Assembly: GCA_018693855.1 (NCBI GenBank)
Contig: JABHMO010000043.1
Coordinates: 4,450-68,449 of the forward strand
Length of the DNA stretch: 64,000 bases
Direction of reading: 5' to 3'
Source of the DNA: Candidatus Falkowbacteria bacterium
GTDB lineage: Bacteria; Patescibacteriota; Patescibacteriia; UBA11705; JABHMO01
Shown here: positions 1 through 64,000 of the stretch, in pieces
Position numbering within the stretch: position 1 is the first letter of the stretch
Layout of the letters: each line of letters begins with the position of its first letter
Translations under genes and position numbers: made by a program
The notes under the pieces: generated by a model
What the model was told of the DNA's origin: nothing
Database searches by the model: none
The model's input: only the letters and a program-made list of their open reading frames with translations

Positions 1-986
1 TGACTGTTTTCGTGCTTCTTCTTTGTGATCAATTACCCAATTGATATGTTTAACCAACTGTTCAATACTTTTAGGAGAAAATAACAGACCATTTTTATTA
101 TGTTCAATAATTTCAGGAACACCACCCACATCAGTTGCAATTACATATTTTCCGGCTGCTGCTGCCTCAAGAACAGCCAAACTCAGACCTTCACTAATTG
201 ACGGAAGAACAAAAATATCTATATCTTTTAGCATTGACCGAACGTCAAGAACTGAACCAATAAATTTAACATTTGATTTAAGTTCCAAAGATTTAACTAG
301 AAGCTGCAACTCGTTTTTCATTGGCCCATCGCCAACTAACATAAGTTCCCATTTTTTTGCAGTAATAAATCGACAAGCTCTAATTAGATGTTTATGACCC
401 TTTTCTTTTGACAATCTACCAACTGAACCAATCACAATGCGAGGTTCGTTTAGAATACTAGGATTATGAACAAAGAATTTGTTCATATCAATTCCATTAT
501 AGATTAGCTCAACTTTATCAATATCAACTTTTTCTTTATTAATCATAAAATCTCTAACCGCATTCGAGATAGCCACTATTTTATCCATTTTACTTCTTGA
601 TTTGATAGCCAATTTATCTCGAACTGTCCCTTCACTTAAAAGGGCATGTCTAGTAGAAACGATCTTTTTCACATTAGCTTGTCGAGCAGCCATAGCGCCC
701 CAGAAATCAGCTGTAAAAAGATGAGTATGAACAATGTCAGGTTTTGTCTGTTTCAGATAGTCTGCTACTCGATCAATAATTTTCACATCAAACTTAGACC
801 GTTTATCAATCACTCGAAAGCTTATACCAGCTTCTTGCAAAGCTTGAGTTAACTCTTTATTTGATTTCTTTAAAATAACAACATCTAAAAGGAACTTGTC
901 CTTATCTATCTTTTTACAAATATCAAGCAAAAATCGCTCTGCACCAGCAAATTCAGTTGAACCTATAATGTGAGTTAGTTTAATCA
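1..986 (-). CDS. Glycosyltransferase family 4 (GT1/RfaB-like); C-terminus runs off the window start
   Basis: Reverse-strand translation starts at ATG 986-984: MIKLTHIIGSTEFAGAERFLLDICKK...GKYVIATDVGG, a typical GT4 N-terminal domain with the EX7E-type region. The + strand ORFs 41-397 and 646-852 are antisense artefacts. Confidence 0.8.
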
Positions 987-1064
987 TATTTTTAGCGTTT
1001 AGCTTTTAGTCCTTAGCGATTAGTTACCCAATGTAACTAACAACTAAAAGCTAAGGACTAATGA

Positions 1065-1766
1065 CTATTTACGCACAATAGCAAAGATAATTTCGTCAAC
1101 ATACTTGGGGACTGAGGTAAATTCAAAGAAGTATATTGATTTCCAGAATAGATGAACTATTGATCGAATAAGCGACCTAAACAATCTTGTTACTTTGTTT
1201 TTGGGGAATCGGAATGCTTTAATCGTAATTTCAGAAAAACCGACTATTCTCAATGATTGAGTTAAACTATATTCAGTAAAACCAACAGTATGAGTAAAAT
1301 CATTGTGTCTAATTCGTAAACCAGCCAATGAAGACATATTCCCAGTTTTCACAATTAACTGCCCATCTGCATTCAATTTCTGTTTGATTTTTTCTAAGAT
1401 AGCTAGAATTTCATCCTTTTTGAAATGCTCAATCACATCATTCATAACAATCAGATCATACATCGGAGAACTATTTAAAAACTCAATTAAGTCTGTAATA
1501 TGTTTAGTTTTCGTGATTCCCTTTTCCTGACAGTAATCAACAGCTTCAGCGGAAATATCTATTCCATAAAAATCAGTATAACCACTGTTCGCTAAGTAAG
1601 TTAAAAATCTACCCATTCCACAACCAATTTCCAAAATTTTTGCGTCCTTATTTTCAGGTAAAAACTTTTTATAATTATAATTATAAAGTTCAATGACGGT
1701 TTGTTCATTTTTCTCATTTAGATCTTTGAATCCAGTTGATAAGAATTTTTCAAAAGCCCTCTCCAT
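1065..1766 (-). CDS. Class I SAM-dependent methyltransferase
   Basis: 233 aa with the LEIGCGMGRFL glycine-rich SAM motif followed by DxIxxN..VMNDVIEH, a Methyltransf_11/12-like fold. Confidence 0.8.
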   Translation of the reverse strand: MERAFEKFLSTGFKDLNEKNEQTVIELYNYNYKKFLPENKDAKILEIGCGMGRFLTYLANSGYTDFYGIDISAEAVDYCQEKGITKTKHITDLIEFLNSSPMYDLIVMNDVIEHFKKDEILAILEKIKQKLNADGQLIVKTGNMSSLAGLRIRHNDFTHTVGFTEYSLTQSLRIVGFSEITIKAFRFPKNKVTRLFRSLIRSIVHLFWKSIYFFEFTSVPKYVDEIIFAIVRK

Positions 1767-1770
1767 AGAA

Positions 1771-3153
1771 TTAATTTAAGATTCTTTTTTGTTGTAAAGT
1801 TAGAATTGTAAAACCGATCGCTAAAGGAAACCACATACGAGTACCGTAGTAAGAAGTTGAGAAAAACTGGAAGAAAACTACGCCAACAGCTAACATTAAG
1901 CAGACAAGAGCAACTTTTTTGTGGGCTGCGGTCTCTGAGATACGGTACTGTTTGTAATAATTATACAAAAAGTAACTTATCAATAAACAAAACGTACCAA
2001 GCCCCAAAATACCACTTTCAACCATCTGTTTCTGAATCATACCGTGAGCATCAAGAGCATCACCAAATTCAACCCAATACGCAAAGGTGCTACCAATTAT
2101 CAAATTAAAATTATTCAATCCGTGTCCGACAATAGGACTCTTTATAAATTCACTAACAGAGATCTGAGTCATCATTAACCGACTAGAAGTCGAACCTTGA
2201 ACTTCCGTTATCTGGTTCCACAAAATAAAATAAGAAGAAAACAATGCAACGATCACAAATAAAGCAACGAACGATACGGCTGTTTTCTTAATATTTTTTT
2301 TATAAAATGCGAAATATAAAACAATTAGTTGAAGTAAAAGAGCCAGCCAACCAGTCCTTGAGAAAGTTAGAAGTAAAACAATTACAGAAAACATTGAACC
2401 AACAATGTACCAACCTTTTGATTTATAATTATTAGATTTCAAGAACAAAATAATTAACAAAGGAATCGTTACTATCATTATTTCAGCAATAGCATTGTGA
2501 TTACCTCCGAGCAAATTATAACCAAACAGTTGATAAGGCACAGCACGGTGAGCAATTATTGATCCTTCACTAAAAATAGTTGAAAGAAGTCCTAAGATTC
2601 CTGCAAAAACTCCACTGGCAACCATTAATTTCAAAACATTCAATAAAACCTTCTTCGTCTTTATAATGTTAATCGGCAACAAAACATATACTAAGTAAAA
2701 AAACGAAATAGGTCTTAACAAATATTTTATTGCAGTTGTAATTGAATCATTATTAACAGTTGAAACTAGACTTGCAAGGACGAAAAGTGCAAACAAAACA
2801 AAACCCGGAAATATTTTCAAAAGTATTTGCTTAGCATGTTTCTTTTCTTCCAGATACAGAATAATTGAACGCAATACCATTCCACCAAGTAAGAGCATCC
2901 CAATAATGTCATGATAAGGAGCGTTAAAATTTCCAGAAATGAAATACCAGCCAGAAAAAGGATACAGAAGCGCAAAGATGTAAAGACCAACAACAGGAAA
3001 AGATGAGAAAAAGAGAATCAGCAGTAAAAAAGCATTTGCAGCCACAATCATCTGCCAATCTAAATAGAATAATGAGATAACATTAAATAAAGCAATTATT
3101 ACTAAATAGCTGATATAGTAAACTAACTTTTTATTTAGGTGAATTTTTTCCAT
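1771..3153 (-). CDS. Polytopic membrane protein, O-antigen ligase/polymerase (Wzy_C)-like
   Basis: 460 aa with ~10-12 predicted TM helices and a large loop; it sits beside glycosyltransferase and methyltransferase genes. The family assignment is from topology and context only. Confidence 0.45.
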   Translation of the reverse strand: MEKIHLNKKLVYYISYLVIIALFNVISLFYLDWQMIVAANAFLLLILFFSSFPVVGLYIFALLYPFSGWYFISGNFNAPYHDIIGMLLLGGMVLRSIILYLEEKKHAKQILLKIFPGFVLFALFVLASLVSTVNNDSITTAIKYLLRPISFFYLVYVLLPINIIKTKKVLLNVLKLMVASGVFAGILGLLSTIFSEGSIIAHRAVPYQLFGYNLLGGNHNAIAEIMIVTIPLLIILFLKSNNYKSKGWYIVGSMFSVIVLLLTFSRTGWLALLLQLIVLYFAFYKKNIKKTAVSFVALFVIVALFSSYFILWNQITEVQGSTSSRLMMTQISVSEFIKSPIVGHGLNNFNLIIGSTFAYWVEFGDALDAHGMIQKQMVESGILGLGTFCLLISYFLYNYYKQYRISETAAHKKVALVCLMLAVGVVFFQFFSTSYYGTRMWFPLAIGFTILTLQQKRILN

Positions 3154-3233
3154 TTAATCTAAAATAAAGAAAGTTTTTTGCTCACTTTTTCTCATTGGAT
3201 TATAGCATAATAAAGCAAAATTAGCAAAATGAT

Positions 3234-3320
3234 GAGTGAAGTGAATTGGAGTAAATCGAGGTAAATCGAAGTGAATCGGAGTAAATCGAGGTGAATCGAA
3301 GTAAAATGCAGTAAATCAAT
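3234..3320. repeat. Tandem decamer array (TCGRRGTRAA x ~8), family R10, locus 1
   Basis: gtgaa ttggagtaaa tcgaggtaaa tcgaagtgaa tcggagtaaa tcgaggtgaa tcgaagtaaa read directly. The same decamer array recurs at 20452-20518, 27771-27840, 52461-52548 and 60126-60186, always in the same + strand orientation. Confidence 0.8.
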
Positions 3321-3384
3321 ATTTTTAAAATTGAAAAGACCCGGAGCATGAGAGCTCGGGCCTTGTTGAAGTTAGAAAAAAGAA

Positions 3385-6300
3385 CTAGTCAATTTGAACT
3401 GGTCGACCGCCTTCGACGCAGGCCTCCACAGTGACAGAGACACCGTCAACAGTGCAGACAGGGATCGAGATGGCAGTACAATCATACCATTGTGGGTCAG
3501 GAGGTCCAGGCGCTTGCGCTTGAGATGCGCCGACGAAGACCGTTCGGCCTTGAATCCCCTGAGCATTTACAATTACGGTGAAACAGCCGTCTTGATCCAG
3601 CGGATTGTTCCAGTCGGACGCCCAGCCTCCACTACTCGAGCCCCAACCGAGCTGACCATAATCAGTCGGATTAAGACCACTATAACAGCAGTACACTTCG
3701 TGGAGATCTTCGACGTAGGTTTCACAACCATCACTGGCCGTACCTTGATCTTGATAACCCGGAATACAGGCATCGATTTGGCACTGACCATCAACACATA
3801 ACGTTTGACTGACCTGAGGCAGATTCCCGCAGTTATTCCCGCAAGCACCACAGTTCAGTACGTCATCTTCAAAGTTGGTGTCCTCGTCGACGAAACCATC
3901 GCAGTCATTATCCAGCTCATCGCAGAGTTCATTGCCTCCACGAGTCTGCCAGCAATTGTACTCGCACCCTTCAGTCTCCGGATCGATATTATGCCAACCC
4001 GAGTCACAGGAATACGAGCACTGACTGTTCACACACGACGCTGTAGCGTTGATGCCCGAACAGACGTCACCACAACCGCCACAGTTGTCTGGGTCGATTT
4101 CCAGGTTAAAGTCCTCATCGGTGAGACCGTCGCAATCGTCGTCTTCGCCGTTGCAGAGTTCGGAATCTAGCGGTTCTACCGCATCGAAACAGTCGCCCCA
4201 ATGGTTGCCGACGCATAGCCGCGATCCAGCCAAACAAATACCGATACCGTCTTGAGCGATCGGTCCGCAAGAGTCCGGATCGATCACCCCATTCGGGTTG
4301 CATTCACATCCTTCGTCCACTTGCCCATCGCAATCGTTGTCCAGTCCGTCACACATATTGACTTCGTCCGGTTGGCTATAACTACTACCTCCCGGCATAG
4401 TCGTGCAAACGGTCAAGTTAGACGGAGCGCACTCGATAAGACCATCTTCGCAGACGCCTTTACCTGTACAGGGTGCACCAACGTGAAAACCTTCATCGAT
4501 CTGACCATCGCAGTCATCGTCGGCGTAGTCGCATTTCTCGACAGCACCTGGATTTGCCCACGGAGCCAGATCACGACAGTCGCCATCGCAGACGCGATAG
4601 CCATCTTCATCGTAGTCCGCTTCGTTCTCAGGAACGATACCATCGCAGTCATCGTCCAGCCCGTTGCAGAGTTCCTGCTCCAGACCATTATAAGCGCCGA
4701 TGCACTCGGTCCACTGGTTGTTGACACAACGAATCTCTCCGAGTTCACAGATACCTTCGTCAGTGCCACACGGTAAGATCATGTCGTTTTGACAATTACA
4801 GTCTTCATCGAGTAATCCGTCGCAATCATTATCCAGCCCGTCTCCGAGCCCCTCTCCGCAGAGTTCAATGCTCGAGGGGAAATAGTCACTCCCATCCGGC
4901 AAGACACTGCATTGCCGTTCAGTTTGACTAGCACATTCGATCATGCCTTCGATATCACTGCACACTCCAACGCCCCAACACGGCTGACCGATAGCGTAAT
5001 CTTCGTCGATCGCGCCATCACAGTCGTTATCCAGACTGTCGCAGAGTTCCTGCGTGCCATCGTATTCACTGGCACCGACATCACTGCTACAGCGAATGGT
5101 CTGCGCGTCAGCGCATTCATAAACACCGTTACCGCACTCGCCACGACCGTTACACGGATCACCGATCAGAAAATCCTCGTCGATCTCACCGTCGCAATCA
5201 TCGTCGAGCCCGTTACAGGATTCGATCCCCACTTGCTGGCTACTGCCACCTGGATCAGTGCTGCAACGCGTATCATCGAGGTTTTCACACTCGATCACGC
5301 CTTGTCCGCAGACACCAACACCGTCGCAGATATTGCCAACGAAGTAGTCTTCATCGATTTGTCCATCGCAATCGTTGTCAAGTCCGTCGCAGGTTTCGCT
5401 TTGCCCGTCGTAAGACGAACCCCGCGGACTGGTACTGCAACGAGATCCATTGACTCCGTCGCATTCCCAGACACCGTCGCTACACTGGCCAATGCCAGCG
5501 CAAGCGATCCCCACATTGAAATCCTCATCGACGACGTCATCGCAATCGTTATCCACTCCGTCACAAAGTTCCTGCGTGCCGTCGTAGGACGACCCACCGA
5601 TATCGCTGCTGCAACGAGCGGACTCTGCATCTGCGCATTCGAGAAATCCGACTCCGCATTGTCCGACACCTTCACAGGCATCGCCGACACGGTAGTCTTC
5701 ATCGATCTCGCCGTCACAGTCGTCATCGAATCCATTGCAGAGTTCGTTCTCACTCTGGTCCTGACTGCCACCCGAATCGGTACTGCATCGCGTCGAAATC
5801 GAACTATCACACTCGATCTGACCCGTCCCGCAAGAACCTTCACCGATGCAGCTCACGCCGATATTGAAAATCTCATCGATGCTGCCGTCGCAATCGTTGT
5901 CCAGACCATCGCAAAGCTCGGACGAAGCACTGTAACTGGAACCTTCAGGATTAGTGCTACAACGAGCGCCTCCGAAGTCATTACACTCCCAGACACCGTC
6001 GCTGCACTCCCCGACTCCGTCGCAATGGTTGCCGACATTGAAATCCTCGTCGATCTCACCATCACAATCGTTATCCAGGCCGTCACACGTTTCAGACAAA
6101 CCTTCATAAGACGACCCGTTCTGATCCGTACTGCAACGTGTTTCGGTTTCGCTAGCGCACTCGATGGTTCCAAGTCCGCACTGACCCACACCCTCGCAGG
6201 TGTCGCCGATACGAAAATCCTCGTCAATCTCGCCGTCGCAGTCGTTATCCAGACCATCGCAGAGTTCCTCGGAACTCTCGTCATCAGGGCCACCTGGATA

Positions 6301-7722
6301 CGTATTGCAGGTCGAAGCCGATTCGCTCACACAAACGATCTCACCAGCCGAGCATACACCCAGCTGCGGACAAGAGTCGCCCACATTGAAATCTTCGTCA
6401 GTCAAACCGTCGCAGTCGTTGTCCAGGTTGTCACAAATTTCGGTCTCGGCCTCGTAGGCTGTACCACCGATATCAGTCGAACAGCGCGTGGAATCTTCGT
6501 CCTCGCACTCGAGCACGCCAATCCCGCATTCTCCGACTCCGTCGCAGGACAAGCCCACTCCGAAATCTTCATCTGCTTCACCGTCGCAATCGTCATCGAT
6601 ACCGTTGCAGATCTCTTCACTACTCTGGTCAGCACTGCTGCCTGGCGAAGTGGAGCAAACCCACAATAATTGGTTCTCTGCGCATTCCCAGACTCCCTGT
6701 CCACAAGCACCAACCACCGGACAGGGTTGTCCAATGATCACGCCCGGAAAAATGTTCTGATCAAGTTCATCGATCTCGCCGTCACAGTCGTTGTCCAATC
6801 CGTCGCAAAACTCCAGACGTCCAACATATTGACTGCCAAACGGATCAATATCACAAATACGACCGCCGTTGTCAGTGCATTCCCACTTGCCAACACTGGA
6901 GTTACAGGTACCGAAGGTACCCTGACACGGATAGCCGATCTCAAAGTCCTCATCGATCATGCCGTCACAATCGTTATCCAGATTGTCACAGGTCTCGTCA
7001 GTGGGCAGGATCTCATCGCAATCAGACCAAACACCATCTTCACAGGTCTGTTGACCGCGTTGACATTCGCCTTGTGCATCTTCATCGATACTGCCACAGT
7101 AACGAGCCGTACCATCACTGCATTCGCAATCTTCATCGAACTCGCCGTCACAGTCGTCGTCGTCCATATCGCAGGAGGTTTCACGACCGTACTCATCGAG
7201 ATGCATCTGGTCGATCACGCAAGCATACTCGCAACCCGGAATTTCCGGGTCGTAATCGTACCAGTTATCCATACACTCATACTGACAGGTACCATCGACG
7301 CATGAAACGCTGGAGTGCTCCAGATCTTCACAAGCGCTATTACACGCCCCGCAGTGCTCAACATTGGTACTCAGATTGAAATTCTCGTCAACCTGACCGT
7401 CGCAATCATCATCGAGCCCGTTACAATACTGTTCGAACTCCAACCCCAAACATTGGGATTCGGAGTGATCAACTGCATCGTAATCACCCAGAAGTTCATA
7501 TCGACAGAACTGACCAGCGCCACTCTCGTAGCACAGATAGCCTGCCGGGCATTGAGCTTGCGGTCCGCAAGGGATCACGCACTCACCATAGACACAGACC
7601 CATCCCTGGGCTGTACATGACTGCTCGCAAGGCGAGCTGTTGGAGTTGCTGGACTTGTTCCAGTCACAGCCACTTGTTGACAGAACGGAAGCCAAAAGGA
7701 AACAGAGAATCAGACGTCGCAT
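3385..7722 (-). CDS. Giant secreted lipoprotein with ~20 Cys-rich CDGxDNDCDGxxDE (MopE-type putative metal-binding) repeats; GC-rich
   Basis: ATG at 7722 is preceded by AAGGAGA (SD). The signal peptide MRRLILCFLLASVLSTSGC carries a lipobox. Repeated CDGLDNDCDGxIDEDFxxGxxC..GxC..GxxEC modules follow. GC is ~58% against a ~35% backbone. The + strand ORFs inside it are antisense artefacts. Confidence 0.75.
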   Translation of the reverse strand: MRRLILCFLLASVLSTSGCDWNKSSNSNSSPCEQSCTAQGWVCVYGECVIPCGPQAQCPAGYLCYESGAGQFCRYELLGDYDAVDHSESQCLGLEFEQYCNGLDDDCDGQVDENFNLSTNVEHCGACNSACEDLEHSSVSCVDGTCQYECMDNWYDYDPEIPGCEYACVIDQMHLDEYGRETSCDMDDDDCDGEFDEDCECSDGTARYCGSIDEDAQGECQRGQQTCEDGVWSDCDEILPTDETCDNLDNDCDGMIDEDFEIGYPCQGTFGTCNSSVGKWECTDNGGRICDIDPFGSQYVGRLEFCDGLDNDCDGEIDELDQNIFPGVIIGQPCPVVGACGQGVWECAENQLLWVCSTSPGSSADQSSEEICNGIDDDCDGEADEDFGVGLSCDGVGECGIGVLECEDEDSTRCSTDIGGTAYEAETEICDNLDNDCDGLTDEDFNVGDSCPQLGVCSAGEIVCVSESASTCNTYPGGPDDESSEELCDGLDNDCDGEIDEDFRIGDTCEGVGQCGLGTIECASETETRCSTDQNGSSYEGLSETCDGLDNDCDGEIDEDFNVGNHCDGVGECSDGVWECNDFGGARCSTNPEGSSYSASSELCDGLDNDCDGSIDEIFNIGVSCIGEGSCGTGQIECDSSISTRCSTDSGGSQDQSENELCNGFDDDCDGEIDEDYRVGDACEGVGQCGVGFLECADAESARCSSDIGGSSYDGTQELCDGVDNDCDDVVDEDFNVGIACAGIGQCSDGVWECDGVNGSRCSTSPRGSSYDGQSETCDGLDNDCDGQIDEDYFVGNICDGVGVCGQGVIECENLDDTRCSTDPGGSSQQVGIESCNGLDDDCDGEIDEDFLIGDPCNGRGECGNGVYECADAQTIRCSSDVGASEYDGTQELCDSLDNDCDGAIDEDYAIGQPCWGVGVCSDIEGMIECASQTERQCSVLPDGSDYFPSSIELCGEGLGDGLDNDCDGLLDEDCNCQNDMILPCGTDEGICELGEIRCVNNQWTECIGAYNGLEQELCNGLDDDCDGIVPENEADYDEDGYRVCDGDCRDLAPWANPGAVEKCDYADDDCDGQIDEGFHVGAPCTGKGVCEDGLIECAPSNLTVCTTMPGGSSYSQPDEVNMCDGLDNDCDGQVDEGCECNPNGVIDPDSCGPIAQDGIGICLAGSRLCVGNHWGDCFDAVEPLDSELCNGEDDDCDGLTDEDFNLEIDPDNCGGCGDVCSGINATASCVNSQCSYSCDSGWHNIDPETEGCEYNCWQTRGGNELCDELDNDCDGFVDEDTNFEDDVLNCGACGNNCGNLPQVSQTLCVDGQCQIDACIPGYQDQGTASDGCETYVEDLHEVYCCYSGLNPTDYGQLGWGSSSGGWASDWNNPLDQDGCFTVIVNAQGIQGRTVFVGASQAQAPGPPDPQWYDCTAISIPVCTVDGVSVTVEACVEGGRPVQID

Positions 7723-7954
7723 GGTATTTTCTCCTTGGTTAGACGTCACACAAAAATCAAGATTTTGCCCCGCCATGGCGGGGCTGACAGAATTGTCAAA
7801 GTCCTATGTAGAACATTATAGATTAGCTTATTTTAAGGAAATTGTCAAGGGGAAATCACGAAACGCGGATCGCAGAACTCAGATCGTAAAACTCAAATTG
7901 ACAATTAAAACGGCCAGCAATAAAAAACAGCTAAATTTAGACAATTATTTAAAA

Positions 7955-7990
7955 ACAAAGGACCTGAACAAATGTTCGTTCAGGTCCTTG
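7955..7990. terminator. Bidirectional rho-independent terminator hairpin (AAGGACCTGAAC...GTTCAGGTCCTT)
   Basis: A perfect 12-bp inverted repeat with T-rich tracts on both sides, lying between the 3' end of the 8009-9451 gene and the promoter of the 3385-7722 gene. Confidence 0.55.
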
Positions 7991-8008
7991 TAATTCAGTA
8001 GCAAAAAG

Positions 8009-9451
8009 CTAGAAGCAAGCGTAAGGTACGGTTGCACGACGTTTCGTCGTCCCCTCGAGTCCATCAATGGTGTCAACCGTCACTTCGGGGTTACAGGTCA
8101 CCGTTAGCAACGCGGTGTATGACGTGCTGTTGAAATGGAACTCGTTCGAACTCCAACCACAGACACCTTCGTAACTCAGGAAGAATGCTTGACCGCAGTC
8201 AACTCGAGTTTCGTCACCGTTCCGCCCGCCCCACCAGTAGATGGCTTGCTGTCCTCCCGGACAACCAGAGAACATGCACCATACACCATCAGGGTCATAG
8301 GGCAACTCGTCGACAGCATAGTCTCCGAGATTGTCCTCATCACCATCGGGCTGACTATGGTTGAAACACATGGTCTCATCGCGGTACTCACCGCAACCAT
8401 ACCCACCACAGGACTCGACATGGTAGGTGCAATACCCCAGCTCGCAAACGCCCTCGAGATGGATTAAGCGATCCCGATCGTTCTCGCAGATCACGACGTC
8501 CGCCTGACACCGGTGATTGTCTTGGCACGGACGACAGAAATCCTCACTACACCAACGATATGTATCCTCGGGGCAGAACTGATTGCAGGTTCCTTCGACA
8601 GGCTCCGCATTTGAGCCGTCCAAACAGATCCGCTGCTCTTGCGTGCAAACTATCTCTCCCTCCTCGTCTTCCTGCTCGGTTTCATCGTAACTGTCGAGGT
8701 CGATGTCACCTTCATCGGACTGAACACACTGACCGTCGTAACAGCCTAACATACCGCAATCCTCAAGGTAAAGCTGACAACGGCCGGTTCCGTGCCCCTC
8801 GACATATTCGCATTGAGCGTTGTCGGGGTGGGTAAAAATGCGATCTCCCGACTGGCAATCGGCGATGTTCTCGCACTGCGAATTGGACGTACATGTCCAG
8901 CAATCCGCGATCTGATCATGACGACAAGCGCCGTACGCATCGCAATAGTCGCGAGTGCAAGGATCGAGGTCCGGGTCACAAATACAGACGTTCGGCTCAG
9001 CATCCGGCTCCGATTCGGTAGCGTCCGTGTCGGTATCGCCTTCTTCGCAACGCGAATCATAGACGATATGACACTGCCCCGTGTTACTACAAACTGCAAG
9101 CTGACAGTCTCCAACTTCCAGGTGATCGAGGCAATACTGCGACGTCTCACACGGAATTCCTGTCGCCTGCTCGTTGTCGGACTGCTCAGCCGTATCCACG
9201 GTGTCAGTGTCACCGCCGTAAACGGTGACACACTGATTGCGGATACAAGCCATTCCGTTCCTACACTGCTCGTCATCGGTGCATTCCTGGCTCGGCACAT
9301 CCTGAGTCTCAGTTTCACTGACGCTCTCGGTACGGGGATTTCCCCAGCCGGAATCGTCGGTGTCGCCGGAAAGAGTAGCCGTGCCGTTGCAAGCGGACAC
9401 GAACAGAGTAATGGCGATAATCGCCAGTAACAAGGAATGAATCTTCCTCAT
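8009..9451 (-). CDS. Cys-rich secreted lipoprotein (Myxococcota-type cysteine repeats); GC-rich
   Basis: ATG at 9451 with a GGAGG SD. Signal peptide plus lipobox MRKIHSLLLAIIAITLFVSAC. Repeated CxxxxQCxNGxCxxNQC-like modules. Confidence 0.65.
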   Translation of the reverse strand: MRKIHSLLLAIIAITLFVSACNGTATLSGDTDDSGWGNPRTESVSETETQDVPSQECTDDEQCRNGMACIRNQCVTVYGGDTDTVDTAEQSDNEQATGIPCETSQYCLDHLEVGDCQLAVCSNTGQCHIVYDSRCEEGDTDTDATESEPDAEPNVCICDPDLDPCTRDYCDAYGACRHDQIADCWTCTSNSQCENIADCQSGDRIFTHPDNAQCEYVEGHGTGRCQLYLEDCGMLGCYDGQCVQSDEGDIDLDSYDETEQEDEEGEIVCTQEQRICLDGSNAEPVEGTCNQFCPEDTYRWCSEDFCRPCQDNHRCQADVVICENDRDRLIHLEGVCELGYCTYHVESCGGYGCGEYRDETMCFNHSQPDGDEDNLGDYAVDELPYDPDGVWCMFSGCPGGQQAIYWWGGRNGDETRVDCGQAFFLSYEGVCGWSSNEFHFNSTSYTALLTVTCNPEVTVDTIDGLEGTTKRRATVPYACF

Positions 9452-9518
9452 AGGGGCCTCCATCTTCAAGGGTTTCGGAAATGAAAAGGTACGAAAAATG
9501 ACACTAGGATAACATCTT

Positions 9519-9547
9519 ATTATAGCAAAAAAGACGATCTTTGTCAA
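9519..9547 (-). promoter_or_regulatory. Consensus sigma70-type promoter (TTGACA-17-TATAAT) for the 8009-9451 gene
   Basis: Minus-strand reading gives TTGACAaagatcgtcttttttgcTATAAT with an exact 17-bp spacer. Confidence 0.55.
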
Positions 9548-9553
9548 CCTCTG

Positions 9554-9583
9554 TCACGTATCACTTAACACGTAGCACGTAAC
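9554..9583. repeat. Heptad tandem array (CACGTAR), family R7
   Basis: cacgtatcacttaacacgtagcacgtaac. The same ACGTARC heptads recur at 13443-13468, 19832-19866, 30655-30690 (inverted), 41466-41497, 43403-43440 and 58055-58088, usually just upstream of a -35 element. Confidence 0.7.
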
Positions 9584-9713
9584 AGAACACAAAAATCATT
9601 AATTTAAGCTAAATTTAGACAAAACTTTATAAAATTTATTTAAAATGAAGAGCCCCGAACGATGTTGTTCGGAGCTCGACTGTTGAGGTTGAGAGTTAAA
9701 TCGTAATGACGAC

Positions 9714-10538
9714 CTAATACTGGCAGGTGTAGTTCAGTTCCACATCTTCGAGGCCGTGGCCCTGATAATGCGTTGTGAATCCACCGTCGCACTGAATCGT
9801 CAACTCGTCACCGTGATCCCACACGCTGGGATTGCAACCGGAGACGGATGAACAGTTGACCTGGTTATAGCGGAACCATGCGGTTCCGTATGGGACTTGC
9901 CCCCACGGACAGATGTCCCGACTCAGGTCGAACGTGATCCACTCACCACATTCGTGGTATTCCCCTTCGCTGCCGCCGTTCGTGCCTCCGGAATACCAGA
10001 GCGATACGAGATAGTTGGCGCGACAACCGGTCCAACGACAGGTAATCGTCTCGCCGGTCGGATCTGGGTCGTTGTCGTTGTCGTTGTCCGTGGTGTCGGT
10101 ATCACCGTTGTTCACCGGTTCGCCGATCAATTCGCATTCGCCTTGCATGGCCGCTACGAGATTGTTATCGCCGTCGTAATACGAGTCCACCGTTCGTGTC
10201 GGAACACAGCCCCAATGGCCATCCAACCCGTCAAGCGGTACATAGGAATTGCGGCGACAACTGTCTTCGGAAGAGAGGACGTCCATGAAACGGTTGGTCA
10301 CCGTGCGAATTTCGCACATGTTGGCACAACGTTTCATAGCGTAACCTTCTTCCGCGGATCGTATCTCGTCATTGATGCAAGTCATCGGCTGCGGACATCC
10401 CGCATCGGTGATGCATTGCTGCACCTCCCAATAGTCGATGTTCTGCGTCCCCGTGATCGTGGCATCATCCTGGCAGGCGATGGTGGTCAGAGCGATGGCC
10501 AACACGACCAACGTAACGAACAGATTCCTTTTCTTCAT
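9714..10538 (-). CDS. Cys-rich secreted lipoprotein; GC-rich
   Basis: MKKRNLFVTLVVLAIALTTIAC carries a lipobox. A GAGGAG SD precedes the ATG. 274 aa, Cys-rich. Confidence 0.6.
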   Translation of the reverse strand: MKKRNLFVTLVVLAIALTTIACQDDATITGTQNIDYWEVQQCITDAGCPQPMTCINDEIRSAEEGYAMKRCANMCEIRTVTNRFMDVLSSEDSCRRNSYVPLDGLDGHWGCVPTRTVDSYYDGDNNLVAAMQGECELIGEPVNNGDTDTTDNDNDNDPDPTGETITCRWTGCRANYLVSLWYSGGTNGGSEGEYHECGEWITFDLSRDICPWGQVPYGTAWFRYNQVNCSSVSGCNPSVWDHGDELTIQCDGGFTTHYQGHGLEDVELNYTCQY

Positions 10539-10684
10539 GATTTTTCTCCTCAGGTGAAAAGGTGGTCAATTGTGAAACGAAACAAGTATCCTCATCCGTT
10601 TTATCATAAATTATTTATAATAGAACAGATGAGGAGGGGATGAAAAGCTCCATCCCCACCATTGTGAAAAAAACAGTACTTGAA

Positions 10685-11329
10685 CTACCGATAGTGAACG
10701 TTGCGCTTGCCGTCCAGGTAGCCCATGCCACCGAGAGTGCCCAACGTCGTACCACCAACCACGACCACTCCGATGATCGTCCAGAACCACCAAGTCTCGT
10801 ACCACTCGGTTTTGAGTTCCTCGGTCTGCCGGTCAATGGCATTGGCGACGTTATCGGTTTCCAGAATCACCGACAGGTTGGTGGTGTTGTCGATGTCGAC
10901 ACGATCTCCGCTACGACTGGACGCGCGACGTCTCGGGACTTCGCTCTGAGCCAGTCGATGACGCTGTCGATTCTCGCGATCCATCTGCCGCTCAGCTCGA
11001 TCGATTGCCTTCAACAGCTGGAATTCACGCTGCTTGAGCTGGCGATACTGCTGCAAACGATTAAGCGCCCGGCGAGTCCGATGCTGTCGCTTCATCTCAT
11101 CGATCTGACCTTGTGTAACCGCGATTTCGGTGAGCAACATTTGATGAACCTGCTCAAGAGACATCGGCTGCGCAGCGGCCGGTTGCCGTTGTTGCGCCTG
11201 CGCTCGAGCTGCGTTTCCACCGACGATCACTTCCGAAGCAGTGTTATCATCCGCCATAGAGACGGAGATCAAGACCGGATTCATTGCCATTACCACGCAC
11301 AGCATGGCCAAGATGATGGATTTCATCAT
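10685..11329 (-). CDS. Secreted Gln/Arg-rich coiled-coil protein with a C-terminal TM anchor; GC-rich
   Basis: Signal peptide MMKSIILAMLCVVMA, a long QR-rich helix, and a C-terminal WWFWTIIGVVVVGG TM segment. AAGGAGG SD. Confidence 0.5.
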   Translation of the reverse strand: MMKSIILAMLCVVMAMNPVLISVSMADDNTASEVIVGGNAARAQAQQRQPAAAQPMSLEQVHQMLLTEIAVTQGQIDEMKRQHRTRRALNRLQQYRQLKQREFQLLKAIDRAERQMDRENRQRHRLAQSEVPRRRASSRSGDRVDIDNTTNLSVILETDNVANAIDRQTEELKTEWYETWWFWTIIGVVVVGGTTLGTLGGMGYLDGKRNVHYR

Positions 11330-11487
11330 GTCGTTTTCCTCCTTAACAAGGTATGGGGGTCAATTGAAAAGAAACATACAAATCCTCATCTGATTCATCA
11401 TGAAATACATCATAATAAATCGGATAAGGAGGAGTGGAACGTTGTTCCACTCCATCCTGGTTACATGTTCAGTACCAAATTCTCGAT

Positions 11488-12438
11488 CTACTCACGGCCG
11501 AAGCGGTACGTCTTATCGACGGTGCGAGTCCTTCGGTACACGGTGTGATCATCGCCCTCGTTTTCTTTGTGCTCGGGATCGATGATGTCTTCGACCTCAC
11601 CCTCTTCCTTCATGTACGAACCGGCTTCCGGGTTGTCGACATTAAAATTCACGTTGGACGTGTCGTTCCAATACACGAGCGGAGCCGGTGGCTCATCGTA
11701 GAGTCCTTCGGTGGGCTGCAGGTTTGCGGTCGACTGGGCGGGCTGACGCGGTTGAACCGACGAAATATCCTGGCCGTTACCTTGGCTGGCGGGGACATAG
11801 TAGCTCGGATCCTCCGGCAACTGATTGAGCCGACGCTGGACGAGCAGCTGACGCTGCGCGATCTGCAACTGACGCTGCCTCTGCGCATTCTGAGCTTCCT
11901 GACGCGCGAGCGCGTCATCGGAAACGATGGGAATCGCGACGCCCGGTCGGCCGTGACGTACGACGACAGCACTGGGCTGCTCGGCAGGCTTCTCGGAGTC
12001 GGGCTTGGCGGCTTGCTGATTGCGGTTACCGCCATAAAGACGACTGAGCCGCTTGTAGTTGGCGCGATCGGACATCTGCTGCTGAATAACTTCAAGTCGA
12101 TTCCGCACGGCCTGGACCTCGGGACACGTCAGATCGGTATTCTCCTGCTCGGCCTCATCGGAATAAACCTTGATGAGCCTGAGAGCCTGCAACTTACGCC
12201 GCACGGAGAGCACTTCATTGTCGGTCAACTCGTCCTTCATGGCCTCGATCTGATCCTTGGACATGCGGGGATACATGAGCATCCGCAAATCCTTGATCTC
12301 TTCGGCGTCGAGCGATTCGACACACGAAACGGGATCAGGGTCGATGGGGTCGTAACCGGACTGCGCGGCGGCCGGGGTGGCGGTCAAAAACACGATGGCC
12401 AGCATGGCCAGCAAAAACAGGTTGCGAACTTTCTTCAT
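11488..12438 (-). CDS. Secreted Gln/Arg-rich protein; GC-rich
   Basis: ATG at 12438 with an AAGGAG SD. Signal peptide MKKVRNLFLLAMLAIVFLTATPAAAQ. QRQRQLQIAQRQLLVQRR helix. Confidence 0.5.
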   Translation of the reverse strand: MKKVRNLFLLAMLAIVFLTATPAAAQSGYDPIDPDPVSCVESLDAEEIKDLRMLMYPRMSKDQIEAMKDELTDNEVLSVRRKLQALRLIKVYSDEAEQENTDLTCPEVQAVRNRLEVIQQQMSDRANYKRLSRLYGGNRNQQAAKPDSEKPAEQPSAVVVRHGRPGVAIPIVSDDALARQEAQNAQRQRQLQIAQRQLLVQRRLNQLPEDPSYYVPASQGNGQDISSVQPRQPAQSTANLQPTEGLYDEPPAPLVYWNDTSNVNFNVDNPEAGSYMKEEGEVEDIIDPEHKENEGDDHTVYRRTRTVDKTYRFGRE

Positions 12439-12608
12439 GGCAAATCTCCTTTGTGTTGCCAAGTTAACGAAATACTGAACTGATTGAAAGAGAACATTCT
12501 CCTCACCGGAATAGTTAAATAACTGCTCTGGTGAGGGCACAACGGTGGTTGTGCCTGTTTTCTACATCTTGCGTAAAAAACTAGTTTTTGTCAAGTCCCG
12601 GACACGGA

Positions 12609-13367
12609 TCATCTCGAACAAGATCGCCCGAGTTGTCTCTCCATCGCGCAAAGCCTCTGCTGTTCGCGATGATTATCCAGGTAGGTTTGTCCCAGGTCCT
12701 CTAACGTTGGTCCATGAAGGACTGAACGAGTTCGAGGTTGAGACCTTTGTCGTGGCCGAGTCCGCTGTTTTTCCAGCATGTCGGCGATTGATGGGCCTCG
12801 CAACTTGCGCTGGAGACGCTCGTTATCGGATTCGAGGCGACGTTGTTCGGCTTCCGCTAGATCACGACCCTCTACAGCATCTTCAAGCAATTCCTCCAGT
12901 TCCCTGACTCGCCTTGACAGTCGAGTAACCTCCGTTTGGCTTTCACCTAACTGGATAACCAACTTGCCTGCTCTAGCTGCTTGTCTTTTCAGTTCCTCCA
13001 GGTCAGATGGACCGGCAGCACCAGACAAACCACTTGCATGACTAGCGATCATGCGACGAGCTTTCTCGATCTCCTCTCTTAGTGGAACAACTTCTCTTTC
13101 CAGATCAGAGTATTTCACTTGGAGTTGCTCGAGTGCCTCACTTGAGTCACTCATATCACGAAGCTTTTCTTCAAGCTCCACGATCCGACGACGTAATTTG
13201 GCGTCTGCCTCCTTAATCCTCTCTTGCTCCTCGTCAGTGACGATACCATCTGCCAGAGCCACTTTGACCTCATCAGCCAATTCCGGTTTCTGTGCTGGAT
13301 TTGAAAAGAAAATCCAAACTCCAACAATTCCAGACAAAACAATAAGAAGCGCGATGAAATATTTCAT
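12609..13367 (-). CDS. N-terminally membrane-anchored coiled-coil protein; GC-rich
   Basis: TM segment MKYFIALLIVLSGIVGVWIFF, then ~200 aa of heptad-rich sequence. AAGGAGA SD. Confidence 0.5.
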   Translation of the reverse strand: MKYFIALLIVLSGIVGVWIFFSNPAQKPELADEVKVALADGIVTDEEQERIKEADAKLRRRIVELEEKLRDMSDSSEALEQLQVKYSDLEREVVPLREEIEKARRMIASHASGLSGAAGPSDLEELKRQAARAGKLVIQLGESQTEVTRLSRRVRELEELLEDAVEGRDLAEAEQRRLESDNERLQRKLRGPSIADMLEKQRTRPRQRSQPRTRSVLHGPTLEDLGQTYLDNHREQQRLCAMERQLGRSCSR

Positions 13368-13405
13368 GATCTGTCTCCTTGAGATGATCGAATTAGTAAC
13401 ATACT

Positions 13406-13434
13406 ATTTTATCATGTTAGAAATAATTTGTCAA
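13406..13434 (-). promoter_or_regulatory. Promoter TTGACAAATTATTTC-N-TAAAAT (17-bp spacer) for the 12609-13367 gene
   Basis: The 15-nt -35 region TTGACAAATTATTTC is identical to that of the promoter at 14964-14992. Confidence 0.5.
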
Positions 13435-13548
13435 TAGCGAATCACGTAACACATATCACGCCTACCTATCAACAAGCAATCAACGCATAACAAAATATGA
13501 CAAACAAGACAAAATGGCTAAAATAAGACAAAACCCGCAAGGATGACC

Positions 13549-13929
13549 TCACGGGTTGATGATGTTTTGTAGAAATGTTATTAGGGAAAAGCCAAATTTG
13601 TTTTGGAGACCGGATTGGGCCAATGCGCCAAGGAGAATTGAAGCAAAGATTAACAACACAATTACTCTAGTTGAAGCATCTTTGTATTTAATTACTTCCT
13701 TGACTGCTAATTGCTCCAGTTCTTCTTTGAAATATCGCCTTAAATATGCGATTTTCAGTTCTACCTTCAATTGCTCTATTTTCTTTTGGTGCGCTCTTTT
13801 CTGCAATGCGCTTTTACCTTGCCCATTGCTATCATGGTCTTTGCTCAAAACCACAATTTGAAAAGCTATATCATGCAAATCACCAACAACCAAATCGCCA
13901 TTAATCCCAAGTTCTTCGTAAAGATCCAT
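13549..13929 (-). CDS. Small C-tail-anchored protein (126 aa); lower GC than its neighbours
   Basis: GGAGG SD plus ATG at 13929. C-terminal TM segment VIVLLIFASILLGALA. A perfect 13-bp hairpin (AGAGCCGCGATGC/GCATCGCGGCTCT) at 13955-13985 separates it from the upstream gene. Confidence 0.4.
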   Translation of the reverse strand: MDLYEELGINGDLVVGDLHDIAFQIVVLSKDHDSNGQGKSALQKRAHQKKIEQLKVELKIAYLRRYFKEELEQLAVKEVIKYKDASTRVIVLLIFASILLGALAQSGLQNKFGFSLITFLQNIINP

Positions 13930-14002
13930 GGTTAACCTCCTTGCCAATTTGCAAGAAGAGCCGCGATGCGAGGCATCGCGGCTCTTGTAAATAAAGAATA
14001 AA

Positions 14003-14893
14003 TCAGAACGCTGTTTTGATCCACTGCAACAGACTCACACCCAGTTTCCAGATGGCCAGCTCTTCGAGTGCGAACATGATTACCAGACCTAATCCCGTCA
14101 GCCCCACCCACTCACCGATACTCGTCCGCTGCTTGACCGGCTTCTGGTTCTGAGCCTCGGTCAGATCCCTTTCCAGGTCAGCTATCTGATCACGAGCTTC
14201 ACCCAAATCCTGACGCAATTCGTCCTCAAGCTTGAGCTGGGCTTCGGCTGCTTTTCGCTGAAGCCTTGCGTCTTCTTCAGCCTTACGCTGAGCTTCGACT
14301 TGATCGTCCTCGTCCTTCTTGCGAGCGTCGATCTTGGCCGTTAGTTTGAAATAAAGCTGGTGAACCTGAACACGCGCAAACTTGAGTTGCTTCCCGACCA
14401 AGAGAAGCTTCTGACGTCCGCTCTGTGCATACAGACTGTCAGTCGCGACCAGCTCTTCGAAGATCTCCAACTCATCCTGCGTGGCGACATAGAAGGTAAA
14501 TCCGTCATCGCCATTGGGTGTCTGCTGACCGAAGAAAAGCCGATACAACCAACCTTCAGTAAAAATCTGGAAAGTATGATTTACCTGCAGTGGAAAATGT
14601 TCCTGAGCCGACGACGTCACCTCGGACTGCGCCTGCGCGATAACAGCCTCTTGCTTGGCGACAACCGGAGCTTCCTCACGGGTAGTCGTCACGACGGGCT
14701 CGGTCTCTTCTGGCTTCTCCTCGGGTTCTTCATCGGATTCACCTCCTCCTCCGAAAAGAGCCACCGAATCATCCGTAGTTGGCGGTGCTGCAGTCAACTC
14801 CGAACCATCGCTACCGGCGTCTGCGTCGTGGATGTCTCCACCCATTGCACTCCTACCGTCTTCTGTATCCGTGTCAAAAGGACTTCCAGCCAT
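14003..14893 (-). CDS. Acidic coiled-coil protein with a C-terminal TM anchor; GC-rich
   Basis: 296 aa with a D/E-rich N-terminal region, a KAEEDARLQRKAAEAQLK coiled coil, and a C-terminal TM segment GLTGLGLVIMFALEELAIW. GGGAG SD. Confidence 0.5.
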   Translation of the reverse strand: MAGSPFDTDTEDGRSAMGGDIHDADAGSDGSELTAAPPTTDDSVALFGGGGESDEEPEEKPEETEPVVTTTREEAPVVAKQEAVIAQAQSEVTSSAQEHFPLQVNHTFQIFTEGWLYRLFFGQQTPNGDDGFTFYVATQDELEIFEELVATDSLYAQSGRQKLLLVGKQLKFARVQVHQLYFKLTAKIDARKKDEDDQVEAQRKAEEDARLQRKAAEAQLKLEDELRQDLGEARDQIADLERDLTEAQNQKPVKQRTSIGEWVGLTGLGLVIMFALEELAIWKLGVSLLQWIKTAF

Positions 14894-14963
14894 AGTACTT
14901 CTCCCTTTTCTCCCCTTTTTGGGGTAAGAACGTGAACTTGTGAAACAACAAAACTAACATAAT

Positions 14964-14992
14964 ATGTTATCATATAGGAAATAATTTGTCAA
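14964..14992 (-). promoter_or_regulatory. Promoter TTGACAAATTATTTC-N-TAACAT (17-bp spacer) for the 14003-14893 gene
   Basis: Read on the minus strand. It is the twin of the promoter at 13406-13434. Confidence 0.5.
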
Positions 14993-15096
14993 TGATTGGG
15001 CGCGGAACGCGGATCGTAAATTTTGAAGATCAGTAAAAACAATCGCAAGAAAAAAACGACTAAAACAGCCGTCTTTTTATGTAAAATTAGAAGAAA

Positions 15097-15984
15097 TTAC
15101 CCCATACCGATAAACTTGTCTTCTTCTTCAAATTTAGGGTAATCTTTTTTTGTTGTTTTTTGTGAATCATTGTCAGTTGGGAGTTCTGGTTCATTCATCT
15201 CTTCGATCTCCTGTTCTTCCTCGGAAATCTCCTCAACATCGTCTAAATCTAGCTCAGGAACGTCTGGTGTGTCCCCCATTTCTTCTTCAACACTTTCTGT
15301 TTCTGGAACATTATTATAAGAAACTAACTCAGGTTCCTGATCTTGACTAAACTTGTCATGATCTCTATCTGGTCTGTAAGTTAGAATTACGTATGCAAAT
15401 GATAATATTACACCAACAAATAAACTAACTGCTAAATTTAACGCGATATTTGGTTGTTGTGGATACTGAGAAACTAATGGTGAATCTAATAATTTCAGAT
15501 CAATATCACCAATCCCAATTAAATCGTCCTCTTCATTAATCAACACCTCTGCAACTGTTCTTGAAATTATCAAAGCTTGATTTGAATCTGTGTGATAGAT
15601 TGTGAAATTTAATTTACTGTAACCTGTTGGAACGTAAGCATCAACTGTTTTATCCCAAACTTTTCGACGATCTCGTTCGTCAGATCCAAAATAGGTTCTA
15701 TCAATTGATAAGTTCTCTGATAAAACTTTATCTAGAAAATAACTTGAACTAATAACCTGTGACAACTTTTTTCCAATCTTCTCTTCAGACTTTGTAGCAC
15801 TGTAAGCGTCAATACTAAAACTTGATTTCTGAATAATTAAGACACTTGATTCAGCTGAATATTTAAATGGAGTCACTAAAGTAATACCCAGACCAATCAA
15901 AAATACGATAATTATAACAATTAACGCCTTGTGCCAATTTTTCTTGTACACATTGATATAGTCGATTTCTCGATAATGTTTCAT
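15097..15984 (-). CDS. Polysaccharide co-polymerase (Wzz/Cap5A chain-length determinant)-like protein
   Basis: N-terminal TM, a periplasmic domain, a second TM segment (LAVSLFVGVILSFAYVIL), then an acidic C-terminal tail. AT-rich backbone composition. Confidence 0.45.
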   Translation of the reverse strand: MKHYREIDYINVYKKNWHKALIVIIIVFLIGLGITLVTPFKYSAESSVLIIQKSSFSIDAYSATKSEEKIGKKLSQVISSSYFLDKVLSENLSIDRTYFGSDERDRRKVWDKTVDAYVPTGYSKLNFTIYHTDSNQALIISRTVAEVLINEEDDLIGIGDIDLKLLDSPLVSQYPQQPNIALNLAVSLFVGVILSFAYVILTYRPDRDHDKFSQDQEPELVSYNNVPETESVEEEMGDTPDVPELDLDDVEEISEEEQEIEEMNEPELPTDNDSQKTTKKDYPKFEEEDKFIGMG

Positions 15985-16260
15985 ATAGTTTATTCTTAAT
16001 GTTTATACTTGCATTATATTAGTACTGAATTTAAATGATATATGTATTACTCCATTTCGCACTCTCGTGCGAGTTACTTTTTTCCGTAAAAAAGTAACCA
16101 CCTGCCTACGCTATTACATAAGCTTCGGCAAGGCAGGAAAACAGCTGGGGCGCCACAATTCGCGTGCGTTGTTTTTTTTCGATCTACTAAAACGGCGAAT
16201 GTTCTGCCCCAGACCCCGCCGTACTTTTTATTTCCCCTATTGAAAAAAACAGAACTAAAA

Positions 16261-17358
16261 CTACTTCAATTCAATTGATACTACCATTTCAACATCTTCA
16301 CGTAAAATTGTAAAGTTAAGTTCGTCACCTGTTTGGTACTGAGCAATCAGTTCAGAAACTGTTTTAGTTTGATTTATTTCTTCATTTTCAATTTTTATAA
16401 TAATATCATTCGGTAATAAAATTCCCTTGGCTGGACTGTTCGTCAAAACACCGGCAGATGTGATCTGCGCACCTTTCTTCATTTCAATCGTTGGATTTAA
16501 TAACTGATAATAATCATAATACAAAATTCCCAAATAAGGAGCACTGTACTCATTATCAGAACCAATCACTCGCATAGCAGGAAAAGTATAATCAATCGGC
16601 AACACCTTGCCAGAAGCATCAACTAACAAACCAATCATCTCGCCTTCTAAATTTATAATTGGAGTTCCGATAAAATCAGAATCCAACTCAGTCTGTAAAT
16701 GAATATAGTTATAGTAATCCTCACTTGAATGAACGAACTGACCTAATGTTTGATTTTTCAATGAAACTAAATTCTCAATACGACTAGCCTTAATATTACC
16801 ATCCTCACCAAACAGAACAACGTTCTGTCCTTTTATTAAATCTTTTTTAGTAGAAAATTCAATAACTGGCAAATTGCTCTGATCAATCTTGATAAAACTA
16901 ATTGATAGATCGCTGTAAGTCACGACCTCAACTGATTCAAAAACTTCATTATTACTATCAACGATATAATAAGTTGAGCTCAAATTTGCTGCAACAGTAT
17001 CACTTGTCATAATCCAACCATCACTCGTAACAATCACTCCCCTACCTAGAAAATCATTTTTCAATAATGTATCAACTTTATTTTCTTGAAACTTTTTATA
17101 TCTATAAATACTAACAATTGCCGGAGTCGCCTTATTAATCGGTTGCGCAATTCGCTGGTCTTCATCTTTCAAACTTCTCGGTTCACCATCTTCACTTACT
17201 AAATCATCAATCTTTTGAGAAAGATCACTGTAACTTTTGAAATTCAAATATGGATCCTTGAGCAAAAATCCATTTACCCAAAGCTCTCCAACCACACCAG
17301 CAAGAAAACCAATAATTAATACTGAGATTATAATGAAATAGAAATGTTTTTTATTCAT
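16261..17358 (-). CDS. HtrA/DegP-like trypsin-fold protein with a C-terminal PDZ domain; catalytic His/Ser not evident
   Basis: N-terminal TM, a GRGVIVTSDGWIMTSDTV segment, GTPIINLEGEMIGLLVD, and a PDZ-like C-terminal domain. The canonical GNSGG serine motif and the TNxHV histidine motif are absent. Confidence 0.5.
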   Translation of the reverse strand: MNKKHFYFIIISVLIIGFLAGVVGELWVNGFLLKDPYLNFKSYSDLSQKIDDLVSEDGEPRSLKDEDQRIAQPINKATPAIVSIYRYKKFQENKVDTLLKNDFLGRGVIVTSDGWIMTSDTVAANLSSTYYIVDSNNEVFESVEVVTYSDLSISFIKIDQSNLPVIEFSTKKDLIKGQNVVLFGEDGNIKASRIENLVSLKNQTLGQFVHSSEDYYNYIHLQTELDSDFIGTPIINLEGEMIGLLVDASGKVLPIDYTFPAMRVIGSDNEYSAPYLGILYYDYYQLLNPTIEMKKGAQITSAGVLTNSPAKGILLPNDIIIKIENEEINQTKTVSELIAQYQTGDELNFTILREDVEMVVSIELK

Positions 17359-17384
17359 AGGATTTAAAAATATAGGAATTTAAC

Positions 17385-18146
17385 TTAACTCCATTGAGCT
17401 GTAAACATGACAATCAATAAAATAATTGAAGCAACAGATAAATGGCTTATAACAAATTTTTTAGTAATTAATGTAAAAAGAAAAGCTTTACTAAACTGCA
17501 GCATTAAAGTAAATACAACAGCTAGAATAAAGCCATTCACAAAATATCCTGTTGGTAAATATGAAACCGCTACAAATAATTCACTAATAACGAGCACAAT
17601 AACAAACACAAAAACAGCACTCTTTTTCAGATTAATTTTATTAATCCAGAAATAATAATAACAGATCAAACCCAGAACAATAATTAAAAACAGCAATAGT
17701 AAAAAAAGATCAATGTTCAATAAGGCTAAAAACGCAAACAAGCTCAGAAACAGAAAAAAACTAGTAATAATCACAATATAACTAGATAAACTTTCCAGTG
17801 AATACGGTTGATATTTTTGCGGAAAGTATGAATACGTATAGTACTGTCTTAACAAATAGTAGAGTACAAACGCACTAAAGATAGTGACTAAATTATATAT
17901 ATATCCATTAACAATAAAAACCAGAAACAAGAAACTTGCCAAGCAAAAAGCAATCGGCAAAATCACAAATTGAATAAAATTACCTTTGAATTTGTACTTA
18001 TTAATCACAAAAACAGACAATAAAAGTAGAACTAACTGAATCAGCAAGAACAACCACCACCACTGAAAACTGTCTTTAATAAACAAAATCCCTGCCAACC
18101 AAAACGCTGACACAAATCCTAAATATATTTTTTGCAGTAAATACAT
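17385..18146 (-). CDS. Polytopic membrane protein, hypothetical
   Basis: 253 aa with ~8 hydrophobic helices and no recognised motif. Confidence 0.4.
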   Translation of the reverse strand: MYLLQKIYLGFVSAFWLAGILFIKDSFQWWWLFLLIQLVLLLLSVFVINKYKFKGNFIQFVILPIAFCLASFLFLVFIVNGYIYNLVTIFSAFVLYYLLRQYYTYSYFPQKYQPYSLESLSSYIVIITSFFLFLSLFAFLALLNIDLFLLLLFLIIVLGLICYYYFWINKINLKKSAVFVFVIVLVISELFVAVSYLPTGYFVNGFILAVVFTLMLQFSKAFLFTLITKKFVISHLSVASIILLIVMFTAQWS

Positions 18147-18218
18147 AGCGGGTAAACATTTGACATTTCACATTTAACATTTTACTTTTAGTCACTTAAC
18201 ATCCGCACTCGAATCAAT

Positions 18219-18626
18219 CTAGAGTTCATCCCAAAGAGCTAATAAGATATCATGTTCTGTCTCAAAATTCAAGTTGTTGATTTCGTATTTTTCTTTAATC
18301 AATTTGATCGTATCAACCAACTCTTTTTTAAACTTTATATTTTCATCTGACACATTCATAAAAGAAAATCGACTGTATTCACGATCAACGAACTTTTTCT
18401 TTTCAACAATTGTCTCAAACGGTTGCAGGAAATAGACTTGTAGAAATCTTTCAGCATCTTCCTCGAAAGTTAACTGTTTAATTTCAGAATCAACAACTGG
18501 AATCTGATCATTGATAATTTGAGGTTCTTGATAAAAATTTCTCAATAAAAAGAACAGTGCAACTGCCAGAATTACAAAAACAATAACAATAATAACAGCG
18601 AGCAAGGAGTTCTTATTAAATTTCAT
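18219..18626 (-). CDS. Membrane-anchored hypothetical protein
   Basis: 135 aa with an N-terminal TM segment. Its stop is 2 nt from the start of the upstream transporter gene. Confidence 0.4.
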   Translation of the reverse strand: MKFNKNSLLAVIIVIVFVILAVALFFLLRNFYQEPQIINDQIPVVDSEIKQLTFEEDAERFLQVYFLQPFETIVEKKKFVDREYSRFSFMNVSDENIKFKKELVDTIKLIKEKYEINNLNFETEHDILLALWDEL

Positions 18627-18628
18627 AG

Positions 18629-19669
18629 TTATGAACTTTTTTGAAGAGTAGTTTTACTGTTCCAAATTTCTCGAACAATCACACTAATAGCAGTTGCAAC
18701 AGGAATCGCCAATAACATACCAATAACACCACCAACCCGAGCACCAATTAGCAGTGCCGTGATACTGAGGATCGGATTCAGACCAACAGCCTTTTGCATG
18801 ACCTTTGGAACTAATAGATTATTTTCTATCTGTTGAATGATAACAAATAGTATTAAAACAAACAATGCTTTAATTGGAGACTGTGTGAAGGCCAGAAATA
18901 TTGCAGGAATAGCTGTCAAAGTTGGTCCCAAATAAGGAATAAACTCACCGATTGCAGCGAGCAACGCTAAAACCAGAGCATAATTAACCCCCAATATCAT
19001 CAGTCCAATATAAACCATTACACCAATAATGAGCGAGAGTATCAGCTGACCTTTTAGCCAGTCACCGATTTTTCGTTGTACTTTGTTAATCAACTGTAAA
19101 GTAAATGGCTGGAGTTTATCAGGTAAAATATAAGTTAAAGTTCTTTTGATCGCACTTTCTTCAACTGTCATGTAGAACGTAATTACCAAAACAATCACAA
19201 ACGAGAAGATGCCACCAAAAATACCTGCCACAGTACCAAAAATATTACTAAACATTCCACCCAGATTAGCTTTAATCGCATTAATACCATCATCTAATTC
19301 ACCACCAAACCCATGTTCAGCTGAAAAGTTTTTTATATTACCAAAGAAGCTGGATATCTTTTCAAAGTATTGAGGAAAATCATTAGACAACTGACCAACC
19401 TGTTGAACGATTGGCGGAATAATCAAAAAGACAACTGTAACGATCACGAAAATAAAAACCAAGTAAATTAGTAAAATACTTAGCCATCGTGGAAATTTAA
19501 TCCGCTCCATACTATCAACCCAAGGGTCAACCGCACTTGCGAGGATTAAAGAGATAAACAAAATTGCTAGAACCTCTTTGATCATGTATAGAAAAAAGAG
19601 AGCCAAAACAATTAAGAAAAATTTTACGATCGATAAGATCGATAAATCAACAAGTTGTCGTTTTTGCAT
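18629..19669 (-). CDS. AI-2E family transporter (PerM/UPF0118-like)
   Basis: 346 aa with 8 TM helices and the architecture typical of YhhT/PerM proteins. Confidence 0.55.
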   Translation of the reverse strand: MQKRQLVDLSILSIVKFFLIVLALFFLYMIKEVLAILFISLILASAVDPWVDSMERIKFPRWLSILLIYLVFIFVIVTVVFLIIPPIVQQVGQLSNDFPQYFEKISSFFGNIKNFSAEHGFGGELDDGINAIKANLGGMFSNIFGTVAGIFGGIFSFVIVLVITFYMTVEESAIKRTLTYILPDKLQPFTLQLINKVQRKIGDWLKGQLILSLIIGVMVYIGLMILGVNYALVLALLAAIGEFIPYLGPTLTAIPAIFLAFTQSPIKALFVLILFVIIQQIENNLLVPKVMQKAVGLNPILSITALLIGARVGGVIGMLLAIPVATAISVIVREIWNSKTTLQKSS

Positions 19670-20061
19670 AAGTTATGAGATTAAATGATGTATACATAGA
19701 TAAGATGAACCAATCTAAATAAAAACCATAGATCCCTCCAGCAAGGTCGGGATGACAAATTTTTATTAAATATTGATACTTTATCTAAGTTTATTATACA
19801 ATATTTTTATAATTTTAACAAAAAGCTTATCACGTAACACGTAGCACATAGCACGTAACATAAATCGCATTCAAACTATACTTAAAATAAAAAACAGCCG
19901 ATTTCTCGGCTGGATTTTTTAACTACTAGTTAGTTAGCTCTAAAGAGACAAAAGAAAGGAGGTGTTGAAAGAACATATATCTCAAAGAGCCAACTAATTA
20001 GTAGTTAGATTTATACATTTAGGTTGTCCTGCGAATCCGGTGGGATTCACAGGTGGTTGTT

Positions 20062-20286
20062 TCAAATTTTCAGACTAGGTGTTGATCTGCGCCAAAACAC
20101 CAAGTCGCCCTCAGGAACCGTCTCCTCCTGTCCTTCTTCATAAACGATAATTGTAAATTTTGGATGCAAGTCGCTATGCAGACGAGATTCTCCAATCTCA
20201 ACCTCAACAGCAACAGCAGCAGCATTTGTTGAAAAAATCACTCCGCAAAGTGACTGAGCCGCAAAATATTGTTCATTGCCACACAT
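20062..20286 (-). CDS. Small GC-rich hypothetical protein (74 aa)
   Basis: ATG at 20286 is preceded by AGGGAGG. A TTGACA-17-TATACT promoter lies at 20375-20403 on the minus strand. GC is ~50% against the AT-rich flanks. The longer tracked ORF (to 20403) is an upstream over-extension. Confidence 0.45.
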   Translation of the reverse strand: MCGNEQYFAAQSLCGVIFSTNAAAVAVEVEIGESRLHSDLHPKFTIIVYEEGQEETVPEGDLVFWRRSTPSLKI

Positions 20287-20451
20287 ACAAACCTCCCTTG
20301 CTAGAAAAACCAAGAAAACAAAAACAACCAAAATGTATAAATTTAGATAAATTGTTAATGAGTACTGATTTTTGAGTATATCACATTTTCCAAAGTCTGT
20401 CAAAACGGGTCATCGCAATTAGTTGCATTTTTACTAAAATTAGAATATAAT

Positions 20452-20518
20452 GACGGAGTGAATCGAAGTGAATACAAGTAAATATAAGTGAATATATGCG
20501 AGTCTAAGTAAATCTAAG
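20452..20518. repeat. Decamer tandem array, family R10, locus 2
   Basis: gagtgaa tcgaagtgaa tacaagtaaa tataagtgaa ... tctaagtaaa. Confidence 0.7.
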
Positions 20519-20540
20519 CTCAAAAGACACTTCAACCAAT

Positions 20541-20996
20541 ATGAAAGGTATTACAAACAAACAAGCGTACTTTAGCTTTGAAATTCTGGATAAACTAGAA
20601 GTTGGTGTTGTATTACATGGATATGAGGTAAAATCAGTAAAAGCTGGTCAAATTAGCTTAAAAGGCTCTTATGTTTCAATTAGAAGCAATCCAAAACCAG
20701 AACTATTTTTAATCAATGCAAATATATCAAGATATCCAAAAGCAGGACCACTCCCCGACTACAATCCTGAGAGAGAAAGAAAACTGCTAATTAACAAGTC
20801 AGAATTGAATAAATTAATAGGAAAATTAGAGCAAACAGGCTTGACAATCGTACCACTTAAGGTGTATACTAAACGCAATCTCGTAAAGCTTGAGATCGGA
20901 TTAGCAAAAGGAAAAAAGCTTTATCAGAAGAAACAAGAAAAGAAAAAACAAGACGTTGAAAAGGAAATTCGACGGGCAGTAAAATTCCAGAGATAA
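20541..20996 (+). CDS. smpB: SsrA-binding protein SmpB
   Basis: GYEVKSVKAGQISLKGSYV...ERERKLLINKSELNKL, a canonical SmpB. It lies immediately upstream of the tmRNA gene. Confidence 0.9.
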   Translation: MKGITNKQAYFSFEILDKLEVGVVLHGYEVKSVKAGQISLKGSYVSIRSNPKPELFLINANISRYPKAGPLPDYNPERERKLLINKSELNKLIGKLEQTGLTIVPLKVYTKRNLVKLEIGLAKGKKLYQKKQEKKKQDVEKEIRRAVKFQR

Positions 20997-21116
20997 CGTT
21001 TGACATTTAACATTTGACTCAATTTTGAAATTTGTTATTTGCCTGCCTTGCCGAAGCTGAGTAGCGTAGGCAGGTTTGTAATTTGTTATTTGGAATTTGG
21101 TGCTTACGTCAGTCCC

Positions 21117-21506
21117 GGGGATGCTGGGCTTCGACAAGCGATTTTATTCTATTTTGTGCAGAATGAGCTCTTAGCTGCTCATAAAACCGTTAAGAAAATT
21201 TTAAGTGCAAATACACTTTCAAGCAAAGTAAAATCATTGTTCGCAATGCCAAGCTTTGCGCCTGTTGCAGTTTAATTTTTAACTCAACCATCGGTCCTCA
21301 GATACTCACTATGAGATCACTGGTGTAAACTTAGCGAGTGTAGATTGTAGAAGTTCTCTGGTCTACAATTGAAATCATAATTAGAGATCGAGATTTAACT
21401 TTTTTGTCTTGCCTTTAGGTTAAATTTCTAAAAATCAGGCTCGACTAATTCTGTAGAATCAACATAGTTGATTGTTTGGACGCGGGTTCAACTCCCGCCA
21501 TCTCCA
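21117..21506 (+). ncRNA. ssrA: tmRNA (ssrA)
   Basis: 5' GGGGAUGCUGGGCUUCGACAAGCG pairs with 3' GGACGCGGGUUCAACUCCCGCCAUCUCCA to form a 7-bp acceptor stem with a G3:U wobble, the alanine identity element. The T-arm is GGGUUCAACUCCC. An internal tag ORF ends ...AMPSFAPVAV-TAA at 21273-21275. ~390 nt. Confidence 0.8.
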
Positions 21507-21618
21507 CTTCTCGATTCGCTCCACTCACTCGAAGCCTACGGCCTCTAGGAGGGCGAGAGATTATTACCAAAACTATAAATCTGTACAATCTGTATTCAGA
21601 TCTGTACATCCGTACCCA

Positions 21619-22164
21619 ATGAGAAAATCATACAAATTTAAAAAAAGACAAACAGTAGTGAAGAAGTTTGCGTATAATTGGAAAATAAGATCCAAGGATG
21701 TTGTTGTTATTGATTCAGATGGAGAACAACTTGGAGAGATGACGACAAGAGACGCGATTAATATGGCTCAAGAAAAAGGGTTTGATCTTGTAGAAGTACA
21801 GCCAACTGCCACTCCTCCAATTTGTAAAGTCATGAACTACGGAAGTTTCCAATACAAAAGAGAAAAACAACTTAAAAAACAAAAAGCTCAAGCAAAAACA
21901 CTTGATGTAAAAAGTGTTCGAATCTCACTTAAGATCGGAGAACACGATAAACAGACTAGAATCAAACAAGCAAATAAATTTTTAGAAAAAGGTCATAAAA
22001 TAAAAATCGAATTAATTTTGCGTGGTCGTGAGTTCACTCACATGGACATGGCTAGAAAAATGGTTCGAGATTTCAAAGATGAACTTTCAGTTAATACTCA
22101 AGTTGAGCAAGATGTTACGAAACAAGGTAATAAACTGTTCATCATTCTGATTCCGGAGAAGTAA
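21619..22164 (+). CDS. infC: Translation initiation factor IF-3
   Basis: INWKIRSKDVVVIDSDGEQLGEMTTRDAINMAQEKGFDLVEV..ICKVMNYG aligns with IF-3. The start is uncertain, since IF-3 often uses a non-ATG start; ATG 21619 is chosen. The tracked ORF start at 21472 overlaps the tmRNA gene. Confidence 0.8.
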   Translation: MRKSYKFKKRQTVVKKFAYNWKIRSKDVVVIDSDGEQLGEMTTRDAINMAQEKGFDLVEVQPTATPPICKVMNYGSFQYKREKQLKKQKAQAKTLDVKSVRISLKIGEHDKQTRIKQANKFLEKGHKIKIELILRGREFTHMDMARKMVRDFKDELSVNTQVEQDVTKQGNKLFIILIPEK

Positions 22165-22388
22165 TCAGTTAACCGGTTAACCTCGCTTCGCCAGCCCGCA
22201 AAGCTACAGCGTTGCTGGAGGGCTGTTAATCAAGTTAACACAGTTAATCATTGACTTAAATTAAAGAATCCTTTATACTATCGAAATCATTACAATAACA
22301 TGCCAAGGCGGATGAAAGTTATAACTCTGGCTCTCTGTACTAGTCTCTAAAAAGCCTCCTATAGCCTCATATAGCCTCCTAAGTTCAT

Positions 22389-22583
22389 ATGGGAAAGATT
22401 AAAACAATTAAAGCAGTTACAAAACGAGTAAAAGTAACAAAAACAGGTAAGATCATGAAGAAAAAAGCTGGTCGAGACCATTATAATTCAAGAGAAAAAA
22501 GTAAAGTTACAAGAAACAAACGAAGAAAAACTCAGCTTTCAAAAGCAAACGTTAAAAACGTTAGAAACTTTATCCAAAAATAA
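22389..22583 (+). CDS. rpmI: Ribosomal protein bL35
   Basis: MGKIKTIKAVTKRVKVTKTGKIMKKKAG..., 64 aa and basic. infC-rpmI-rplT gene order. Confidence 0.9.
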   Translation: MGKIKTIKAVTKRVKVTKTGKIMKKKAGRDHYNSREKSKVTRNKRRKTQLSKANVKNVRNFIQK

Positions 22584-22676
22584 TCAAAAAGTTGAATAGT
22601 TGATTTGTTTATTAGTTGATTATTACTACAGTCCAAACTATCAACCAATCAACCTATAAACCAATAAACCACTCCT

Positions 22677-23030
22677 ATGCCTAGAGTAAAAAGAGGAACA
22701 ATTCATACAAAACGAAGACGTAACATATTAAAAGCTACAAAAGGTTTTCGTCATGGTCGGAAAAAGCTTATCAAACTAGCTAAGACTGCAATGGTTAAAG
22801 CTGGAGCATACGCTTACAGAGATAGACGAACCAAGAAAAGAGTTATTCGTAGATTATGGCAAATCAAACTTAATGCAGCTGTTCGAGTGTTCGATCTAAG
22901 TTACAGTAAATTCATCCACGCACTTAAATCTAACAAGATTGAAATGGACAGAAAAGTGCTAGCTGACATCGCAGAAAACAATACTGAAATTTTTGCGAAA
23001 TTAGTAGAAAAGATTAAACCTGCTAAATAA
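22677..23030 (+). CDS. rplT: Ribosomal protein bL20
   Basis: MPRVKRGTIHTKRRRNILKATKGFRHGRKKL... Confidence 0.9.
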   Translation: MPRVKRGTIHTKRRRNILKATKGFRHGRKKLIKLAKTAMVKAGAYAYRDRRTKKRVIRRLWQIKLNAAVRVFDLSYSKFIHALKSNKIEMDRKVLADIAENNTEIFAKLVEKIKPAK

Positions 23031-23044
23031 ACTTCAATAAAAAA

Positions 23045-23112
23045 AGATCGACCGTAAAGGTTGATTTTTTTATTTATAAAGAAAAAACACAACGTAAGTT
23101 GTGTTTTTTCCC
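23045..23112 (+). terminator. Two tandem rho-independent terminators after rplT
   Basis: gatcgaccgtaaaggttgaTTTTTTT and aacacaacgtaagttgtgttTTTTT. Confidence 0.55.
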
Positions 23113-23180
23113 TGGCGGACCGGACGAGACTCGAACTCGCGATCTCCTGCGTGACAGGCAGGTGTGTTAACCAACTACAC
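23104..23180 (-). tRNA. tRNA-Asp (GTC)
   Basis: The reverse complement is GGATCGGTGGTGTAGTTGGTTAACACACCTGCCTGTCACGCAGGAGATCGCGAGTTCGAGTCTCGTCCGGTCCGCCA. This gives a cloverleaf with anticodon loop CTGTCAC (GUC), T-loop GTTCGAGTC, and an encoded CCA. Confidence 0.85.
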
Positions 23181-23316
23181 CACCGATCCAGATATATACA
23201 TCTAAAAAATGTAATTAGATTATAAACGATTACTAACTTTAAGTCAATAGTTTATTAACAAAACAAAAGGTCTGACTTATGAGGTCAAACCTTTAAATGA
23301 CTGTCTCTGCACAATA

Positions 23317-23559
23317 TCAAGTGGATGAATCCAGCTCGAAATAGGCAGCTGAGATTTCTTGATTTGTGCCATCCACTCGTTCAAGAACGAGAAATTGATG
23401 GTGCCCGACCATGGCCGTTTGATCTTCAGGCACAGCTTTCACGTCGAGAACTCGACATGGACCGCCCCCAAACGTAGCATAGACAGCTGCGTGCAAAGGG
23501 TCTTGATATTTCTTCTTGAAAACCACTTTATCACCAACCTTGAAAGTTTGTTTCGCCAT
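23317..23559 (-). CDS. Small GC-enriched hypothetical protein (80 aa)
   Basis: MAKQTFKVGDKVVFKKKYQDPLHAAVYATFGGGPCRVLDV.... A TTGACA-17-TATACT promoter lies at 23606-23634 on the minus strand. GC is ~47%. Confidence 0.4.
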   Translation of the reverse strand: MAKQTFKVGDKVVFKKKYQDPLHAAVYATFGGGPCRVLDVKAVPEDQTAMVGHHQFLVLERVDGTNQEISAAYFELDSST

Positions 23560-24065
23560 CAGTATACCTTTCAGCGAAGGAGGTTGTAAAATCCAGAAAC
23601 ATTGTAGTATATCAGTTATTCTCAAATGTGTCAATAACAAAAAAAATCCCTCGCAGAGATTTTCATGAGTTATCCACTCTGTTCAGCCCGACGGGTTTGC
23701 GATCGCCGAGGTGAAACTCTAAAGTGGGTTCATAAAAATACAGATTCTACGAGGGGTGATCTAGCCAAACGAGCAACTTCAGAAGCAACATCTGAATCGG
23801 ACATAGGTTCGAAGCCACTACTGTGCTGACCAAATCAATCGTTATTATAGTGGATAAAGCCACTTGTGTCAAGGGATACGAATGACGCGATGCTAATCCA
23901 CGAATCACACGAATGCCACGAACGCTTCGCCATGCAAATCCACGAATTACACGAATAATCGATTATTCGTGTAATTCGCATCATTCGCAAGAACATTCGC
24001 AGAATTCGCATGTCATTCGCGGATTAGCATCACTATAATTCAAAAAACCGACCAAGAGTGGCCGG

Positions 24066-24611
24066 TCACATATAAGCTGCATCATTCGGATCCCTATCAG
24101 GATCGGAAAAATCTAGATTAAAAATCCAAACAAGAAAAAGACCAATACCAATTCCCCAAAAGGCAGATTTGAGAGTTGAAAATCCAAAATTGGAATTAAA
24201 GAGAATGAAACTCACTGTTCCGCTGCCTAGGAAGATCAATAGACTTGCAAGAAAGCCTAGGTGTTTTTTACTTGATTTTTCATAAGGAACAACAAGTGCT
24301 CCAGAAAAAACATAGACTTCCCCATTTGCCAATCGAACTGTTAGCAGTTGATGGTGTCCCACACCACATTTATCCAGAAATGGTAAAGTTGATTTCTCAA
24401 CTAATGCGACCATTTCTAAAACAAAAGGTTCATCTCCAACTTTTTCTCGAAGAGAACTCACCGCCTTTTCCCATTTCGGATCACTTGATAACACCACCAA
24501 CTGACCGGGCTCAAAAGTATATTCACCTTGCTTAATTTTCGGTACCCCACTTGTTCCGAAATCAGAATCAGCTTCGCTACCAGTTCCCATGATCGTTCTC
24601 CTTTTTATCAA
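24066..24611 (-). CDS. Hypothetical protein with C-terminal TM segments
   Basis: 181-aa ORF. A TTGACA-17-TAATAT promoter lies at 24642-24670 on the minus strand. The precise start is uncertain. Confidence 0.4.
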   Translation of the reverse strand: MIKRRTIMGTGSEADSDFGTSGVPKIKQGEYTFEPGQLVVLSSDPKWEKAVSSLREKVGDEPFVLEMVALVEKSTLPFLDKCGVGHHQLLTVRLANGEVYVFSGALVVPYEKSSKKHLGFLASLLIFLGSGTVSFILFNSNFGFSTLKSAFWGIGIGLFLVWIFNLDFSDPDRDPNDAAYM

Positions 24612-24745
24612 AGAAACAATGAATTAACTGTGATAAATGTTATATTATCAATCAAGTAACAATTTGTCAATATTTATATTTGAAAATTTGAATTTATGAT
24701 TTGTTTCGAATTTCGGATTTCGAGTTTCGAATTTTGCATTGTTTA

Positions 24746-25990
24746 CTATTCGTGTCTTAATGCCTCTATAGGATCTAAACCTGCGGCTTTCTTCGCTGGA
24801 TACAGACCAAAAACAAGACCAACGACAATCGACATCAGAGTTGCTAAGAACATACCGAAATATGATACGCTAAAATCCCAGTTAAAACCTTGACTGTTTG
24901 CACCGACTGAAATTAAAAATGATAAAATAATTCCTATAATAATTCCAATAATACCACCGATCAATGTGATAATTACTGATTCCCAAAGGAACTGCCACAT
25001 GATAACAGAACTTTTTGCACCGACGGCTTTACGTAAACCGATTTCGTAAGTTCGTTCTGTTACAGAGACGTACATGATATTCATTATACCAACGCCTCCA
25101 ACCACAAGTGATATCGAACCAAGTAAAATTAATAGGATTTGTATTCCATTAACAACAACATCCATCATCTCAGCTGCCTGCTCCATGGAAACAACGGCAA
25201 AATCATCTTTATCAGGATCATCAATCTCGTGAGCATCACGCATAATCCATTCCATATCTGCTACTGTTTGATCACCAAGCTCAGTGTCAATCATCTGAGC
25301 AAAAATAAACGAAATATAATCAATACCTAAAATTCTTTTTTGCAGCGTTTGCACAGGCACAATCGCCATATTATCCCAATCAAACCCAAACGTCGCTCCC
25401 CTTTCCTCAGTAACTCCAATTACCTTAAATCTTTCTTTCCCTAATTTCACAAAATTATCAACTGGATCAGTTTGACCAAATAGTTTATCAGCCAACTTCG
25501 GTCCTAAGACAGCAACTTTTGTTAATGAGTTGTCCTCCTCTTTTGTAAAGAAACGTCCACTAACAACTTCTGTTTGATCAATATTGATAAAGTCAGCACT
25601 TACGCCAAACAAGAATGCTTTTGTTAATTCACTACTATAGCTGATCGCCTCCTGTCCCATTACTCCACCATAATATTGAGAGATATTTGGATGTTTCCCA
25701 ATTTCATCAGCATCATCAAGAGTCATAGTTGTAATAGCTGCCCCACCAATCATACTAAAAGCATTTTCAACTGAAGCCTGAGAAGTGGAAGGCGTTTTCA
25801 CCTCAACTTCAATAGTCCCTGATCCAAAAGACTCAATCTCAGCAATTATAAAATTTTCAATTGCATTCCCTGCTGACAACACAACAATAACGGAAGTTAT
25901 CCCAATTACAACACCAAGCAGGGATAGCACTGTTCTGCTTCTATTTTTACGTAAGTTTTGTTTTGCGATGTTAAAGCTTAGGAAACGCAT
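24746..25990 (-). CDS. ABC transporter permease, FtsX/MacB family (paralog 2)
   Basis: N-terminal TM, a large periplasmic domain, and the C-terminal 3-TM FtsX domain ...[28 protein letters not shown].... ATG at 25990; the tracked start at 25996 is a GTG. Confidence 0.8.
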   Translation of the reverse strand: [414 protein letters not shown]

Positions 25991-25999
25991 AATCACAGT

Positions 26000-26085
26000 T
26001 AATCGGTTAATCAGTTGACCCGTTAACCAGTTAATCCGTTAACCAGTTAACCCGTCAACCAGTTAATCCTAACTATTACAACATT
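26000..26085. repeat. Tandem 16-mer repeats (CCGTTAACCAGTTAAT x ~4), GTTAACC family
   Basis: ccgttaaccagttaatccgttaaccagttaacccgtcaaccagttaatcc. An inverted partner lies at 26478-26530 on the other side of the four-helix-bundle gene. A related copy lies at 22165-22255. Confidence 0.75.
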
Positions 26086-26089
26086 AATT

Positions 26090-26461
26090 TCATTTACTAT
26101 CCGCTTTAGATCTTAAATATTTAATCTGCTCGTTAATTTTTATAATCAAACTCTCATATCTGTTTATTAAATCATTAGACTTATCTTTCGAAAGATAATC
26201 CCTTCCTGACGCAACAGACAAATGGCTTTGTACTTCTTCTGCTTCTCCCCTTGAAATATACAACACTCTTATTTTATCCAAATAATAATATCTGCCATGA
26301 CTCTCAGCTATATTCGCGATAACAGAGTTCGCAGCTTTTATCATTTGTTGAACTAATGCATACTTTTCAATATCGGGAAATTTACTTGTGACTTCATAAA
26401 TCTCCATCAATAAATCATATCCTATTTGCCAAATTTTCATTTTATTAAAACCTTCAGCCAT
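26090..26461 (-). CDS. Four-helix-bundle protein (TIGR02436 / 23S rRNA intervening-sequence protein / Avd-like family)
   Basis: MAEGFNKMKIWQIGYDLLMEIYEVTSKFPDIEKYALVQQMIKAANSVIANIAESHGRYYYLDKIRVLYISRGEAEEVQSHLSVA. This matches the hallmark pattern of the family (KxxE..F.........Q..RA..S...NIAEG.GR.......F..IA.GS..E). Confidence 0.75.
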   Translation of the reverse strand: MAEGFNKMKIWQIGYDLLMEIYEVTSKFPDIEKYALVQQMIKAANSVIANIAESHGRYYYLDKIRVLYISRGEAEEVQSHLSVASGRDYLSKDKSNDLINRYESLIIKINEQIKYLRSKADSK

Positions 26462-26530
26462 ATTATTAAATAATTACTTTTTTGTATTTAAAAGATTAAC
26501 TGATTAACCGGTTAACTGGTTAACCGCGAC

Positions 26531-27768
26531 TCATTCGTACCTAAGCGCTACAATCGGATCAAACTTCGAAGCTTTACTTGCTGGATAAATTCCAAATATT
26601 AAACCAATAGCAACACTTACACCACATGAAAGTAATAATGAGGTTGGAGTGATGACAAAATCCCAATCATAACCAAGATATCTGACAATGGTTGCGGTTA
26701 AAAAGGAAAAAGCAACTCCGATTAAAATACCTATTACAGCAGCAATAAGCGTTATTGAAACAGATTCTACGAGGAACTGCCAGATAATGTCTTTTTTCTT
26801 GGCTCCAAGTGCTTTTTTCAAACCAACTTCTTGAATCCGTTCAGTTACTGCAGCCAACATGATATTCATAATCCCAATACCTCCAACAACTAAAGAGATA
26901 GCAGCGATAGCTACTAAAAAGTACTTTAACGAACTTGTTACGGCTGTTAGACTTCCTAAAGCCGCTGCTGTGTTTGCCACTTCAAAATCATCTTTACTCG
27001 GATTATCAATATTATGCCGATCACGCAGTATTTCCTGAGCCTGAACCACAACATAATCCATATTATCTTCGTCATCTACTTCCATTCGAATAAATCCAAC
27101 ATGATTAATACCAACTATTTTTTTCTGAACTGTCGTAACTGGGACAAAAATCATCTTGTCAGTATTTTGAAATGCTACAACACCTTTTGCTTCTAAAACA
27201 CCGACCACTCTATAGTTTCTTTTTTTAATTTTAATAGTTTGCCCAATCGCATCTTGATCATTAAAAAGTTCTTGTTTTATTTCACTTCCCAAAACAACAA
27301 CGTTACTTAACAAAGTTTCATCTTCGTCTAAAATAAACCGTCCAGAAGCTACATCACTATCAGAAATTTCTAAATAACCTTCACTAACTCCTTGAATATT
27401 CGCGGTTACTTTTTGATTTTGATAAGTCACTGGTTCCATTGTCGTAACGTATGATGAAATCGCCACGACTTCAGGAATTTGCGTTTCTAGAGCTTTTTTA
27501 TCATCATTAGTCAAAGTAGTAATAACAACACCAAAAACAGCTGCTGGCGGCCCGTCACCATCACTATTGCCAGGTAAAACGCCTACTAAATTTGAACCAA
27601 CACTTCGAATCTGATTCACAATAAGACTTTCTGCACCTGCACCAACTGACAAAACAATTATCACAGACGAAATACCAATAATAATTCCCAGCATAGTCAA
27701 AAAAGAGCGCATCTTACTGGCTCGTAGATTTTTAATTGACATTTTAATGCTGTTTATGATTATTCTCA
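26531..27768 (-). CDS. ABC transporter permease, FtsX/MacB family (paralog 1)
   Basis: MSIKNLRASKMRSFLTMLGIIIGISSVI...[28 protein letters not shown]. The start is taken at ATG 27768 or 27743; the longer tracked ORF runs into the decamer repeat array. Confidence 0.8.
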
Positions 27769-27770
27769 TA

Positions 27771-27840
27771 TCGAAGTAAATAGAGGTGAATAGGAGTGAA
27801 TCGAAGTAAATCGAAGTGAATCGGAGTAAATCGAAGTTAA
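27771..27840. repeat. Decamer tandem array, family R10, locus 3
   Basis: tcgaagtaaa tagaggtgaa taggagtgaa tcgaagtaaa tcgaagtgaa tcggagtaaa tcgaagttaa. Confidence 0.75.
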
Positions 27841-27954
27841 TTAAAAGAGGGATAAGAGTAAGCAATCGTTTCCTGTTTAGAAATTAACGTTCCGCGTTCT
27901 GCCGTTCGGCCTCGAGCTCACGGCCGAGAGGCGATCCGCGATCCGCATTTTTCT

Positions 27955-28680
27955 CTACTTCTTAATACCTGCTCCTTCATCAGTATAAATTCGATTAGTA
28001 ATTTTCTCATCTGAAACAACGACACCATCCTGTAATTTAATCATACGTTCAGCGTGCTGAGCTGTATCTTCTTCGTGAGTAACTAAAATGATGGTAATTC
28101 CCTGCTTATCTAATTTTTGTAAAGTTGTCATAATAATTCCGGCTGTCTTACTGTCCAAATTACCAGTCGGTTCATCAGCGAAAATAATCGAAGGTTTATT
28201 CACAAGAGCTCGAGCAATAGCAACTCTTTGTTTTTCACCACCAGAAAGCTGATTTGAAAGATAGTCTCGTCTTTCAGACAACCCAACTAGAGCAATAGCG
28301 TCTTCAATCCTTTTCTTATGTTCATTAACAGGGACAGTACTGTACATCAGCGGTAATTGAACATTTTCAAAAACAGTTGTTCGAGGTAAAAGATTAAATG
28401 ATTGAAAAATAAAACCAACTTGAGAATTTCTAATCTCAGCCATCTCATCATCTTCCAAGTCTTTAATATTTTTATTTTTGAAATGATACTCACCACAACT
28501 AGGTTTATCCAAAAAACCTAAAACATTCATGAGGGTTGATTTCCCACTACCTGATCTTCCCATAATCGCAACAAACTCACCTTGTTCAATATTAAAAGAG
28601 ATGCTGTGAAGCACCTTTGTTACGACACCGTCGTTGTTGAATTCCTTACACAAGTCTTTTAGTTCAATTAACTTAGGCAT
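27955..28680 (-). CDS. ABC transporter ATP-binding protein (MacB/LolD-type)
   Basis: Walker [10 protein letters not shown], signature [15 protein letters not shown], and Walker [13 protein letters not shown]. Confidence 0.9.
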
Positions 28681-28749
28681 AAAGTTGGTTTATTGGTTTA
28701 TTGGTTGATAGTTCTGACGATATTAATAATCAACTAATCAACCTATCAA

Positions 28750-30636
28750 CTATTTCAACTTCTTCATATAAGTAACGATCTCTTGTCCTTCTTCTAGACC
28801 GGAAATAATCTCGATTAAACCATTGTCTGCTCGAAGTCCAGTTTCAACTGAGATTTCTTTGTGAGTATTTCCATCCAAAATTCGGACAACTTTACCTGAA
28901 CCATTATTTTCAATAACAGCTCGTCTTGGTACAAAGAGAGTTCCGGTTCTTGATTCAGTGAAAATAAGAGTATTTGCTGTCATACCCGGTTTAACTTGCT
29001 TTTCTGTACTTGGATCAAAAACTATTTTAACACTGTAATAAATAACGTCTTGAATAACTGTTTCACCTGGATCAATAGAACTAACCGTTCCCATGAATAG
29101 TTCGTCGTCACCAAAAGCATCCAAAGTTATTTCAACTTCGTCATCTTGCTCAATTTTCGCAATATCAGATTCTGAGATATCAACTTCTATTTCAAATCCG
29201 TTTAGATTTTCCATTTTCACAACGTGAGGTTTCGCTGATGAAGCAGTGACTTGTTCACCAATTTCATATTCAATAGAAGTAACCGTACCATCAATTGGTG
29301 CTTTTATAACTGCGTCCTCAAACTTCTTTTGAGCCAACTCGTAAGCAGCTTGCATCTGGGCTACCCTTGCTTGATTTGGAGCAATATCAACATATCTAGG
29401 ATCAGCTGCCTTTAGGTCTAACTGAGACACAGCTAACTCCCAAGCAGATTTCGCAATCTCTATTTTATTTTCTTGACTTGTTAATTGAGAATCTTTTGTA
29501 GCAACAGCTAAATCATAGTTCGCCTTGCTGACATTGTAAGAATTTTCAGCAGAATTCAGAGCTGATTGATATGTATCTTGTTGTGTTTGTTTTGAAATCC
29601 GAGCACTTACTAAATTCTGATAAGCTGAACGCAAACTTGATAAGTCTGATGAGATAGTAACTTGTTCTGCTGAAATACTCGTTTTATAGCTATTAAGATC
29701 TGTACTGGTAAAATCAACCGAAGTAAGAGAGTATCGAAGCATTTCATAAACTGTTCTAAGTTCTGCAAACATGTTTTCCAATGTAACAGTTGCCACATTA
29801 ACAACAGAATCAAGTTCATCATCAGTACTAGAAATACTAATATTTTCAAATTCACTTTCCAACAGCTCTATGCTTCGTTCTGCAGCGCCTCTTAAAAGAA
29901 CTTCTTCATATACTGTAGTCATTTTTCGTTGACCAATGTACTTATCAAAATAAGTTTCTTCAATTACTTTATAAATTTCGTCTAATGAAACATGCATATC
30001 AGCAACAGAATCTTCAATAAGTATCAACAAGGTATCTTTGTAATTTTCAACTGTTTGATCCTGAGTATTACCTATATTACCTAAATCAACTTGTGAATCC
30101 TCGTAAGCTTTTTTCGATTTTGCTAGATTTTCTTCGTAAGTTACGATATCTTTTTCTAACTTAGTTTGCAGAGTTGTAAGTTCTTCAATTGCATTCTGAT
30201 AATCGATATATGCTTTATTCGCAGTAATTTGAGACACATTAATATCTTGACTGCTCGCTCCTGCCAACTGTCTATTCAAATCAGCTTGAGCTTGTCTTAA
30301 ATTAGCATCTGCCTGAGCTAATTGGAACTTCAACTCTCTATCATCAAGTCCTATAATCGGATCATCTTTAAGAACCTCCTGTCCAACAGCTGCGAAAAGA
30401 TCTTTTACAACACCTGTTGTCTGAAAAGACAATGAAACTTCTTCAGCTGATTGCACCTTCCCTGTCGCGTCAACTGTCTGTACTAAATCCCCTCTCGCAA
30501 CAGTTTCTGTTGTATATTCATACTCAGAGTCCGAACCTTTTACCAATACAAAAACTATAATAATAGCTATTACTATTAAAATAATTAACCACCAAAACTT
30601 TTTGAGGATTCTTCTCATAGCTTTTTTATGCGTCAT
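28750..30636 (-). CDS. HlyD/MacA-family periplasmic adaptor (membrane-fusion protein) with a long coiled-coil hairpin
   Basis: N-terminal TM KKFWWLIILIVIAIIIVFVL, a >250-aa alpha-helical coiled coil, and a C-terminal beta-barrel/lipoyl-like region (VKPGMTANTLIFTESRTGTLFVPRRAV). It is first in the operon with the ATPase and two permeases. Confidence 0.75.
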   Translation of the reverse strand: MTHKKAMRRILKKFWWLIILIVIAIIIVFVLVKGSDSEYEYTTETVARGDLVQTVDATGKVQSAEEVSLSFQTTGVVKDLFAAVGQEVLKDDPIIGLDDRELKFQLAQADANLRQAQADLNRQLAGASSQDINVSQITANKAYIDYQNAIEELTTLQTKLEKDIVTYEENLAKSKKAYEDSQVDLGNIGNTQDQTVENYKDTLLILIEDSVADMHVSLDEIYKVIEETYFDKYIGQRKMTTVYEEVLLRGAAERSIELLESEFENISISSTDDELDSVVNVATVTLENMFAELRTVYEMLRYSLTSVDFTSTDLNSYKTSISAEQVTISSDLSSLRSAYQNLVSARISKQTQQDTYQSALNSAENSYNVSKANYDLAVATKDSQLTSQENKIEIAKSAWELAVSQLDLKAADPRYVDIAPNQARVAQMQAAYELAQKKFEDAVIKAPIDGTVTSIEYEIGEQVTASSAKPHVVKMENLNGFEIEVDISESDIAKIEQDDEVEITLDAFGDDELFMGTVSSIDPGETVIQDVIYYSVKIVFDPSTEKQVKPGMTANTLIFTESRTGTLFVPRRAVIENNGSGKVVRILDGNTHKEISVETGLRADNGLIEIISGLEEGQEIVTYMKKLK

Positions 30637-30828
30637 TTAATCACAAATTTGATTTATGTTACGTGCTATGCGATACGTGTTACGTGAATATTATACCATT
30701 TTTTTAACCTTTATTAAACTTTTTATACACAAAAAGCCTCTAAGCTTTACAATCCTTTCAAATAGTGATACTATCCCCCTGATGACAAAAAACGTTCTAT
30801 TCATAAATTAAACTTTAACCTAAACAAT

Positions 30829-30912
30829 ATGGCAAGACAAAACAAGAAAAAAGGCGTTGGGACAAAGGTTCCAAAGATAAAAAGACTTAGAAAACAAGGC
30901 CGAACTAAGTAA
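30829..30912 (+). CDS. Possible tiny basic ORF (27 aa: MARQNKKKGVGTKVPKIKRLRKQGRTK)
   Basis: An ATG ORF in a divergent intergenic region, followed by a terminator. It shows weak N-terminal resemblance to bL32 starts but is too short to assign. Confidence 0.25.
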   Translation: MARQNKKKGVGTKVPKIKRLRKQGRTK

Positions 30913-30931
30913 TTAGAGATCTTCAATAAAA

Positions 30932-30962
30932 AATATCCGAGAATTACCTCGGATATTTTTAT
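30932..30962 (+). terminator. Rho-independent terminator
   Basis: atatccgag-aattacc-tcggatat followed by TTTTTAT. Confidence 0.6.
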
Positions 30963-30973
30963 ATACAAGTTTT

Positions 30974-31174
30974 CTAAGATTCAAAGTAGTACAAATAGAT
31001 AACACCTAAGACAATAACAATCAACCAAAACAACATTATCTTCCATTTTGATCTAATGTGATCAAATTTTTTAACAACTGACTCCCGACCAACATTATAA
31101 AAAACCCAAACTATCCAGACCACAACAGCGATCACGACAAGAGCTAAAATTTTTCTATAATCAAAATAGTCCAT
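30974..31174 (-). CDS. Small two-TM membrane protein
   Basis: 66 aa, ending 15 nt upstream of the giant gene start region. Confidence 0.35.
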   Translation of the reverse strand: MDYFDYRKILALVVIAVVVWIVWVFYNVGRESVVKKFDHIRSKWKIMLFWLIVIVLGVIYLYYFES

Positions 31175-31188
31175 AAATAGTTTATAAA

Positions 31189-34100
31189 TTAATTATTTTG
31201 ATCAGTCTCTAAATTAGTATTATCCGAATCGTCAGTTGTCTCAATTTCACCTTCATCAATATCATTCTTTTTTTTCAACTTAACAGACTCGATATTATAG
31301 AAATCTTCATGAAGCTCGTCTAGATCAACGCCCTTAATATCTTCCTCATGTTTCTCAGCATGACGTCTTGTTTGTTTTTGTTTACCATCAACAAGTTTTT
31401 CTTCCTCACGACCTAGAGTTGATCTCATTGTGACTGGCGCCCCAATTTTCTGAGCCTGCTCAACATCTTCTCCTAATCCATGAGGATGCAAGAATAAGTC
31501 TTCAGCTAAATATCCTGACAGTTCATGTTCAAGGTTGATAACCGGCGTTCTCTTTGGATAGTAACCAACCTTCTCAGCAGTTACATAATACTCACTGTTA
31601 CCAACTAGGAAAGCATACCGACCATAACTGTCTGTAACTTGAGAATCTAGCAACTTATTATACTTTGTATCAAACACTCTTAACACAACAGTTCCAAGTC
31701 GATCCCTAGTCTTTGAATCACGAATTACACCGAAACTCTTTGGTTTAGAAGTAAAAGCCAATCGATTGAAGATAATATACATTCCGATATGAGCTAATGC
31801 AGTTCCTCCAACCCAAGCAGCTGGATTAATAACAAATGAAACAACTGCAACTATCGGTCCAGCCATAGTTAAGACTTGCTGTCCTTTTCGAATAAAATAC
31901 AGTTTAACAATCATTGAAGAAGTTTTCTTTTCTTGACTTGGATCAACAGCAATTGGAGAAACAAATGAAGTGTTTTCTTGAGTGATCTCGAAATCATCTC
32001 CGTAATAGACATCATGGAACTTACCGTCAACCTCAGCTTTTCTCAAAATATTACTTGGATACTTAAAGCCTTTCTTATCTACTGTAATGTAATATTTACC
32101 TGGTTTCAAAATAAACTGATAACGTCCCTGAGCGTCTGTTACTTTTGTTCGGACTAATCTATTACTATCTGATCGATAAACACGGACAACAGCTAAATCA
32201 ACTGATCGTTTAGTAACAGAGTTGTAAACAACGCCCCAAGTTTTCTTTCTTCTACGTGAGAATAGAACGATCAAAGGTTGAGTAAAGATAAAGTTTAAGT
32301 AAGAAAGCACAGTTGCACCAGATGCACTTGTAACACCTATTGTCGCTAATGAAGCAACTGATGTTGCAGTTACAACGGCCATTATCTCTTCTTTTACAAC
32401 GTGATTAAGTTTTTCAATCGCTGGATGATCTATTGTGGCTTTCTGCACGTCTTTCACTGTCTTAGAAACTCTTCTAACCACTTTCTTTACTTCTTTATTA
32501 TCAATACCTAGAACAGTAGTAACACCTGATGTTAATTCTTCAACTCCACATAATTTCTCATACGTTCGTTCATCATCAGTTCGTTCCCATTCTTCTTTTT
32601 CTCTTATTGATTGAATTAAGGCATTATTTGAACAAGAAGTTTCTGAATTATCAGCAATACTTTCACAATCGATATCATCTAAATCAGTTGTACCATCATT
32701 ATCATTATCAATATAGTCATTACACTGTGTTCGTTTATTGCCAATAACGACGTCCGCACTCTCAGTTTCATCAACATAATCATCACAATCAAGATCAGCT
32801 GGGTAGTCAACTAAGCCGTCACCGTCATTATCAATTCCATCACTACATTGAGGTAAGATTGATCCACCTTGAGTACTTTCGTTATCATCATCTAAACTGT
32901 CACAGTCAGGATCAGTTGGATAATCAACAAACCCATCACTATCATTATCAATACCATCATTACATTGGAAATATACAGCTAGAGAATAGTCTTCCTCATC
33001 GTAATCACTAGCACTTAGACAACCTGGATCTTCAGGGAAGTCAATTAAACCATCACCATCATTATCAAATAAATCACTACAAGCTAAGCCTGTCTCAAAT
33101 CCAGTAAACTCATCGTTATCTGAAGCACTAACACAACCAGGATCAAGTGGGTAATCAATGAGCCCATTTTCATCATTATCAATACCGTCATTACATTGAT
33201 AAATATATTCAGAGTCTACCTCACTAGTATCTGCGGCGTTTTGACAACCTGGATCATTTGGATAATCAATTAAACCGTCACCATCATTATCAATAAAATC
33301 ACTACAACTTGTTAAAATTGCGTTAAGTTCATCATTGTCTCCAGCAGCTACGCAACCTGGATCAAATGGATAATCAATATACTGATCACTATCATTATCA
33401 ATCACATCACTACACTGAGTTAATCCATGATCAGTCTCGTCATTATCAGAGCTGCTATCACAACCTGGATCGAAAAGATCTACTTTGCCATCATTATCAT
33501 TATCAACACCATCACTACATTGTGACAAGACAAGATTGTACTCATCATCATCAGCCGCTGAAGTACAACCAGGATCTGACATGTCAATTAGACCGTCAGC
33601 ATCATTGTCAACAGAATCACTACAAGCAGTTAACAACTCATTTTCTTCAGTATCGTCAGCTGCGTCCGAGCAACCTGGATCTGCTAAATCAACTAAGTTA
33701 TCATTATCATTATCAATACCATCACTACAATGTGTTGCTTTTATATTAAGCTCGTCATCATGTTGAGGACTGACACATCCAGGATCGAACGGGTAATCAA
33801 TCAAACCATCTAAATCATTATCGATTCCATCGCTACACTGTGTTACTGTGTCATTTACTTCATCATTGTCAGTTTCATCGCTGCAACCAGGATCTAGCAA
33901 GTCAATGAAACCATCGTTATCATTATCAATACCGTCATTACATTGGTAAATAATATAATCTGTTTCACTTGTATCACTAGAAGAAGAACAACCTGGATCA
34001 GCTGGGTAATCAATCAACCCATCATTATCATTATCAAGTTTATCTGAACAAGCAACTGCGTCAATTGGATCAACCTCACTATTATCTGAAGCATTTATAC

Positions 34101-37100
34101 AACCAGGGTCATTTGGATAATCAATTAAACTATCACTATCATTATCAAGACCATCACTACACTGTGTAATTAGTAAATTAGTCTCATCATTATCAGAACT
34201 ACTTGAACAACCTGGATCAAGTAAATCAATTAAGCCGTCACTGTCATTATCAAGTCCATCACTACACTGCGTTAATGACACATTAATTTCACTACTGTCA
34301 TCTAATCCGTCACAACCAGGATCATCAGGATAGTCGATTAATCCATCAGCATCATTATCAATCTTATCACTACAAGCAGGAACATCCTCACTGCCCATAA
34401 TTGTATTTGAAACAGTGTTTGAATATATTAGCGCCTCTGCTCCGTCATAATTAAGTGAAGCATAATTACTAATCACCTGTTTTGGAACACCTACAACAGT
34501 TGCGCTAAATGAAACCGTACCACTCTCACCTACTTCAACAGTTCCTAGATTAGCTGTGACAACAGAACTTGAGTAAGAACCGTAATCAGAGTCTAAAACG
34601 TCAGTTTGAGAGGCACCGTTAACATAAATACTACCTGAAGAATACTGCGTATACTGTGGAACAGTATCAGAAATTACTACGCCAGCTGCAGCTGCGTCAC
34701 CGTTGTTTGAATAAGAGATTGTATAAGTAATAAGATCACCAGGCTGAGCTTCGCCCGTAGCAGTTACATCATAACCAATGTTCAAATACAACAATCCGAA
34801 GAAAGCAATACCTGCAATCAACTTCAAGGCAACACCTCCCCAGAGACCTGCCATTAAAATTCTAAAAAATCTATAAAATTTCGAATGAGCTTTGAAACGA
34901 CTAGAATCCGTTGGCTCATCAATATTATTTATTAATTTATAAACATCTTCAGTTTTCCTTGATCGGAAATCAGTAAAGATCATCTTAGGAACGCATTTTA
35001 GTCGAATCATCAACTTTTCTGAACCATTGATTATAATGGAAAGTAAGACAACCAATAAAACCAAAGCTAATCCAATCAAGAACTTATCAGTCCAAGCAGA
35101 AGTTGATTTCACTGCGTTCATTAAATGAAAATTATCACCAGCGTGAGCTGTAGTTCCAAAACTTATAAAAGAAGTTTCAAACCCACCTGACGAAACATCA
35201 GCAGATTTCGTTAAGACAAAAGCTGGACTTCCTTCTGGTAGACTTTCCAAAGTAACATTATAAGCCTCTGACAAAAAGGTTGTTTCATCATTTTCATTTA
35301 TTGCTTTTAATTTAAATGTATACAACTGATCTAATACCAAACCGTCCATAACAATTCCACCATCACCCCAATCGCCGTATGATTGATAAACTGGTTCTTC
35401 TCCTAAGAAAGCATCAGCTTGCAACCAACCAACCTCACCTTCAGACAGTGACCAAATTGCGTATTTTGTATAAGCAGGATTTCCATTTGCATCAATTTGC
35501 AATGAGATTGAGTTATCAGACAGTTGTGAATGGCTAACAAATTCTGGAACAGCAGCATGAGTGTAAATAGACAGACCTTCAACTAATGTTGCTGGTGGTT
35601 CAGCTCGGCCAAGATCATTCACCGAATAAACTTCCCTTCTATAACCTGTATTAGGAAACAAATCCACCTCTTCATAAGCTTTGTCAGACAAAGAATCAAC
35701 AATTGGATCTTCAGCGCCCTCATCTTCAGACCAAAATTCAAATGTATCCGGATAATCATCATTATTGCTATAACTCCAAGTCCACAAAATAGAGCTTTCA
35801 CTTTGAGCCGTTCCGTATAAATTAGTTGGCGAATCCGGAGCTAACAAGGGACTTGTCCATCCCGCAGCACTGCTAATATAATTTAACGATAAATCATTCA
35901 AATAAGGACTCTTGTTAACATCCGTAGTACTCATCGTTGCTTTAGCTTTTATAACAGCTGTTCCAGCATTAAAAGTGTACTCGGCTCCAGGAGTAACCTC
36001 TTCCCAAGAAGAACCTCCTGCATTATATGTGAAACTATAAATGATATCATTATCACCAAAGATGTAATCTTCATCATCGTCAATTGCATTAAGATGCGTA
36101 GCTCCAGCTACGCCAGTAGTTCCAACAGTACAAGTAGTACCACTGTCCTCTGTATGAGCGTAAGTTTCATTATCACCAACAGCTAAAAATCTGGTGGTAC
36201 TTTCATTTCTAATCCAATTCAAATTCTCAGAAGTACTACAGCTACTAATTGTTGACCATGTTACACCATCACTTGATTTAATAATGATTCCATTATCCCC
36301 TACAGCGGTGAACCAATTATTACTCATCTCAATATGATTTAGATTCTCAGAAGTATTCGTTGTAATAGTTCCCCAAGTAGCACCAGAATCAGCAGATGCA
36401 ATCATTGTCCCACTGTCACCAACAAAGAAAATAGCACTTGCATCTTCGCTAACCCAAACACCATTAAGATTTTCAGCGGTAGCAGATGCTCCAAAATTAA
36501 CAACCGCACAAGTTGTCAAAGTAATATCACTACCTGCATCAGCTGGTTGTAAATTAATTTTCGCAGCCACTCCACCAGTACCAGATGTATAAATAATATG
36601 TTCATTAGTTGTCTCTATTCCCATTTCACTCAGATCAGTTGCACTTGTCACAACTCCATTACACAAGTCAGTTTTAGTCACTAATGTCTGATCAACTGCT
36701 TTGATATAACCATCACTACCAACACTAATAATGTAAGTTGTTCCACCAACATCTCCTGACCAATAATCCATTAAATTACTGGTTCCCTCATCAACTGCTA
36801 AGTCACCCCAAACGCCTCCCATTTTAATAGCATTATTACCACTGTCACCAAGTACAAAACTAACACCAGCACCAACTTCACCGCTATTCATATCAACACC
36901 TCTCGCAGTTGTATCTTCCTGACCAAATGTATATGAAGCATCAGCTGTATCTTGTACGTAATATGTAATAGTAGTATCTGTTGGAGTATAATCGCTTTTA
37001 TCTAAAGTAATAGTACTTAATTCCTCGGGATCAGTATAAACATCACTAGTAATAACATCATAATCAGTTGCAGCTGTATAAGTATGACGATGTTCAAACC

Positions 37101-40100
37101 TTCGACTCTCAGCAACTGATGGATAATTTGCATAAAAATCAAGATCACCATCACCATCATAGTCTCCCGTGATGATTGATTCTGATTTTGCCGCTACTCC
37201 AATTGTAGTATATGCAAAATTTAATTTCCCATGATTTCTGTACAGAATATCTGCTTCAGTTGATGCGTTTCCATTTGAAAAGAATATATCAAGATCACCA
37301 TCTAGGTCATCATCTGCTAAATGAATATCTCGTGTATCAGTACCATCTGAAAAAGATAAATGTTCGGTAAATGTACCTGTTCCGTTATTTGTGTAAATGT
37401 AATTACCTTTTGCTCCGCTAGCATTATCAGCCAAAACTGCGTCTAAATCACCATCTTGATCTAGATCTCCAAGTCGAATTACAAAAGAAGCAACTGCGAA
37501 AGTATCAACGCCTGTAAATGTACCTGAGCCGTTATTTGTAAAAACAGCGCCCTGAACAGCTCCATCAGTATATGGGAAAACTACATCAACATCACCATCT
37601 CCATCCACATCACCAACATCAAACTTACCAGTATTATACGTACTTGTTCCAAATGGATTAGTAACAGCGCTGAATGTTCCCGAACCATTATTGGTATACA
37701 GTTCATCTTTGTCACCAACATTAGCAACTAAAACATCTAAATCACCATCACCGTCAGTGTCAGCTAACTTCACGTCAATTGAATCATCAGTTCCAGCACC
37801 AAGCGCTTTACCTGTAAAAGTGTTACTTCCACTATTTAAATAAACAGTGTTAGCTGTACCGTATCCGACTTCAGCAACATCAAGAAGTCCATCATTATCA
37901 ACGTCAGCCACTTCCACTGCGTAAGCATTAACTGTACCAAACACAGCTGACTGAGTATATGAAAGTGCTCCATCATTTATCCAAAGTTCATTTTGAGCAC
38001 CATTATTATTAACATAAAGATCCATGTCTCCATCATTATCACTGTCAAAAACAGCGAGAACTGACTCCCCTGCTGTTAAATTTGAAGACGAATAACTGTT
38101 TGCAGTATTTGCATAATAATAGTTCTGTCCATTTGCACCAATAACAGCGTCAGAGTCCCCATCCTTATCAAAATCAGCTGACACAAAATCAGCACCATGA
38201 TACGTACCAAACACAGCTTCTTCTTCGTACTCTACTTGACCACGAACAGCGTACGTAAATGAGTATTTACCTGGATGTCGATAAACGTAATTAGCTGTTC
38301 CATTAGCTGAACCACAAAAAATATCTTCATAACCGTCGCCATCAATATCAGCTACTACCATTGAAGTATCTACACAAACATAGCCAGTATCAAGATCATT
38401 TAATTGAGTAAAAGAACCTGCACCGTTATTCATTAAAGCAGTTAACGAACCATCAGTTTCAGGTTTAAATATCAAATCTTTATCACCATCCAAATCAAAA
38501 TCTGTTACAACTGGGTCATCCATTGCTCCCATCGCTACAGTTGCTGCTGCTGAGAAAACACCAGAGCCATCATTTGTATAAGGTTTCAACGTTCTTGCTC
38601 CACCAGCCACCCAATCAACGTAAACCAAGTCATCATCTCCGTCATTATCAATATCAAACATCTCAAATCTATCATTTGAGTCAATACCTGTACCAAAAGT
38701 TGTTGCAGACAGTGCTAAAGTATTTGTCCCATCATGTATGAACATTTTTTCACCATTTGTAACATCTAGATAGCCATCATTATTAATATCAGCGCCTCTA
38801 ATACCATCCAGTGACGACATTGTTCCTAAACTTGCGCTAGCAGTAAAAGTACCAGTTCCATCATTAGTACATAAATATAGATCATTATAACCAGACGCAT
38901 AATCTAAATCACCATCATTATCAACGTCAAAAATAACTGCGTCATAACTTCCACAAGCAACGGCACTAGCTGAAAAAGTGGCTGAGCCATTATTTGAATG
39001 AAAAACTGCGCCAGTATCAGTCAATTCTAAAATATCAGGAATCTCGTCACCATTAGCATCCATGACGTACAATTTCTGTGTATTACTACTTCCAACAGTA
39101 GCAACTGCTGCTGCGTATGTATTTGTAGCAGGTAATTTAACAACTCTATTGATACCAAAGTTGCCCCCGAAATCACTAGCGTCTAAATCAATGTCTTCCA
39201 TTGATAAAAAATGTGTAATATATTCATAGACAGAGTCTGCTGCCACAGTAAAACTATAAATTCCGCTAACAGCTGACATCAAGCCATTCTCATCATAAGC
39301 TCTAGCGCGCCAGTAATAAATTTTTGATTCATCTAGATCAAATTCACTTGGCAATGTAAATGAACCAGTCGCTGCCGCTGCATAGCTTGAAGCTGACCAG
39401 CCGTAATCATCCTCTCGTTGATCAAAAACGAAAATATTATTTAATAGATCATCTGTCATGCCAATCTCAAGAACATACCAAAGTCGATCACTGTCAGCGT
39501 CAGAAGAACTCATTGTAAATGTTGGATTCACACTAACACCAGTCGCTGCATCAGCAGGCAGACTTAAAGTTGGAGCACCTGGTGCTGAGTTTGTATTATA
39601 AGCAATTGAAACACCAGTTATTGTTGGAGTAGCACTTCCGTCATCGCTTGTAATTGTGGCTCGCCAAAGAAGTTCATCTCCTTTTTCTACAAATGTATAC
39701 AAAGTACCAGATGTTGCAGTATCCCAAGACAAACCTTCATTCGTTGACATTGCATACGTTATCGTTCCACCAGTAGTAACATGAGTTCCTGTTAAAGTCG
39801 CGTTTAAGACAACGTTTCCTCCTGTATTTGCATCTGTTGCTAATGTAACAGTACCAGAAGAAGCATATAATCCAGAGTAATAAGCATAGTAAGGTGTTCC
39901 AGCAGGAAAAGAACCTGTTGTCATCAGGACATGTGGAACTGTTCCGTTTAGTTCTAAATCACCTTCTGTTGCATCGTTATTGGCTGAACCAACAGTTGCA
40001 ATACCTGCAGTACCATCAGCATCTTCCCATCGGCCATCACCACTATCCCATTGAGCATAATAACCGCCTTCAGCTGCTGCTTCTTCATTTGCAAAATAGA

Positions 40101-41364
40101 TATGTGCTTTATCAGCAGAATCAAATTCCAATCGAGAACTTGCAAAATCTGGTGATCCACCAACGCCTGCACCTAAATTTTCTGTTCCAGCTGTTCCGTC
40201 CATCTGAGCATATTTAGAACCATCCCATCTTGTTAAATTTACACTTTCATACAATGTATCACCTGCGTCTTCTTCCCACATTATATACGGATTATCTGAC
40301 AATAAAACTAATCGTTCATTTTGAGTATTCGCAACAGTAGAGATTGAATCATAACCCGCAGTACCATCCATCTTCACCCAAGCTGATCCACTCCACCTTG
40401 AAACAAATAAATTATTAGCGCCTCCATCATTACCTATAACAACTGGGTATGTAGAAGAATTAATTTCAATATCTTCATACATTGCTGCAGCAAAAACAGT
40501 CTCATCTGCGTCAGCACCAGACATATCAACCCACGCTGAACCATTCCATCGTCTAAACTCTGTAGCGCCACCAGTTTCAGTCCAAATAACATACGGTCTA
40601 TTGCTAGCATCTAATTCTAAACCAATCGTACCTGACAAGATTCCCAATCGAACAGAGTCATAACCAGCGGTTCCATCCATTTTCACCCAAGCTGAGCCAC
40701 TCCATCTAGTAAAATAGGCGCCCCAAACACTTGCATTTGAGAAAGCTAGATTCAAATAATTTGATCCATCTAAATACGCATAATCAGCAGGAGAAGAAAC
40801 ACCACTAAAACTTAACTGATCAGTAACATTAGTACTTGATCCAAGATTGCCCCAAGCTGAACCATTCCAATATTTAACATGAACATCCGCACCATCCCAC
40901 CAGACTAGATGAATATTATTACTACCATCAATTAAAAGTTGGACTTGCGAAGCACTTGTAGAAGAAACAACTGTTTCAACTCCGGCCGTTGAGCTATCAG
41001 CCTGTGTCCAAGCAGTACCGTTCCAACGAATCAGATACAGGTCAGATGTAGAATTATCAATAGCCGCTATAACTGGTCGATTATTGCTGTCTAATTCCAT
41101 ATCAACGTATCGCCAATTCGTACCGGCATCAACTTCCCCAGGACCAGTGGATCCATCCGCATCTGCCCAGACAATAGTGTCAAGTTTAGCCGCTCCGCCA
41201 GTATACACAGTGCCTGAATGCGTCAGACTACTAAAATCTTCAGTATAAACATTGTCTCCGGCGAGCACGCCTGAATAATTTAATAAGGCTAGAGTTCCGC
41301 CAAATACAAAAAGTAGCAGAACTGAAAAATATAAAATTCTACGAAATGATTCGTTTTTCAACAT
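31189..41364 (-). CDS. Giant (~3391 aa) multidomain cell-surface protein
   Basis: N-terminal signal anchor. BNR/Ycf48-like beta-propeller repeats (SxDxGxTW). FG-GAP/VCBS-type repeats (FDxDNDGDLD, many copies). An Fn3-like segment. A DUF11/CARDB-like domain (GDLITYTISYSNNGDAAAAGV). ~25 copies of a ~36-aa CSDGxDNDxDGLIDYPxDPGC calcium-binding-type module. Two carboxypeptidase-regulatory-like (TDAQGRYQF / TDSYGRYAF) domains separated by TM segments. An acidic C-terminal tail. The likely start is ATG 41364; the tracked ORF starts at a TTG at 41376. Confidence 0.8.
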   Translation of the reverse strand: MLKNESFRRILYFSVLLLFVFGGTLALLNYSGVLAGDNVYTEDFSSLTHSGTVYTGGAAKLDTIVWADADGSTGPGEVDAGTNWRYVDMELDSNNRPVIAAIDNSTSDLYLIRWNGTAWTQADSSTAGVETVVSSTSASQVQLLIDGSNNIHLVWWDGADVHVKYWNGSAWGNLGSSTNVTDQLSFSGVSSPADYAYLDGSNYLNLAFSNASVWGAYFTRWSGSAWVKMDGTAGYDSVRLGILSGTIGLELDASNRPYVIWTETGGATEFRRWNGSAWVDMSGADADETVFAAAMYEDIEINSSTYPVVIGNDGGANNLFVSRWSGSAWVKMDGTAGYDSISTVANTQNERLVLLSDNPYIMWEEDAGDTLYESVNLTRWDGSKYAQMDGTAGTENLGAGVGGSPDFASSRLEFDSADKAHIYFANEEAAAEGGYYAQWDSGDGRWEDADGTAGIATVGSANNDATEGDLELNGTVPHVLMTTGSFPAGTPYYAYYSGLYASSGTVTLATDANTGGNVVLNATLTGTHVTTGGTITYAMSTNEGLSWDTATSGTLYTFVEKGDELLWRATITSDDGSATPTITGVSIAYNTNSAPGAPTLSLPADAATGVSVNPTFTMSSSDADSDRLWYVLEIGMTDDLLNNIFVFDQREDDYGWSASSYAAAATGSFTLPSEFDLDESKIYYWRARAYDENGLMSAVSGIYSFTVAADSVYEYITHFLSMEDIDLDASDFGGNFGINRVVKLPATNTYAAAVATVGSSNTQKLYVMDANGDEIPDILELTDTGAVFHSNNGSATFSASAVACGSYDAVIFDVDNDGDLDYASGYNDLYLCTNDGTGTFTASASLGTMSSLDGIRGADINNDGYLDVTNGEKMFIHDGTNTLALSATTFGTGIDSNDRFEMFDIDNDGDDDLVYVDWVAGGARTLKPYTNDGSGVFSAAATVAMGAMDDPVVTDFDLDGDKDLIFKPETDGSLTALMNNGAGSFTQLNDLDTGYVCVDTSMVVADIDGDGYEDIFCGSANGTANYVYRHPGKYSFTYAVRGQVEYEEEAVFGTYHGADFVSADFDKDGDSDAVIGANGQNYYYANTANSYSSSNLTAGESVLAVFDSDNDGDMDLYVNNNGAQNELWINDGALSYTQSAVFGTVNAYAVEVADVDNDGLLDVAEVGYGTANTVYLNSGSNTFTGKALGAGTDDSIDVKLADTDGDGDLDVLVANVGDKDELYTNNGSGTFSAVTNPFGTSTYNTGKFDVGDVDGDGDVDVVFPYTDGAVQGAVFTNNGSGTFTGVDTFAVASFVIRLGDLDQDGDLDAVLADNASGAKGNYIYTNNGTGTFTEHLSFSDGTDTRDIHLADDDLDGDLDIFFSNGNASTEADILYRNHGKLNFAYTTIGVAAKSESIITGDYDGDGDLDFYANYPSVAESRRFEHRHTYTAATDYDVITSDVYTDPEELSTITLDKSDYTPTDTTITYYVQDTADASYTFGQEDTTARGVDMNSGEVGAGVSFVLGDSGNNAIKMGGVWGDLAVDEGTSNLMDYWSGDVGGTTYIISVGSDGYIKAVDQTLVTKTDLCNGVVTSATDLSEMGIETTNEHIIYTSGTGGVAAKINLQPADAGSDITLTTCAVVNFGASATAENLNGVWVSEDASAIFFVGDSGTMIASADSGATWGTITTNTSENLNHIEMSNNWFTAVGDNGIIIKSSDGVTWSTISSCSTSENLNWIRNESTTRFLAVGDNETYAHTEDSGTTCTVGTTGVAGATHLNAIDDDEDYIFGDNDIIYSFTYNAGGSSWEEVTPGAEYTFNAGTAVIKAKATMSTTDVNKSPYLNDLSLNYISSAAGWTSPLLAPDSPTNLYGTAQSESSILWTWSYSNNDDYPDTFEFWSEDEGAEDPIVDSLSDKAYEEVDLFPNTGYRREVYSVNDLGRAEPPATLVEGLSIYTHAAVPEFVSHSQLSDNSISLQIDANGNPAYTKYAIWSLSEGEVGWLQADAFLGEEPVYQSYGDWGDGGIVMDGLVLDQLYTFKLKAINENDETTFLSEAYNVTLESLPEGSPAFVLTKSADVSSGGFETSFISFGTTAHAGDNFHLMNAVKSTSAWTDKFLIGLALVLLVVLLSIIINGSEKLMIRLKCVPKMIFTDFRSRKTEDVYKLINNIDEPTDSSRFKAHSKFYRFFRILMAGLWGGVALKLIAGIAFFGLLYLNIGYDVTATGEAQPGDLITYTISYSNNGDAAAAGVVISDTVPQYTQYSSGSIYVNGASQTDVLDSDYGSYSSSVVTANLGTVEVGESGTVSFSATVVGVPKQVISNYASLNYDGAEALIYSNTVSNTIMGSEDVPACSDKIDNDADGLIDYPDDPGCDGLDDSSEINVSLTQCSDGLDNDSDGLIDLLDPGCSSSSDNDETNLLITQCSDGLDNDSDSLIDYPNDPGCINASDNSEVDPIDAVACSDKLDNDNDGLIDYPADPGCSSSSDTSETDYIIYQCNDGIDNDNDGFIDLLDPGCSDETDNDEVNDTVTQCSDGIDNDLDGLIDYPFDPGCVSPQHDDELNIKATHCSDGIDNDNDNLVDLADPGCSDAADDTEENELLTACSDSVDNDADGLIDMSDPGCTSAADDDEYNLVLSQCSDGVDNDNDGKVDLFDPGCDSSSDNDETDHGLTQCSDVIDNDSDQYIDYPFDPGCVAAGDNDELNAILTSCSDFIDNDGDGLIDYPNDPGCQNAADTSEVDSEYIYQCNDGIDNDENGLIDYPLDPGCVSASDNDEFTGFETGLACSDLFDNDGDGLIDFPEDPGCLSASDYDEEDYSLAVYFQCNDGIDNDSDGFVDYPTDPDCDSLDDDNESTQGGSILPQCSDGIDNDGDGLVDYPADLDCDDYVDETESADVVIGNKRTQCNDYIDNDNDGTTDLDDIDCESIADNSETSCSNNALIQSIREKEEWERTDDERTYEKLCGVEELTSGVTTVLGIDNKEVKKVVRRVSKTVKDVQKATIDHPAIEKLNHVVKEEIMAVVTATSVASLATIGVTSASGATVLSYLNFIFTQPLIVLFSRRRKKTWGVVYNSVTKRSVDLAVVRVYRSDSNRLVRTKVTDAQGRYQFILKPGKYYITVDKKGFKYPSNILRKAEVDGKFHDVYYGDDFEITQENTSFVSPIAVDPSQEKKTSSMIVKLYFIRKGQQVLTMAGPIVAVVSFVINPAAWVGGTALAHIGMYIIFNRLAFTSKPKSFGVIRDSKTRDRLGTVVLRVFDTKYNKLLDSQVTDSYGRYAFLVGNSEYYVTAEKVGYYPKRTPVINLEHELSGYLAEDLFLHPHGLGEDVEQAQKIGAPVTMRSTLGREEEKLVDGKQKQTRRHAEKHEEDIKGVDLDELHEDFYNIESVKLKKKNDIDEGEIETTDDSDNTNLETDQNN

Positions 41365-41519
41365 AAGAAAATTCAATACTTTTTGACAAAGTATTTTTGT
41401 TAAATTTATGCTTTAATTATACCATAAAAGGGACTCTGCGTCCCTAGTAGTTATCAACATTTTTAGCACGTAACACGTAGCACGTATCACATAGCAGAAA
41501 TTGTAAAACAAATATTAGA

Positions 41520-42335
41520 TTAAGAGTCGTTTTTTCTAAAATGCCTAGCAAATAAAAACACCATCCCTGACATTATAATTACGACAGAAAAAAGCTGCGC
41601 CCATCGAATACCAAACAATTCTGGACTTGAGTCTGTACGTAGAAATTCTAAACTGAAACGTAGTATTGAGTATAAGATTAAGTAGGATAAAAATACGGAG
41701 CCACCTTTGACATTTGACATTTGACCTTTGACAAATCGCAAGAAGAAAAACAGAAGCAAGTCAAAAATCACCAAATTGCCAAGTGATTCATAAATAAACG
41801 TTGGATGAAAATATTCGGAATTCAAATATTCAGCTGGTCGATTAAGAGATTCAATTGGGATTCCCCAAGGTAAATCAGTTGGTTTACCGAAAATTTCTTG
41901 ATTAAAGTAATTACCTATTCGGCCAAAGACCTGAGCAGAGACTAATCCGATCACAGCTAAATCTGCGATTTTCCAAAAATTTATTCTCTTAACTTTGCAC
42001 ATTAACAAAGTTGCGATAAATCCACCAATCATCACACCATGGACGGCCAGTCCCCCATTCCAAATTTTGAATATATCTAATAAATTGTCCTGATAAAACG
42101 ACCACGAATACAAAACGTAATAGATTCGTGCTCCAATAACTGCGCCAACCGAAAACCAGATCAGCAACGCTTCAATAACCTTTTTATCGACTTGATACAG
42201 TTTCGCCAGTTTCAAAACGATAAAATACCCAATCAAACCACCAATCACCATCAAAAAGGCGTACCAATGAATCTCAAAAGGCCCGACTGAGAATAGGATT
42301 GATTGAGGGATGTAGTTGTGGAAGAAGTTAAACAT
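41520..42335 (-). CDS. lgt: Prolipoprotein diacylglyceryl transferase
   Basis: HWYAFLMVIGGLIGY, GGLAVHGVMIGG, and the Lgt signature GRIGNYFNQEIFGKPTDLPWGI. Confidence 0.85.
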   Translation of the reverse strand: MFNFFHNYIPQSILFSVGPFEIHWYAFLMVIGGLIGYFIVLKLAKLYQVDKKVIEALLIWFSVGAVIGARIYYVLYSWSFYQDNLLDIFKIWNGGLAVHGVMIGGFIATLLMCKVKRINFWKIADLAVIGLVSAQVFGRIGNYFNQEIFGKPTDLPWGIPIESLNRPAEYLNSEYFHPTFIYESLGNLVIFDLLLFFFLRFVKGQMSNVKGGSVFLSYLILYSILRFSLEFLRTDSSPELFGIRWAQLFSVVIIMSGMVFLFARHFRKNDS

Positions 42336-42452
42336 AGAGCAGAAAAGAGAAGATAGAAGTTAGAGAGTAAAAACTGCATCATTAATTTTATTATAGTCTA
42401 TAAAAATAAAAAATCCCAGACCGAGAGCCCAGAATTTAGGAGAATTGATTCA

Positions 42453-42707
42453 TCAGGCGCGCCCCTGACCTCGTCCCATATTATGGAACTTCTGAAGTGA
42501 CAGTTGCTTCAGTCGACCGAGATCACCTCGACGACTTTGCGTGATTGTTTTTTTCCTAGGACCATCTACTAAAACGACTTTGAGACCACCTTGACTCCCA
42601 CTCGGTCCACAAGGACAGACGTTTAGTTCTTCACCAGGATGCAGGAATTCAGCCATTTCCCGGAGAAAGGTTTCCTCTTCGGAAGTCAATTGGATCGGTG
42701 TCGGCAT
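42453..42707 (-). CDS. Small GC-rich hypothetical protein (84 aa)
   Basis: AAGGAG SD plus ATG at 42707. A TTGACG-17-TATACT promoter lies at 42788-42816 on the minus strand. GC is ~50%. Internal CPCGPSGSQGG motif. Confidence 0.4.
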   Translation of the reverse strand: MPTPIQLTSEEETFLREMAEFLHPGEELNVCPCGPSGSQGGLKVVLVDGPRKKTITQSRRGDLGRLKQLSLQKFHNMGRGQGRA

Positions 42708-42950
42708 GTTGCGCTCCTTGCTTTAGTCGGAAATAAGACAACAGCTTTACAAACGTCACTCCCTGCTCATCAGGAGGTAACTTAATCAGTATACAAATTA
42801 TATTTTCTTGCGTCAAGTCCTACTTGTTTAAAACAAAACAGCCACATAAATGCGGCAGTTTTGTCTCTCTTTAGGTTTTGTCTTTTTAGCTTTTGCTAAA
42901 AAATTTCATATATTAAACCCATCTTCGTAAACGAAAGTGGAATTCAATTT

Positions 42951-43316
42951 TTATTTCTTTCCTTTTTTCTTTACAACTTTTTTCGCAACGACTTTCTTTG
43001 TTCTTTTCTTTACTTCCTTTTCAATATCTTTGTACCGTTCTTTTAATTCATCACCAATCTCTTTCCAGACTTCTGGTTTCAATAGATCATTCTTTGAATA
43101 TTTTTTAATAATCTTTTCAACAATTGCATTATACTCCTTTTTACTAAATTTTTTCAACTTAGCTGTTTCCTTAACAAGGTCTTCACTTACTTTTTTTGTA
43201 ACTTTTTTGAATTTATCACGGTTATTTTTTCCTGTTGTTGGATTAAAGAATAAACCAACCGCACCTGCTAACAACGCACCTAATGCTAAACCGCCTAAAA
43301 AATTTTTTGATTTCAT
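42951..43316 (-). CDS. YtxH/DUF948-like general stress protein
   Basis: N-terminal hydrophobic GGLALGALLAGAVGLFF, then a K/E-rich helical region. 121 aa. Confidence 0.55.
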   Translation of the reverse strand: MKSKNFLGGLALGALLAGAVGLFFNPTTGKNNRDKFKKVTKKVSEDLVKETAKLKKFSKKEYNAIVEKIIKKYSKNDLLKPEVWKEIGDELKERYKDIEKEVKKRTKKVVAKKVVKKKGKK

Positions 43317-43591
43317 ATAATTAAAAAATATCTGCTTAGTTTCTAGCTATTCACATTATAACAATTTTTTAATATTGATTGAATGGGTTTATCCACATTT
43401 TCACGTAGCACGTAACACGTAACGCATAACATGTAACAATAATCGCAAAAATCACATTATTCACACCCAAACGTCCCTAATTACGAGTTGCTAATTACAA
43501 TTTACTATGCCCCTTGCCAAATATTTAATATCATGCTATCATTGTGGACATATTATAAACAATAAATTTATTCGAAATTTACTTGATCTGT

Positions 43592-43870
43592 ATGAAAAAA
43601 GACACTCATCCAAAATATAGTGCTAAAGCAAAAGTTATCTGCGCCTGCGGTAACGAAATTGTTGTTGGTTCAACAATGCCAGAAATAAAAACTGAGCTTT
43701 GTAGCGAATGTCATCCTTTCTACACAGGAGAACAACGACTAGTTGATACAGCGCGGCGTGTTGAAAAATACGAAGAAAAGCTTGCTAGAACAAAAACAGT
43801 TGCTCCAACCAGAAAAGGAAAAACAGCAAAACGAAAAGCAAAAGCTGAAGCAAAAAAAGCCGACAAATAA
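43592..43870 (+). CDS. rpmE: Ribosomal protein bL31 (Zn-ribbon type)
   Basis: MKKDTHPKY...CACGNE...CSECHPFYTGEQRLVDTARRVEKY. Confidence 0.9.
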   Translation: MKKDTHPKYSAKAKVICACGNEIVVGSTMPEIKTELCSECHPFYTGEQRLVDTARRVEKYEEKLARTKTVAPTRKGKTAKRKAKAEAKKADK

Positions 43871-44148
43871 CTACTTCAATATAAAAGGTTCCTCCATTTT
43901 AATTTACTAAAGAGGAACTTTTTTGATATACTAATAGCGCGATGCTAATCCACTAATACATGCGAATGATGCGAAAATTGCTGAGATGCTAATTTGCGAA
44001 TTACGCGAATACTACAAATAGTTACTATTCGCGTAATTCGTAAATTAGCATGGCGAAGCGTTCGCCCGCCTGCAACGCTGTAGCACTGCGGGCAGGCAGC
44101 ATCCTTACATTATTCGCAAAATCCGCATATTCGCATCGGTTTATATAT

Positions 44149-45204
44149 ATGCAAGATAAAATAAACAACCTAAAATTAAAGTTCAACGAGCTGGAGGAGA
44201 AACTTCAGGATATTTCGGTTACGTCTGATCCGGATAAGTTGAAACTGGTTTCGAGTGAACATGCTGAGATGCAGGGGACAATTGATATTATTGATAATTA
44301 CGAAAAAATAGATGAAGCACTAAGACAGGCAATTGAGACTGCGGGAAATGCAGATGATAAAGAGTTTGCTGAATTAGCGAAGAGTGAAATAGAGGCACTG
44401 GAACCAAAGTTCAAAAAACTAGAAGAACAGTTAAAAAAGGAACTTTCACCGAAAGATCCTCGAGATAAAAAGGATGTAATTGTTGAAATTCGAGCTGGAA
44501 CTGGCGGTGATGAATCTGCACTTTTCGCAGCTGAGCTTTTTCGAATGTATTCAAAATTCGCAGAAACGAACAGTTGGAAAGTTAAGATTCTAACTAGTAA
44601 TCAAATTGGGATTGGTGGATTCAAAGAAATTGTTTTTGAAGTAAAAGGATTGAATGCATTTGCAAACCTTAAATTCGAACGAGGAACTCATAGAGTTCAA
44701 CGTGTTCCTGAGACAGAAAAGCAAGGTCGAGTTCATACTTCAGCAGTAACAGTTGCCGTACTTCCAGAAGTTGAAGAGGTTGACTTGAAGATCGACCCAA
44801 ACGATCTTCGAATTGATACTTTTTGCGCTGGTGGACATGGTGGTCAAGGTGTAAACACAACTTACAGCGCAGTTAGAATAACTCATTTACCGACCAATAC
44901 GGTTGTTTCTTGTCAGGATGAGCGAAGTCAGATGCAAAACAAAGAAAAAGCCATGCAAGTCCTTCGTTCTCGTGTCATGGAAACAATCGAAGCTAAAAAA
45001 CAAAAAGAACTTGGCGCTGAGAGAAAAGCTCAAGTTGGGACTGGTGACAGAAGTGAAAAGATTCGAACCTACAACTTTCCTCAAGATAGAATAACTGATC
45101 ACAGAATCAAACAAAGTTGGAATAACATCGCGACGATTCTTGACGGTGGTATTGAAAAAGTTATTGAAGCGTTGAAAGAAGAAGAATTTAAACTGAACAA
45201 TTAA
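44149..45204 (+). CDS. prfA: Peptide chain release factor 1
   Basis: [45 protein letters not shown], and the GGQ motif [24 protein letters not shown]. The tracked ORF start at 44050 overlaps an intergenic repeat; ATG 44149 (MQDKINNL) is preferred. Confidence 0.9.
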
Positions 45205-45207
45205 CAA

Positions 45208-46071
45208 ATGACAATAAAACAATCACTTCAATACTCAAACAAAAGAACCTCCGCTCGATTAGACGCAGAGGTTATTTTAAGTTTTGTAATTAATAAACCT
45301 AAAGAATTTCTATATACATATCCTGAATTTGAATTAACAAAATCGCAGGAAAAAAAGTTTAAAGAATTAGTCAAACGAAGAGCCAAGGGAGAGCCTGTTG
45401 CTTATTTAATCGGGAAGAAGGAGTTTTATGGTCGTGAGTTCTTTATTAATAAGGACGTGCTTGTTCCACGACCAGAGACTGAAGTAATCGTTGAGACGGT
45501 ACTGGATTCCTGCCTTCGCAGGAATGACGAAAGGAAGAGCAGGAATGACGGTGATAAAATAGTCGCAGAAATCGGGACAGGGTCAAGTTGTCTTGCGACA
45601 ACTTTAGCGAAAGAAATTCCAGAGATAAAAATCATTGCTACAGATATTTGTGAAAAAGCGTTGAAGGTTGCGAAAAGGAATGCCAAAGAACACAAAGTTT
45701 TATCGAAAATTAAATTTTATAAGGGCAGCCTGCTTGAACCAATTAAGAATAAAAGAATTAACATCCTAGTAGCCAACCTACCGTACGGATGGCAAGAATG
45801 GAAGAATAATTGCAGCATGGAAACAGTCGGACTAAAATTCGAACCAGCAAAAGCACTTTTCACTGATGAGAAAGGATTAAAACTTTACAGAGAACTACTT
45901 GAACAGATTGCTAACAAAAAACATCAACCAAAACTAATACTGTTTGAGATAGATCCTAGACAAAAAGATACTATTAAAAAACTTATTAAAAAGATACTGC
46001 CCAACTCCAAAATTACTTTTATTAAAGATTTAGCATATAAAACCAGAGTTGTAAAAATCGAAAACCACTAA
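45208..46071 (+). CDS. prmC: Release-factor glutamine N5-methyltransferase (PrmC/HemK)
   Basis: Lies immediately downstream of prfA. SAM fold with VAEIGTGSSCLA and the catalytic NPPY variant ILVANLPYG. Confidence 0.8.
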   Translation: MTIKQSLQYSNKRTSARLDAEVILSFVINKPKEFLYTYPEFELTKSQEKKFKELVKRRAKGEPVAYLIGKKEFYGREFFINKDVLVPRPETEVIVETVLDSCLRRNDERKSRNDGDKIVAEIGTGSSCLATTLAKEIPEIKIIATDICEKALKVAKRNAKEHKVLSKIKFYKGSLLEPIKNKRINILVANLPYGWQEWKNNCSMETVGLKFEPAKALFTDEKGLKLYRELLEQIANKKHQPKLILFEIDPRQKDTIKKLIKKILPNSKITFIKDLAYKTRVVKIENH

Positions 46072-46120
46072 GCACGATGACTTAGTGGTTTCTTTTTTTG
46101 TTCTGCTGCCTCCGCTGTCA

Positions 46121-46306
46121 CTACTGTTCGTAGTATGCATCCATCGCTTGGCGCATTTGATCATTGCTGGACTCACCAGGTGTGCTTATACCACAATCAG
46201 CATTCGCACAAACAGTAACGGTTCCCATACCGGGCTCGCCCTCGGGAAAGGTCGTCTGCGACATCTTGCCACAGTTCGGGCACTCAACAAATTGTATCTC
46301 CGCCAT
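46121..46306 (-). CDS. Small GC-rich zinc-ribbon protein (61 aa)
   Basis: MAEIQFVECPNCGK...VCANADCG. AGAGGAG SD plus ATG at 46306. A TTGACA-17-TATGAT promoter lies at 46351-46379 on the minus strand. GC is ~50%. Confidence 0.45.
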   Translation of the reverse strand: MAEIQFVECPNCGKMSQTTFPEGEPGMGTVTVCANADCGISTPGESSNDQMRQAMDAYYEQ

Positions 46307-46428
46307 GAGAAACGTCTCCTCTGTTAGGTTGTGGAACAAATTGATATTAAATCATAACAGATAAAAAATAATCTGTCAATTAGAAAGAAGGTTAAATCGC
46401 TAAACTTGAACAAGAAAACAACTTCTTT

Positions 46429-46845
46429 TTATTTTACTACTATATTTTTACGAGTTTTTAAAAGTTCTAAATCACTATGATTACACTGACCGCGACAGTC
46501 AATTTTGGCGATATATTCAGACTGTTCATCTGTGATTATTTCTACAAAAAGATCTTTTATGGAATCATAGTTCTGTAGATCTGATTGAATTGCGAGAAGA
46601 GTTTCATTGCCAGACTCTTTTTTATAATAATTAGAAAAATAAATCGTTGATAAACTCTGCGGTTTAACTAACGGTAAATCAAAATCAGAAAGATTAACTT
46701 CGATTGGATCAGTTAAATTTACTCCGTTCAATCGATTATATCCATAAATTGCGAAACCTGATCCGAAGATTACAATGATTAATAAAAGACCGATTGTGTC
46801 TTTGTTTTTATTGAAATAGCTAAACATATAAAAGCATAATATCAC
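46429..46845 (-). CDS. Hypothetical membrane-anchored protein
   Basis: 138-aa ORF with an N-terminal TM segment. The start is uncertain. Confidence 0.35.
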   Translation of the reverse strand: MILCFYMFSYFNKNKDTIGLLLIIVIFGSGFAIYGYNRLNGVNLTDPIEVNLSDFDLPLVKPQSLSTIYFSNYYKKESGNETLLAIQSDLQNYDSIKDLFVEIITDEQSEYIAKIDCRGQCNHSDLELLKTRKNIVVK

Positions 46846-46908
46846 AAATTAAGTTGATTAAAAACTAGGCTTTACGAAAATTGAGAATTCTGCTATTCTA
46901 TTATTCAT

Positions 46909-48666
46909 ATGTCGACCTTACTGCAGATTACAAATTTAAGCAAAGCCTACGGACCTCATGTCATTTTGGATAAGGTTAATCTTAATATTATCGAAAAACA
47001 AAAAATCGGAGTTTTTGGTAGAAATGGTGCAGGAAAATCAACATTATTCAAAATCATCATAGGCGAAGAAGAGTTCGATTCAGGGACTGTAAACATTCAC
47101 GATATTGCAAGATTGGGTTACCTCGAACAAAATGATCCATTCGAAGAGGATGAAATTGTGATGGATTTCTTACAAAGATACTCAGAAAAAGAAGAATGGC
47201 GCTGCGCAAAAGTTGCCAGCCAGTTTCAACTCAACAGAGATCAACTTTATAATCCTGTTACTGACCTGTCAGGTGGATATCAGATGAGAGTCAAGCTAAG
47301 TGCCATGTTACTAAAAGAACCTAACTTACTACTTCTTGATGAGCCAACAAACTACCTTGATCTGAAAACTTTGATTCTATTAGAAAAGTTTTTACAATCA
47401 TATAACTCAGCTTTTCTAATTATTTCACATGACCGTGAATTCTTGAAGAATACTTGTAATGAAACACTTGAAGTTGATCAAGGTGATTTAGTCCTTTACC
47501 CAAGACCAATCGAAGAGTATCTAGAATTTAAACAAGAGCAAACTAGAACAAAACAAGCATACAATAAAAAAGTCGGAAAACAACAACAACATTTACAAAA
47601 ATTCGTTGATCGATTCCGATACCAAGCATCAAAAGCTTCGCAGGCTCAAAACAAAATTAAACAGATCGACAGACTAAACACAGTCAATATCAAAATGCCT
47701 GAGAAAACTGCTAGAATTCACATCCCTACAATTGAGGATAAAAAAGGGCTGGCTATCCGAATCGAAGAACTTTCAATCGGATACAGCGATAAAACCGTTG
47801 CAACTGAGATCACTCACGATATAGAAAGAGGTGAACATATTGCGATTGTTGGTGATAATGGTCAAGGTAAATCAACTTATATCAAAACGATTATTGGCGA
47901 GATAGATTCACTATCAGGACAAGCTCGTTTCATGCCAAATATTAGAGTTGGTTACTACGCACAACATCTTCATGCAATGTTGAATAGTTCAGAATCAGTT
48001 GAACAGTATTTAGAAAGAGTTGCTGGACACGGAGTTTCACGTGAAGAAATTTTAGCAACCGCAGGATCATTTTTATTTGACAGTGATGGGATAAGTAAAA
48101 CTATTCAGATTCTAAGTGGTGGAGAAAAAGCTAGACTTTGTTTAGCTGGACTTTTATTACAAAAAAACAACTTCCTTGTTTTAGATGAACCAACAAATCA
48201 TCTTGATTTTGAAACAGTTGAAGCGCTAGGTAATTCGCTTAGTCAGTTTAATGGAACAATCTTGTTCATCAGTCACAACCGTACTTTTGTAAATATGATC
48301 GCAACGGCTGTTATTGAAGTGAAGAATGGATCAGTAAAACGGTACAACAATTCATACGAAGAGTATGTTGCTAGCTTGTCTGAACCTGAGAATGACACAG
48401 AAAGTTCATCGAAAAATACAACTAGAATAAAAATCCAGTCTCAAAAAGACCAAATTAAAAAGTTCAAACAACAGATAAGTAAACTGGATAAAAAAGTACA
48501 ACAATACGAAGAAGAGAAAACAAAACTACACAAATACTTCGAGAACAACCCAGTTAACTATTCTCAAAAAAAAGCTGAGCGCCTTACTCAGATAGAAAGA
48601 TTGATTAAGAGGTATGAGAATGAGTGGATGGAAGTTGAAGAGGAGATTCAAAAGTTAGAGGGTTAA
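46909..48666 (+). CDS. ABC-F family ATPase (EttA/Uup-like translation factor)
   Basis: Two ABC cassettes with Walker A GRNGAGKST and GDNGQGKST, and signatures LSGGYQMRVKLSAML and LSGGEKARLCLAGL. An inter-domain linker and a C-terminal coiled coil. No TM domain. Confidence 0.85.
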   Translation: MSTLLQITNLSKAYGPHVILDKVNLNIIEKQKIGVFGRNGAGKSTLFKIIIGEEEFDSGTVNIHDIARLGYLEQNDPFEEDEIVMDFLQRYSEKEEWRCAKVASQFQLNRDQLYNPVTDLSGGYQMRVKLSAMLLKEPNLLLLDEPTNYLDLKTLILLEKFLQSYNSAFLIISHDREFLKNTCNETLEVDQGDLVLYPRPIEEYLEFKQEQTRTKQAYNKKVGKQQQHLQKFVDRFRYQASKASQAQNKIKQIDRLNTVNIKMPEKTARIHIPTIEDKKGLAIRIEELSIGYSDKTVATEITHDIERGEHIAIVGDNGQGKSTYIKTIIGEIDSLSGQARFMPNIRVGYYAQHLHAMLNSSESVEQYLERVAGHGVSREEILATAGSFLFDSDGISKTIQILSGGEKARLCLAGLLLQKNNFLVLDEPTNHLDFETVEALGNSLSQFNGTILFISHNRTFVNMIATAVIEVKNGSVKRYNNSYEEYVASLSEPENDTESSSKNTTRIKIQSQKDQIKKFKQQISKLDKKVQQYEEEKTKLHKYFENNPVNYSQKKAERLTQIERLIKRYENEWMEVEEEIQKLEG

Positions 48667-48783
48667 AACCGCTTTCTGATTGGCCAAACTCCGGCATTCT
48701 CTTCGAGAGCCTTGAGCTCCTCAGAGCCGAAAGGCGCCGGAGTAACGTATAATTAGATGAGGCGGTTTTTTGGTTCTTCAAAT

Positions 48784-49842
48784 TTAGTATATAACTTCAG
48801 GATAATAGTCAGGTAAAATCTCAATCCAGGTCGTTCCTGGATTCAAAGATATCTCTTTGTTGTTCTCATCGTAGAATCTGGTTCGTGAACTTAAATCAGG
48901 TCGTTGCCAAGTTCCGTCAACCGCGACTCCGTCATTAAAAACGATCGCTCGGCCAGAACCAACGGTTTCGTATCTCCGTCTACCATAAGAATCAATCACT
49001 TCACTATCAGTGTATAGAACCGCTATATTTTTTGCTTTGATTTCGTCTTTTTCTTCAGTTAGATGTTTACGTCCACCTTGATAACGCAGATAAGCATTGT
49101 CTTCTTGACTGTATTCCCAAACAACATTAAAATCATAAGATTGAAAACTAATCTCGATTTGCGAAGCCGCGTCTCCCCTATCTTCGATTTTTGCTTCAGG
49201 TTTATAAACCCAAGAATCAAAACTTGTCTCAATTCGCCAATCGTTTTTATCAACTAATTTGTTAATTAATTCAGACGAAGTGAACGCATTATGAGGCTGA
49301 TATCGATAAGTATTGTCTCGCCAAAAATAGTTCCCGTAAGCAAACTCATTCATGTCATAACTGTAACTGTTTTTTATAATTTCTAATGCTTCATTACTAC
49401 CGCCGACATGAACGTATAAACCATTGAACTCTTTTGCCCAGTCAACGTAGAAAGGTCGAGCTGATCGGACTGGTCCGATCTTTTTTGTCTCATCTTGAGA
49501 TGAAAAAACGGCAAGAAGTCTTGTTATCGGAATTTCAACAACTGTCTCGTAAACAACTCTTGCTTTATCCAGATTCGCCGGAGGACGAGCTTCAACATGA
49601 TTATCAATCATCACACCATAAACAAAAAACTGTTCATCATCAGACAAGCATGTCCCATCAAGATCACTCCGATGAAAACATTCGGGAATGATTTCGTTTT
49701 TAATTTCCTCAATCACTTGTCTTGCCTGATCTTTATTTTTCACAAAAACAAAATACGAAGAAACAGCCAAGGATGAAATGATTAACAAAACCAAAGCTAT
49801 TGTAAGATGTAAGTTGTTTAGAATAGTTGCATTCTTTTTCAT
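48784..49842 (-). CDS. Secreted or membrane-anchored hypothetical protein (DUF3048-like)
   Basis: N-terminal TM segment plus a 300-aa extracytoplasmic domain. The family call is tentative. Confidence 0.4.
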   Translation of the reverse strand: MKKNATILNNLHLTIALVLLIISSLAVSSYFVFVKNKDQARQVIEEIKNEIIPECFHRSDLDGTCLSDDEQFFVYGVMIDNHVEARPPANLDKARVVYETVVEIPITRLLAVFSSQDETKKIGPVRSARPFYVDWAKEFNGLYVHVGGSNEALEIIKNSYSYDMNEFAYGNYFWRDNTYRYQPHNAFTSSELINKLVDKNDWRIETSFDSWVYKPEAKIEDRGDAASQIEISFQSYDFNVVWEYSQEDNAYLRYQGGRKHLTEEKDEIKAKNIAVLYTDSEVIDSYGRRRYETVGSGRAIVFNDGVAVDGTWQRPDLSSRTRFYDENNKEISLNPGTTWIEILPDYYPEVIY

Positions 49843-49870
49843 GTTAAATGTTTTTTATGTTTGTCGTAGA

Positions 49871-49965
49871 AGTGTAGAAGTAACAAGGCTACATGAGGCT
49901 ATACGAGGCTAATCTATGAGGCCTCATTAATGGCCCCGTTTAGCCTCGTTTAGCCCCATAAAAAA
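49871..49965. repeat. Tandem CGAGGCTA-type repeats (partner locus 50745-50800; related copy at 22326-22380)
   Basis: ggctacatgaggctatacgaggctaatctatgaggcc...gtttagcctcgtttagcccc, containing inverted copies. Confidence 0.6.
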
Positions 49966-50015
49966 GTGCCCTACATAAATGATATTGTAGAACACTTTTT
50001 TTATTCATTCAACTG

Positions 50016-50726
50016 TTATTCTTTTTTTGGTTCTTCTTTTTTCTCTCCGTCAGCAGCTTCACCATCTTTCTTTTCACCTTCAGCAGCCGCACCATCTTCA
50101 CCTTCTGCAGTTGCGCCTTCTTCACCTTCAGCAGGAGTTTCTTCTGCGACAACCTGTTCTTCTTCGACTCTTGGAGCAGAAACAGCAACAATAATTTCAT
50201 CACCTTCATGCAATACTTCGAAACTTTCTGGGAAAGTAACGTCCTTTACAAAGAGTTTATCATCAAATGTTTTCAATGCTGAAATATCAAGTTCCACTTT
50301 TGAAACAATTTCTTTCGGTAAACATTTTACAGTAATTTGATCCATGCTTTGGATTAATGTACCACCTAAATCTTTTACAGCAGATGAGACACCGATAATA
50401 GAAACGTCCACTTTGATCTCAAGTTTTTGACCTTCTTTGATCTGATAGAAGTCAACGTGCATTGGGAAATTTTTCACAGGTTCTCTGTCAAGAGATTTCA
50501 CCAAAACGTCTCTAGGTTTGTCTTCACCTTCGATTGCAAGTGAAATAATTGAACTTGAACCTAGTTGAGAAAATAATTTTTCAAAATCATTTTTATCTAA
50601 TTCAACTGATAGACTTCCTTTCACATCCGGTCCGTAAACAACAGCCGGTAATCCACCCTTCTGTCGAAGTGCTTCAGTTTTTTTACCAAAAACTTCTCGT
50701 TTCTTGGCTTTTAATTCATTGGTCAT
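50016..50726 (-). CDS. rplY: Ribosomal protein bL25 (Ctc/general stress protein form) with an acidic C-terminal extension
   Basis: KREVFGKKTEALRQKGGLPAVVYG...NFPMHVDFYQI, followed by an E/A/G-rich tail. Confidence 0.8.
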   Translation of the reverse strand: MTNELKAKKREVFGKKTEALRQKGGLPAVVYGPDVKGSLSVELDKNDFEKLFSQLGSSSIISLAIEGEDKPRDVLVKSLDREPVKNFPMHVDFYQIKEGQKLEIKVDVSIIGVSSAVKDLGGTLIQSMDQITVKCLPKEIVSKVELDISALKTFDDKLFVKDVTFPESFEVLHEGDEIIVAVSAPRVEEEQVVAEETPAEGEEGATAEGEDGAAAEGEKKDGEAADGEKKEEPKKE

Positions 50727-50862
50727 ATTTTTTAAATTTAGTAATAAGTAACGGGGCTAAACGAGGCTATACGAGGCTAAACAAGGCCAGTGAGGAAGGC
50801 CAAGTCCAGACTATGTCACTCCAAACTTGATCCGGAGTTAGACACGATAGAAAGGCCTGACA

Positions 50863-51186
50863 TTATCCTAATAGTTCCTTAACAATTCCTTCTTGGTTCA
50901 TTTTTTGATAGATTTCTAGGAAATCGTCGGCGGTCAGTGGTCCTCGAGAAAGCACCTTGCCAACCTCTTGGCTTTGTAGGTCTGTTAATACACCTATAAC
51001 ATTCGCACCATGATCATTAAAATTCACAAAAACCAGTAAACTACCTGAACATAGTTTACACTGCATGTGCAGTAAATGTCCTTCTTCACGTTCCTCAACA
51101 AGATTAATATCTGCTGGGAACTGTTTTTTCCGACAAACAGGACATTCTGATATAATTTTTAATGAATTCAAATTATCTGGAAGCAT
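50863..51186 (-). CDS. Zinc-ribbon-containing hypothetical protein
   Basis: CPVCRKK....CKLCSG (two CxxC pairs). 107 aa. Confidence 0.4.
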   Translation of the reverse strand: MLPDNLNSLKIISECPVCRKKQFPADINLVEEREEGHLLHMQCKLCSGSLLVFVNFNDHGANVIGVLTDLQSQEVGKVLSRGPLTADDFLEIYQKMNQEGIVKELLG

Positions 51187-51362
51187 ATTTTAGGTGGCTG
51201 AAGTATAACAAAAGATCTAAATTTCGTCAAATGGCTACAAATAACGAATTTACTACTAATTTTACGAATTATTCGTGATTATATTAAGAATTTTGCAACT
51301 AAATATCCCAATAAATTAGTAGCTTTCGTAGAAATTCGTTATTCGTAGTAAACTTTTTACTT

Positions 51363-52457
51363 TTACCTTCTTACTGAAACACTCTGCGCCATTCCTAATA
51401 GAACTAAAGTCACAAGCAAAAAACTACCTCCGTAACTAAGCAGTGGTAGTGAAATTCCTGTAACCGGCATTATTCCCATATTCATTCCAATATTAATAAA
51501 AATATGTACAAACAGTACGCAAATGACACCAAGCACCAAAAACATACCAAAATCATCACGTGCTTTTTTTGCGATTACAATTAATCGATAAAAGATAATT
51601 GCCCAAAGTCCAAGAATAATTGATACGCCAATAAAACCAAGCTCCTCAGCAATCACGGCAAAAATAAAATCTGTTTGACTTTCAGGGATAAACTTCAACT
51701 GACTTTGTGATCCAAATCCAAGACCTCGTCCATAAAACTGACCTGAACCAATTCCAATAATTGATTGCGTTACATTGTATCCACTGCCAAGCGGATCAAG
51801 ACTTGGATTCATGAACACAGCGATTCTTTCTTTTTGATAATCCTTCAGAACAAAACTCCAACTTGCGAGCAATATAATTATAAAAATAATAAATAAAGTT
51901 ATTAAGTACTTTTTTGGAATACCTGTTATAACTAAAAGTATAAACCAAGTCGACATTAACACAAAAGCACTTCCCAAATCTGGTTGAAATAAAACTAAAG
52001 CCACAAAAGATAAAGTAATCAATAAGCTCATGATTACATGTTTACCAGCGCTAAATCGTTGCAATCGGTTGCTAAAAAACTTCGCAAGCACCACGACTAA
52101 AACGATCTTCGCAAACTCAACTGGCTGAAAATTAATCGGCCCAACATTAAACCAACCTTTTGTACCACGAATTATTGATCCGAAAAACAGTACACCAACG
52201 AGTAAAACTGTAGCCGCGACATACAGAACTCGACTATAAACACGTAGACTACTATAGTTACTCATTGAGAAAAATAAGAAAACAAACAGACCAATCACAC
52301 CAAAAGCTATCTGTTTATTGAAATTACTAAAATCATCACCTTGCTGAGACAGACTGACACTATAGATTGCAGCCAAGCCAAAACAGAACAAAACCAAAAC
52401 AGCTAAGCTCAGTGGCCAATCAAGTTTTCGTAAATTGTCCCAGAAATTCTTAAACAT
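51363..52457 (-). CDS. SEDS-family peptidoglycan glycosyltransferase (RodA/FtsW)
   Basis: 364 aa with 10 TM helices. Conserved QPDLGSAFV, PESQTDFIFAVIAEELGFIG and GISLPLLSYGGS motifs. Confidence 0.85.
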   Translation of the reverse strand: MFKNFWDNLRKLDWPLSLAVLVLFCFGLAAIYSVSLSQQGDDFSNFNKQIAFGVIGLFVFLFFSMSNYSSLRVYSRVLYVAATVLLVGVLFFGSIIRGTKGWFNVGPINFQPVEFAKIVLVVVLAKFFSNRLQRFSAGKHVIMSLLITLSFVALVLFQPDLGSAFVLMSTWFILLVITGIPKKYLITLFIIFIIILLASWSFVLKDYQKERIAVFMNPSLDPLGSGYNVTQSIIGIGSGQFYGRGLGFGSQSQLKFIPESQTDFIFAVIAEELGFIGVSIILGLWAIIFYRLIVIAKKARDDFGMFLVLGVICVLFVHIFINIGMNMGIMPVTGISLPLLSYGGSFLLVTLVLLGMAQSVSVRR

Positions 52458-52460
52458 AGA

Positions 52461-52548
52461 ACGAAGTGAATTGAAGTAAATTGGAGTGAATCGAGGTAAA
52501 CCCCGCTGGGGCGGGGTAAATCGAAGTGAATTGGAGTGAATCGGAGCC
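52461..52548. repeat. Decamer tandem array, family R10, locus 4 (interrupted by a CCCCGCTGGGGCGGGG hairpin)
   Basis: acgaagtgaa ttgaagtaaa ttggagtgaa tcgaggtaaa [ccccgctggggcgggg] taaa tcgaagtgaa ttggagtgaa tcggag. Confidence 0.75.
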
Positions 52549-52809
52549 CGCCTGCAACGCTATGCGTAGACATTGCGGGCAGGTGAATCGCAGTTAAGCG
52601 AAGAAATAAGGCTAAGGCTAGTAAGGAGGCTCCCCACTATTAAGTCACTCCGGACTTGATCCGGAGTTTGGGCAGATAAAAAAGCCGACCGCACTCAACT
52701 CTATTCTACCTAAAATCTATCTATTTGTAAAAAACCTACCCTTGAAAAAAATCCAGATATCTGCTATGTTAAAAAAGTCGTTCACCAACAAGACAAAGGC
52801 AGGTGACAG

Positions 52810-53439
52810 ATGAGATGGATAGCAAAAACGCTCCTATGCATTTTGATTATCGTATTGGCTGTGCACATTGCAAAATCAGCCAAGGCAAACGACCTTTCGC
52901 TTGATGATCGGTTAACATTTCTCGAGTTTCAAGCGCCCTCATTTCAAATGCTCAACAAAGACATTCAGCGCGGCCTACTCTTTGAGATGTTTATAGCCGT
53001 CAATCAAACGTTTGAGCTCGCGGTGATTGAACAAGATGAAAACTACAAAGGATATTTGACCAGGTTAACAGACCTAGTGTCAATACTCCAAGATTCATTA
53101 CCTGAAGAACTTCGACCAAACATCAAACGTTATTTCCCTCTAAACAAAGATATCTCAATCATCTCGATTGTTGACTCCGTAAGTAAATTGCGACAAGAGA
53201 TTTTCCAAAGAATCTACTTTGATCCAGAACAGAAAAGCGCATTGTACAGTGATGATGTTTTTGTAAAGATATACGAACTTCATCTTTGGCGAAATGCAAT
53301 AATGCCAATTGCTCTGATTCCGCATTTCCAGTCAAAGTTGGCTCAACAAACAATCCGAGAATTCACAGACAGCAATTGTTTGCTGATCGAACACGAAGGA
53401 AGATACAAGATAGCCAGACAAAAAAGCTCTCGACATTGA
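52810..53439 (+). CDS. Secreted hypothetical protein
   Basis: Signal peptide MRWIAKTLLCILIIVLAVHIAKSAKA. 209 aa. Confidence 0.4.
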   Translation: MRWIAKTLLCILIIVLAVHIAKSAKANDLSLDDRLTFLEFQAPSFQMLNKDIQRGLLFEMFIAVNQTFELAVIEQDENYKGYLTRLTDLVSILQDSLPEELRPNIKRYFPLNKDISIISIVDSVSKLRQEIFQRIYFDPEQKSALYSDDVFVKIYELHLWRNAIMPIALIPHFQSKLAQQTIREFTDSNCLLIEHEGRYKIARQKSSRH

Positions 53440-53469
53440 TCGAGAGCTTTTCAAATATATATTTTTTAT

Positions 53470-54006
53470 TTACAACAGTTCTAAGTGATCCAAACCAATA
53501 TAACCAACTTCTACGTCAGTCATTCTCCCGCTTTTTAATAGATCACGAAATCCCATTAAGGATATTAATGAAACTTCTGCAAACTCGGTTTTATCTAAAT
53601 TCTGTTCTTGAACTCTCTCACATTCATCAATCACAACACAGTATCGTTTCATTGTTGAATATGCACAGTCATAGACATGAGAAACATGTCTAATTAATCC
53701 TTGATACCCTGTTTCTTCAAGTAACTCTCTCTGAGCAGCTTCCTCTGGTGATTCATCTTGATCAACAATTCCCCCAGGTAACTCATGCAAAATTTCATTT
53801 GGTCCAGGTCTGTACTGTTTTACTAAAATAACTTTTTTATCTTTTGTGAATGCCAAAATCGCAGTAGCAGGCCCTTCTTTTTTAATATAAAAATCTGATT
53901 CCTGACCATCTTGCAATCGATACATTACCTTTTCAATCTTTCTACTATACTTATGAAAAATCACTTCACGAGATAGTTCCTCCCATTCCTTAATCTGCTC
54001 ATTCAT
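53470..54006 (-). CDS. NUDIX hydrolase
   Basis: Nudix box GGIVDQDESPEEAAQRELLEETG (GX5EX7REUXEEXGU). Confidence 0.75.
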   Translation of the reverse strand: MNEQIKEWEELSREVIFHKYSRKIEKVMYRLQDGQESDFYIKKEGPATAILAFTKDKKVILVKQYRPGPNEILHELPGGIVDQDESPEEAAQRELLEETGYQGLIRHVSHVYDCAYSTMKRYCVVIDECERVQEQNLDKTEFAEVSLISLMGFRDLLKSGRMTDVEVGYIGLDHLELL

Positions 54007-54051
54007 AAATCATTATAAAATTGATGATTGTAATTTGGTTATTGATTATTA

Positions 54052-54939
54052 TCACTTCAACTCCCCCGAACCATTTCCAAACCCTTTAATAACCTCAGGA
54101 TCAAGGATATTAATATCTTCAACTATTTGAATTTGCGATTTGGTTGGTAGACTGTTATAGATTGCTAAACTTTTCTCAACAATCTCGCTAGACGAGATAC
54201 TGTCCAAAACAACCTGTCTCACTCCGATTAAATTATTTTCATTATAAATAAGAACATAGAACTTGGGTGACCAGTAGTTATATGAGCTTTTGTTAATAAT
54301 ATCAAACTCTAAAAAAGTGACCTCCAACTTTTCCCCTTCTTTTTCTGTGACACTTTTATTAATCACAACATTCTGATAATCAAACTGAAGCATCTTCTCT
54401 GCTAAAGGTTCGAAATTAGAAACTTTCTTCCATTTAACATCCACAATTACTACATCAACATTATTACTTAACTTCTCAGTTGAAAAACCGATTTCAGTTA
54501 AAACCTTCTTCTGACCTGGTAAAACAAAATCTGTTTTCGTAGTTGTTCGATTATCACCAAACTCAAAATAGTAATCAAACTGTTCAACGACCCAAGTCTG
54601 ATTTGGGTTCTCTATCTGACCAACAATATCAAACTCACCTCGTGACGTTGCGATCATCTTTGTATCTTTTATAATGAGATCTTTTGCCTGACTCACTTCT
54701 GCAATTACGTCCTGATTCAAATTATCTTCTAATAGCGCGTTGTATACTTGTTCATTCTCATACTTCTCAGAAATAAAAGTTGTAATCAAACCTCTCAATC
54801 CATAGACAATAAAGAACAGAGCTACTAAACCAAGCACTGCAATAAAAATTCTTCGCAGCAACACACGATTACTGACGTACCAATATGAAAATTTGAACTG
54901 TCGATCTTTGTTTTTGTCTGAATAGATATTGTTTGACAT
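54052..54939 (-). CDS. Membrane-anchored hypothetical protein
   Basis: Start taken at ATG 54939 (MSNNIYSDKNKDRQFKFSYWYVSNRVLLRRIFIAVLGLVALFF). N-terminal TM plus a ~250-aa extracytoplasmic domain. Confidence 0.4.
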   Translation of the reverse strand: MSNNIYSDKNKDRQFKFSYWYVSNRVLLRRIFIAVLGLVALFFIVYGLRGLITTFISEKYENEQVYNALLEDNLNQDVIAEVSQAKDLIIKDTKMIATSRGEFDIVGQIENPNQTWVVEQFDYYFEFGDNRTTTKTDFVLPGQKKVLTEIGFSTEKLSNNVDVVIVDVKWKKVSNFEPLAEKMLQFDYQNVVINKSVTEKEGEKLEVTFLEFDIINKSSYNYWSPKFYVLIYNENNLIGVRQVVLDSISSSEIVEKSLAIYNSLPTKSQIQIVEDINILDPEVIKGFGNGSGELK

Positions 54940-55183
54940 AAGGTTAAAAGGTCTTAGGGAATTAGAAGTTGGAAGTTTGAAAGTAACTGTAAAAAGCGAG
55001 AGAAACAAAGAAACATTCAGGGTTCTTATTGTTAAATAATAGCACAAAAGGGGGTAATAAACAAACTTTTTTGTGAACAAGTGCTCTTCCATTTTTTATT
55101 AATTTGTGCTAAAATGGGTTTAGTTACATATACACATAAAAAAGCAATAATTTGCTTATTCTTTATTTTTACTCAAATATATT

Positions 55184-57193
55184 ATGCCAAAACCGACTAC
55201 GAAAAAGACTAAACAAAAAGACAAATCATCATACGGTGCTGATAATATTCAGGTTCTTGAAGGATTGGCTCCAGTTCGAAAAAGACCGGGAATGTATATC
55301 GGAAACACAGCTGAAGAAGGATTGCATCACATGCTTTGGGAAGTTGTTGATAATGGAATTGATGAAGCAATGGCTGGCCATGCTGACACTATTGTTGTTA
55401 AAATTTTACCAGATAACATTATCCAAGTTATTGATAATGGTCGAGGAATTCCTGTCGAAATCCACAAATCAACAAAACTTAGTGCGCTTGAAACTGTCAT
55501 GACAAAACTTCACGCTGGTGGTAAGTTTGGTGAAGGTGGAGGTTATAAAGTTTCCGGTGGTCTTCATGGTGTAGGTGTTTCTGTTGTAAATGCGCTATCA
55601 ACATCACTAAAAGCTGAAGTAAAAAGAGATGGTAATATTTATTTTCAAGAATTTAAGAAAGGTGTTTCTCAAGGAAAAGTTAAAAAACTTGGAACAATTA
55701 AAAGAACATTAAAACCAGACCCACTATATCCAGAAAAGGCTTTCTCTGCTGGAACTCAAGTCACGTTCAAACCAGACGGTGATATTTTCACTGTTCTTGA
55801 GTACCAATGGAAGAAGATTTTAACCCGACTTAGACAGCAAGCTTATCTAACAAAAGGAATCAAAATTATTGCAATTGATATTCGAGATAAAAAGAAACCC
55901 AAACAGTTTGGATTTTATTTCGAAGGTGGAGTTGCTTCATACTGTAGACATTTAAATATTAATGACAAACAAAAACACGACAACATTTTCTACATTGAAA
56001 AAGAAGTTGATGATATTAGTATTGAGATCGCAATTAAATATACAGAAGAGTATAATGAGACACTACTAGCTTTTACAAATAACATTCTTAATCCAGAAGG
56101 TGGAATGCACGTAGCTGGTTTTCGAACTGCTCTAACTAGAACATTAAACACATACGCAAGAAAAAATAACATATTAAAAGAAAAAGACGAGAATCTAACA
56201 GGTGATGATGTTCGTGAAGGACTGACAGCTGTAATTAGTATTAAATTGCCTGAACCTCAGTTCGAAGGACAGACAAAAGCTAAACTTGGTAATGCAGAAG
56301 TAAAACCTGCAGTAGAATCAGTTCTGTCAGAACAGTTAGCAATATTCCTAGAAGAACATCCTCGTGATGCTGAAGCAATCATTGGAAAAGCTTTACTCGC
56401 TGCGACTGCCAGACGAGCTTCAAGAGCTGCTCGTGAAACAATCCTAAGAAAAGGTGTTTTAGACAGTTTAAGTCTGCCAGGTAAACTAGCTGATTGTTCA
56501 TCAAAGGACAGTGAAAAATGTGAAATCTATATCGTGGAGGGTGACTCTGCGGGTGGTTCAGCTAAGCAAGGTCGTGACAGAAAAACTCAAGCGATTCTAC
56601 CACTTCGTGGAAAAATCCTTAACGTAGAAAAAGCCAGAATCGATAGAATGCTTGCTAACAATGAAGTTAAATCATTAATTATTGCACTTGGAACAAATCT
56701 TGGCGAGCAGTTCGATGTATCAAAACTTCGTTACGGAAAAATCATTATTATGACCGATGCGGACGTAGATGGATCTCATATTAGAACTTTGTTATTAACT
56801 TTGTTTTATCGACATTTCCAAGAACTTATCAAGCAAGGACATCTATACGTTGCTCAGCCACCATTGTATAGTATTAAAAAAGGCAAAAAACTTGTATACG
56901 CTTTTGATGAGGATGAACTGCAAGTATTATTAAAAGAAAACGCAGCGACAAGAAAAGAATCTTCAACAAAAAAGAAAAACGAAGAAGAGACTGACGATAA
57001 AAAAGAAGCTGAGACAGACACTGTTAACGAAGAAGAGATGACAGAAGATGAACGAGACTTGAAAGCTGCTGGAGTACAACGATATAAGGGTCTTGGAGAA
57101 ATGAACCCTGCACAACTTTGGGAAACAACTATGGATCCAGCAAATCGAATGCTAAAGAAAGTAACAATTGAAGACTGCGAAAAAGCTGATTAG
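55184..57193 (+). CDS. gyrB: DNA gyrase subunit B, ending at an in-frame TAG; the conserved last 26 codons continue in frame to 57280
   Basis: GLHHMLWEVVDNGIDEAMAGH, the GyrB ATPase, the toprim EGDSAGG, and PLRGKILNVEKAR. After ...VTIEDCEKAD comes TAG (57191-57193), then in frame IFDILMGAEVAPRKRFIQTHAKSANLDI-TAA. This is the canonical GyrB C-terminus, cf. E. coli ...[33 protein letters not shown]. Confidence 0.9.
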   Translation: MPKPTTKKTKQKDKSSYGADNIQVLEGLAPVRKRPGMYIGNTAEEGLHHMLWEVVDNGIDEAMAGHADTIVVKILPDNIIQVIDNGRGIPVEIHKSTKLSALETVMTKLHAGGKFGEGGGYKVSGGLHGVGVSVVNALSTSLKAEVKRDGNIYFQEFKKGVSQGKVKKLGTIKRTLKPDPLYPEKAFSAGTQVTFKPDGDIFTVLEYQWKKILTRLRQQAYLTKGIKIIAIDIRDKKKPKQFGFYFEGGVASYCRHLNINDKQKHDNIFYIEKEVDDISIEIAIKYTEEYNETLLAFTNNILNPEGGMHVAGFRTALTRTLNTYARKNNILKEKDENLTGDDVREGLTAVISIKLPEPQFEGQTKAKLGNAEVKPAVESVLSEQLAIFLEEHPRDAEAIIGKALLAATARRASRAARETILRKGVLDSLSLPGKLADCSSKDSEKCEIYIVEGDSAGGSAKQGRDRKTQAILPLRGKILNVEKARIDRMLANNEVKSLIIALGTNLGEQFDVSKLRYGKIIIMTDADVDGSHIRTLLLTLFYRHFQELIKQGHLYVAQPPLYSIKKGKKLVYAFDEDELQVLLKENAATRKESSTKKKNEEETDDKKEAETDTVNEEEMTEDERDLKAAGVQRYKGLGEMNPAQLWETTMDPANRMLKKVTIEDCEKAD

Positions 57194-57280
57194 ATATTTG
57201 ATATTTTAATGGGCGCAGAAGTTGCACCAAGAAAGAGATTTATTCAGACACATGCGAAGAGTGCTAATTTAGATATATAA
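57187..57280 (+). repeat. Direct repeat copy 1 (gyrB 3' coding end); partner at 57968-58058
   Basis: An ~86-nt near-identical copy with 4 substitutions, all synonymous in the GyrB frame. Confidence 0.75.
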
Positions 57281-57444
57281 ATAGTAATAATAATAATAAT
57301 AAAGACTCTACATTAGCAAACTAGTTGAACAAGTCGTAATTAGAGTATTTTTTAACAAATTATATTTACTAACTTTGGCTTTATTTAGCATAATATGGAT
57401 ATTATCCCACATTATTTACTAATCTAAAGCCTAAATAAATACAT

Positions 57445-57822
57445 ATGTCGCAGTTTGACCAGCCCCCCCAAGAGCCAACAGTAGAACAACTTATCGATCA
57501 ATTAAAAAAAGAAGCTCACTTAGCTTATCTAAAAAGCATGGAACTTGAAGATAAAAGTGGGTTGCTTGAAAAAGGTGTTTCGCCTGAAGAATTTGAAGCT
57601 TCGGAAAAAGCCTTTAAGGAACTAGGATTCAACATTGGAGACAGGGTCGAATTTAAATGTACGGGACAAACTCATGATGAATGGGTGGAAGGTGATATTA
57701 TGGCCTTTTCTGTTCATGAAGATGATCGTAAATCAAAAGTTTTAATATATGATAACTCAGGGGGCAGAGGATACTCAGACATTGACTTAATGGATGCTAA
57801 ACATAATATTAAAAAAGTATAA
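57445..57822 (+). CDS. Hypothetical acidic protein (125 aa) inside the repeat-bracketed cassette
   Basis: MSQFDQPPQEPTVEQLIDQLKKEAHLAYL.... No SD. Followed by a strong terminator at 57832-57878. Confidence 0.4.
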   Translation: MSQFDQPPQEPTVEQLIDQLKKEAHLAYLKSMELEDKSGLLEKGVSPEEFEASEKAFKELGFNIGDRVEFKCTGQTHDEWVEGDIMAFSVHEDDRKSKVLIYDNSGGRGYSDIDLMDAKHNIKKV

Positions 57823-57831
57823 AATTACTAA

Positions 57832-57878
57832 AAACGCTCCAAACGGGATTAATGATCTTGTATGGAGCGTTTTATTTT
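57832..57878 (+). terminator. Rho-independent terminator
   Basis: aacgctcca-N21-tggagcgtt followed by TTATTTT. Confidence 0.6.
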
Positions 57879-57967
57879 ACTTAATTTCATCCTAAATATC
57901 ATTAACAACAATAATTCTCATTTTTTATTAAGACTATAATGTTAAAAATGCAGAAAGAACCGACGAA

Positions 57968-58058
57968 ATATTTGATATTTTAATGGGCGCAGAAGTTGCA
58001 CCAAGAAAGAGGTTTATTCAGACGCATGCGAAGAGTGCTAATTTGGACATTTAGTCAC
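57968..58058 (+). repeat. Direct repeat copy 2: displaced gyrB 3' end encoding a mini-ORF (MLKNAERTDEIFDILMGAEVAPRKRFIQTHAKSANLDI)
   Basis: Weaker similarity extends upstream: MLKN/AERTDE here versus MLKK..EKAD in gyrB. It ends with TAG. Confidence 0.7.
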
Positions 58059-58145
58059 GTAACACATAACACGTAGCACGTAACAAAACACAAAATTATC
58101 AATAAAAAATCACCGACAAGTTTGCGCGGTGGTTTTTTGGATGTT

Positions 58146-58667
58146 TTAACCTGTTGAGATTCGGTCAGGCTTTTTGTATTCTTGACAGTCAGGACAGTTT
58201 AAACACTCTGATGGAGTAAAGTCTTGTCCGAGCTGTGAGTAAATGCTTTGAGAGATTTCTCTTTCGTAGCGCAAACAGTAGTAACGCACAATTGGCTTTA
58301 GCCAATACTGTCCTTGAATAATTTTCGCAATCAATGAATCAAGGTCATCGACATTAATAGTAATGAATCGAGTTTTTGAAAGAAGTAAAAGATGACTTCC
58401 AGATGGATAAGACCTCATCGAAAATGGAAGTTCAATGTGTCTTTCGCTAACAATGCCTTCTTCCTCACTATAAGGATTAGCATCAAATACCTCTTCTTCT
58501 AAAACAAAATCGCGTGCAATGTACACATTTTTTTCATCAATAAACAGTATCAACATTTTCTGTTCGGGCAAATAGTAACCAGAAATGAATTTTGCCACGA
58601 CAGTAGTAGAAAAAAGGTTAAACAGCTGTATCCTTTCCAATTTAAATTCTAGTTCAATCATCTGCAT
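58146..58667 (-). CDS. Hypothetical protein with a C-terminal CxxC...CxxC motif
   Basis: AAGGAGGA SD plus ATG at 58667 (MQMIELEF...). ...CLNCPDCQEYKK. 173 aa. GC is ~42%. Confidence 0.45.
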   Translation of the reverse strand: MQMIELEFKLERIQLFNLFSTTVVAKFISGYYLPEQKMLILFIDEKNVYIARDFVLEEEVFDANPYSEEEGIVSERHIELPFSMRSYPSGSHLLLLSKTRFITINVDDLDSLIAKIIQGQYWLKPIVRYYCLRYEREISQSIYSQLGQDFTPSECLNCPDCQEYKKPDRISTG

Positions 58668-58803
58668 GATGTCCTCCTTGTCAATCAAAACATCTAACTA
58701 CAGCTTATCAAATCCAAAAATTGCAGGCAAGTGTAATTTAAAATAAAAACCGCCACGCGAATGCGCGTGGCGATGAGACGTGCGAGCCTGACTCAACTTT
58801 TTT

Positions 58804-58980
58804 CGTAGAAAACAGTGTGATAGATGGTTCCACCTGGAAGAAGAATCTGCGATGAATCAACCACCTTAAAGGTCGGGTTATCGGCAAGCCATTCATTCAA
58901 CCTCTTTTCAATCGAGTTTGCCAAGTGCGGATCATTCGTGGAAAAATAGAAAACCTTCGCAGCTTGCATGTCTGATTCTC
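58804..58980 (-). CDS. Small ORF (58 aa) with an SD, its own promoter and terminator
   Basis: AAGGAGA plus ATG gives MQAAKVFYFSTNDPHLANSIEKRLNEWLADNPTFKVVDSSQILLPGGTIYHTVFYEKS. A TTGACT-17-TAATAT promoter lies upstream. A hairpin CGCCACGCG-AAT-GCGCGTGGCG with a T-run lies downstream (58750-58778). Confidence 0.35.
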
Positions 58981-59298
58981 CTTCAGTTGAATTGTCCAGC
59001 GAACAGTAGTCATTAACAAATATTACTAAAAATCAAGCAATTAGTCAATCGTTACCATGCTTTACGTCTAATTTTAGCCAAAACAATGTGCTATACTACT
59101 TTTTACTTTCTACTTTCCACTTTCCACCGACTTACCTATTGCCTTTTTCATTAATTTATACTATAATAACTTCAGATGGCCCAAGAGGGCTTTTTAAGAT
59201 ACGAATGAATACAAATTACGAATTTTATACAAATATACAAATGTACTAAGATAAGCTTAATAAATCCATTTGTAAATTTGTAACTGATTTGTAGTTTT

Positions 59299-59502
59299 GT
59301 GTTCAATAATATGAATATCAAAGAAAACAAATTAGTCACTTACTTAATTGAATCAAAAGCTGAATTAAAAAAAGTAAGTTGGCCAACAAAAAAAGAGACT
59401 ATTAAATACACAATTACAATTGTTGCAATTAGTGCGTTTGTTGCAGTCTTTTTCGGAATTCTAAACTTTATTTTCACAAAATTACTGGCAACAGTAATCT
59501 AA
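59299..59502 (+). CDS. secE: Preprotein translocase subunit SecE
   Basis: LKKVSWPTKKETIKYTITIVAISAFVAVFFGILNFIF, a single C-terminal TM segment. It lies upstream of nusG. The start could be ATG 59299 or 59311. Confidence 0.8.
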   Translation: MFNNMNIKENKLVTYLIESKAELKKVSWPTKKETIKYTITIVAISAFVAVFFGILNFIFTKLLATVI

Positions 59503-59579
59503 TATTTAAATGTTCTTTTCTTGAGTTAAAAAGTGATAAGTAACTACTTACTACTTTCTACTCACTACTTTACTAGAAT

Positions 59580-60125
59580 ATGCCAAAACAAGACACTTCT
59601 CGAGGGAAAAGATGGTACGTTATTCACACATACAGTGGATACGAAGAAAATGTAACTGAAAATCTAAAACAAAGAATCGAATCAATGGACATGGAAGACA
59701 AGATTTTCAACATCATGGTTCCTACAGAGAAAAAAATCAAAATCAAAAACGGAAAACGTAACATCATTACCGAAAAAATCTTTCCTGGATATGTTTTCGT
59801 TGAAATGTCTGTGACTGACGATTCATGGTACGTTGTACGAAACACTCCAAATGTAACTGGTTTTATCGGCACAGGAACAATCCCAACACCAGTTAGTGAT
59901 GCTGAGATCAAATCATTACAGAAAAGAATGGGTGTTGAAGAACCAAAATACTCAATTGACGTTGAAGTTGACAGTTCTGTTAAAATCATTGACGGACCAT
60001 TCAAAAACTTTGAAGGTAAAGTTTCAGACGTTGATGAAGAAAGAGGAAAAATCAAAGTACTTGTTTCAATGTTCGGCAGAGAAACTCCAGTTGAATTAGA
60101 TTATTTACAAATCACACAGATGTAA
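59580..60125 (+). CDS. nusG: Transcription termination/antitermination factor NusG
   Basis: KRWYVIHTYSGYEENV, an NGN domain, and a C-terminal KOW domain (IDGPFKNFEGKVSDVDEERGKIKVLVSMFGRETPVEL). Confidence 0.9.
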   Translation: MPKQDTSRGKRWYVIHTYSGYEENVTENLKQRIESMDMEDKIFNIMVPTEKKIKIKNGKRNIITEKIFPGYVFVEMSVTDDSWYVVRNTPNVTGFIGTGTIPTPVSDAEIKSLQKRMGVEEPKYSIDVEVDSSVKIIDGPFKNFEGKVSDVDEERGKIKVLVSMFGRETPVELDYLQITQM

Positions 60126-60186
60126 TAGTAAATAGAAGTAAATCGAAGTGAATCGAAGCGAGTCGAAGTAAATATAGTGAATATAG
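60126..60186. repeat. Decamer tandem array, family R10, locus 5
   Basis: agtaaa tagaagtaaa tcgaagtgaa tcgaagcgag tcgaagtaaa tatagtgaa. Confidence 0.7.
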
Positions 60187-60326
60187 CCTGTCTGCCGTAG
60201 TTTTATAACGTAGGCAGATAAATTTAGCAGGTTTGGAATAACTTAATTACCAATCATGTAATATTTACAATTAACCAGTTGCTAGGATTTCGATAATGCA
60301 ATCGGATACCCTAGCGCTAAAAATGT

Positions 60327-60749
60327 ATGGCAAAGAAAGAACTAACTAAGATTAAATTGCAAATTCCTGCTGGGAAAGCAACACCTGCTCCTCCAGTTGG
60401 ACCAGCTCTTGGACAACATGGTCTAGACATTCAAAATTTTTGTAACCAGTTTAACGACGCTACAAAAGATAGAATGGGAGATGTTGTTCCAACAATTATT
60501 ACAGTTTACGAAGATCGAAGCTTTGATTTCGTAACAAAAACTCCTCCAGCTTCAGCGCTAATCATTAAAGCCGCTGGATTGAAAAAAGGATCAGGAAAAC
60601 CAAACACAGAAACAGCTGGAAGTATTACAAAAGATCAACTTCGACAGATCGCAGAAGTAAAACTGCCTGATCTAAACACAAACGATGTTGAACAAGCAAT
60701 GAAAATCGTAGCTGGGACAGCACGACAATCTGGAGTTAAAATTAAATAA
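60327..60749 (+). CDS. rplK: Ribosomal protein uL11
   Basis: [32 protein letters not shown], a canonical L11. Confidence 0.95.
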
Positions 60750-60883
60750 TTAACAATAAATAAATTGTGGGAGTTATTTTCATCAGAAAGTAACGCCTGA
60801 ACCACGATCCACATAAACTTAATATCTTCAAATATTAAAAAAATGGGTCGTATAGATCCATTTTTTATTTATACTATAAAAAT

Positions 60884-61558
60884 ATGACAAAAAGAATCAA
60901 CAAACTAAAAACATTTATTGACCAAAAAAAAGTTTATCCAATTGCTGAAGCAATTGAACTTGTAAAGAAAACAGGAAAAAAGAAATTTGATGAAACAGTT
61001 GAACTTCATGCTCGACTTGGAATCGATCCTAAAAAAGGTGACCAACAAGTTCGTGGAACAGTTGTTCTACCTCATTCATTTGGAAAAAGCAAAGTAGTTG
61101 CTGCTTTTGTTCCACAAGAACAAGAAAAAGAAGCAAAAGAAGCTGGTGCTGATGTTATCTATACTGAAGACAACCTAAAAGAGTTTCAAAAATCAGGAAA
61201 GATCAATTTTGAGATTGCTGTTTCAGTTCCAAAAATGATGAAGAACCTTGCTCCACTTGCAAAAACACTTGGACCAAAGGGATTAATGCCTTCACCAAAA
61301 AACGAAACTATTACTCAGGATTTGAAAAAGACTATCAGTGAACTTAAAAAAGGTAAGATCGCATTCAAAAATGATGATTCTGCAAATATTCACCAAGGAC
61401 TTGGTAAGGTCAGTACTGAAGACAAAGCTCTGATTGAAAACTTCGAAACATTCATCAAAGCCCTATCTGACTCAAAACCAGAATCAAGCAAAGGTGTCTT
61501 TATCAAAGGAATTACAATCTGTTCTACTATGGGACCTGGTGTTAAGGTTGAGGTGTAA
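60884..61558 (+). CDS. rplA: Ribosomal protein uL1
   Basis: FDETVELHARLGIDPKKGDQQVRGTVVLPH...LGPKGLMPSPK. Confidence 0.95.
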   Translation: MTKRINKLKTFIDQKKVYPIAEAIELVKKTGKKKFDETVELHARLGIDPKKGDQQVRGTVVLPHSFGKSKVVAAFVPQEQEKEAKEAGADVIYTEDNLKEFQKSGKINFEIAVSVPKMMKNLAPLAKTLGPKGLMPSPKNETITQDLKKTISELKKGKIAFKNDDSANIHQGLGKVSTEDKALIENFETFIKALSDSKPESSKGVFIKGITICSTMGPGVKVEV

Positions 61559-61612
61559 GCACATTTGACGTTTAACCTTTGACATTTGACTCAATAGTAA
61601 ATAATCATTCTT

Positions 61613-61697
61613 ACTAACCGAGGATGCGAATCCTCGGTTAGTAGAAAACTCATAAGAAAATAATCGCAAACTTAGTGTTTGCGGTTATTTTTGTTTA
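61613..61697 (+). terminator. Two tandem hairpins after rplA; the second is a rho-independent terminator
   Basis: ctaaccgagga-tgcgaa-tcctcggttag, then atcgcaaac-ttagtg-tttgcggtt followed by ATTTTTGTTT. Confidence 0.55.
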
Positions 61698-61736
61698 CGG
61701 ATTTTACCTAAGATTACAGCAATACCAGCATCGAGC

Positions 61737-61765
61737 TTGACAAATTATGAAAAATATGATACAAT
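61737..61765 (+). promoter_or_regulatory. Consensus promoter TTGACA-17-TACAAT
   Basis: ttgacaaattatgaaaaatatgatacaat, with the same extended TTGACAAATTAT -35 motif seen at other loci. It lies ~75 nt upstream of the GC-rich ORF start. Confidence 0.5.
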
Positions 61766-61838
61766 CTTATTGTAATGCAAATCTGCATTGCGCTTCAAAA
61801 AAGCCGGGGTATACCACCCCTCACTTAGGAGGTGTAAA

Positions 61839-62315
61839 ATGGTAAAATCCTTAAAAGCTATCCTCGCGTCCTTTCCCTCCACGTGCATCGAGAAGGTTCG
61901 CCTGATCAAGCATGCGGAATTCAAGGACATGAACGACCTCGACGAGGCCGTCAACGAGATTGCTTGGGCAGAGGGAGTCGACAACGTAAACGTTCGTCGG
62001 CTTCTGGACGCCTTCTGGGCCAGTGTCGCGGGGGTGGAGATCGTCACGATCTTCGTGAACGACAAAGAGTGGCTCTCGGGAAAGACCGAGTGCTTCGACT
62101 GGCGATACGGAACCCAGATCATCCCACGAGGTTCGTGGGCGATTGGATTCTTCGTCAGAGGGAACGCGGCCAGCCTGGCCGCGCCGGAACTGACCGAATC
62201 CAGAAAACAAGCGCTCCACAACGTCCTTCAGGACGCACTGGAGCACGTCGGTGCGTTTAACACCGACGTCGAAGAACTCATTGAAAGGCAAGTGCTGCCA
62301 ATCGAAGAGTTCTAG
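61839..62315 (+). CDS. GC-rich hypothetical protein (158 aa)
   Basis: GGAGG SD plus ATG at 61839. GC is ~55%. The region has multiple overlapping spurious ORFs on both strands, which is typical of high-GC DNA. No recognisable motif. Confidence 0.5.
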   Translation: MVKSLKAILASFPSTCIEKVRLIKHAEFKDMNDLDEAVNEIAWAEGVDNVNVRRLLDAFWASVAGVEIVTIFVNDKEWLSGKTECFDWRYGTQIIPRGSWAIGFFVRGNAASLAAPELTESRKQALHNVLQDALEHVGAFNTDVEELIERQVLPIEEF

Positions 62316-62621
62316 CCCCCCAACAACAGATAGACGGAACCACTCACCTGGTTCCGTCTTCGCTTTTTAAAAATTAAATCTTAGATTTACTAATTTTAGC
62401 CAAATCCCCTGTGCGTAACTCACTTTGCGTTACTGGGTTTGTTTTGGTAAAATGAATAAGAAATACAGTAGAGAGAAGTTTGAAGATAGTTAAGAAGATT
62501 GAAAATAGAAAATAGATTCATGTTATTTCTAACTTCCAGCCTCAATCTTCCTAACCATCCTCAATCTTCCCCTTTCTAAAATTTCGTTTAAACAAGAACA
62601 AACATAAAAAATTATCGAACT

Positions 62622-63131
62622 ATGTTAACACGACTAATCATGGTAATGACCGCTGATGGTGTGATTGCAAAAGGATCAGATCATAATCCAATGGATTGGA
62701 CATCAGCTGAAGATAAAGCTCATTTTAAAGAAGTGAGTAAGGATTTTGGTGTGATGATAATGGGACAAAGTAGTTATGATGCAATTGGTTCTCCCCTACC
62801 TGGCCGACTAAACATTGTATTAACAAAAGAAAAAAGAACTGATCAACCTGGATTACTTGAACATAAACAAGGCGATATAAAAGTTATTCTTCAAGAATTA
62901 GAAAAAAGAGGTCACGATAAAGTTTTAATCTGTGGCGGTACTTTTGTAAACTCATTATTTCTGCAGGAAAACTTAATCGATGAAATCCAAATCTCAATCG
63001 AACCAAAACTTTTTGGTTCAGGTCTTCGATTGTTTGATAAGATTGATATAAACACTGATTTGCACCTAATTAAAATAAATAAACTCAACAATAATACAAT
63101 TAACTTATTATATAAAGTCATTAAAAAGTAA
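62622..63131 (+). CDS. RibD C-terminal domain / dihydrofolate-reductase-like reductase
   Basis: LIMVMTADGVIAKGS...W....D..HF...........IMG..SY......PLPGR.NIVL..........LICGGTFVNSLFLQENLIDEIQISIEPKLFGSG, the PF01872-like pattern. Confidence 0.65.
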   Translation: MLTRLIMVMTADGVIAKGSDHNPMDWTSAEDKAHFKEVSKDFGVMIMGQSSYDAIGSPLPGRLNIVLTKEKRTDQPGLLEHKQGDIKVILQELEKRGHDKVLICGGTFVNSLFLQENLIDEIQISIEPKLFGSGLRLFDKIDINTDLHLIKINKLNNNTINLLYKVIKK

Positions 63132-63246
63132 GAGCTATTAAGACTTGCTATATTTACTATATTTACCATATTCACTAAATTCACTACTCTATGCCTGTCA
63201 ATCTACAAAACCCAAATCAAACAGACTTAGCTGGGACGAAACTTTT

Positions 63247-64000
63247 ATGAACCTAGCTTTTTTAACTTCAAAAAGATCGTCTTGTAAATTTCATGAAACA
63301 GGCGCTGTCTTTGTTGATAAAAATAAGAGAATCATCTCAATCGGATACAATGGTTCAACTGCTGGGGATCTTCACTGTTTAGAAAAAGGTTGTGCAAAAG
63401 TTGACGGCGATCCAATTAGCGGCCAATTAAAAAGATGTCGCGGTGCACACGCGGAAATTAACGCCATTATTAACGTACAAGATTCAACAAGATTAAGAGA
63501 AGCTACTCTGTACACAGTTGTATTTCCTTGCTATGACTGCATGAAAGCTTTGAATAATGCTGGGATAAAAGAGATTGTTTACAATGAAATCTATACAAGA
63601 ATTCAAACTGGCGGAGAGAAGACTGAAGAGGAGAATGAAGCATGGGAATTGGCTAGACAACAAGGAATTGTGGTTCGACAGTACAGTGGTGAGAATTTTT
63701 ATGAAGAGAAAATGAATAGAATAAACCTTTCAGTTGATATGGAAAAAACAGTTCAACCGACTAGTCATCGAATTGGAGTAACAGGATTTATTTATAATCA
63801 AGATAAGGTTTTAATCGTAAAACGATCAGACACTGAATCATTCCTGCCAGGTTTCTATGAATTAGTTGGTGGAAAGATTGAGATGAATGAAACATTAGAA
63901 AAAGGTCTTGAAAGAGAAATTTTCGAAGAAACAAATTTAACAGTACAAATTACAAAACCGTTCTCTGCGTTTGGGTATAGCACTGAGCAGGCAAACACTG
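63247..64000 (+). CDS. dCMP/cytidylate deaminase domain fused to a NUDIX hydrolase domain (3' partial; runs off the window end)
   Basis: Zinc-binding deaminase motifs HAEINAI and PCYDCMK with an extra Cys cluster (LHCLEKGC...C), typical of dCMP deaminase. This is followed by a Nudix box GGKIEMNETLEKGLEREIFEETNL. Confidence 0.7.
   Translation, partial: MNLAFLTSKRSSCKFHETGAVFVDKNKRIISIGYNGSTAGDLHCLEKGCAKVDGDPISGQLKRCRGAHAEINAIINVQDSTRLREATLYTVVFPCYDCMKALNNAGIKEIVYNEIYTRIQTGGEKTEEENEAWELARQQGIVVRQYSGENFYEEKMNRINLSVDMEKTVQPTSHRIGVTGFIYNQDKVLIVKRSDTESFLPGFYELVGGKIEMNETLEKGLEREIFEETNLTVQITKPFSAFGYSTEQANT

Follow-up and report, generated by a model that had tools for sequence, protein, structure and literature searches.

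Genes of the island and its flanks

The window, by which we mean the whole 64,000-nucleotide stretch analysed, contains an island of eight minus-strand genes, numbered I1 to I8 from position 3385 to position 14893 (~11.5 kb); its genome (W) was compared with related lineages R1, R2, R3, R4 and R5. I1 (3385..7722, −) encodes a 1445-aa lipoprotein (lipobox ...STSGC) preceded by the Shine-Dalgarno (SD) sequence AAGGAG; an alternative ATG upstream at 7776 has no SD. About 20 CxxDxDCDGxxDE (MopE-type) motifs, some in 174-nt tandem modules, were found in the protein, and the MopE-type Cys repeats of the original prediction were borne out by Pfam (PF11617 MopE, 17 stretches, E = 4e-77). The TIGR02232 match considered alongside was not obtained: I1 matched zero NCBIfam families, TIGR02232 included, and none of the solved structures was related to it by sequence. 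Orthologues were 69% (R1), 39% (R2) and 37% (R4) identical; beyond two orthologues the best match was a Falkowbacteria protein, and further matches came in mixed order from Falkowbacteria, Uhrbacteria, Patescibacteria, Planctomycetota and Myxococcota. I1 thus resembles other MopE-motif proteins (Myxococcota, Bradymonadia and many CPR) in its significant PF11617 stretches and 'Notch-like' multi-module build, but it is a CPR lipoprotein whose nearest non-orthologue is from Falkowbacteria.

I2 (8009..9451, −) and I3 (9714..10538, −) encode cysteine-rich lipoproteins of 480 aa (acidic, lipobox FVSAC) and 274 aa (lipobox TTIAC), respectively. The C-terminal domain of I2 is conserved (C..F..C..W..CG..C.W..F..N), and the C-terminal region of I3 is similar to that of I2. 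For I2, P0022 is an orthologue and P0025 and P0024 are distant relatives, and nothing in Pfam scored above cut-off. The I3 orthologue, I3', lies at L026:604-1464 (a word-indexed search recovered I3 alone), and the AlphaFold model of I3 had a pLDDT of 36. I4 (10685..11329, −; 214 aa, SD AAGGAGG) has both a signal peptide and a C-terminal TM segment, as well as a coiled coil rich in Q/R; it matched no family in Pfam or NCBIfam. I5 (11488..12438, −) encodes a 316-aa Q/R-rich secreted protein whose R1 orthologue is 51% identical, and I6 (12609..13367, −) a coiled-coil protein of 252 aa that is anchored in the membrane by its N-terminus and for which Pfam, PADLOC and PHROGs returned coiled-coil noise only.

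I7 (13549..13929, −; 126 aa, SD AAGGAGG) has a C-terminal TM segment; a TTG start upstream at 13947 is unlikely. Its R1 orthologue is 64% identical, and the positional counterpart in R2 opens with a zinc-ribbon-like CxxC...CxxC. I8 (14003..14893, −; 296 aa) is acidic and disordered at its N-terminus and also has a coiled coil and, C-terminally, a TM segment; the R2 gene at this position, ~20% identical to I8, opens with a double zinc ribbon (weak match to Pfam DZR). Lipoboxes, signal peptides and TM segments were read off the sequence rather than taken from a topology predictor. The sole hydrophobic segment of both I7 and I8 is C-terminal, which suggests tail-anchored proteins; of the eight secreted or lipoprotein genes originally proposed, the number therefore stands but the description does not extend to all of them. 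Searches for relatives of I2–I8 outside the clade found none.

Upstream of the island lies an AT-rich, SD-less Wzz-like gene (15097..15984, −; two TM segments, sub-threshold Pfam Wzz and GNVR matches), and downstream an AT-rich, SD-less Wzy_C/O-antigen-ligase-like gene (1771..3153, −; PF04932, E = 2.5e-13).

Regulatory elements and single-gene cassettes

Predicted promoters of the consensus type TTGACA-N17-TG-n-TAnnnT were found 5' of I8 (12/12), I6 (11/12), I2 (10/12 to 12/12) and I1, as had been claimed for the island at large; I5 has a weaker predicted promoter, and I7, I4 and I3 have none of their own and are read as operonic from this arrangement. The promoter of the I8–I7 unit (14964..14992, −; TTGACAAATTAT...TGATAACAT) is conserved in R1 and has CGCG/ACG repeats upstream (14998-15020), and that of I6 (13406..13434, −; TTGACAAATTAT...TGATAAAAT, 11/12) is preceded by ACGTG repeats (13437-13461). 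The promoter-like site of I5 (12566..12594, −) reads TTGACA-N17-CAAGAT, and its R1 equivalent TTGACA...TAATAT. The I2 promoter (9519..9547, −; TTGACA-N17-TGCTATAAT, 10/12 to 12/12) lies near an ACGTG repeat array (9553-9583) and a CTAAATTTAG box (9609-9618), which recur in R1 and R3, with a variant box GCTAAAATTAG in R2; the I1 promoter (7820..7848, −) likewise has upstream repeats (7853-7891) and a CTAAATTTAG box (7931-7940), and a hairpin lies in the I1 5'-UTR (7767-7786). A hairpin with a T-run forms a terminator 3' of I1 (3338..3362, −), with analogous terminators after I2 (7958-7989), I3 (9650-9677) and I7 (13532-13557). A two-hairpin intercistronic RNA element (stem CCTCATCCGA...TCAGATGAGG) occurs between I4 and I3 (10590..10657, −) and in a second copy between I5 and I4 (11384-11453); RNAalifold, applied to five copies drawn from W, R1 and R3, gave 27 pairs and showed compensatory changes in 10. 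Elements in the spacers are thus conserved across lineages.

The original prediction held that nothing similar occurs elsewhere in the window, which proved incorrect: five single-gene cassettes follow the island design of promoter, SD, GC-richer CDS and terminator. Cassette A (23317..23559, −) encodes 80 aa within a patch of higher GC and has a promoter and a terminator; cassette B (42453..42707, −; GC 0.50, SD AAGGAG) encodes 84 aa and likewise has both; cassette C (46121..46306, −) encodes a 61-aa zinc-ribbon-like protein, its promoter being TTGACAGATTAT and its SD AGAGGAG; cassette F (58793..58969, −) is a 58-aa gene with SD GAAGGAG, promoter, upstream CTAAAATTAG box and terminator; and cassette E (61839..62315, +) a 158-aa single gene with a TTGACAAATTAT promoter, SD TAGGAGGTG, GC3 0.71 and terminator. 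Exact TTGACAAATTAT occurs three times, at I6, I8 and cassette E, and eight matches were found with one mismatch against 1.4 expected.

This anatomy recalls phage morons (Hendrix/Juhala), which are reportedly autonomous promoter-gene-terminator units of deviant composition: each island unit has a sigma-70 promoter and an intrinsic terminator to itself and differs from its neighbours in GC content, with single-gene versions scattered in the window. An integrated mobile element, be it a defence island or what remains of a moron-carrying prophage, would account for this unit structure. However, the units lie in the chromosome amid housekeeping genes, an integrase, a tRNA target and flanking repeats were looked for at the island and none was found, in agreement with the original prediction, PHROGs and PADLOC yielded coiled-coil noise only, no relatives or phage homologues were found in the viral contigs searched, and the position is fixed in deeply diverged lineages (see below). 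We regard a mobile element as highly improbable.

Assembly, base composition and inheritance

The possibility of a chimera, raised in the original prediction, in which foreign GC-rich DNA had been joined to a CPR contig in assembly or binning, draws on several irregularities. The NCBI MAG contig JABHTE010000063.1 stops about 140 nt inside the island, island fragments were binned in a 'Bathyarchaeota' MAG, the left junction (3154-3384) is a frequent break at which short contigs stop, so that it is seen in two long contigs only, and the low-coverage contig L015 departs from the window at 15077, 20 nt past the Wzz-like stop codon. Against this, the right junction is crossed by at least eight independent contigs (L009-L014, L016, L017) from different assemblers at 99.98–100% identity, and the whole structure is present in two long contigs (144 and 147.6 kb). 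The second of these (147,599 bp, an NCBI MAG with locus tags HN958_ and proteins named Candidatus Falkowbacteria (CPR/Patescibacteria)) carries the island (HN958_03875-03905) and backbone proteins together. The arrangement also recurs in four further lineages, and the island spacers share promoter type and boxes with the rest of the window. We regard a chimera as refuted.

The island has 51.8% GC overall, and its pooled CDSs 53.5%, against 35.9% for the window without it, which upholds the claim of GC-rich CDSs in an AT-rich (~35%) backbone; the ~58% given originally was too high, as only I5, the island maximum, reaches 58.5%. Single genes range from 0.50 to 0.585, with the exception of I7 (0.38), and their GC3 from 0.37 to 0.72 (backbone CDSs 0.19–0.35, about 0.25–0.30). 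Spacers within the island were, as predicted, AT-rich (32–46% GC), and the GC step is sharp, falling within about 30–60 nt of start and stop codons. Amino-acid use shifts between the rest of the window and the island from 6.6% to 1.7% for K and from 3.2% to 4.7% for R. The deviation, when followed gene by gene as originally suggested, extends to GC3 and to codon choice, and the latter runs against the ribosomal-protein optimum: translation genes prefer NNC (0.42 vs 0.28), NNA and A/T-ending four-fold codons, whereas island genes favour NNG (0.60) and avoid A-ending four-fold codons (0.12). Because these choices oppose the translation-gene preferences, tRNA adaptation is unlikely, and GC itself, not the ribosomal-protein codon optimum, seems to be favoured in the island.

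The original prediction saw a Myxococcota/Bdellovibrionota flavour in the proteins and what looked like an insertion splitting a polysaccharide locus. As a recent event such a transfer is not supported: the position of the cluster is shared even by lineages with HtrA proteins only 39–70% identical, and its conservation in four further lineages argues against recent transfer. The Wzz-like gene always adjoins the cluster (R1, R2, R4, R5), the order AI-2E, DUF5656, HtrA, Wzz-like gene, cluster is common to R1, R2, R4 and R5, and the downstream set of R4 (contig L037; Wzy_C-MT-GT4-GT4-GHL15) is that of the window, so W and R4 share both flanks. Between W and R1, pS was 0.67–0.74 in the backbone and 0.53–0.85 in the island (pN/pS roughly 0.25–0.65), a near-saturation judged pairwise, with four-fold identity about 0.1–0.25 above a hand-estimated chance level rather than from a fitted non-stationary model. 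GC3 values remain nearly equal (W/R1: I1.54/.58, I2.60/.64, I3.68/.66, I5.72/.67, I6.43/.45, I8.57/.56). The I1 similarity order is R1 > R2 > R4 > R5, and the backbone likewise puts R1, then R2, first. From the shared site, the near-equal GC3 at near-saturation and the I1 ranking that follows the backbone, we conclude that the cluster is, very probably, real, native and inherited and not an insertion. Since GC3 is kept at near-saturated synonymous divergence, the composition is probably actively maintained rather than a residue of transfer; the idea of unusual compositional selection on a long-domesticated locus, also raised originally, is the one that the evidence favours.

The cluster shares with Lawrence-Ochman-type HGT islands a sharp deviation in GC and codon usage over ~11.5 kb and lineage-restricted genes for surface proteins. 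It differs from them in lacking mobility genes, tRNA and flanking repeats, in its same site in five lineages, in a similarity ranking that agrees with the backbone, and in a coding-only deviation that survives near-saturated synonymous divergence. An ancient transfer from a GC-rich donor such as Myxococcota, with lineage-specific amelioration and later recruitment of AT-rich promoters, would fit the abundance of MopE-repeat proteins in Myxococcota and Bradymonadia; SD sites could have arrived with the foreign genes, and island GC3 values from.31–.43 (R2) to.77–.92 (R3) could resemble stages of decay. However, the cluster predates the split of lineages with 39–48% identical HtrA, and per-gene GC3 is almost unchanged between W and R1; by a rough estimate, neutral decay needs an ancestral GC3 above 1 for I3, I4 and I5. 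The closest non-orthologous match of I1, from Falkowbacteria, the mixture of CPR and non-CPR phyla among its wider matches, the missing outside relatives of I2–I8 and the absence of any NCBIfam match, TIGR02232 included, also count against it, as does R5, in which the pattern of GC-rich CDSs and AT-rich spacers is genome-wide. Ancient transfer is therefore quite unlikely, and a very ancient one would leave the present composition unexplained.

Unlikely too, though less so, is GC-biased gene conversion at a recombination hot spot, with purifying selection keeping regulatory spacers AT-rich. Recombination is most frequent at surface-protein loci and in small accessory cassettes, where a conversion bias would raise GC at every codon position; the bias is towards GC and not tRNA-optimal codons, amino-acid use is shifted as well (K down, R up), and the persistence of AT-rich spacers among the GC-rich CDSs of R5 makes sharp CDS edges compatible with a regional force. 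Yet the GC step falls within 30–60 nt of start and stop codons even beside poorly conserved parts of spacers, and the population in the samples read is clonal: apart from single mismatches in two of them, the island/right-flank contigs are 100% identical, with no sign of recombination. In addition, the I1 ranking is congruent with the backbone, and the I1 repeats (families D1–D5) are only 60–89% identical, so recent homogenisation is absent.

The Shine-Dalgarno split and a proposed explanation

An SD precedes all eight island genes, 6–9 nt 5' of ATG (listed as AAGGAG, GGAGG, GAGGAG, AAGGAGG, AAGGAG, AAGGAG, AAGGAGG and GGGAG), and essentially none of the ~40 backbone genes in the window, confirming the predicted division between island and housekeeping genes. 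In each lineage checked, all cluster genes had an SD and backbone genes did not. GC contrast varied: island GC3 was about.42–.59 in the called genes of R4 (higher in low-complexity stretches of L037) and.54–.78 in R5, where the contrast is absent (backbone GC3.58–.75) and spacers are AT-rich (GC 0.18–0.38) though CDSs are GC-rich genome-wide. The SD split is thus the invariant trait, and the GC contrast is lineage-dependent and confined to coding sequence.

The best overall explanation, which we consider probable, is an old, vertically inherited envelope/surface cluster of a Falkowbacteria-like CPR family whose composition is maintained. Its genes would form about four transcription units (I8–I7; I6–I5–I4–I3; I2; I1), each driven by a predicted host sigma-70-type extended -10 promoter and closed by a putative hairpin terminator; ACGTG/CGCG 8-nt repeats and a CTAAAWTTAG palindrome would accompany the promoters, and within the I6–I5–I4–I3 unit a further promoter would precede I5 and structured hairpins would lie between cistrons. 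The cluster genes may represent a second gene class, distinguished from the SD-less housekeeping genes by strong-SD translation and, in several lineages, by CDSs apparently kept far GC-richer than the backbone. A force favouring GC itself would maintain the contrast, and our preferred guess is that selection acts on the mRNA, so that abundant envelope proteins are made from transcripts that are stable or structured and last long. This idea leaves the choice of this gene class unaccounted for. As to the products, I8 and I7 (C-terminal TM) would probably face the cytoplasm, I6 would be a bitopic coiled-coil protein, I5 and I4 exported Q/R-rich proteins, and I3, I2 and I1 cysteine-rich lipoproteins, I1 with MopE repeats; together they would build a membrane-anchored surface structure that, if real, could serve host attachment or envelope architecture. 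Both the mRNA-level mechanism and this function are tentative, the latter being read from sequence features with the MopE motif as the sole homology.

In the SD-poor genomes of Flavobacteriia/Bacteroidota, which have a few SD-led genes, bS21 occludes the anti-SD together with adjacent proteins. W is similar in that most genes lack an SD, a defined minority has a strong one, and SD-like motifs are avoided within genes, implying an intact anti-SD. Here the phylum is CPR, and the genes led by an SD stand apart in composition too and encode envelope and small orphan proteins. SD-like motifs were avoided inside the backbone CDSs of the window (GGAG, z = -5.3; AGGAG, z = -4.2), by which an active, presumably intact anti-SD is implied. 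An anti-SD motif was found in only 48% of Parcubacteria, and those in which it is missing are for the most part also those that lack uL1 (Tsurumaki et al., 2022; PMC9297842); uL1 (rplA) is present in the window genome.

Composition, assembly and site of the cluster

Base composition averaged over 500–1000 nt rises from a GC fraction of 0.32–0.35 to 0.50–0.60 at about position 3400 and falls back at about 15000. Between these steps lie eight minus-strand genes (the island, 3385–14893; numbered from I1 at the low-coordinate end to I8 at the high-coordinate end), with a GC content of 51.8% as a block and 53.5% for the pooled coding sequences, against 35.9% for the remaining window (the backbone), which encodes gyrB, L11, L1, NusG, RodA, MacB and HlyD-like products as well as tmRNA and tRNA-Asp. 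Per-gene GC is 0.50–0.585 and GC3 0.43–0.72, apart from I7 (GC 0.38); over all eight genes GC3 is 0.37–0.72, compared with ~0.25–0.31 in backbone and flanking genes. The original prediction put the island at about 58% GC; the step is real, but that figure is true of I5 alone. Its description of AT-rich spacers inside the GC-rich island was accurate (32–46% GC against the coding value), and the switch between the two is confined to ~30–60 nt around start and stop codons. Long antisense ORFs (302–585 aa) run across the GC-rich genes at 10640–11548(+), 4912–6669(+) and 11434–12483(+), one of which (302 aa) has been annotated as a gene by JGI; the antisense ORFs through the island are most likely artefacts of GC-rich, stop-codon-poor sequence.

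A sharp deviation in GC and codon usage is the standard signature of horizontal gene transfer (HGT), and binning programs discard contigs as contaminants by it. The island deviates in both composition and codon usage, as a horizontally acquired island does. An assembly chimera, one of the options raised originally, was ruled out. Looked up as exact proteins, the products of the island genes and of the adjoining Wzz-like gene turned up on many independent contigs from SPAdes, MEGAHIT, JGI and other assemblers (99.98–100% identical to the window), at least eight of which cross the right junction (14894–15096). The left junction (3154–3384) is spanned by two long contigs only, of 144 and 147.6 kb, which hold both junctions; contigs L018 and L019–L023 stop at or before 3365, and a look-up of the Wzy_C protein gave no match. 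The 147,599-bp NCBI contig (Candidatus Falkowbacteria bacterium) carries island proteins HN958_03875–03905 together with the window's L1 and HtrA. Two low-coverage contigs (1.7x and 2.3x) depart from the window into unrelated AT-rich DNA: L015 (1784–1905) at 15077, 20 nt past the stop codon of the Wzz-like gene, and L018 (1–596) at 2769. These are misjoins or rare structural variants, possibly one without the island. The Falkowbacteria MAG contig JABHTE010000063.1 ends ~140 nt inside the island, at the GC step, and fragments of I2, I6 and I8 have been deposited in a 'Bathyarchaeota' MAG (HN588_; MBT7913856.1, MBT7913777.1 and MBT7913779.1). We conclude that this break and these misfiled fragments are fragmentation and contamination arising from composition-based binning.

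A full HMMER search with I2 identified its orthologue (P0022) on a 90-kb contig of a related lineage, R1, whose DNA is represented in contigs L031 and L026. There, AI-2E, a 141-aa protein, DUF5656, HtrA and the Wzz-like gene are followed by eight cluster genes with products of 295, 126, 262, 296, 212, 286, 561 and 1463 aa; the downstream flank is rearranged and contains a transposase. Three further lineages were located through relatives of HtrA: R2 (L033; HtrA 47% identical), R4 (L037 and L039, an NCBI Falkowbacteria MAG; 39%) and R5 (L040, an NCBI 'Parcubacteria group' MAG, GCA_043797615.1, JAZDPK010000048.1; 44%). In all three, a cluster of cysteine-rich lipoprotein and coiled-coil genes immediately follows HtrA and the Wzz-like gene. 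Lineage R3 (L028) is represented by a fragment with equivalents of I3-I2-I1 only. Downstream of the R4 cluster, a radical SAM gene is followed by Wzy_C, a methyltransferase, GT4, GT4 and GHL15. Since this is the window's own downstream set, the site between the Wzz-like gene and Wzy_C is ancestral and not an insertion that split a polysaccharide locus, as had been proposed. The synteny comparison suggested originally thus placed the cluster at the same site in R1, R2, R4 and R5; no empty site was found among these relatives, L015 being ambiguous. A scan of the genome collection with HtrA returned only two distant non-CPR matches, and a metagenome scan with an I2 family alignment a single contig (L030, identical to L027) that was already known. 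A word-indexed search with I3 returned I3 alone and missed its true orthologue; 'orphan' is accordingly used here for lineage-restricted.

Inheritance of the cluster and probable maintenance of its composition

Between the window's lineage (W) and R1, backbone orthologues are 48–89% identical (pS 0.67–0.74) and island orthologues 39–70% (pS 0.53–0.85). In the island pN lies well below pS, as expected of genuine genes held by purifying selection, and synonymous divergence there is near-saturated and equal to that of the backbone. The cluster is older than the much deeper R2, R4 and R5 splits. By similarity rank, I1 of W is closest to R1, then R2, R4 and R5, and R1 followed by R2 likewise heads the rankings for HtrA, the Wzz-like protein and DUF5656. 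This parallel speaks against a GC-rich relative having supplied replacement genes, and transfer from an R5-like family member was rejected, W's I1 being least similar to that of R5. Given occupation of the same site across lineages and the congruent ranking, recent HGT was rejected. The Myxococcota/Bdellovibrionota flavour of the products was right as to the MopE repeats of I1 and misleading as to a Myxococcota donor: after the two orthologues, the best match of I1 is a Falkowbacteria protein, and further matches come in mixed order from Falkowbacteria, Patescibacteria, Uhrbacteria, Planctomycetota, Myxococcota and Bradymonadia, so the motif is no sign of such a donor. Homology and metagenome searches found no relatives of I2–I8 outside the clade.

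A mobile element was likewise rejected. As had been noticed from the sequence, the island lacks the usual marks of one: no integrase or transposase family was detected among the eight products (Pfam, NCBIfam), and no tRNA target, boundary repeat or flanking repeat at the island, the nearest tRNA being at 23113. Phage morons share with the island units their own promoter and terminator and a deviant composition, but they lie in prophages or phages, whereas the island's neighbours are gyrB, rplK/A, nusG, infC, smpB and rodA. The island had no PHROG relatives beyond coiled-coil noise, viral-contig scans with the I2 family and with cassette E (a single-gene unit described below) found no relatives, and PADLOC and PDB searches with the island proteins gave nothing or coiled-coil noise. 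We conclude that the cluster is a conserved envelope gene cluster belonging to a class of genes led by Shine-Dalgarno (SD) sequences. An HGT-type signature here marks an old, inherited locus, so that systematic errors are possible wherever transfer or contamination is called in CPR genomes. The searchable literature (accessions, Falkowbacteria, CPR SD, cysteine-rich CPR lipoproteins) contained no description of this locus or of the gene-class dichotomy considered below.

Per-gene GC3 is nearly identical between W and R1. The island and backbone ranges are.42–.74 and.25–.35 in R1, about.42–.59 (higher in low-complexity stretches) and.23–.32 in R4, and.31–.43 and.20–.35 in R2; the R3 cluster fragment reaches.77–.92. 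In R5 the contrast is absent (.54–.78 and.58–.75): the backbone itself is GC-rich and the spacers have a GC of.18–.38, so that at least one member of the family has GC-rich coding sequence in AT-rich regulatory DNA throughout its genome. Judged by the amino-acid composition of HtrA, GC content appears to vary widely within the family. Identity at four-fold sites between W and R1 (conserved sites) exceeds hand-estimated chance by ~0.1–0.25. By a rough hand calculation, neutral relaxation towards backbone GC3 predicts that the excess has roughly halved in each lineage since the W–R1 split; for I3, I4 and I5 neutral decay would require, on the same rough reckoning, an ancestral GC3 above 1. The GC-rich coding composition persists in several lineages against genome drift.

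Adaptation to the tRNA pool was rejected. In the comparison with translation genes proposed originally, the island deviates from them and runs opposite to them outside NNC codons. In the window's translation and transcription genes, translational selection has left a weak trace of the normal kind: NNC is raised (0.42 vs 0.28), and the preferred codons are NNA and, at four-fold sites, those ending in A or T. The island shares their NNC preference, but its NNG is 0.60 and its A-ending four-fold codons 0.12, and its amino-acid use is tilted to GC-rich codons (K 1.7% vs 6.6% in the backbone). These shifts show a bias for GC itself, not for the best-decoded codons of the organism. A separate observation concerns a 3395-aa backbone protein (31189–41376(-); FG-GAP and DUF11, D-rich DNDNDGLIDYPADPGC repeats), which has a GC3 of 0.21 and no SD; acidic, repeat-rich surface proteins evidently need no GC-rich coding here.

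That leaves two candidate forces: GC-biased gene conversion, or selection that acts on genes of this class at the mRNA or DNA level. The sharp coding-sequence edges do not decide between them, because the AT-rich spacers of R5 persist under a genome-wide GC-favouring force. Gene conversion would keep GC high through recombination, but the population is clonal with no sign of recombination, and the repeats of I1 have diverged with no trace of it. A synonymous-shuffle k-mer test of the island coding sequences gave no strong signal of avoided motifs (nuclease or promoter-like sites). We weakly prefer selection at the mRNA level. Whether selection or biased gene conversion maintains bacterial GC content is an open question, on which a contrast limited to coding sequences, persisting through near-saturating divergence and opposing both mutational drift and tRNA-preferred codons, bears as a natural within-genome control.

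Translation signals, spacer elements and single-gene units

All eight island genes carry an SD 6–9 nt upstream of the ATG. When genes were mapped crudely across the entire window, the motif preceded ~1 of 40 backbone genes, compared with 8 of 8 cluster genes and 4–5 of the single-gene units described below, which upheld the contrast originally drawn between island and housekeeping genes. The same split recurs in R1, R2, R4 and R5; in all lineages each cluster gene has an AAGGAG- or GGAGG-type SD and the adjoining backbone genes have none. W and its relatives share with the SD-poor regime of Flavobacteriia the trait that most genes are SD-less and a minority strongly SD-led. In that regime, 16S rRNA keeps the CCUCC anti-SD, which is occluded by bS21/bS18/bS6, and SD-led genes are regulated through it. 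The 64-kb window contains no rRNA. SD-like motifs are depleted in the SD-less backbone coding sequences relative to synonymous shuffles (GGAG, z = -5.3; AGGAG, z = -4.2); the anti-SD of the ribosome is therefore probably functional and use of the SD sites likely. The closest published finding is a report that only about half of Parcubacteria have a detected anti-SD motif (Tsurumaki 2022, PMC9297842).

Extended -10 consensus promoters are predicted before I8, I6, I2 and I1, and a weaker one before I5. I7, I4 and I3 are preceded by hairpins without promoters, which suggests about four transcription units. Spacers are AT-rich in all lineages (GC 0.26–0.46) and follow a common order: terminator hairpin, CTAAAWTTAG box, short ACGTG/CGCG repeats, TTGACA...TGnTAnnnT promoter and SD. 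The near-palindromic box has seven matches at five window sites (7931–7940, 9609–9618, 20434–20443, 59068–59077 and 62390–62399), against 0.49 expected, always between a terminator and the next promoter of this type, and is kept in R1–R3; it may be an operator. An intercistronic RNA element of two hairpins (10590–10657 and 11384–11453; L026:431–603, L031:8485–8640, L028:308–461) occurs in two copies per genome, with compensatory changes in 10 of 27 pairs. At the base of its second stem (CCTCATCCGA/TCAGATGAGG), one strand is anti-SD-like and the strand it pairs with is SD-like. Elsewhere, intergenic DNA 5' of backbone genes contains short-repeat arrays with a 10-bp period (3238–3327 and ~52450–52560; L026:8064–8557), with units CGATTYACYT in the window and GATTAACYTG in R1, and similar A/C-rich leaders with an 8-nt period (AACCAATAAACC...) lie immediately 5' of several start codons.

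The statement that nothing similar occurs elsewhere in the window did not survive. Five single small orphan genes of island design (cassettes) lie at 23317–23559(-), 42453–42707(-), 46121–46306(-), 58793–58969(-) and 61839–62315(+), each with a TTGACA...TGnTAnnnT promoter, an SD, a GC-richer coding sequence and a hairpin terminator. Codon usage in these genes is biased as in the island, none has a significant Pfam match, and one lies directly 3' of rplK-rplA. In R2, small SD-led, self-promoted genes likewise stand beside SD-less housekeeping genes. The 11.5-kb block is therefore the largest member of a gene class and not a one-off.

CPR organisms have very few ribosomes, and the consistent separation of SD-led from SD-less genes in a CPR lineage points to some additional control at the level of translation. 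It is conceivable, if on balance doubtful, that this CPR family runs two expression regimes in each small genome, with the GC-rich, SD-led class as a separately controlled regulon that owes nothing to HGT. Housekeeping genes would form the SD-less regime. The other, a set of envelope genes and small orphan genes that is fixed and inherited, would be SD-led, self-promoted and self-terminated, and held at high GC (GC3 up to 0.9) by a force specific to coding sequence against AT drift and tRNA-optimal codons. Such a regime could work through structured mRNAs with very long lifetimes or through translation tied to the anti-SD state of the ribosome. If true, this two-regime reading would describe a new kind of stable, HGT-independent compositional dichotomy between gene classes in a bacterial genome.

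Cluster products and other features of the window

The Pfam search proposed for I1 returned PF11617 (Cu-binding_MopE) at 254.5 bits (cut-off 27) with 17 significant stretches. The companion expectation of a TIGR02232 match failed: an NCBIfam scan of I1 and I2 gave no family at E <= 0.1 (release 20.0, assumed to include TIGR02232). Signal peptides of I1–I3, read by eye, end in a lipobox cysteine (...STSGC, ...FVSAC and ...TTIAC), which is kept in the orthologues, and cysteine makes up 5–7% of these proteins; by signal peptide and lipobox they are predicted lipoproteins. Neither Lgt nor Lsp is encoded in the 64-kb window; R5 carries an LGT-domain gene (L040:3386–4198). I2 and I3 have a common C-terminal domain that is kept in distant relatives; AlphaFold2 without an alignment gave a pLDDT of 36 for I3. 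I4 and I5 each combine a cleavable signal peptide with Q/R-rich coiled-coil sequence, I6 has an N-terminal anchor, and the sole TM segment of I7 and of I8 is C-terminal. The positional counterparts of I7 and I8 in R2 start with zinc ribbons, which suggests that the N-termini of I7 and I8 probably face the cytoplasm. The island lies amid envelope-polysaccharide genes, and its products together look like a membrane-spanning scaffold that would display cysteine-rich lipoproteins on the surface. Such lipoproteins are candidate components of the surface by which an uncultured episymbiont contacts its host.

At 60327–63131, rplJ-rplL do not come next after rplK-rplA; cassette E takes that position, and beyond it lies a 169-aa ORF (62622–63131) resembling, by eye, a RibD-C/DHFR-type reductase. 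Between rodA and a divergent gene, the non-coding DNA at 52400–52700 is GC-rich (0.54) and can form several strong hairpins; it had no Rfam match at the gathering threshold and could be a small RNA. The tmRNA lies at 21117–21509(+), with tag ANTLSSKVKSLFAMPSFAPVAV, and tRNA-Asp(GTC) at 23113–23189(-), with its own consensus promoter at 23219–23247.

Follow-up and report, generated by a model that had tools for sequence, protein, structure and literature searches.

A lineage-specific, structured two-hairpin RNA module in the intergenic spacers of one secreted-protein operon in Falkowbacteria

The window, that is, the whole 64-kb stretch of DNA that was analysed, carries three adjacent minus-strand genes for secreted proteins (starts at 12438, 11329 and 10538), with one copy of a two-hairpin module 5' of each. 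This element is a lineage-specific structured RNA module situated at the gene junctions of a single operon; it is real, conserved and known from this operon only. As to its role, we propose, at a probability of roughly 0.4, that it may act constitutively to stabilise, process or insulate the mRNA, as fixed punctuation and not as a sensor. The order of parts is shared by the copies, comprising a GC-rich hairpin (H1), an abutting hairpin (H2), a U-rich tail and a strong SD (Table 1), with the hairpins ending 37-50 nt 5' of the SD and a U-rich, mostly unpaired stretch of ~45 nt leading from H2 to the SD. The base of H2, CCUYAYC/GRUGAGG, is a 7-8 bp helix conserved in sequence (UCCUCAUC/GAUGAGGA) and is followed by a C/A mismatch at position 9 in five of six copies; in leader 1, the 23-nt arms of H2 are 87% complementary.

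Table 1. Positions of the genes, signals and leader parts in the window
Feature	Positions	Strand	Description
Three leader-served genes	9714..12438	(-)	
Gene 11488-12438	11488..12438	(-)	316 aa
Gene 10685-11329	10685..11329	(-)	214 aa, membrane anchor at C-terminus
Gene 9714-10538	9714..10538	(-)	274 aa, Cys-rich lipoprotein-type signal
Strong promoter	13406..13434	(-)	TTGACA-N17-TAAAAT; drives upstream gene 12609-13367
Leader 3 -35 hexamer	12589..12594	(-)	TTGACA; just 3' of the upstream gene's stop codon
Leader 3 -10-like hexamer	12566..12571	(-)	CAAGAT; TAATAT in orthologue
Leader 3 H1	12536..12555	(-)	GGCACAACcaccGTTGTGCC; 8 bp, GGCACAAC/GTTGTGCC
Leader 3 H2	12502..12535	(-)	13 bp, two 1x1 internal loops; base CUCACC/GGUGAG
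Leader 3 U-rich tail	12452..12501	(-)	TTTCAAT at 12489-12483
Leader 3 SD	12446..12451	(-)	AAGGAG; 7 nt 5' of ATG 12438
Leader 2 H1	11431..11453	(-)	GGAGTGGAACaacGTTCCACTCC; 10 bp, GGAGTGGAAC/GTTCCACTCC
Leader 2 H2	11383..11430	(-)	20 bp and one C/A mismatch; base UCCUUAUC/GAUGAGGA
Leader 2 U-rich tail	11345..11382	(-)	TTTCAATTGACCC at 11369-11357
Leader 2 SD	11338..11344	(-)	AAGGAGG; 5' of ATG 11329
Leader 1 H1	10636..10657	(-)	GGGGATGGAgcttTTCATCCCC; 9 bp, GGGGATGGA/TTCATCCCC
Leader 1 H2	10589..10635	(-)	TCCTCATC...GATGAGGA; 21 bp and one mismatch; base UCCUCAUC/GAUGAGGA
Leader 1 U-rich tail	10552..10588	(-)	box TTTCACAATTGACCACC at 10577-10561
Leader 1 SD	10546..10551	(-)	GAGGAG; 5' of ATG 10538
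Canonical intrinsic terminator	9650..9677	(-)	closes the unit 3' of the gene starting at 10538; T-tract score 2.65

An earlier note on this DNA had pointed out these leaders, and the features that it described are present on the minus strand where it had placed them; its interpretation is partly supported, in that a conserved structured element at the RNA level, limited to the non-coding spacers, is borne out by the two-hairpin fold common to six copies. Several particulars require amendment: 1) the stem that it read as CCTCATC in leaders 1 and 2 has CCTTATC as its 5' arm in leader 2, giving a G-U pair; 2) what it called an AT-rich loop is, in the folds of leaders 1 and 2, part of a hairpin of 21-23 bp that takes up the whole segment; 3) the upstream GC-rich hairpin, assigned to leaders 2 and 3 only, is present in both, and leader 1 has an H1 as well; 4) the TTTCAAT box, considered common to the leaders, occurs in leader 3, with leader 1 carrying TTTCACAAT instead. 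The TTCAATTGA box was not enriched in the window (61 matches vs. 48 +/- 9 expected), and we rejected this palindrome as a protein-binding site for that reason. The coding sequences were rightly described as dissimilar, the three proteins having no mutual similarity outside their signal peptides, which by inspection are of the Sec type in all three. No Pfam domains were found in these proteins, and searches with all three marked them as orphans (at most 2 protein clusters among 5.8 billion); they are likely surface or host-interaction factors.

The three spacers fold far better than their shuffles (z -5.5, -4.9 and -4.1). Since other upstream regions in the window are equally structured (z down to -8.3; those folds that we inspected were unrelated palindromes and repeat arrays), structure alone does not set the three leaders apart, but homology and conservation do. 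In leave-one-family-out nhmmer searches of the 64-kb window, leader 1 recovered leader 2 (E=1.2e-13) and leader 2 recovered leader 1 (E=1.8e-9), while leader 3 was undetectable by sequence alone (E 1.4). With a covariance model built without leader 3, leader 3 was the top non-training match in the window at 21.6 bits (a rough E of ~0.002), and the background maximum was 15.2 bits. The claim that all three leaders align thus holds for leaders 1 and 2, which are clearly homologous, whereas leader 3 matches them in architecture only.

The only relative that we found is a second Falkowbacteria lineage (L011; 57% protein identity), in which the gene order is identical and all three leaders are present (L1o, L2o and L3o denote its leaders 1, 2 and 3). 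In the individual folds, two abutting hairpins are seen in every one of the six copies, which are the three paralogues of either lineage. Between orthologues, H1 differs by two fully compensatory changes from A-U to G-C and by two that are wobble-compatible: pair 8 of leader 2 has gone from A-U to G-C, the leader 3 orthologue (GGCGTAAC/GTTGCGCC) has one compensatory change (A-U to G-C) and one from C-G to U-G, and the leader 1 orthologue is a 10-bp stem with one G-C to G-U change. H2 of leader 3 is identical in the orthologue except for a 1-nt loop insertion, and that of leader 2 is identical at 45 of 46 positions, the single change being G-U to G-C; in leader 1, the base of H2 was kept and the upper 14 bp were rewritten yet are still paired, so that a 21-bp stem is retained. 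As for the tails, CAATTGA(A)CCACC of leader 1 is kept in the orthologue, while the leader 3 box reads TTTCTAAA there, with TTTCAAT found further downstream. In a structure-based alignment, which leans towards structure because it was built from individual folds, 94.7% of cells were paired vs. 40-57% in slid controls, and 14 pairs had double changes vs. 2-5. In an unbiased MAFFT alignment, RNAalifold still reported compensatory double changes in 5 of 14 H2 pairs, a count resting on six sequences because only two lineages exist. The sense strand was also more stable than the antisense by 5-8 kcal/mol in leaders 1 and 2 and both of their orthologues (four of six copies). A helix closing the region from 5' of H1 to the tail was predicted singly, with 5 bp in leader 1, L1o and L2o and 10 bp in leader 2; we dropped it because its partners differ, the leader 2 helix is missing from L2o and chance alone would yield 5-bp matches.

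Conservation within the locus is highest in the spacers, where identities are 0.75-1.0 vs. about 0.6-0.65 in coding sequence. The near-identical leader 2 sits in a 300-nt block (11685-11386) that is conserved at synonymous sites too (third-position identity of 0.83 vs. 0.57-0.70 elsewhere), and its near-identity may therefore reflect recombination rather than selection.

Against Rfam 15, the module matched no family, the whole window giving only tmRNA and one tRNA above the gathering threshold, and a relaxed scan of 10400-12750 returned spurious miRNA/snoRNA matches only (at most 22 bits vs. thresholds of 35-100). Scanning with our own model revealed no further copies in the 64-kb window besides the three, and none in additional contigs of both lineages, ~30 kb in all. 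A strict DNA pattern scan gave 17 matches in GTDB species genomes, 32 in JGI metagenomes and 0 in viral contigs, among which the model scored those in L041/L042, from the lineage of the window, and in L054/L057, from that of L011, and no others, the rest attaining at most 32 bits; as this strict pattern recovers 4 of the 6 known copies, diverged copies could have escaped. Ten contigs with identical proteins (L001-L010) are the window's own sequence and add no information. Other matches were discarded, including ten metagenome matches from one related sample series, all below 20 bits with the model (one, L038, is a CRISPR array with the repeat GTTTCAATCCTCACCGG...), a chance match in a coding region (L056) and an ordinary terminator of another organism (L058). 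The 'regulon' envisaged in the earlier note thus reduces to this one operon in the pattern scans. With three copies in 64 kb and none in the further contigs, dispersed palindromes of the REP/BIME or MITE type were also rejected.

No terminator was found between the upstream gene 12609-13367 and leader 3, and the terminator at the far end of the unit is 93% conserved in the orthologue. The minus-strand transcription unit would start at the promoter at 13434, take in a second, probably weak promoter at 12594-12566 and finish with the terminator at 9677-9650. The three leaders are internal junctions of a single transcription unit, rather than independently regulated promoter leaders. The TTGACA of leader 3 probably belongs to a weak sigma-70 promoter: the block TTGACAAAAAC(T/C)AGTTTTTTAC is kept in L011, and the arrangement TTGACA-N17-CAAGAT, which ends 10 nt 5' of H1, has its equal in geometry in the orthologue (TTGACA-N16-TAATAT). 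This geometry would place the transcript start 3-5 nt 5' of H1. The window copy, with its -10-like hexamer, fell under the threshold of the promoter scanner; all other island promoters have a perfect TTGACA, and the scan recognised no promoter in leaders 1 and 2. The neighbouring island genes starting at 14893, 13367, 9451 and 7776 have canonical promoters of their own, three of the four also have a canonical upstream terminator, and the regions 5' of them are unstructured (z +0.24 to -1.16). The module is restricted to junctions devoid of a promoter/terminator pair, the monocistronic neighbours being without it.

The earlier note had offered a thermosensor or a riboswitch as the function of these leaders. 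An RNA thermometer of the ROSE or fourU type shares with them several 5'-leader hairpins and U-rich sequence near an AGGA-type SD, but here no SD or AUG is sequestered by a weak hairpin; neither H1 nor H2 includes the SD, whose accessibility is like that in control genes (probability of being unpaired 0.64, 0.18, 0.50, 0.58, 0.78 and 0.45 in the six leaders vs. 0.16-0.45 in three other SD-bearing island genes). A riboswitch is at odds with two plain, unbranched hairpins whose loops and upper stems vary between copies, and blocking the 3' arm of H2 in silico yielded no consistent alternative fold and no consistent sequestering of the SD. Because the SD is unoccluded, no alternative fold or terminator U-tract is conserved and no other copies exist in the sequences searched, the thermosensor, riboswitch and regulon readings are all unsupported. 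We also rejected: 1) an anti-SD switch by pairing of the H2 5' arm with the SD, for which 5-9 nt are complementary in the leader 1 and 2 families and not in leader 3, and which would be ~15-20 kcal/mol less stable than H2; 2) occlusion of the SD by the U-rich tail, inconsistent across copies; and 3) integron attC sites or cassettes, as no core sites were seen at the ends of H2 by inspection, the AAC/GTT of H1 flanking only a 3-4 nt loop and being absent from leader 1, the gene order being the same in the two lineages, and no integrase-like ORF standing out in the island ORF list (10 ORFs scanned against Pfam).

Based on this layout, we surmise that the module could work as follows. In leader 3, a transcript beginning 3-5 nt before H1 would carry a protective 5'-terminal stem-loop; the stacked helix of 30 bp at either internal junction may mark boundaries of processing or decay and protect the ends of the flanking cistrons; and at all three junctions, the helix would tie up the pyrimidine tract and keep GC-rich coding RNA from upstream from pairing with the SD and the U-rich ribosome landing zone. 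Each of the three secreted proteins would then be produced at its own set level, fixed and high, without signal-dependent switching. Stabilisation of mRNAs by 5'-terminal stem-loops is known from E. coli ompA, B. subtilis aprE and Lactobacillus slpA, the ompA 5' UTR having the layout hp1-ss1-hp2-ss2 and the leaders of slpA (S-layer) and aprE being similar. Like these, the present leaders are long, with two stable hairpins, a U-rich single strand, a free SD and an exported product, and H1 of leader 3 is predicted to sit a few nt from the transcript 5' end as in ompA. Unlike in these, there is no sequence similarity, the hairpins abut without a spacer and only one of the three copies could be at a primary 5' end, the other two being internal to a polycistronic unit; stabilisation is a proposal here.

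Intercistronic hairpins are likewise known to set segmental mRNA stability in Rhodobacter puf and E. coli malEFG, and the stems of about 20 bp in T7 early mRNAs are RNase III sites. Our module resembles R. capsulatus puf, the malE-malF REP and the T7 early-gene sites in placing stable stem-loops between cistrons, and H2 of leaders 1 and 2, a stem of 21-23 bp interrupted by a 1x1 internal loop, is in the size class of RNase III substrates, processing again being a proposal. In all, H2 has 20-21 bp and a 1x1 loop in leaders 1 and 2, L1o and L2o, but 13 bp in leader 3 and L3o, which is short for an RNase III site and counts against the proposed role. The module further differs from REP in its three copies vs. 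hundreds dispersed, and from the puf, REP and T7 hairpins in that its conserved part reaches downstream to the SD, so that the element travels with the downstream gene. The cry3A mRNA of Bacillus thuringiensis has a STAB-SD, which resembles an SD but is situated far 5' of the start codon; single-stranded and near the 5' end, it binds the 30S subunit and stabilises the mRNA. An SD-like GAGGA (within GAUGAGGA) is conserved ~45-60 nt 5' of the true SD in all six of our copies, but pairs here with UCCUC, which is anti-SD-like, as part of a highly stable stem.

A terminator-like score for the leader 2 tail in the window counts against the proposed role. In a rival reading, H2 and its tail would be partial intrinsic terminators or attenuators, each stopping a fraction of transcripts at its junction for stepwise lower expression that an antitermination factor could modulate, which we regard as unlikely. 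The GC-rich base of H2 is indeed followed by a U-rich tail, the T-tract score of leader 2 (3.49) equals or exceeds those of three bona fide terminators of the locus (2.65-3.2), leader 1 is intermediate (1.94), and the CCTCATC...GATGAGGAAATGTTTTCAAT hairpin of the unrelated contig L058 is an obvious terminator between convergent genes. However, the proximal U-tract is unconserved (0.19 in leader 3, 0.68 in L1o, 0.76 in L2o and 0.29 in L3o), with only the leader 2 copy being terminator-like, and a conserved intrinsic terminator or attenuator was rejected on this ground. Genuine terminators of the locus are also of a different type (a single GC-rich stem of 11-14 bp with an immediate T-run), the leader 3 promoter lies 5' of the hairpins, so that an efficient terminator would silence the gene, and there is no space for a promoter between H2 and the SD.

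Among the paralogues, the H2 base has a fixed sequence, in contrast to the freely varying H1. This sequence would seem to be read by something, a point that a purely structural role leaves unexplained. What survives of the idea in the earlier note is hence a regulated leader, with the H2 base and tail serving as a binding site for a trans-acting protein or sRNA that would co-regulate the three genes (e.g. a double-stranded-RNA-binding protein or nuclease, or a CsrA-like GGA binder); we consider it rather unlikely. The near-invariance of H2 between lineages in leaders 2 and 3, loops included, is consistent with such a site, as are the GGA motifs in the H2 3' arm and the SD, ~45 nt apart. However, it comes without a candidate regulator, its GGA motif in H2 is hidden within a stem of -22 to -25 kcal/mol, leader 1 shows free divergence in the upper half of H2 and the element precedes no other gene in the window and the further contigs; neither the in silico blocking of the 3' arm nor the defining tests of the thermosensor and riboswitch versions, given above, are in its favour.

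At the DNA level, H1 could be the terminator-like end of the upstream gene and the AT-rich interior of H2 (TATTAT...) a weak promoter for the gene downstream, with the repeat as an operator or by-product, an improbable arrangement in our view. TATTAT occurs in leaders 1 and 2 and in L2o, TTTTCA-N18-TATTAT of leader 1 is at the 9/12 threshold of the promoter scan, L2o reads TTCCCA-N17-TATTAT by eye, and the complementary case of leader 3, where the promoter is external and the AT-rich extension is missing, is suggestive. In contrast, recognisable promoters of the locus all have a perfect TTGACA while these candidates match 2-4 of 6 positions at -35, threshold matches in the region do not exceed those in shuffles (11 vs. 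7.3 +/- 2.7), and both the G-U pairs and the greater stability of the sense strand favour RNA; moreover, the repeat interior pairs throughout and covaries, unlike operator half-sites, and the arm spacing varies from 19 to 31 nt.

A lack of present function, with the leaders as leftovers of an old local duplication or as decayed REP/MITE-like elements palindromic by accident, appears very unlikely: leaders 1 and 2 are clearly duplicates, the genome is rich in unrelated intergenic palindromes and short tandem repeats and the element is confined to two lineages, but the triplication predates the split of lineages with 47-57% protein identity, each of the six copies has nevertheless retained both hairpins, with compensatory changes and a conservation exceeding that of coding sequence, and the dispersed copies expected of REP/MITE were not found by model and pattern scans. 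Least probable is a uORF, leader peptide or relic of an ancestral gene start, in which the (A/G)UG of GRUGAGG would open an ORF controlling the downstream gene (MRILVSFHN and MRICMFLFN, each followed by a stop, or MRRMFSFNQ...), since, although each of the six copies keeps this frame open over 9 codons or more, the main start is overlapped by its stop (AUGA) in leader 3 and L1o, and by eye the peptides look like signal-peptide starts and GATGAGGA like the real start contexts ATGA(A/G)GAA, the start codon is paired in the most stable part of H2 without an upstream SD, frame and length are unconserved in the orthologues (9 codons to read-through, L3o running in frame into the main gene), the TTTCAAT box falls in a different frame in L1o, the alternative inner AUG is missing from L2o, and conservation is at the nucleotide level, G-U-compatible changes included.

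Should the module indeed be a stabilising or processing signal, it would explain how three proteins are made at set levels from one transcript and would furnish a compact leader part for gene expression in such organisms. The Patescibacteria/CPR are uncultured and post-transcriptional control in them is almost unexplored; the locus offers a small, delimited and evolutionarily validated RNA structure on fast-evolving orphan secreted proteins. Its genes lie in an SD-using island of 53% GC (GC3 0.54-0.72) within a genome of 35% GC whose other genes are without SDs. It is conceivable, albeit a long shot, that the module is a portable 'expression adaptor' for compositionally foreign genes: the GC-rich island genes would depend on strong SDs and, at promoter-less junctions, also on the H1-H2 clamp, whose SD-like GAUGAGGA, paired to the anti-SD-like UCCUC, would act as an insulator or as a decoy controlling the recruitment of SD-reading ribosomes. 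In that case, a surface-protein island gained by horizontal transfer would have a translation-initiation regime of its own within a CPR bacterium. The GC-rich, SD-using island within an AT-rich, SD-less genome may itself be the more valuable lead.

The minus-strand spacers before the genes starting at 10538, 11329 and 12438 (leaders 1, 2 and 3) share one architecture, comprising a GC-rich hairpin of 8-10 bp with a 3-6 nt loop (H1), a second hairpin adjoining it with zero spacer (H2, base CCUYAYC/GRUGAGG), and a U-rich stretch of ~45 nt that is mostly unpaired and leads to a strong Shine-Dalgarno (SD) site, with fold z-scores of -5.5, -4.9 and -4.1. The motifs reported in the earlier note are all found in the sequence, and the coding sequences are indeed dissimilar, the proteins being unrelated beyond their signal peptides; four details needed correction: 1) the 5' arm in leader 2 is CCTTATC, not CCTCATC, giving a G-U pair; 2) in leaders 1 and 2, the "AT-rich loop" is in fact the top of a 21-23 bp hairpin; 3) the extra GC-rich hairpin, described for leaders 2 and 3, is also present in leader 1 (GGGGATGGA/TTCATCCCC); 4) the box in leader 1 reads TTTCACAAT. 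Profile searches show leaders 1 and 2 to be genuinely homologous, a profile from one family detecting the other (E=1.2e-13 and 1.8e-9, 64 kb searched). Leader 3 was not detected by sequence-profile search alone (E 1.4, 64 kb) and is the best non-training match of a covariance model trained only on the families of leaders 1 and 2 (21.6 bits, E~0.002 by rough calibration; its orthologue 16.7 bits, background maximum 15.2); its position, before the next gene, is equivalent. GRTGAGGA in the H2 3' arms resembles the start contexts of genes in the surrounding island, ATGA(A/G)GAA, and the peptides encoded by ORFs opening there look like the N-termini of signal peptides (MRILVSF, MRICMFLF, MRSLVLV); the leaders might be derived from gene starts that were truncated.

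Comparison with L011, a contig of a second Falkowbacteria lineage carrying orthologues of all three leaders, supports the structured cis-acting RNA proposed earlier, as evidenced by compensatory changes, spacer conservation and sense-strand stability; we put the probability of a structured RNA element under selection at about 0.8. Between orthologues, H1 shows one compensatory A-U to G-C change each in leaders 2 and 3, wobble-compatible changes in leaders 1 and 3 and zero stem-disrupting changes, and in leader 1 the base of H2 is retained while the upper 14 bp are rewritten yet still pair (both lineages have 21 bp). From a plain MAFFT alignment, RNAalifold recovers H2 and shows compensation at 5 of its 14 pairs. 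In a structure-based alignment of both hairpins, which was made from individual folds and is hence biased towards structure, 94.7% of cells are paired vs. 40-57% with partners slid, and double changes occur in 14 pairs vs. 2-5; none of 500 shuffles attains the score of the real alignment. The sense strand is 5-8 kcal/mol more stable than the antisense in 4 of 6 copies, with 2-5 G-U pairs, an excess not seen for leader 3. Nowhere in the locus is conservation higher than in the spacers (identity 0.75-1.0 vs. ~0.6-0.65 for coding sequence). The near-identity of leader 2 is part of a ~300-nt block; this also takes in the final ~65 codons of the upstream 316-aa gene (11488-11700), which are conserved even at synonymous positions, with a third-position identity between the two lineages of 0.83 vs. 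0.57-0.70 elsewhere, so recombination may contribute to the near-identity; leader 2 and this C-terminal-domain block could be a recombination tract or a region of RNA-level constraint reaching into coding sequence.

The island genes starting at 14893, 13367, 9451 and 7776 each have a strong promoter of sigma-70 type, with perfect TTGACA, in front of them. Between the promoter at 13434 and the terminator at 9677-9650 lie the genes that start at 12438, 11329 and 10538; no canonical terminator interrupts this series, and what were called three "leaders" are therefore internal junctions of one transcription unit. The H1-H2 module is limited to junctions without their own promoter/terminator pair, and the leaders of the monocistronic island genes are unstructured (z +0.24 to -1.16). 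A candidate promoter (TTGACA-N16/17 and a -10-like element) in leader 3 and its orthologue has its predicted RNA start 3-5 nt before H1, placing H1 as a 5'-terminal stabiliser hairpin would be placed. From this distribution and start geometry, we tentatively surmise that H1-H2 serves as constitutive punctuation, which would protect 5' and 3' ends or mark processing sites (the 21-23 bp stems of H2 being candidate RNase III sites), lock away its own pyrimidine tract and keep GC-rich upstream coding RNA from reaching the SD and the U-rich landing zone. The closest functional analogues are the stabilising 5' leaders of ompA and S-layer type, together with intercistronic stability or RNase III hairpins. 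Punctuation leaves one point unexplained. Although H1 is free to vary, paralogues share the sequence of the H2 base, UCCUCAUC/GAUGAGGA, in which one strand is anti-SD-like and its partner SD-like; 5 of 6 copies have a C/A mismatch at position 9. This hints at sequence-specific recognition and keeps in play a model with a trans-acting factor, which we consider unlikely.

Promoters inside H2 are unlikely: the candidates match poorly, at 2-4 of 6 positions of the -35, in a locus whose real promoters all carry TTGACA without mismatch, and the scan count is not above shuffles. The earlier note's reading of a sensor controlling a regulon is not supported: a thermosensor or translational riboswitch is at odds with an SD that lies outside the hairpins and is no less accessible than in other island genes, blocking the H2 3' arm in silico gave no consistent SD-sequestering fold, and the element consists of just two simple hairpins whose tops vary. 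Nor did a covariance model find further copies in the window or ~30 kb of extra contigs of the two lineages. A conserved intrinsic terminator is rejected, the only terminator-grade U-tract being in the window's leader 2 (3.49; other leaders 0.19-1.94, real terminators of the locus 2.65-3.2). An upstream ORF from the (A/G)UG in GRUGAGG, present in all six copies, would start inside the stem, with frame and length unconserved. An operator-type DNA palindrome conflicts with an interior that pairs and covaries, variable arm spacing and G-U pairs, which favour RNA; a dispersed repeat, MITE or integron attC conflicts with the lack of other copies in the sequence searched, the lack of core sites and the fixed gene order.

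The element is new and very narrowly distributed, and is of a known kind, a cis-acting mRNA structure. The three proteins are orphans (at most 2 clusters each among 5.8 billion proteins), the sole relative found being syntenic, at 57% and 47% identity. Rfam holds nothing similar, the leaders belonging to no curated family, and species genomes totalling 596 Gb, scanned with a strict pattern, yielded 17 matches, all unrelated chance hits of at most 24 bits. Of 32 metagenome matches, the real ones come only from the two known lineages: L038 (JGI Ga0308389_1001646, 5380-5560) is a CRISPR array with a 37-nt repeat, GTTTCAATCCTCACCGGCCTTGAAAGACCGGTGCAAC, matching by chance, nine more share its sample series at <20 bits each, and another is an ordinary terminator. 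Viral contigs gave no match.

Features of the window and of the orthologous contig L011
Feature	Position	Strand	Detail
Leaders in L011	766-953, 1845-2000, 2640-2812
H2 3' arms (GRTGAGGA)	10589-10596, 11383-11390, 12501-12508
Canonical island terminators	13557-13532, 9677-9650, 7989-7958
Promoter family	7811-7849, 9510-9548, 13397-13435, 14955-14993	-	TTGACAA-N16-TA(A/T)(A/C/T)(A/C)T
TACGTG(C/T) arrays	9555-9581, 19831-19857, 41467-41486, 43402-43421, 58056-58082	-
TACGTG(C/T) array	30660-30686	+
TACGTG(C/T) single copy	13443	-
TACGTG(C/T) site in L011	3790-3825
tmRNA	21117-21509	+	131.9 bits
tRNA (one)	23116-23189	-
HN958_03885			NCBI protein identical to one from the locus, named Candidatus Falkowbacteria bacterium (Patescibacteria/CPR)

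The near-consensus promoter family carries a conserved ATGTT(A/C) 3 nt past the -10, and its 13397 and 14955 copies are 87% identical over 39 nt. Intergenic tandem heptamers TACGTG(C/T) (period 7, 2-3 units each), several just 5' of -35 hexamers, gave 8 tandem matches vs. 0 expected, spread both within the island and beyond it, and also in the orthologue; they probably make up a transcription factor binding array and suit a regulon better than the leaders do. The window is chromosomal DNA of an uncultured bacterium, with housekeeping genes such as gyrB, secE, nusG and those for ribosomal proteins L11 and L1 in it or adjoining it. Arguably the more interesting lead is the compositional and translational oddity of the island, which holds minus-strand genes for orphan proteins with signal peptides at ~53% GC (positions ~3400-15000) vs. 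~35% for the genome. The island (3385-14990) is compositionally and translationally foreign to the rest of the window: GC3 is 0.43-0.72 in 8 of 9 ORFs (0.54-0.72 in 7 of these; 0.38 in the ninth, 13549-13947) and strong SDs (AAGGAGG, AGGAG) precede 6 of 9, vs. GC3 of 0.19-0.41 in ~30 non-island genes, just one with AGGA upstream. The same 35% to 53% jump is present in the orthologous lineage, and the island is therefore old; its promoters look native. Its 1463-aa secreted protein (3385-7776, minus strand), of equal length in both lineages, has ~19 Cys-rich repeats CDGxDNDCDGxxDED (174-nt period) and a weak MopE-like copper-binding Pfam match in precomputed annotations; directly 3' of its gene, at the island edge, lie ~9 tandem copies of the 10-bp G(A/G)AGT(A/G)AATC (3238-3327). 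The spacers of this genome are unusually rich in idiosyncratic repeats. Three intergenic structures unrelated to the leaders, at 25997-26089(-), 49843-49985(-) and 43985-44049(+), comprise a run of GGTTAACNG tandem repeats of ~11 nt that folds into a long hairpin, a set of inverted arrays of GGCTAAAC/GTAGCC units (z -6.75) and, just before the gene at 44050, a perfect 24-bp hairpin. Besides the tmRNA and tRNA of the window, smpB is found nearby in the orthologous contig.

Follow-up and report, generated by a model that had tools for sequence, protein, structure and literature searches.

A gene for a small four-helix-bundle (4HB) protein lies between two permease genes of an ABC exporter operon, and it is enclosed by two tandem-repeat arrays that are reverse complements of each other. 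This wrapping is common to most relatives of the gene: the usual layout is a purine-rich arm of short repeats, about 26 nt, a 4HB ORF of about 120 codons, about 6 nt and the complementary arm. The unit is probably a stem-loop cassette of the type known as intervening sequences (IVSs), carried here by a protein-coding (mRNA) operon instead of an rRNA gene. Features are collected in Table 1, in coordinates of the window, by which we mean the whole 64-kb stretch of DNA analysed.

Table 1. Features of the exporter operon, of the 4HB cassette and of other repeat elements in the window.
Feature	Position	Strand	Evidence
Best sigma-70-like operon promoter candidate, TTAATA-16-TG-TATAAT	30690-30717	minus	consensus scan, 10/12 matches, extended -10
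HlyD/MacA-type periplasmic adaptor, first operon gene	28750-30636	minus	TIGR01730 E=1.4e-43, PF16576, PF13437
ORF-less hairpin element of 8-nt repeats (AGTTGATT ... AATCAACC), adaptor-ATPase spacer	28681-28749	minus	
ABC transporter ATPase (MacB/LolD-like)	27955-28680	minus	PF00005 E=2.4e-36
Direct array (GAAGTAAATC)n, ATPase-permease A spacer	27770-27841	no strand	member of dispersed array family
Permease A (MacB_PCD + FtsX)	26531-27769	minus	PF12704 E=1.5e-40, PF02687 E=1.5e-22
5' arm (gene orientation), ~4 units NGTTAAYC: GGTTAACC AGTTAACC GGTTAATC AGTTAATC	26494-26526	minus	Tandem Repeats Finder, period 8/16
AT-rich 32-nt leader between 5' arm and 4HB ATG	26462-26493	minus	sequence
4HB gene, 123 aa, in stem loop	26090-26461	minus	PF05635 / TIGR02436
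3' arm, ~9 units GRTTAACN (gene orientation; reverse complement of 5' arm units)	25996-26069	minus	Tandem Repeats Finder
Permease B (MacB_PCD + FtsX), 414 aa from ATG at 25990	24746-25990	minus	PF12704 E=2.7e-34, PF02687 E=1.7e-20
ORF-less hairpin element (AGTTGATT ... AATCAACC), rpmI-rplT spacer	22584-22676	plus	
Solo GTTAAYC arrays around GC-rich stem-loop, infC-rpmI spacer	22165-22260	plus	

On the minus strand the genes run in the order adaptor, ATPase, permease A, 4HB gene and permease B, and all the elements that the sequence-only reading had placed in this order (HlyD-like adaptor, ATPase, permease, 4HB gene, permease) were present. The adaptor, the ATPase and the MacB_PCD/FtsX permeases together identify a MacAB-type tripartite ABC exporter operon, and the 414-aa gene call for permease B is also found in the source assemblies. 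The operon promoter candidate is a pattern match only, and promoter-like sites in the region are not above shuffles. A sigma-70 consensus scan of the minus strand from 26461 to 26530, a crude scan whose total hits were not above shuffles, found no promoter for the 4HB gene, and the leader contains no Shine-Dalgarno motif.

The 4HB ORF had been assigned to TIGR02436, and this assignment stands, since both family models score it far above their cutoffs (PF05635, E=2.5e-29, 102.1 bits with a cutoff of 33.8; TIGR02436, E=1.9e-27, 95.6 bits with a cutoff of 24). The nearest solved structure in a profile search was PDB 2gsc (XCC0516; E=1.1e-19). Conserved alignment columns S45, N49, E52, G55 and R56 fit S-x3-N-x2-E, the only part compared of the family motif GxxRxxxSxxxNxxE (PMC3936711). 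The protein is under purifying selection, with a dN/dS of ~0.09 against an 85%-identical orthologue, and no second 4HB gene was found in the 64-kb window.

That inverted arrays bracket the gene, as had been read from the sequence, was confirmed by comparing the arms, which in inverted orientation are 90% complementary over 31 nt and 85% over 39 nt, whereas as direct copies they match at 66%. The weaker direct match is present because GTTAAC is itself palindromic, and for the same reason each arm can also self-fold; a local hairpin of that kind was flagged. The arrays had been placed at 26000-26085 and 26478-26530, limits that Tandem Repeats Finder shifts to those of Table 1, scoring the 3' arm at 79-120 with periods of 8, 16 and 32. 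By the same program's limits, 4 nt separate the permease A TGA from the 5' arm downstream of it, and the end of the 3' arm is 5 nt from the permease B ATG. The window contains 16 occurrences of GTTAAYCNGTTAAY with at most one mismatch (0.45 expected), all of them in the two cassette arrays or at position 22168. Nine independently made assemblies of the species have base-for-base identical arrays, which are therefore not an assembly artefact. No copy-number polymorphism was seen within the species among the ten assemblies compared; array differences were seen between related species (loci L017 vs L018 and L020 vs L021).

Folded as RNA, the minus strand of 25985-26540 gave -140.6 kcal/mol (z = -5.6). 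In the predicted minimum-free-energy structure the 5' arm pairs with the 3' arm in a stem of ~40 bp that encloses the whole 4HB ORF, so that the long stem for which the sequence-only reading had proposed a fold does appear. At the base of this predicted stem, the permease A UGA is opposite the permease B AUG in an internal loop. Terminal inverted repeats predicted to form an enclosing stem, as in an IVS, were found at the window locus and across the family. At gathering thresholds, Rfam matched tmRNA and tRNA-Asp only in the window, with no known RNA family at the cassette and no rRNA gene.

To place the cassette in the history of the operon, permease orthologues were compared among GTDB relatives, which are more distant Patescibacteria. 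In six of the seven, the permease A and permease B orthologues are adjacent and lack the 4HB gene, with junctions ranging from an overlap of a few bases to a 53-nt spacer. The 4HB gene is therefore an insertion, and these comparisons indicate that the cassette entered an originally tight permease A/permease B junction before a small clade of Patescibacteria diversified. The same junction holds a 4HB gene in lineages whose 4HB protein is 85% and 75% identical to the window copy; conservation within this close clade, together with purifying selection, makes it an old, retained insertion. The sequence-only reading had suggested that the gene arrived as a repeat-flanked cassette and possibly duplicated the permease. 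Arrival of the gene and its arms as a unit is supported by the six empty junctions and by the same arms elsewhere. Duplication of the permease by the cassette was rejected, as six of the seven relatives possess a separate orthologue of permease A and of permease B, which so form an old paralogous pair. Two permeases without a 4HB gene had been expected to count against a cassette, an expectation framed backwards, since this arrangement, seen in those six relatives, argues for insertion. Conservation of the 4HB gene as an operon member, which had been expected to do the same, is true within the close clade. At the empty sites permease B is at most 60% identical, too diverged to define element ends or duplications.

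Genes 70-72% identical to the window 4HB gene were found at two further sites, one following a LytR-family gene and one between der and pth. Both have GTTAATC on the upstream side and GATTAAC on the downstream side, as in the window, bringing these arms to three unrelated genomic contexts overall. When the upstream flank was compared with the reverse-complemented downstream flank at 71 metagenomic loci, the median score was 31, compared to 17 in direct orientation and 16.4 for shuffles; the inverted-flank z exceeded 4 in 53 of the 71, and 18 were without significant arms. Among 198 neighbouring ORFs used as controls, the median inverted-flank score was 18 and 4.5% reached at least 30; three of the controls with high scores are in fact additional 4HB genes. 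Folds of 64 loci had a median of 40 flank-to-flank pairs, compared to 7 for controls. Antisense folds paired nearly as well (median 35.5) and therefore an RNA-level stem is not told apart from a DNA-level stem; a G-U wobble strand test for sense excess gave a trend only (59 vs 40, p=0.07). The arms reach ~700 nt in relatives and measure 33 and 74 nt at the window locus. Strict periodicity (self-identity of 80% or more over 32 nt) was passed by 16 of 66 5' flanks, with a mode of 8, in a test made insensitive by the degeneracy of the arrays.

The cassettes are also polar. Neighbouring genes were co-oriented with the 4HB gene in 111 of 113 cases, against a baseline of 78% (p=6e-10), and at 44 of 47 loci the 5' arm had the higher purine content of the two arms (p=6e-9). 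The arms occupy the spacers as far as the adjoining stop and start codons: at 38 of 43 loci the stem ends no more than 15 nt from either flanking codon, which is partly due to the shortness of the spacers, with medians of 69 and 42 nt.

Repeat motifs vary between loci; the two arms co-vary, and they track the 4HB protein clade across unrelated contexts. For pairs from different contexts, arm 6-mer similarity climbed with 4HB identity from 0.04 to 0.63 (rho 0.29), and two 4HB paralogues in one locus bear different arm motifs. One arm motif that is non-cognate relative to the window protein is (AGAGATTA)4. Of eight 4HB copies on cyanobacterial plasmids, six have the same design with other motifs, e.g. 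(AGGTGAC)n and (GCAGGGGA)n. Orthologous generic spacers changed motif between species, whereas the 4HB arms did not, despite saturated synonymous sites. Conservation of the GTTAAYC core at such divergence points to sequence-specific recognition, as pairing alone does not demand it.

Arrays of 7-10-nt repeats fill nearly all spacers of the window, and many are self-contained hairpins without an ORF. The elements in the adaptor-ATPase and rpmI-rplT spacers are ~84% identical and have the same orientation relative to transcription, and the (GAAGTAAATC)n array has further family copies starting near 3217, 20444, 52442 and 60104. The arrays in the infC-rpmI spacer are the sole other window site with the GTTAAYC motif and are possibly an ORF-less relative of the 4HB cassette. 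In the closest relative without the insertion (locus L010), the empty permease A-permease B spacer holds a short array, (ACATGATTT)n. The array-filled spacers and the family-wide wrapped architecture had both been missed in the sequence-only reading.

If the unit is an IVS-type cassette in an mRNA, it would be co-transcribed with the host operon, and its arms would pair in the RNA to form a stem of 30-130 bp that loops out the 4HB ORF. The base of the stem would then bring the upstream stop codon next to the downstream start codon, and this juxtaposition would make the insertion tolerable in either of two ways. RNase III may cut the stem, as it does in rRNA intervening sequences, and so free a short 4HB mRNA from the two halves of the host mRNA. 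Alternatively, ribosomes that reach the stop codon may be handed over the stem base to the downstream gene. We infer RNase III processing or ribosome hand-over at this position; no RNase III (rnc) gene was found in the 64-kb window. Avd, the accessory protein of diversity-generating retroelements (DGRs), binds nucleic acid and reverse transcriptase (RT). By analogy with this relative, the 4HB protein would be a nucleic-acid-binding factor, and the joint change of arm motif and protein clade suggests that its own arms may be a target.

The IVS of Coxiella measures 428 nt; RNase III cuts its stem, a 28-bp terminal inverted repeat whose loop holds an ORF of the PF05635 family (PMC4990558). Like 23S rRNA IVSs of the Leptospira, Coxiella, Brucella and Xanthomonas type, the window cassette carries an ORF of PF05635 ('S23p'), in sense orientation in a predicted inverted-repeat stem loop, without a strong ribosome-binding site of its own and probably inside a host transcript. 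Its loop of ~425 nt compares with the 428-nt Coxiella IVS (PMC4990558). In contrast to IVSs, which lie in 23S rRNA helix 25 or 45, it is inserted at the junction between two permease genes of an mRNA operon, in a window with no rRNA gene. Its arms are degenerate 8-nt tandem arrays instead of a unique 28-bp inverted repeat, and purifying selection acts on its ORF, in contrast to the reported decay of the Coxiella ORF. Excision by RNase III, which is known for IVSs, may also apply to the window cassette.

The same arms could act in DNA. The arrays may be terminal inverted repeats in which a binding site is iterated, one recognised by a recombinase or transposase acting in trans or by the pentameric 4HB protein, with the cassette moving as DNA and the RNA stem a by-product. 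We regard this as unlikely, although the co-inheritance of arms and gene across unrelated contexts, with a separate motif for each paralogue, would fit it, as would sequence-specific recognition of a core heptamer that was kept while synonymous sites saturated and generic spacers turned over. The two ~84%-identical copies of an ORF-less hairpin element in two operons are MITE-like, the G-U strand test did not reach significance, and earlier literature proposed IVSs to be transposon remnants or to carry an ORF for mobility (PMC4990558). However, no transposase or recombinase adjoins the cassette here or in 80 metagenomic loci, and no target-site duplication was identified with the diverged empty sites available. 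A DNA transposon need show neither the arm polarity nor the co-orientation, though the latter could result from selection to express the ORF. Arrays identical in ten assemblies of one species and an insertion inherited stably across species also speak against such movement.

Association of the 4HB gene with its arms by coincidence is a very improbable reading. Here the arms would be generic spacer hairpins, perhaps transcript stabilisers or terminators, unrelated to a gene that merely landed in one of them, and the array-filled spacers of the window, with their many ORF-less hairpins, and the short array in the empty spacer of L010 are consistent with this. However, 4HB genes have inverted flanks far more often than the control ORFs do, the motif goes with the 4HB clade and not with the site, arms are retained where orthologous generic arrays differ between species, and the same design is found in cyanobacteria. 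The control-ORF comparison and the tracking of motif with clade have already largely refuted this reading. More improbable again is that the 4HB gene is Avd, a remnant or accessory gene of a DGR with its RT elsewhere. The two proteins are homologous four-helix bundles that form a pentameric barrel; 2gsc is reported as homologous to bAvd 4DWL, and PF05635 is the Pfam family most often near DGR RTs (PMC10053308). The sequence-only reading had drawn this link, and distant homology holds, in that bAvd PF22296 (E=4.7e-6) and the DGR Avd model NF033474 (E=7e-5) both match weakly. Both Avd models are nevertheless far below their cutoffs (27.5 bits vs 40 for PF22296; 23.1 vs 80 for NF033474). The scanned window ORFs contain no RT domain and the window no pair resembling a template and a variable repeat, in agreement with the sequence-only reading, and no RT is among the neighbours listed for related 4HB loci. 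Avd genes, moreover, are not described as wrapped in inverted arrays. An Avd identity was rejected on the sub-cutoff models and on the lack of RT and template/variable repeats in the window.

Two classes of repeats resemble the arrays of the window. The STRRs of filamentous cyanobacteria are short (~7-nt) tandem repeats in spacers, often forming hairpins within operons, e.g. hupS-hupL, and roles in transcript stability or translational coupling have been proposed for them (PMC2670836). As in the window, they are short tandem repeats in intergenic spacers that can often form hairpins between operon genes, and the cyanobacterial 4HB loci examined are flanked by such heptamer or octamer arrays. 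STRRs, however, are described as repeats only, whereas the cassette arrays are an inverted pair around a gene, and here the commonest period is 8 and the host a Patescibacterium (CPR). The window arrays thus fall outside the definition of STRRs as tandem heptanucleotides in non-coding DNA of heterocyst-forming cyanobacteria, though the design is similar. REP/BIME and MITE-like hairpins are likewise small, dispersed palindromic elements in within-operon spacers, of which the two-copy ORF-less element of the window is an example. They differ in that no RAYT or transposase was found near the window elements, the arms are internally tandem-repetitive, the loop of some copies of the window type encodes a conserved protein, and orientation is tied to transcription. 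A search of the openly accessible literature turned up no paper that connects 4HB genes with STRRs or with tandem or inverted arrays at their flanks, and no report of such arrays in CPR genomes.

The '23S rRNA IVS protein' family has been without a known function for about 30 years, and the cyanobacterial STRR repeats for even longer. The window locus and its 80-odd relatives connect the two, as the 4HB gene usually comes inside a short-tandem-repeat stem, in sense to the host transcript and with the stem near both flanking codons. The occurrence of PF05635-type genes between cas genes and their scoring as 'CRISPR-associated' (PMC3936711; PMC10910872) may be explained by insertion within operons and by the repeat arrays that they carry. 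As a wider and tentative proposal, which we consider rather doubtful as it stands, PF05635 4HB genes could be the protein-coding core of a widespread, unrecognised class of stem-loop elements that invade operons and rRNA. Each protein would recognise its own arm repeats, as RNA or DNA, and so aid maintenance, processing or spread of its cassette. ORF-less tandem-repeat hairpins, such as the cyanobacterial STRRs and the arrays of this CPR genome, would be non-autonomous derivatives, and the 23S rRNA IVS a special case. The streamlined CPR genome studied here tolerates a 530-nt insertion between two transporter subunit genes, and testable hypotheses follow, namely that the stem base would be a site of RNase III processing or of ribosome hand-over and that the 4HB protein would bind its own arms.

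The cassette, a four-helix-bundle (4HB) gene with a repeat array on either side, lies between the two MacB-type permease genes (permA and permB) of a MacAB-like exporter operon. The source genome belongs to the Patescibacteria (CPR), the window has a G+C content of 38.8%, and among species representatives the closest ones with this operon bear the labels Patescibacteria group bacterium, Candidatus Paceibacter and Candidatus Uhrbacteria. Judged by profile matches of 102 bits to PF05635 (cutoff 33.8) and 95.6 bits to TIGR02436 (cutoff 24), the 123-aa product is an ordinary member of this family; its nearest solved structure is the pentameric four-helix bundle XCC0516 (2gsc, E=1.1e-19). PF05635-type proteins resemble Avd, the accessory protein of diversity-generating retroelements (PMC10053308), but the kinship claimed by the sequence-only reading is distant: the Avd models match only below their thresholds. 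A retroelement interpretation was rejected, as its defining features were not found in the window. A sigma-70-like pattern scan found no site between permA and the 4HB gene, and placed the operon's best promoter candidate upstream of the adaptor gene.

Positions of features in the window
Feature	Position	Strand	Remark
HlyD/MacA-type adaptor	28750-30636	-	first in operon order
ABC ATPase	27955-28680	-	second in operon order
permA, MacB_PCD+FtsX permease	26531-27769	-	third in operon order
5' arm, ~four 8-nt units	26494-26526	-	Tandem Repeats Finder and repeat finder
4HB gene, 123-aa ORF	26090-26461	-	between permA and permB
3' arm, ~nine 8-nt units	25996-26069	-	Tandem Repeats Finder and repeat finder
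permB, second MacB_PCD+FtsX permease	24746-25990	-	last in operon order
Solo GTTAAYC array pair	22165-22260		directly after infC
Two-copy hairpin, copy 1	22584-22676	+	rpmI-rplT spacer
Two-copy hairpin, copy 2	28678-28760	-	adaptor-ATPase spacer
Spacer array examples	3238-3317, 9555-9584, 19831-19860, 20457-20518, 27770-27841, 30657-30686, 41464-41496, 43402-43438, 52463-52546, 58056-58085, 60127-60186
GC-rich hairpins	16095-16135, 21040-21075, 52540-52585, 60180-60215, 22183-22223
gyrB	55184-57193		in-frame TAG at 57191-57193
gyrB 3'-end region, both copies	57179-58053
125-aa ORF	57445-57822		between gyrB 3'-end copies
Giant ORF, 3395 aa	31189-41376		repeat-rich
Giant ORF, 1463 aa	3385-7776		repeat-rich

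Read in the orientation of the 4HB gene, the units of the upstream (5') arm are NGTTAAYC and those of the downstream (3') arm GRTTAACN; the arms are therefore inverted, with complementarity over 31 nt (90%) and over 39 nt (85%). The two-unit arm pattern occurs 16 times in the window versus 0.45 expected, outside the arms only at 22168, and nine further assemblies of this species show the identical arm sequence. The gene is thus bracketed by inverted arrays between two permeases, as first proposed, and only the coordinates needed trimming. RNA folding of 25985-26540 also predicts the long stem anticipated from the arrays (-140.6 kcal/mol, z=-5.6). In the predicted fold the distal portion of the 3' arm is the partner of the 5' arm, and permA's UGA faces permB's AUG within an internal loop where the stem begins. 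The sole other site of the arm motif in the 64 kb is a solo array pair around a GC-rich stem-loop directly after infC, which may be an ORF-less derivative of the cassette.

With permB as the query we scanned one genome per species, which gave seven related loci. Six carry permA and permB orthologues side by side without the 4HB gene, separated by anything from a few-base overlap to 53 nt, and the seventh locus contains just one permease gene. Two permeases are therefore the ancestral state, with an originally tight junction; the 4HB gene is an insertion, as the sequence-only reading held, but, contrary to the possibility which that reading also raised, the cassette did not duplicate the permease. 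Closer relatives carry the gene at the same junction, encoding proteins 85% and 75% identical to that of the window, and permB diverges in parallel (86% and 72%). Between the window and the 85% lineage, dN is 0.07 and dS 0.80, indicating purifying selection on the 4HB protein. From the shared junction, the low dN relative to dS and the parallel divergence it follows that the insertion happened once, in the common ancestor of a small clade, and that a functional protein has been retained. In the closest relative without the 4HB gene (locus L010), the empty spacer holds a short array of its own, (ACATGATTT)n at 5940-5991, with no inverted partner.

The arms accompany the gene into other contexts. 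4HB genes 72% and 70% identical to the window's are found elsewhere, following a LytR_cpsA_psr gene or flanked by der and pth, and there, as at the permA-permB junctions, arrays with GTTAATC precede the gene and arrays with GATTAAC follow it, with lengths of ~30 to ~700 nt and higher-order units of 8, 10, 16 or 24 nt. In related species the 5' arm has grown to ~550-700 nt of 24-nt units and ~110-nt blocks (L017, 5320-6000; L018, 5450-6000); its length differs between these two assemblies although the encoded 4HB proteins are identical. Similarly, a 46-nt block is present in three copies in locus L020 (1-143) and one in L021 (2240-2282). Arm length is therefore unstable, and the core motif is nonetheless kept.

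We retrieved 80 metagenomic loci with the family profile, 71 of which have both flanks, and aligned the 200 nt upstream of the gene with the 200 nt downstream of it, the latter reverse-complemented. The median score was 31 inverted, compared with 17 direct and 16.4 for shuffles; z exceeded 4 in 53 of the 71 loci, and 18 had no significant arms. Control ORFs from the same loci (n=198) had a median of 18, and 4.5% reached 30, three high-scoring ones being further 4HB genes. In minimum free energy folds of the gene plus 120 nt per side, a median of 40 flank-to-flank pairs was predicted (64 distinct loci) versus 7 for small control ORFs. The repeat unit varies between loci, for example (GATTAAGC)n, (AGAGATAR)n, (AGAGATTR)n, (AATTAGTK)n, (AAGATTRA)n and (GTGAACG)n, and both arms always co-vary; two 4HB paralogues in one locus each have a separate motif. 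For locus pairs in different genomic contexts, arm 6-mer similarity climbs with 4HB identity (rho 0.29), the mean cosine being 0.04 below 45% identity, 0.08 at 45-55%, 0.10 at 55-65%, 0.33 at 65-80% and 0.63 above 80%. These sequence comparisons indicate that gene and arms are inherited as a unit. Of a small sample of eight 4HB genes on cyanobacterial plasmids, only 30-35% identical, six are built alike, their arrays consisting of heptamers or octamers, for example (AGGTGAC)n ... (GTCACCT)n and (GCAGGGGA)n ... (TCCCCTGC)n. Wrapping across both sets makes the architecture a family property, not a peculiarity of the window locus.

The cassettes are also oriented. Neighbours share the strand of the 4HB gene in 58/58 loci upstream and 53/55 downstream, against 78% for ordinary pairs of adjacent ORFs from these loci (p=6e-10), and in 44/47 loci the purine content of the coding strand is higher in the 5' arm than in the 3' arm (median 0.66 vs 0.39, p=6e-9), although the p-values overstate significance because the metagenomic loci are phylogenetically non-independent. 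Among the three exceptions is the window's own motif, which is nearly palindromic. Median distances are 26 nt from the 5' arm end to the ATG and 6 nt from the stop to the 3' arm, with median spacers to the neighbouring genes of 69 and 42 nt. With neighbouring start codons assigned by a simple rule, the outermost predicted pair comes to within 15 nt of the upstream stop as well as of the downstream ATG in 38 of 43 enclosing-stem loci, a closeness partly due to the short spacers.

In Coxiella, an rRNA intervening sequence (IVS) of 428 nt, whose 28-bp terminal stem has a PF05635-family ORF in its loop, is cut out by RNase III (PMC4990558). The loop of the cassette measures ~425 nt. The cassette would work alike, but it is no member of that class, being sited in an mRNA operon with tandem-repeat arrays as arms. 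We infer that it depends on read-through transcription from the host operon and that, exactly as in rRNA IVSs with an ORF, pairing of the arms at the RNA level loops the ORF out. The operon might tolerate this either through RNase III cutting the stem and separating the messages, or through juxtaposition of stop and start codons at the stem base, which would keep translational coupling. A G-U wobble excess on the sense strand was a trend only (59 vs 40, p=0.07); antisense folds were nearly as good as sense folds, and the role of the arms may lie at the RNA or at the DNA level.

Almost every spacer in the window contains degenerate 7-10-nt tandem arrays drawn from a small number of dispersed families, namely CACGTAA (six sites), GAAGTAAATC (five sites), TTTGACA, GGCTAAACGA and AGTTGATT, many being self-contained hairpins without an ORF. 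One ORF-less hairpin of 8-nt repeats has two copies with ~84% identity over ~75 nt, loop included, both in operon-internal spacers and in the same orientation relative to transcription; such elements are therefore copied and spread as units. The 4HB gene could then have landed inside generic arrays by chance, but this is contradicted by the enrichment of inverted flanks over the 198 control ORFs and by the tracking of arm motif with 4HB identity. Moreover, in the species with the 75% 4HB orthologue the orthologous infC-rpmI and rpmI-rplT spacers hold entirely different array motifs, whereas the 4HB arms hold the GTTAAYC core over the same divergence, with synonymous sites saturated (pS 0.85). 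The cassette arms are therefore constrained or co-inherited, unlike generic arrays, which hints at sequence-specific recognition beyond mere pairing.

The main rival to RNA-level pairing would be an element resembling a DNA transposon, its arms serving as repeated binding sites that the 4HB pentamer might occupy. The conserved core motif and the co-variation of arm motif and protein fit such an element; the strand polarity speaks against it, as does the lack of any recombinase gene beside the cassette here or in the 80 metagenomic loci.

Other repeats were observed in the window. GC-rich hairpins (CCTGCC...GGCAGG or GCCAGCCC...GGAGGGC) within or beside AT-rich arrays could represent a distinct small repeat element or else terminators that lack a T-run. 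gyrB has an in-frame TAG (GCT GAT TAG ATA TTT) followed by 28 in-frame codons of the normal GyrB C-terminus; 774 nt downstream lies a 101-nt copy of its 3' end that shows 89% identity and lacks the stop (..TDEIFDILMG..), and the ORF between the copies has no Pfam match. The layout suggests that something inserted into the gyrB 3' end and that this end was duplicated; another possibility is that the TAG is read through or is an assembly variant. The internal repeats (105-117 nt and 174 nt) of two giant ORFs, that of 3395 aa with FG-GAP/CLIPPER matches in the source annotation and that of 1463 aa with nine MopE-type Cu-binding motifs, dominate the window's long direct repeats.

The spacer arrays resemble the cyanobacterial short tandemly repeated repetitive (STRR) elements, whose hairpins between hupS and hupL were proposed to mediate translational coupling (PMC2670836); they would work alike, but fall outside the STRR definition and occur in a CPR genome. 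PF05635-type genes are known from CPR 16S and 23S rRNA insertions (PMC11270868). A literature search that covered few subscription journals found no description of such arrays in CPR genomes or of inverted short-repeat wrapping of non-rRNA 4HB copies; given that scope, a prior description is possible. PF05635-type genes between cas genes have already been noted (PMC3936711), and such genes score as CRISPR-associated (PMC10910872). On Anabaena sp. 90 plasmid pANA02 (L107, 1128-1905), cas6 and cas4 of a type I-D locus have a 4HB gene between them, with (AGGTGAC)n upstream and (GTCACCT)n downstream. Cassettes like this one may be part of the reason why a 'CRISPR association' is reported for the 23S_rRNA_IVP family.
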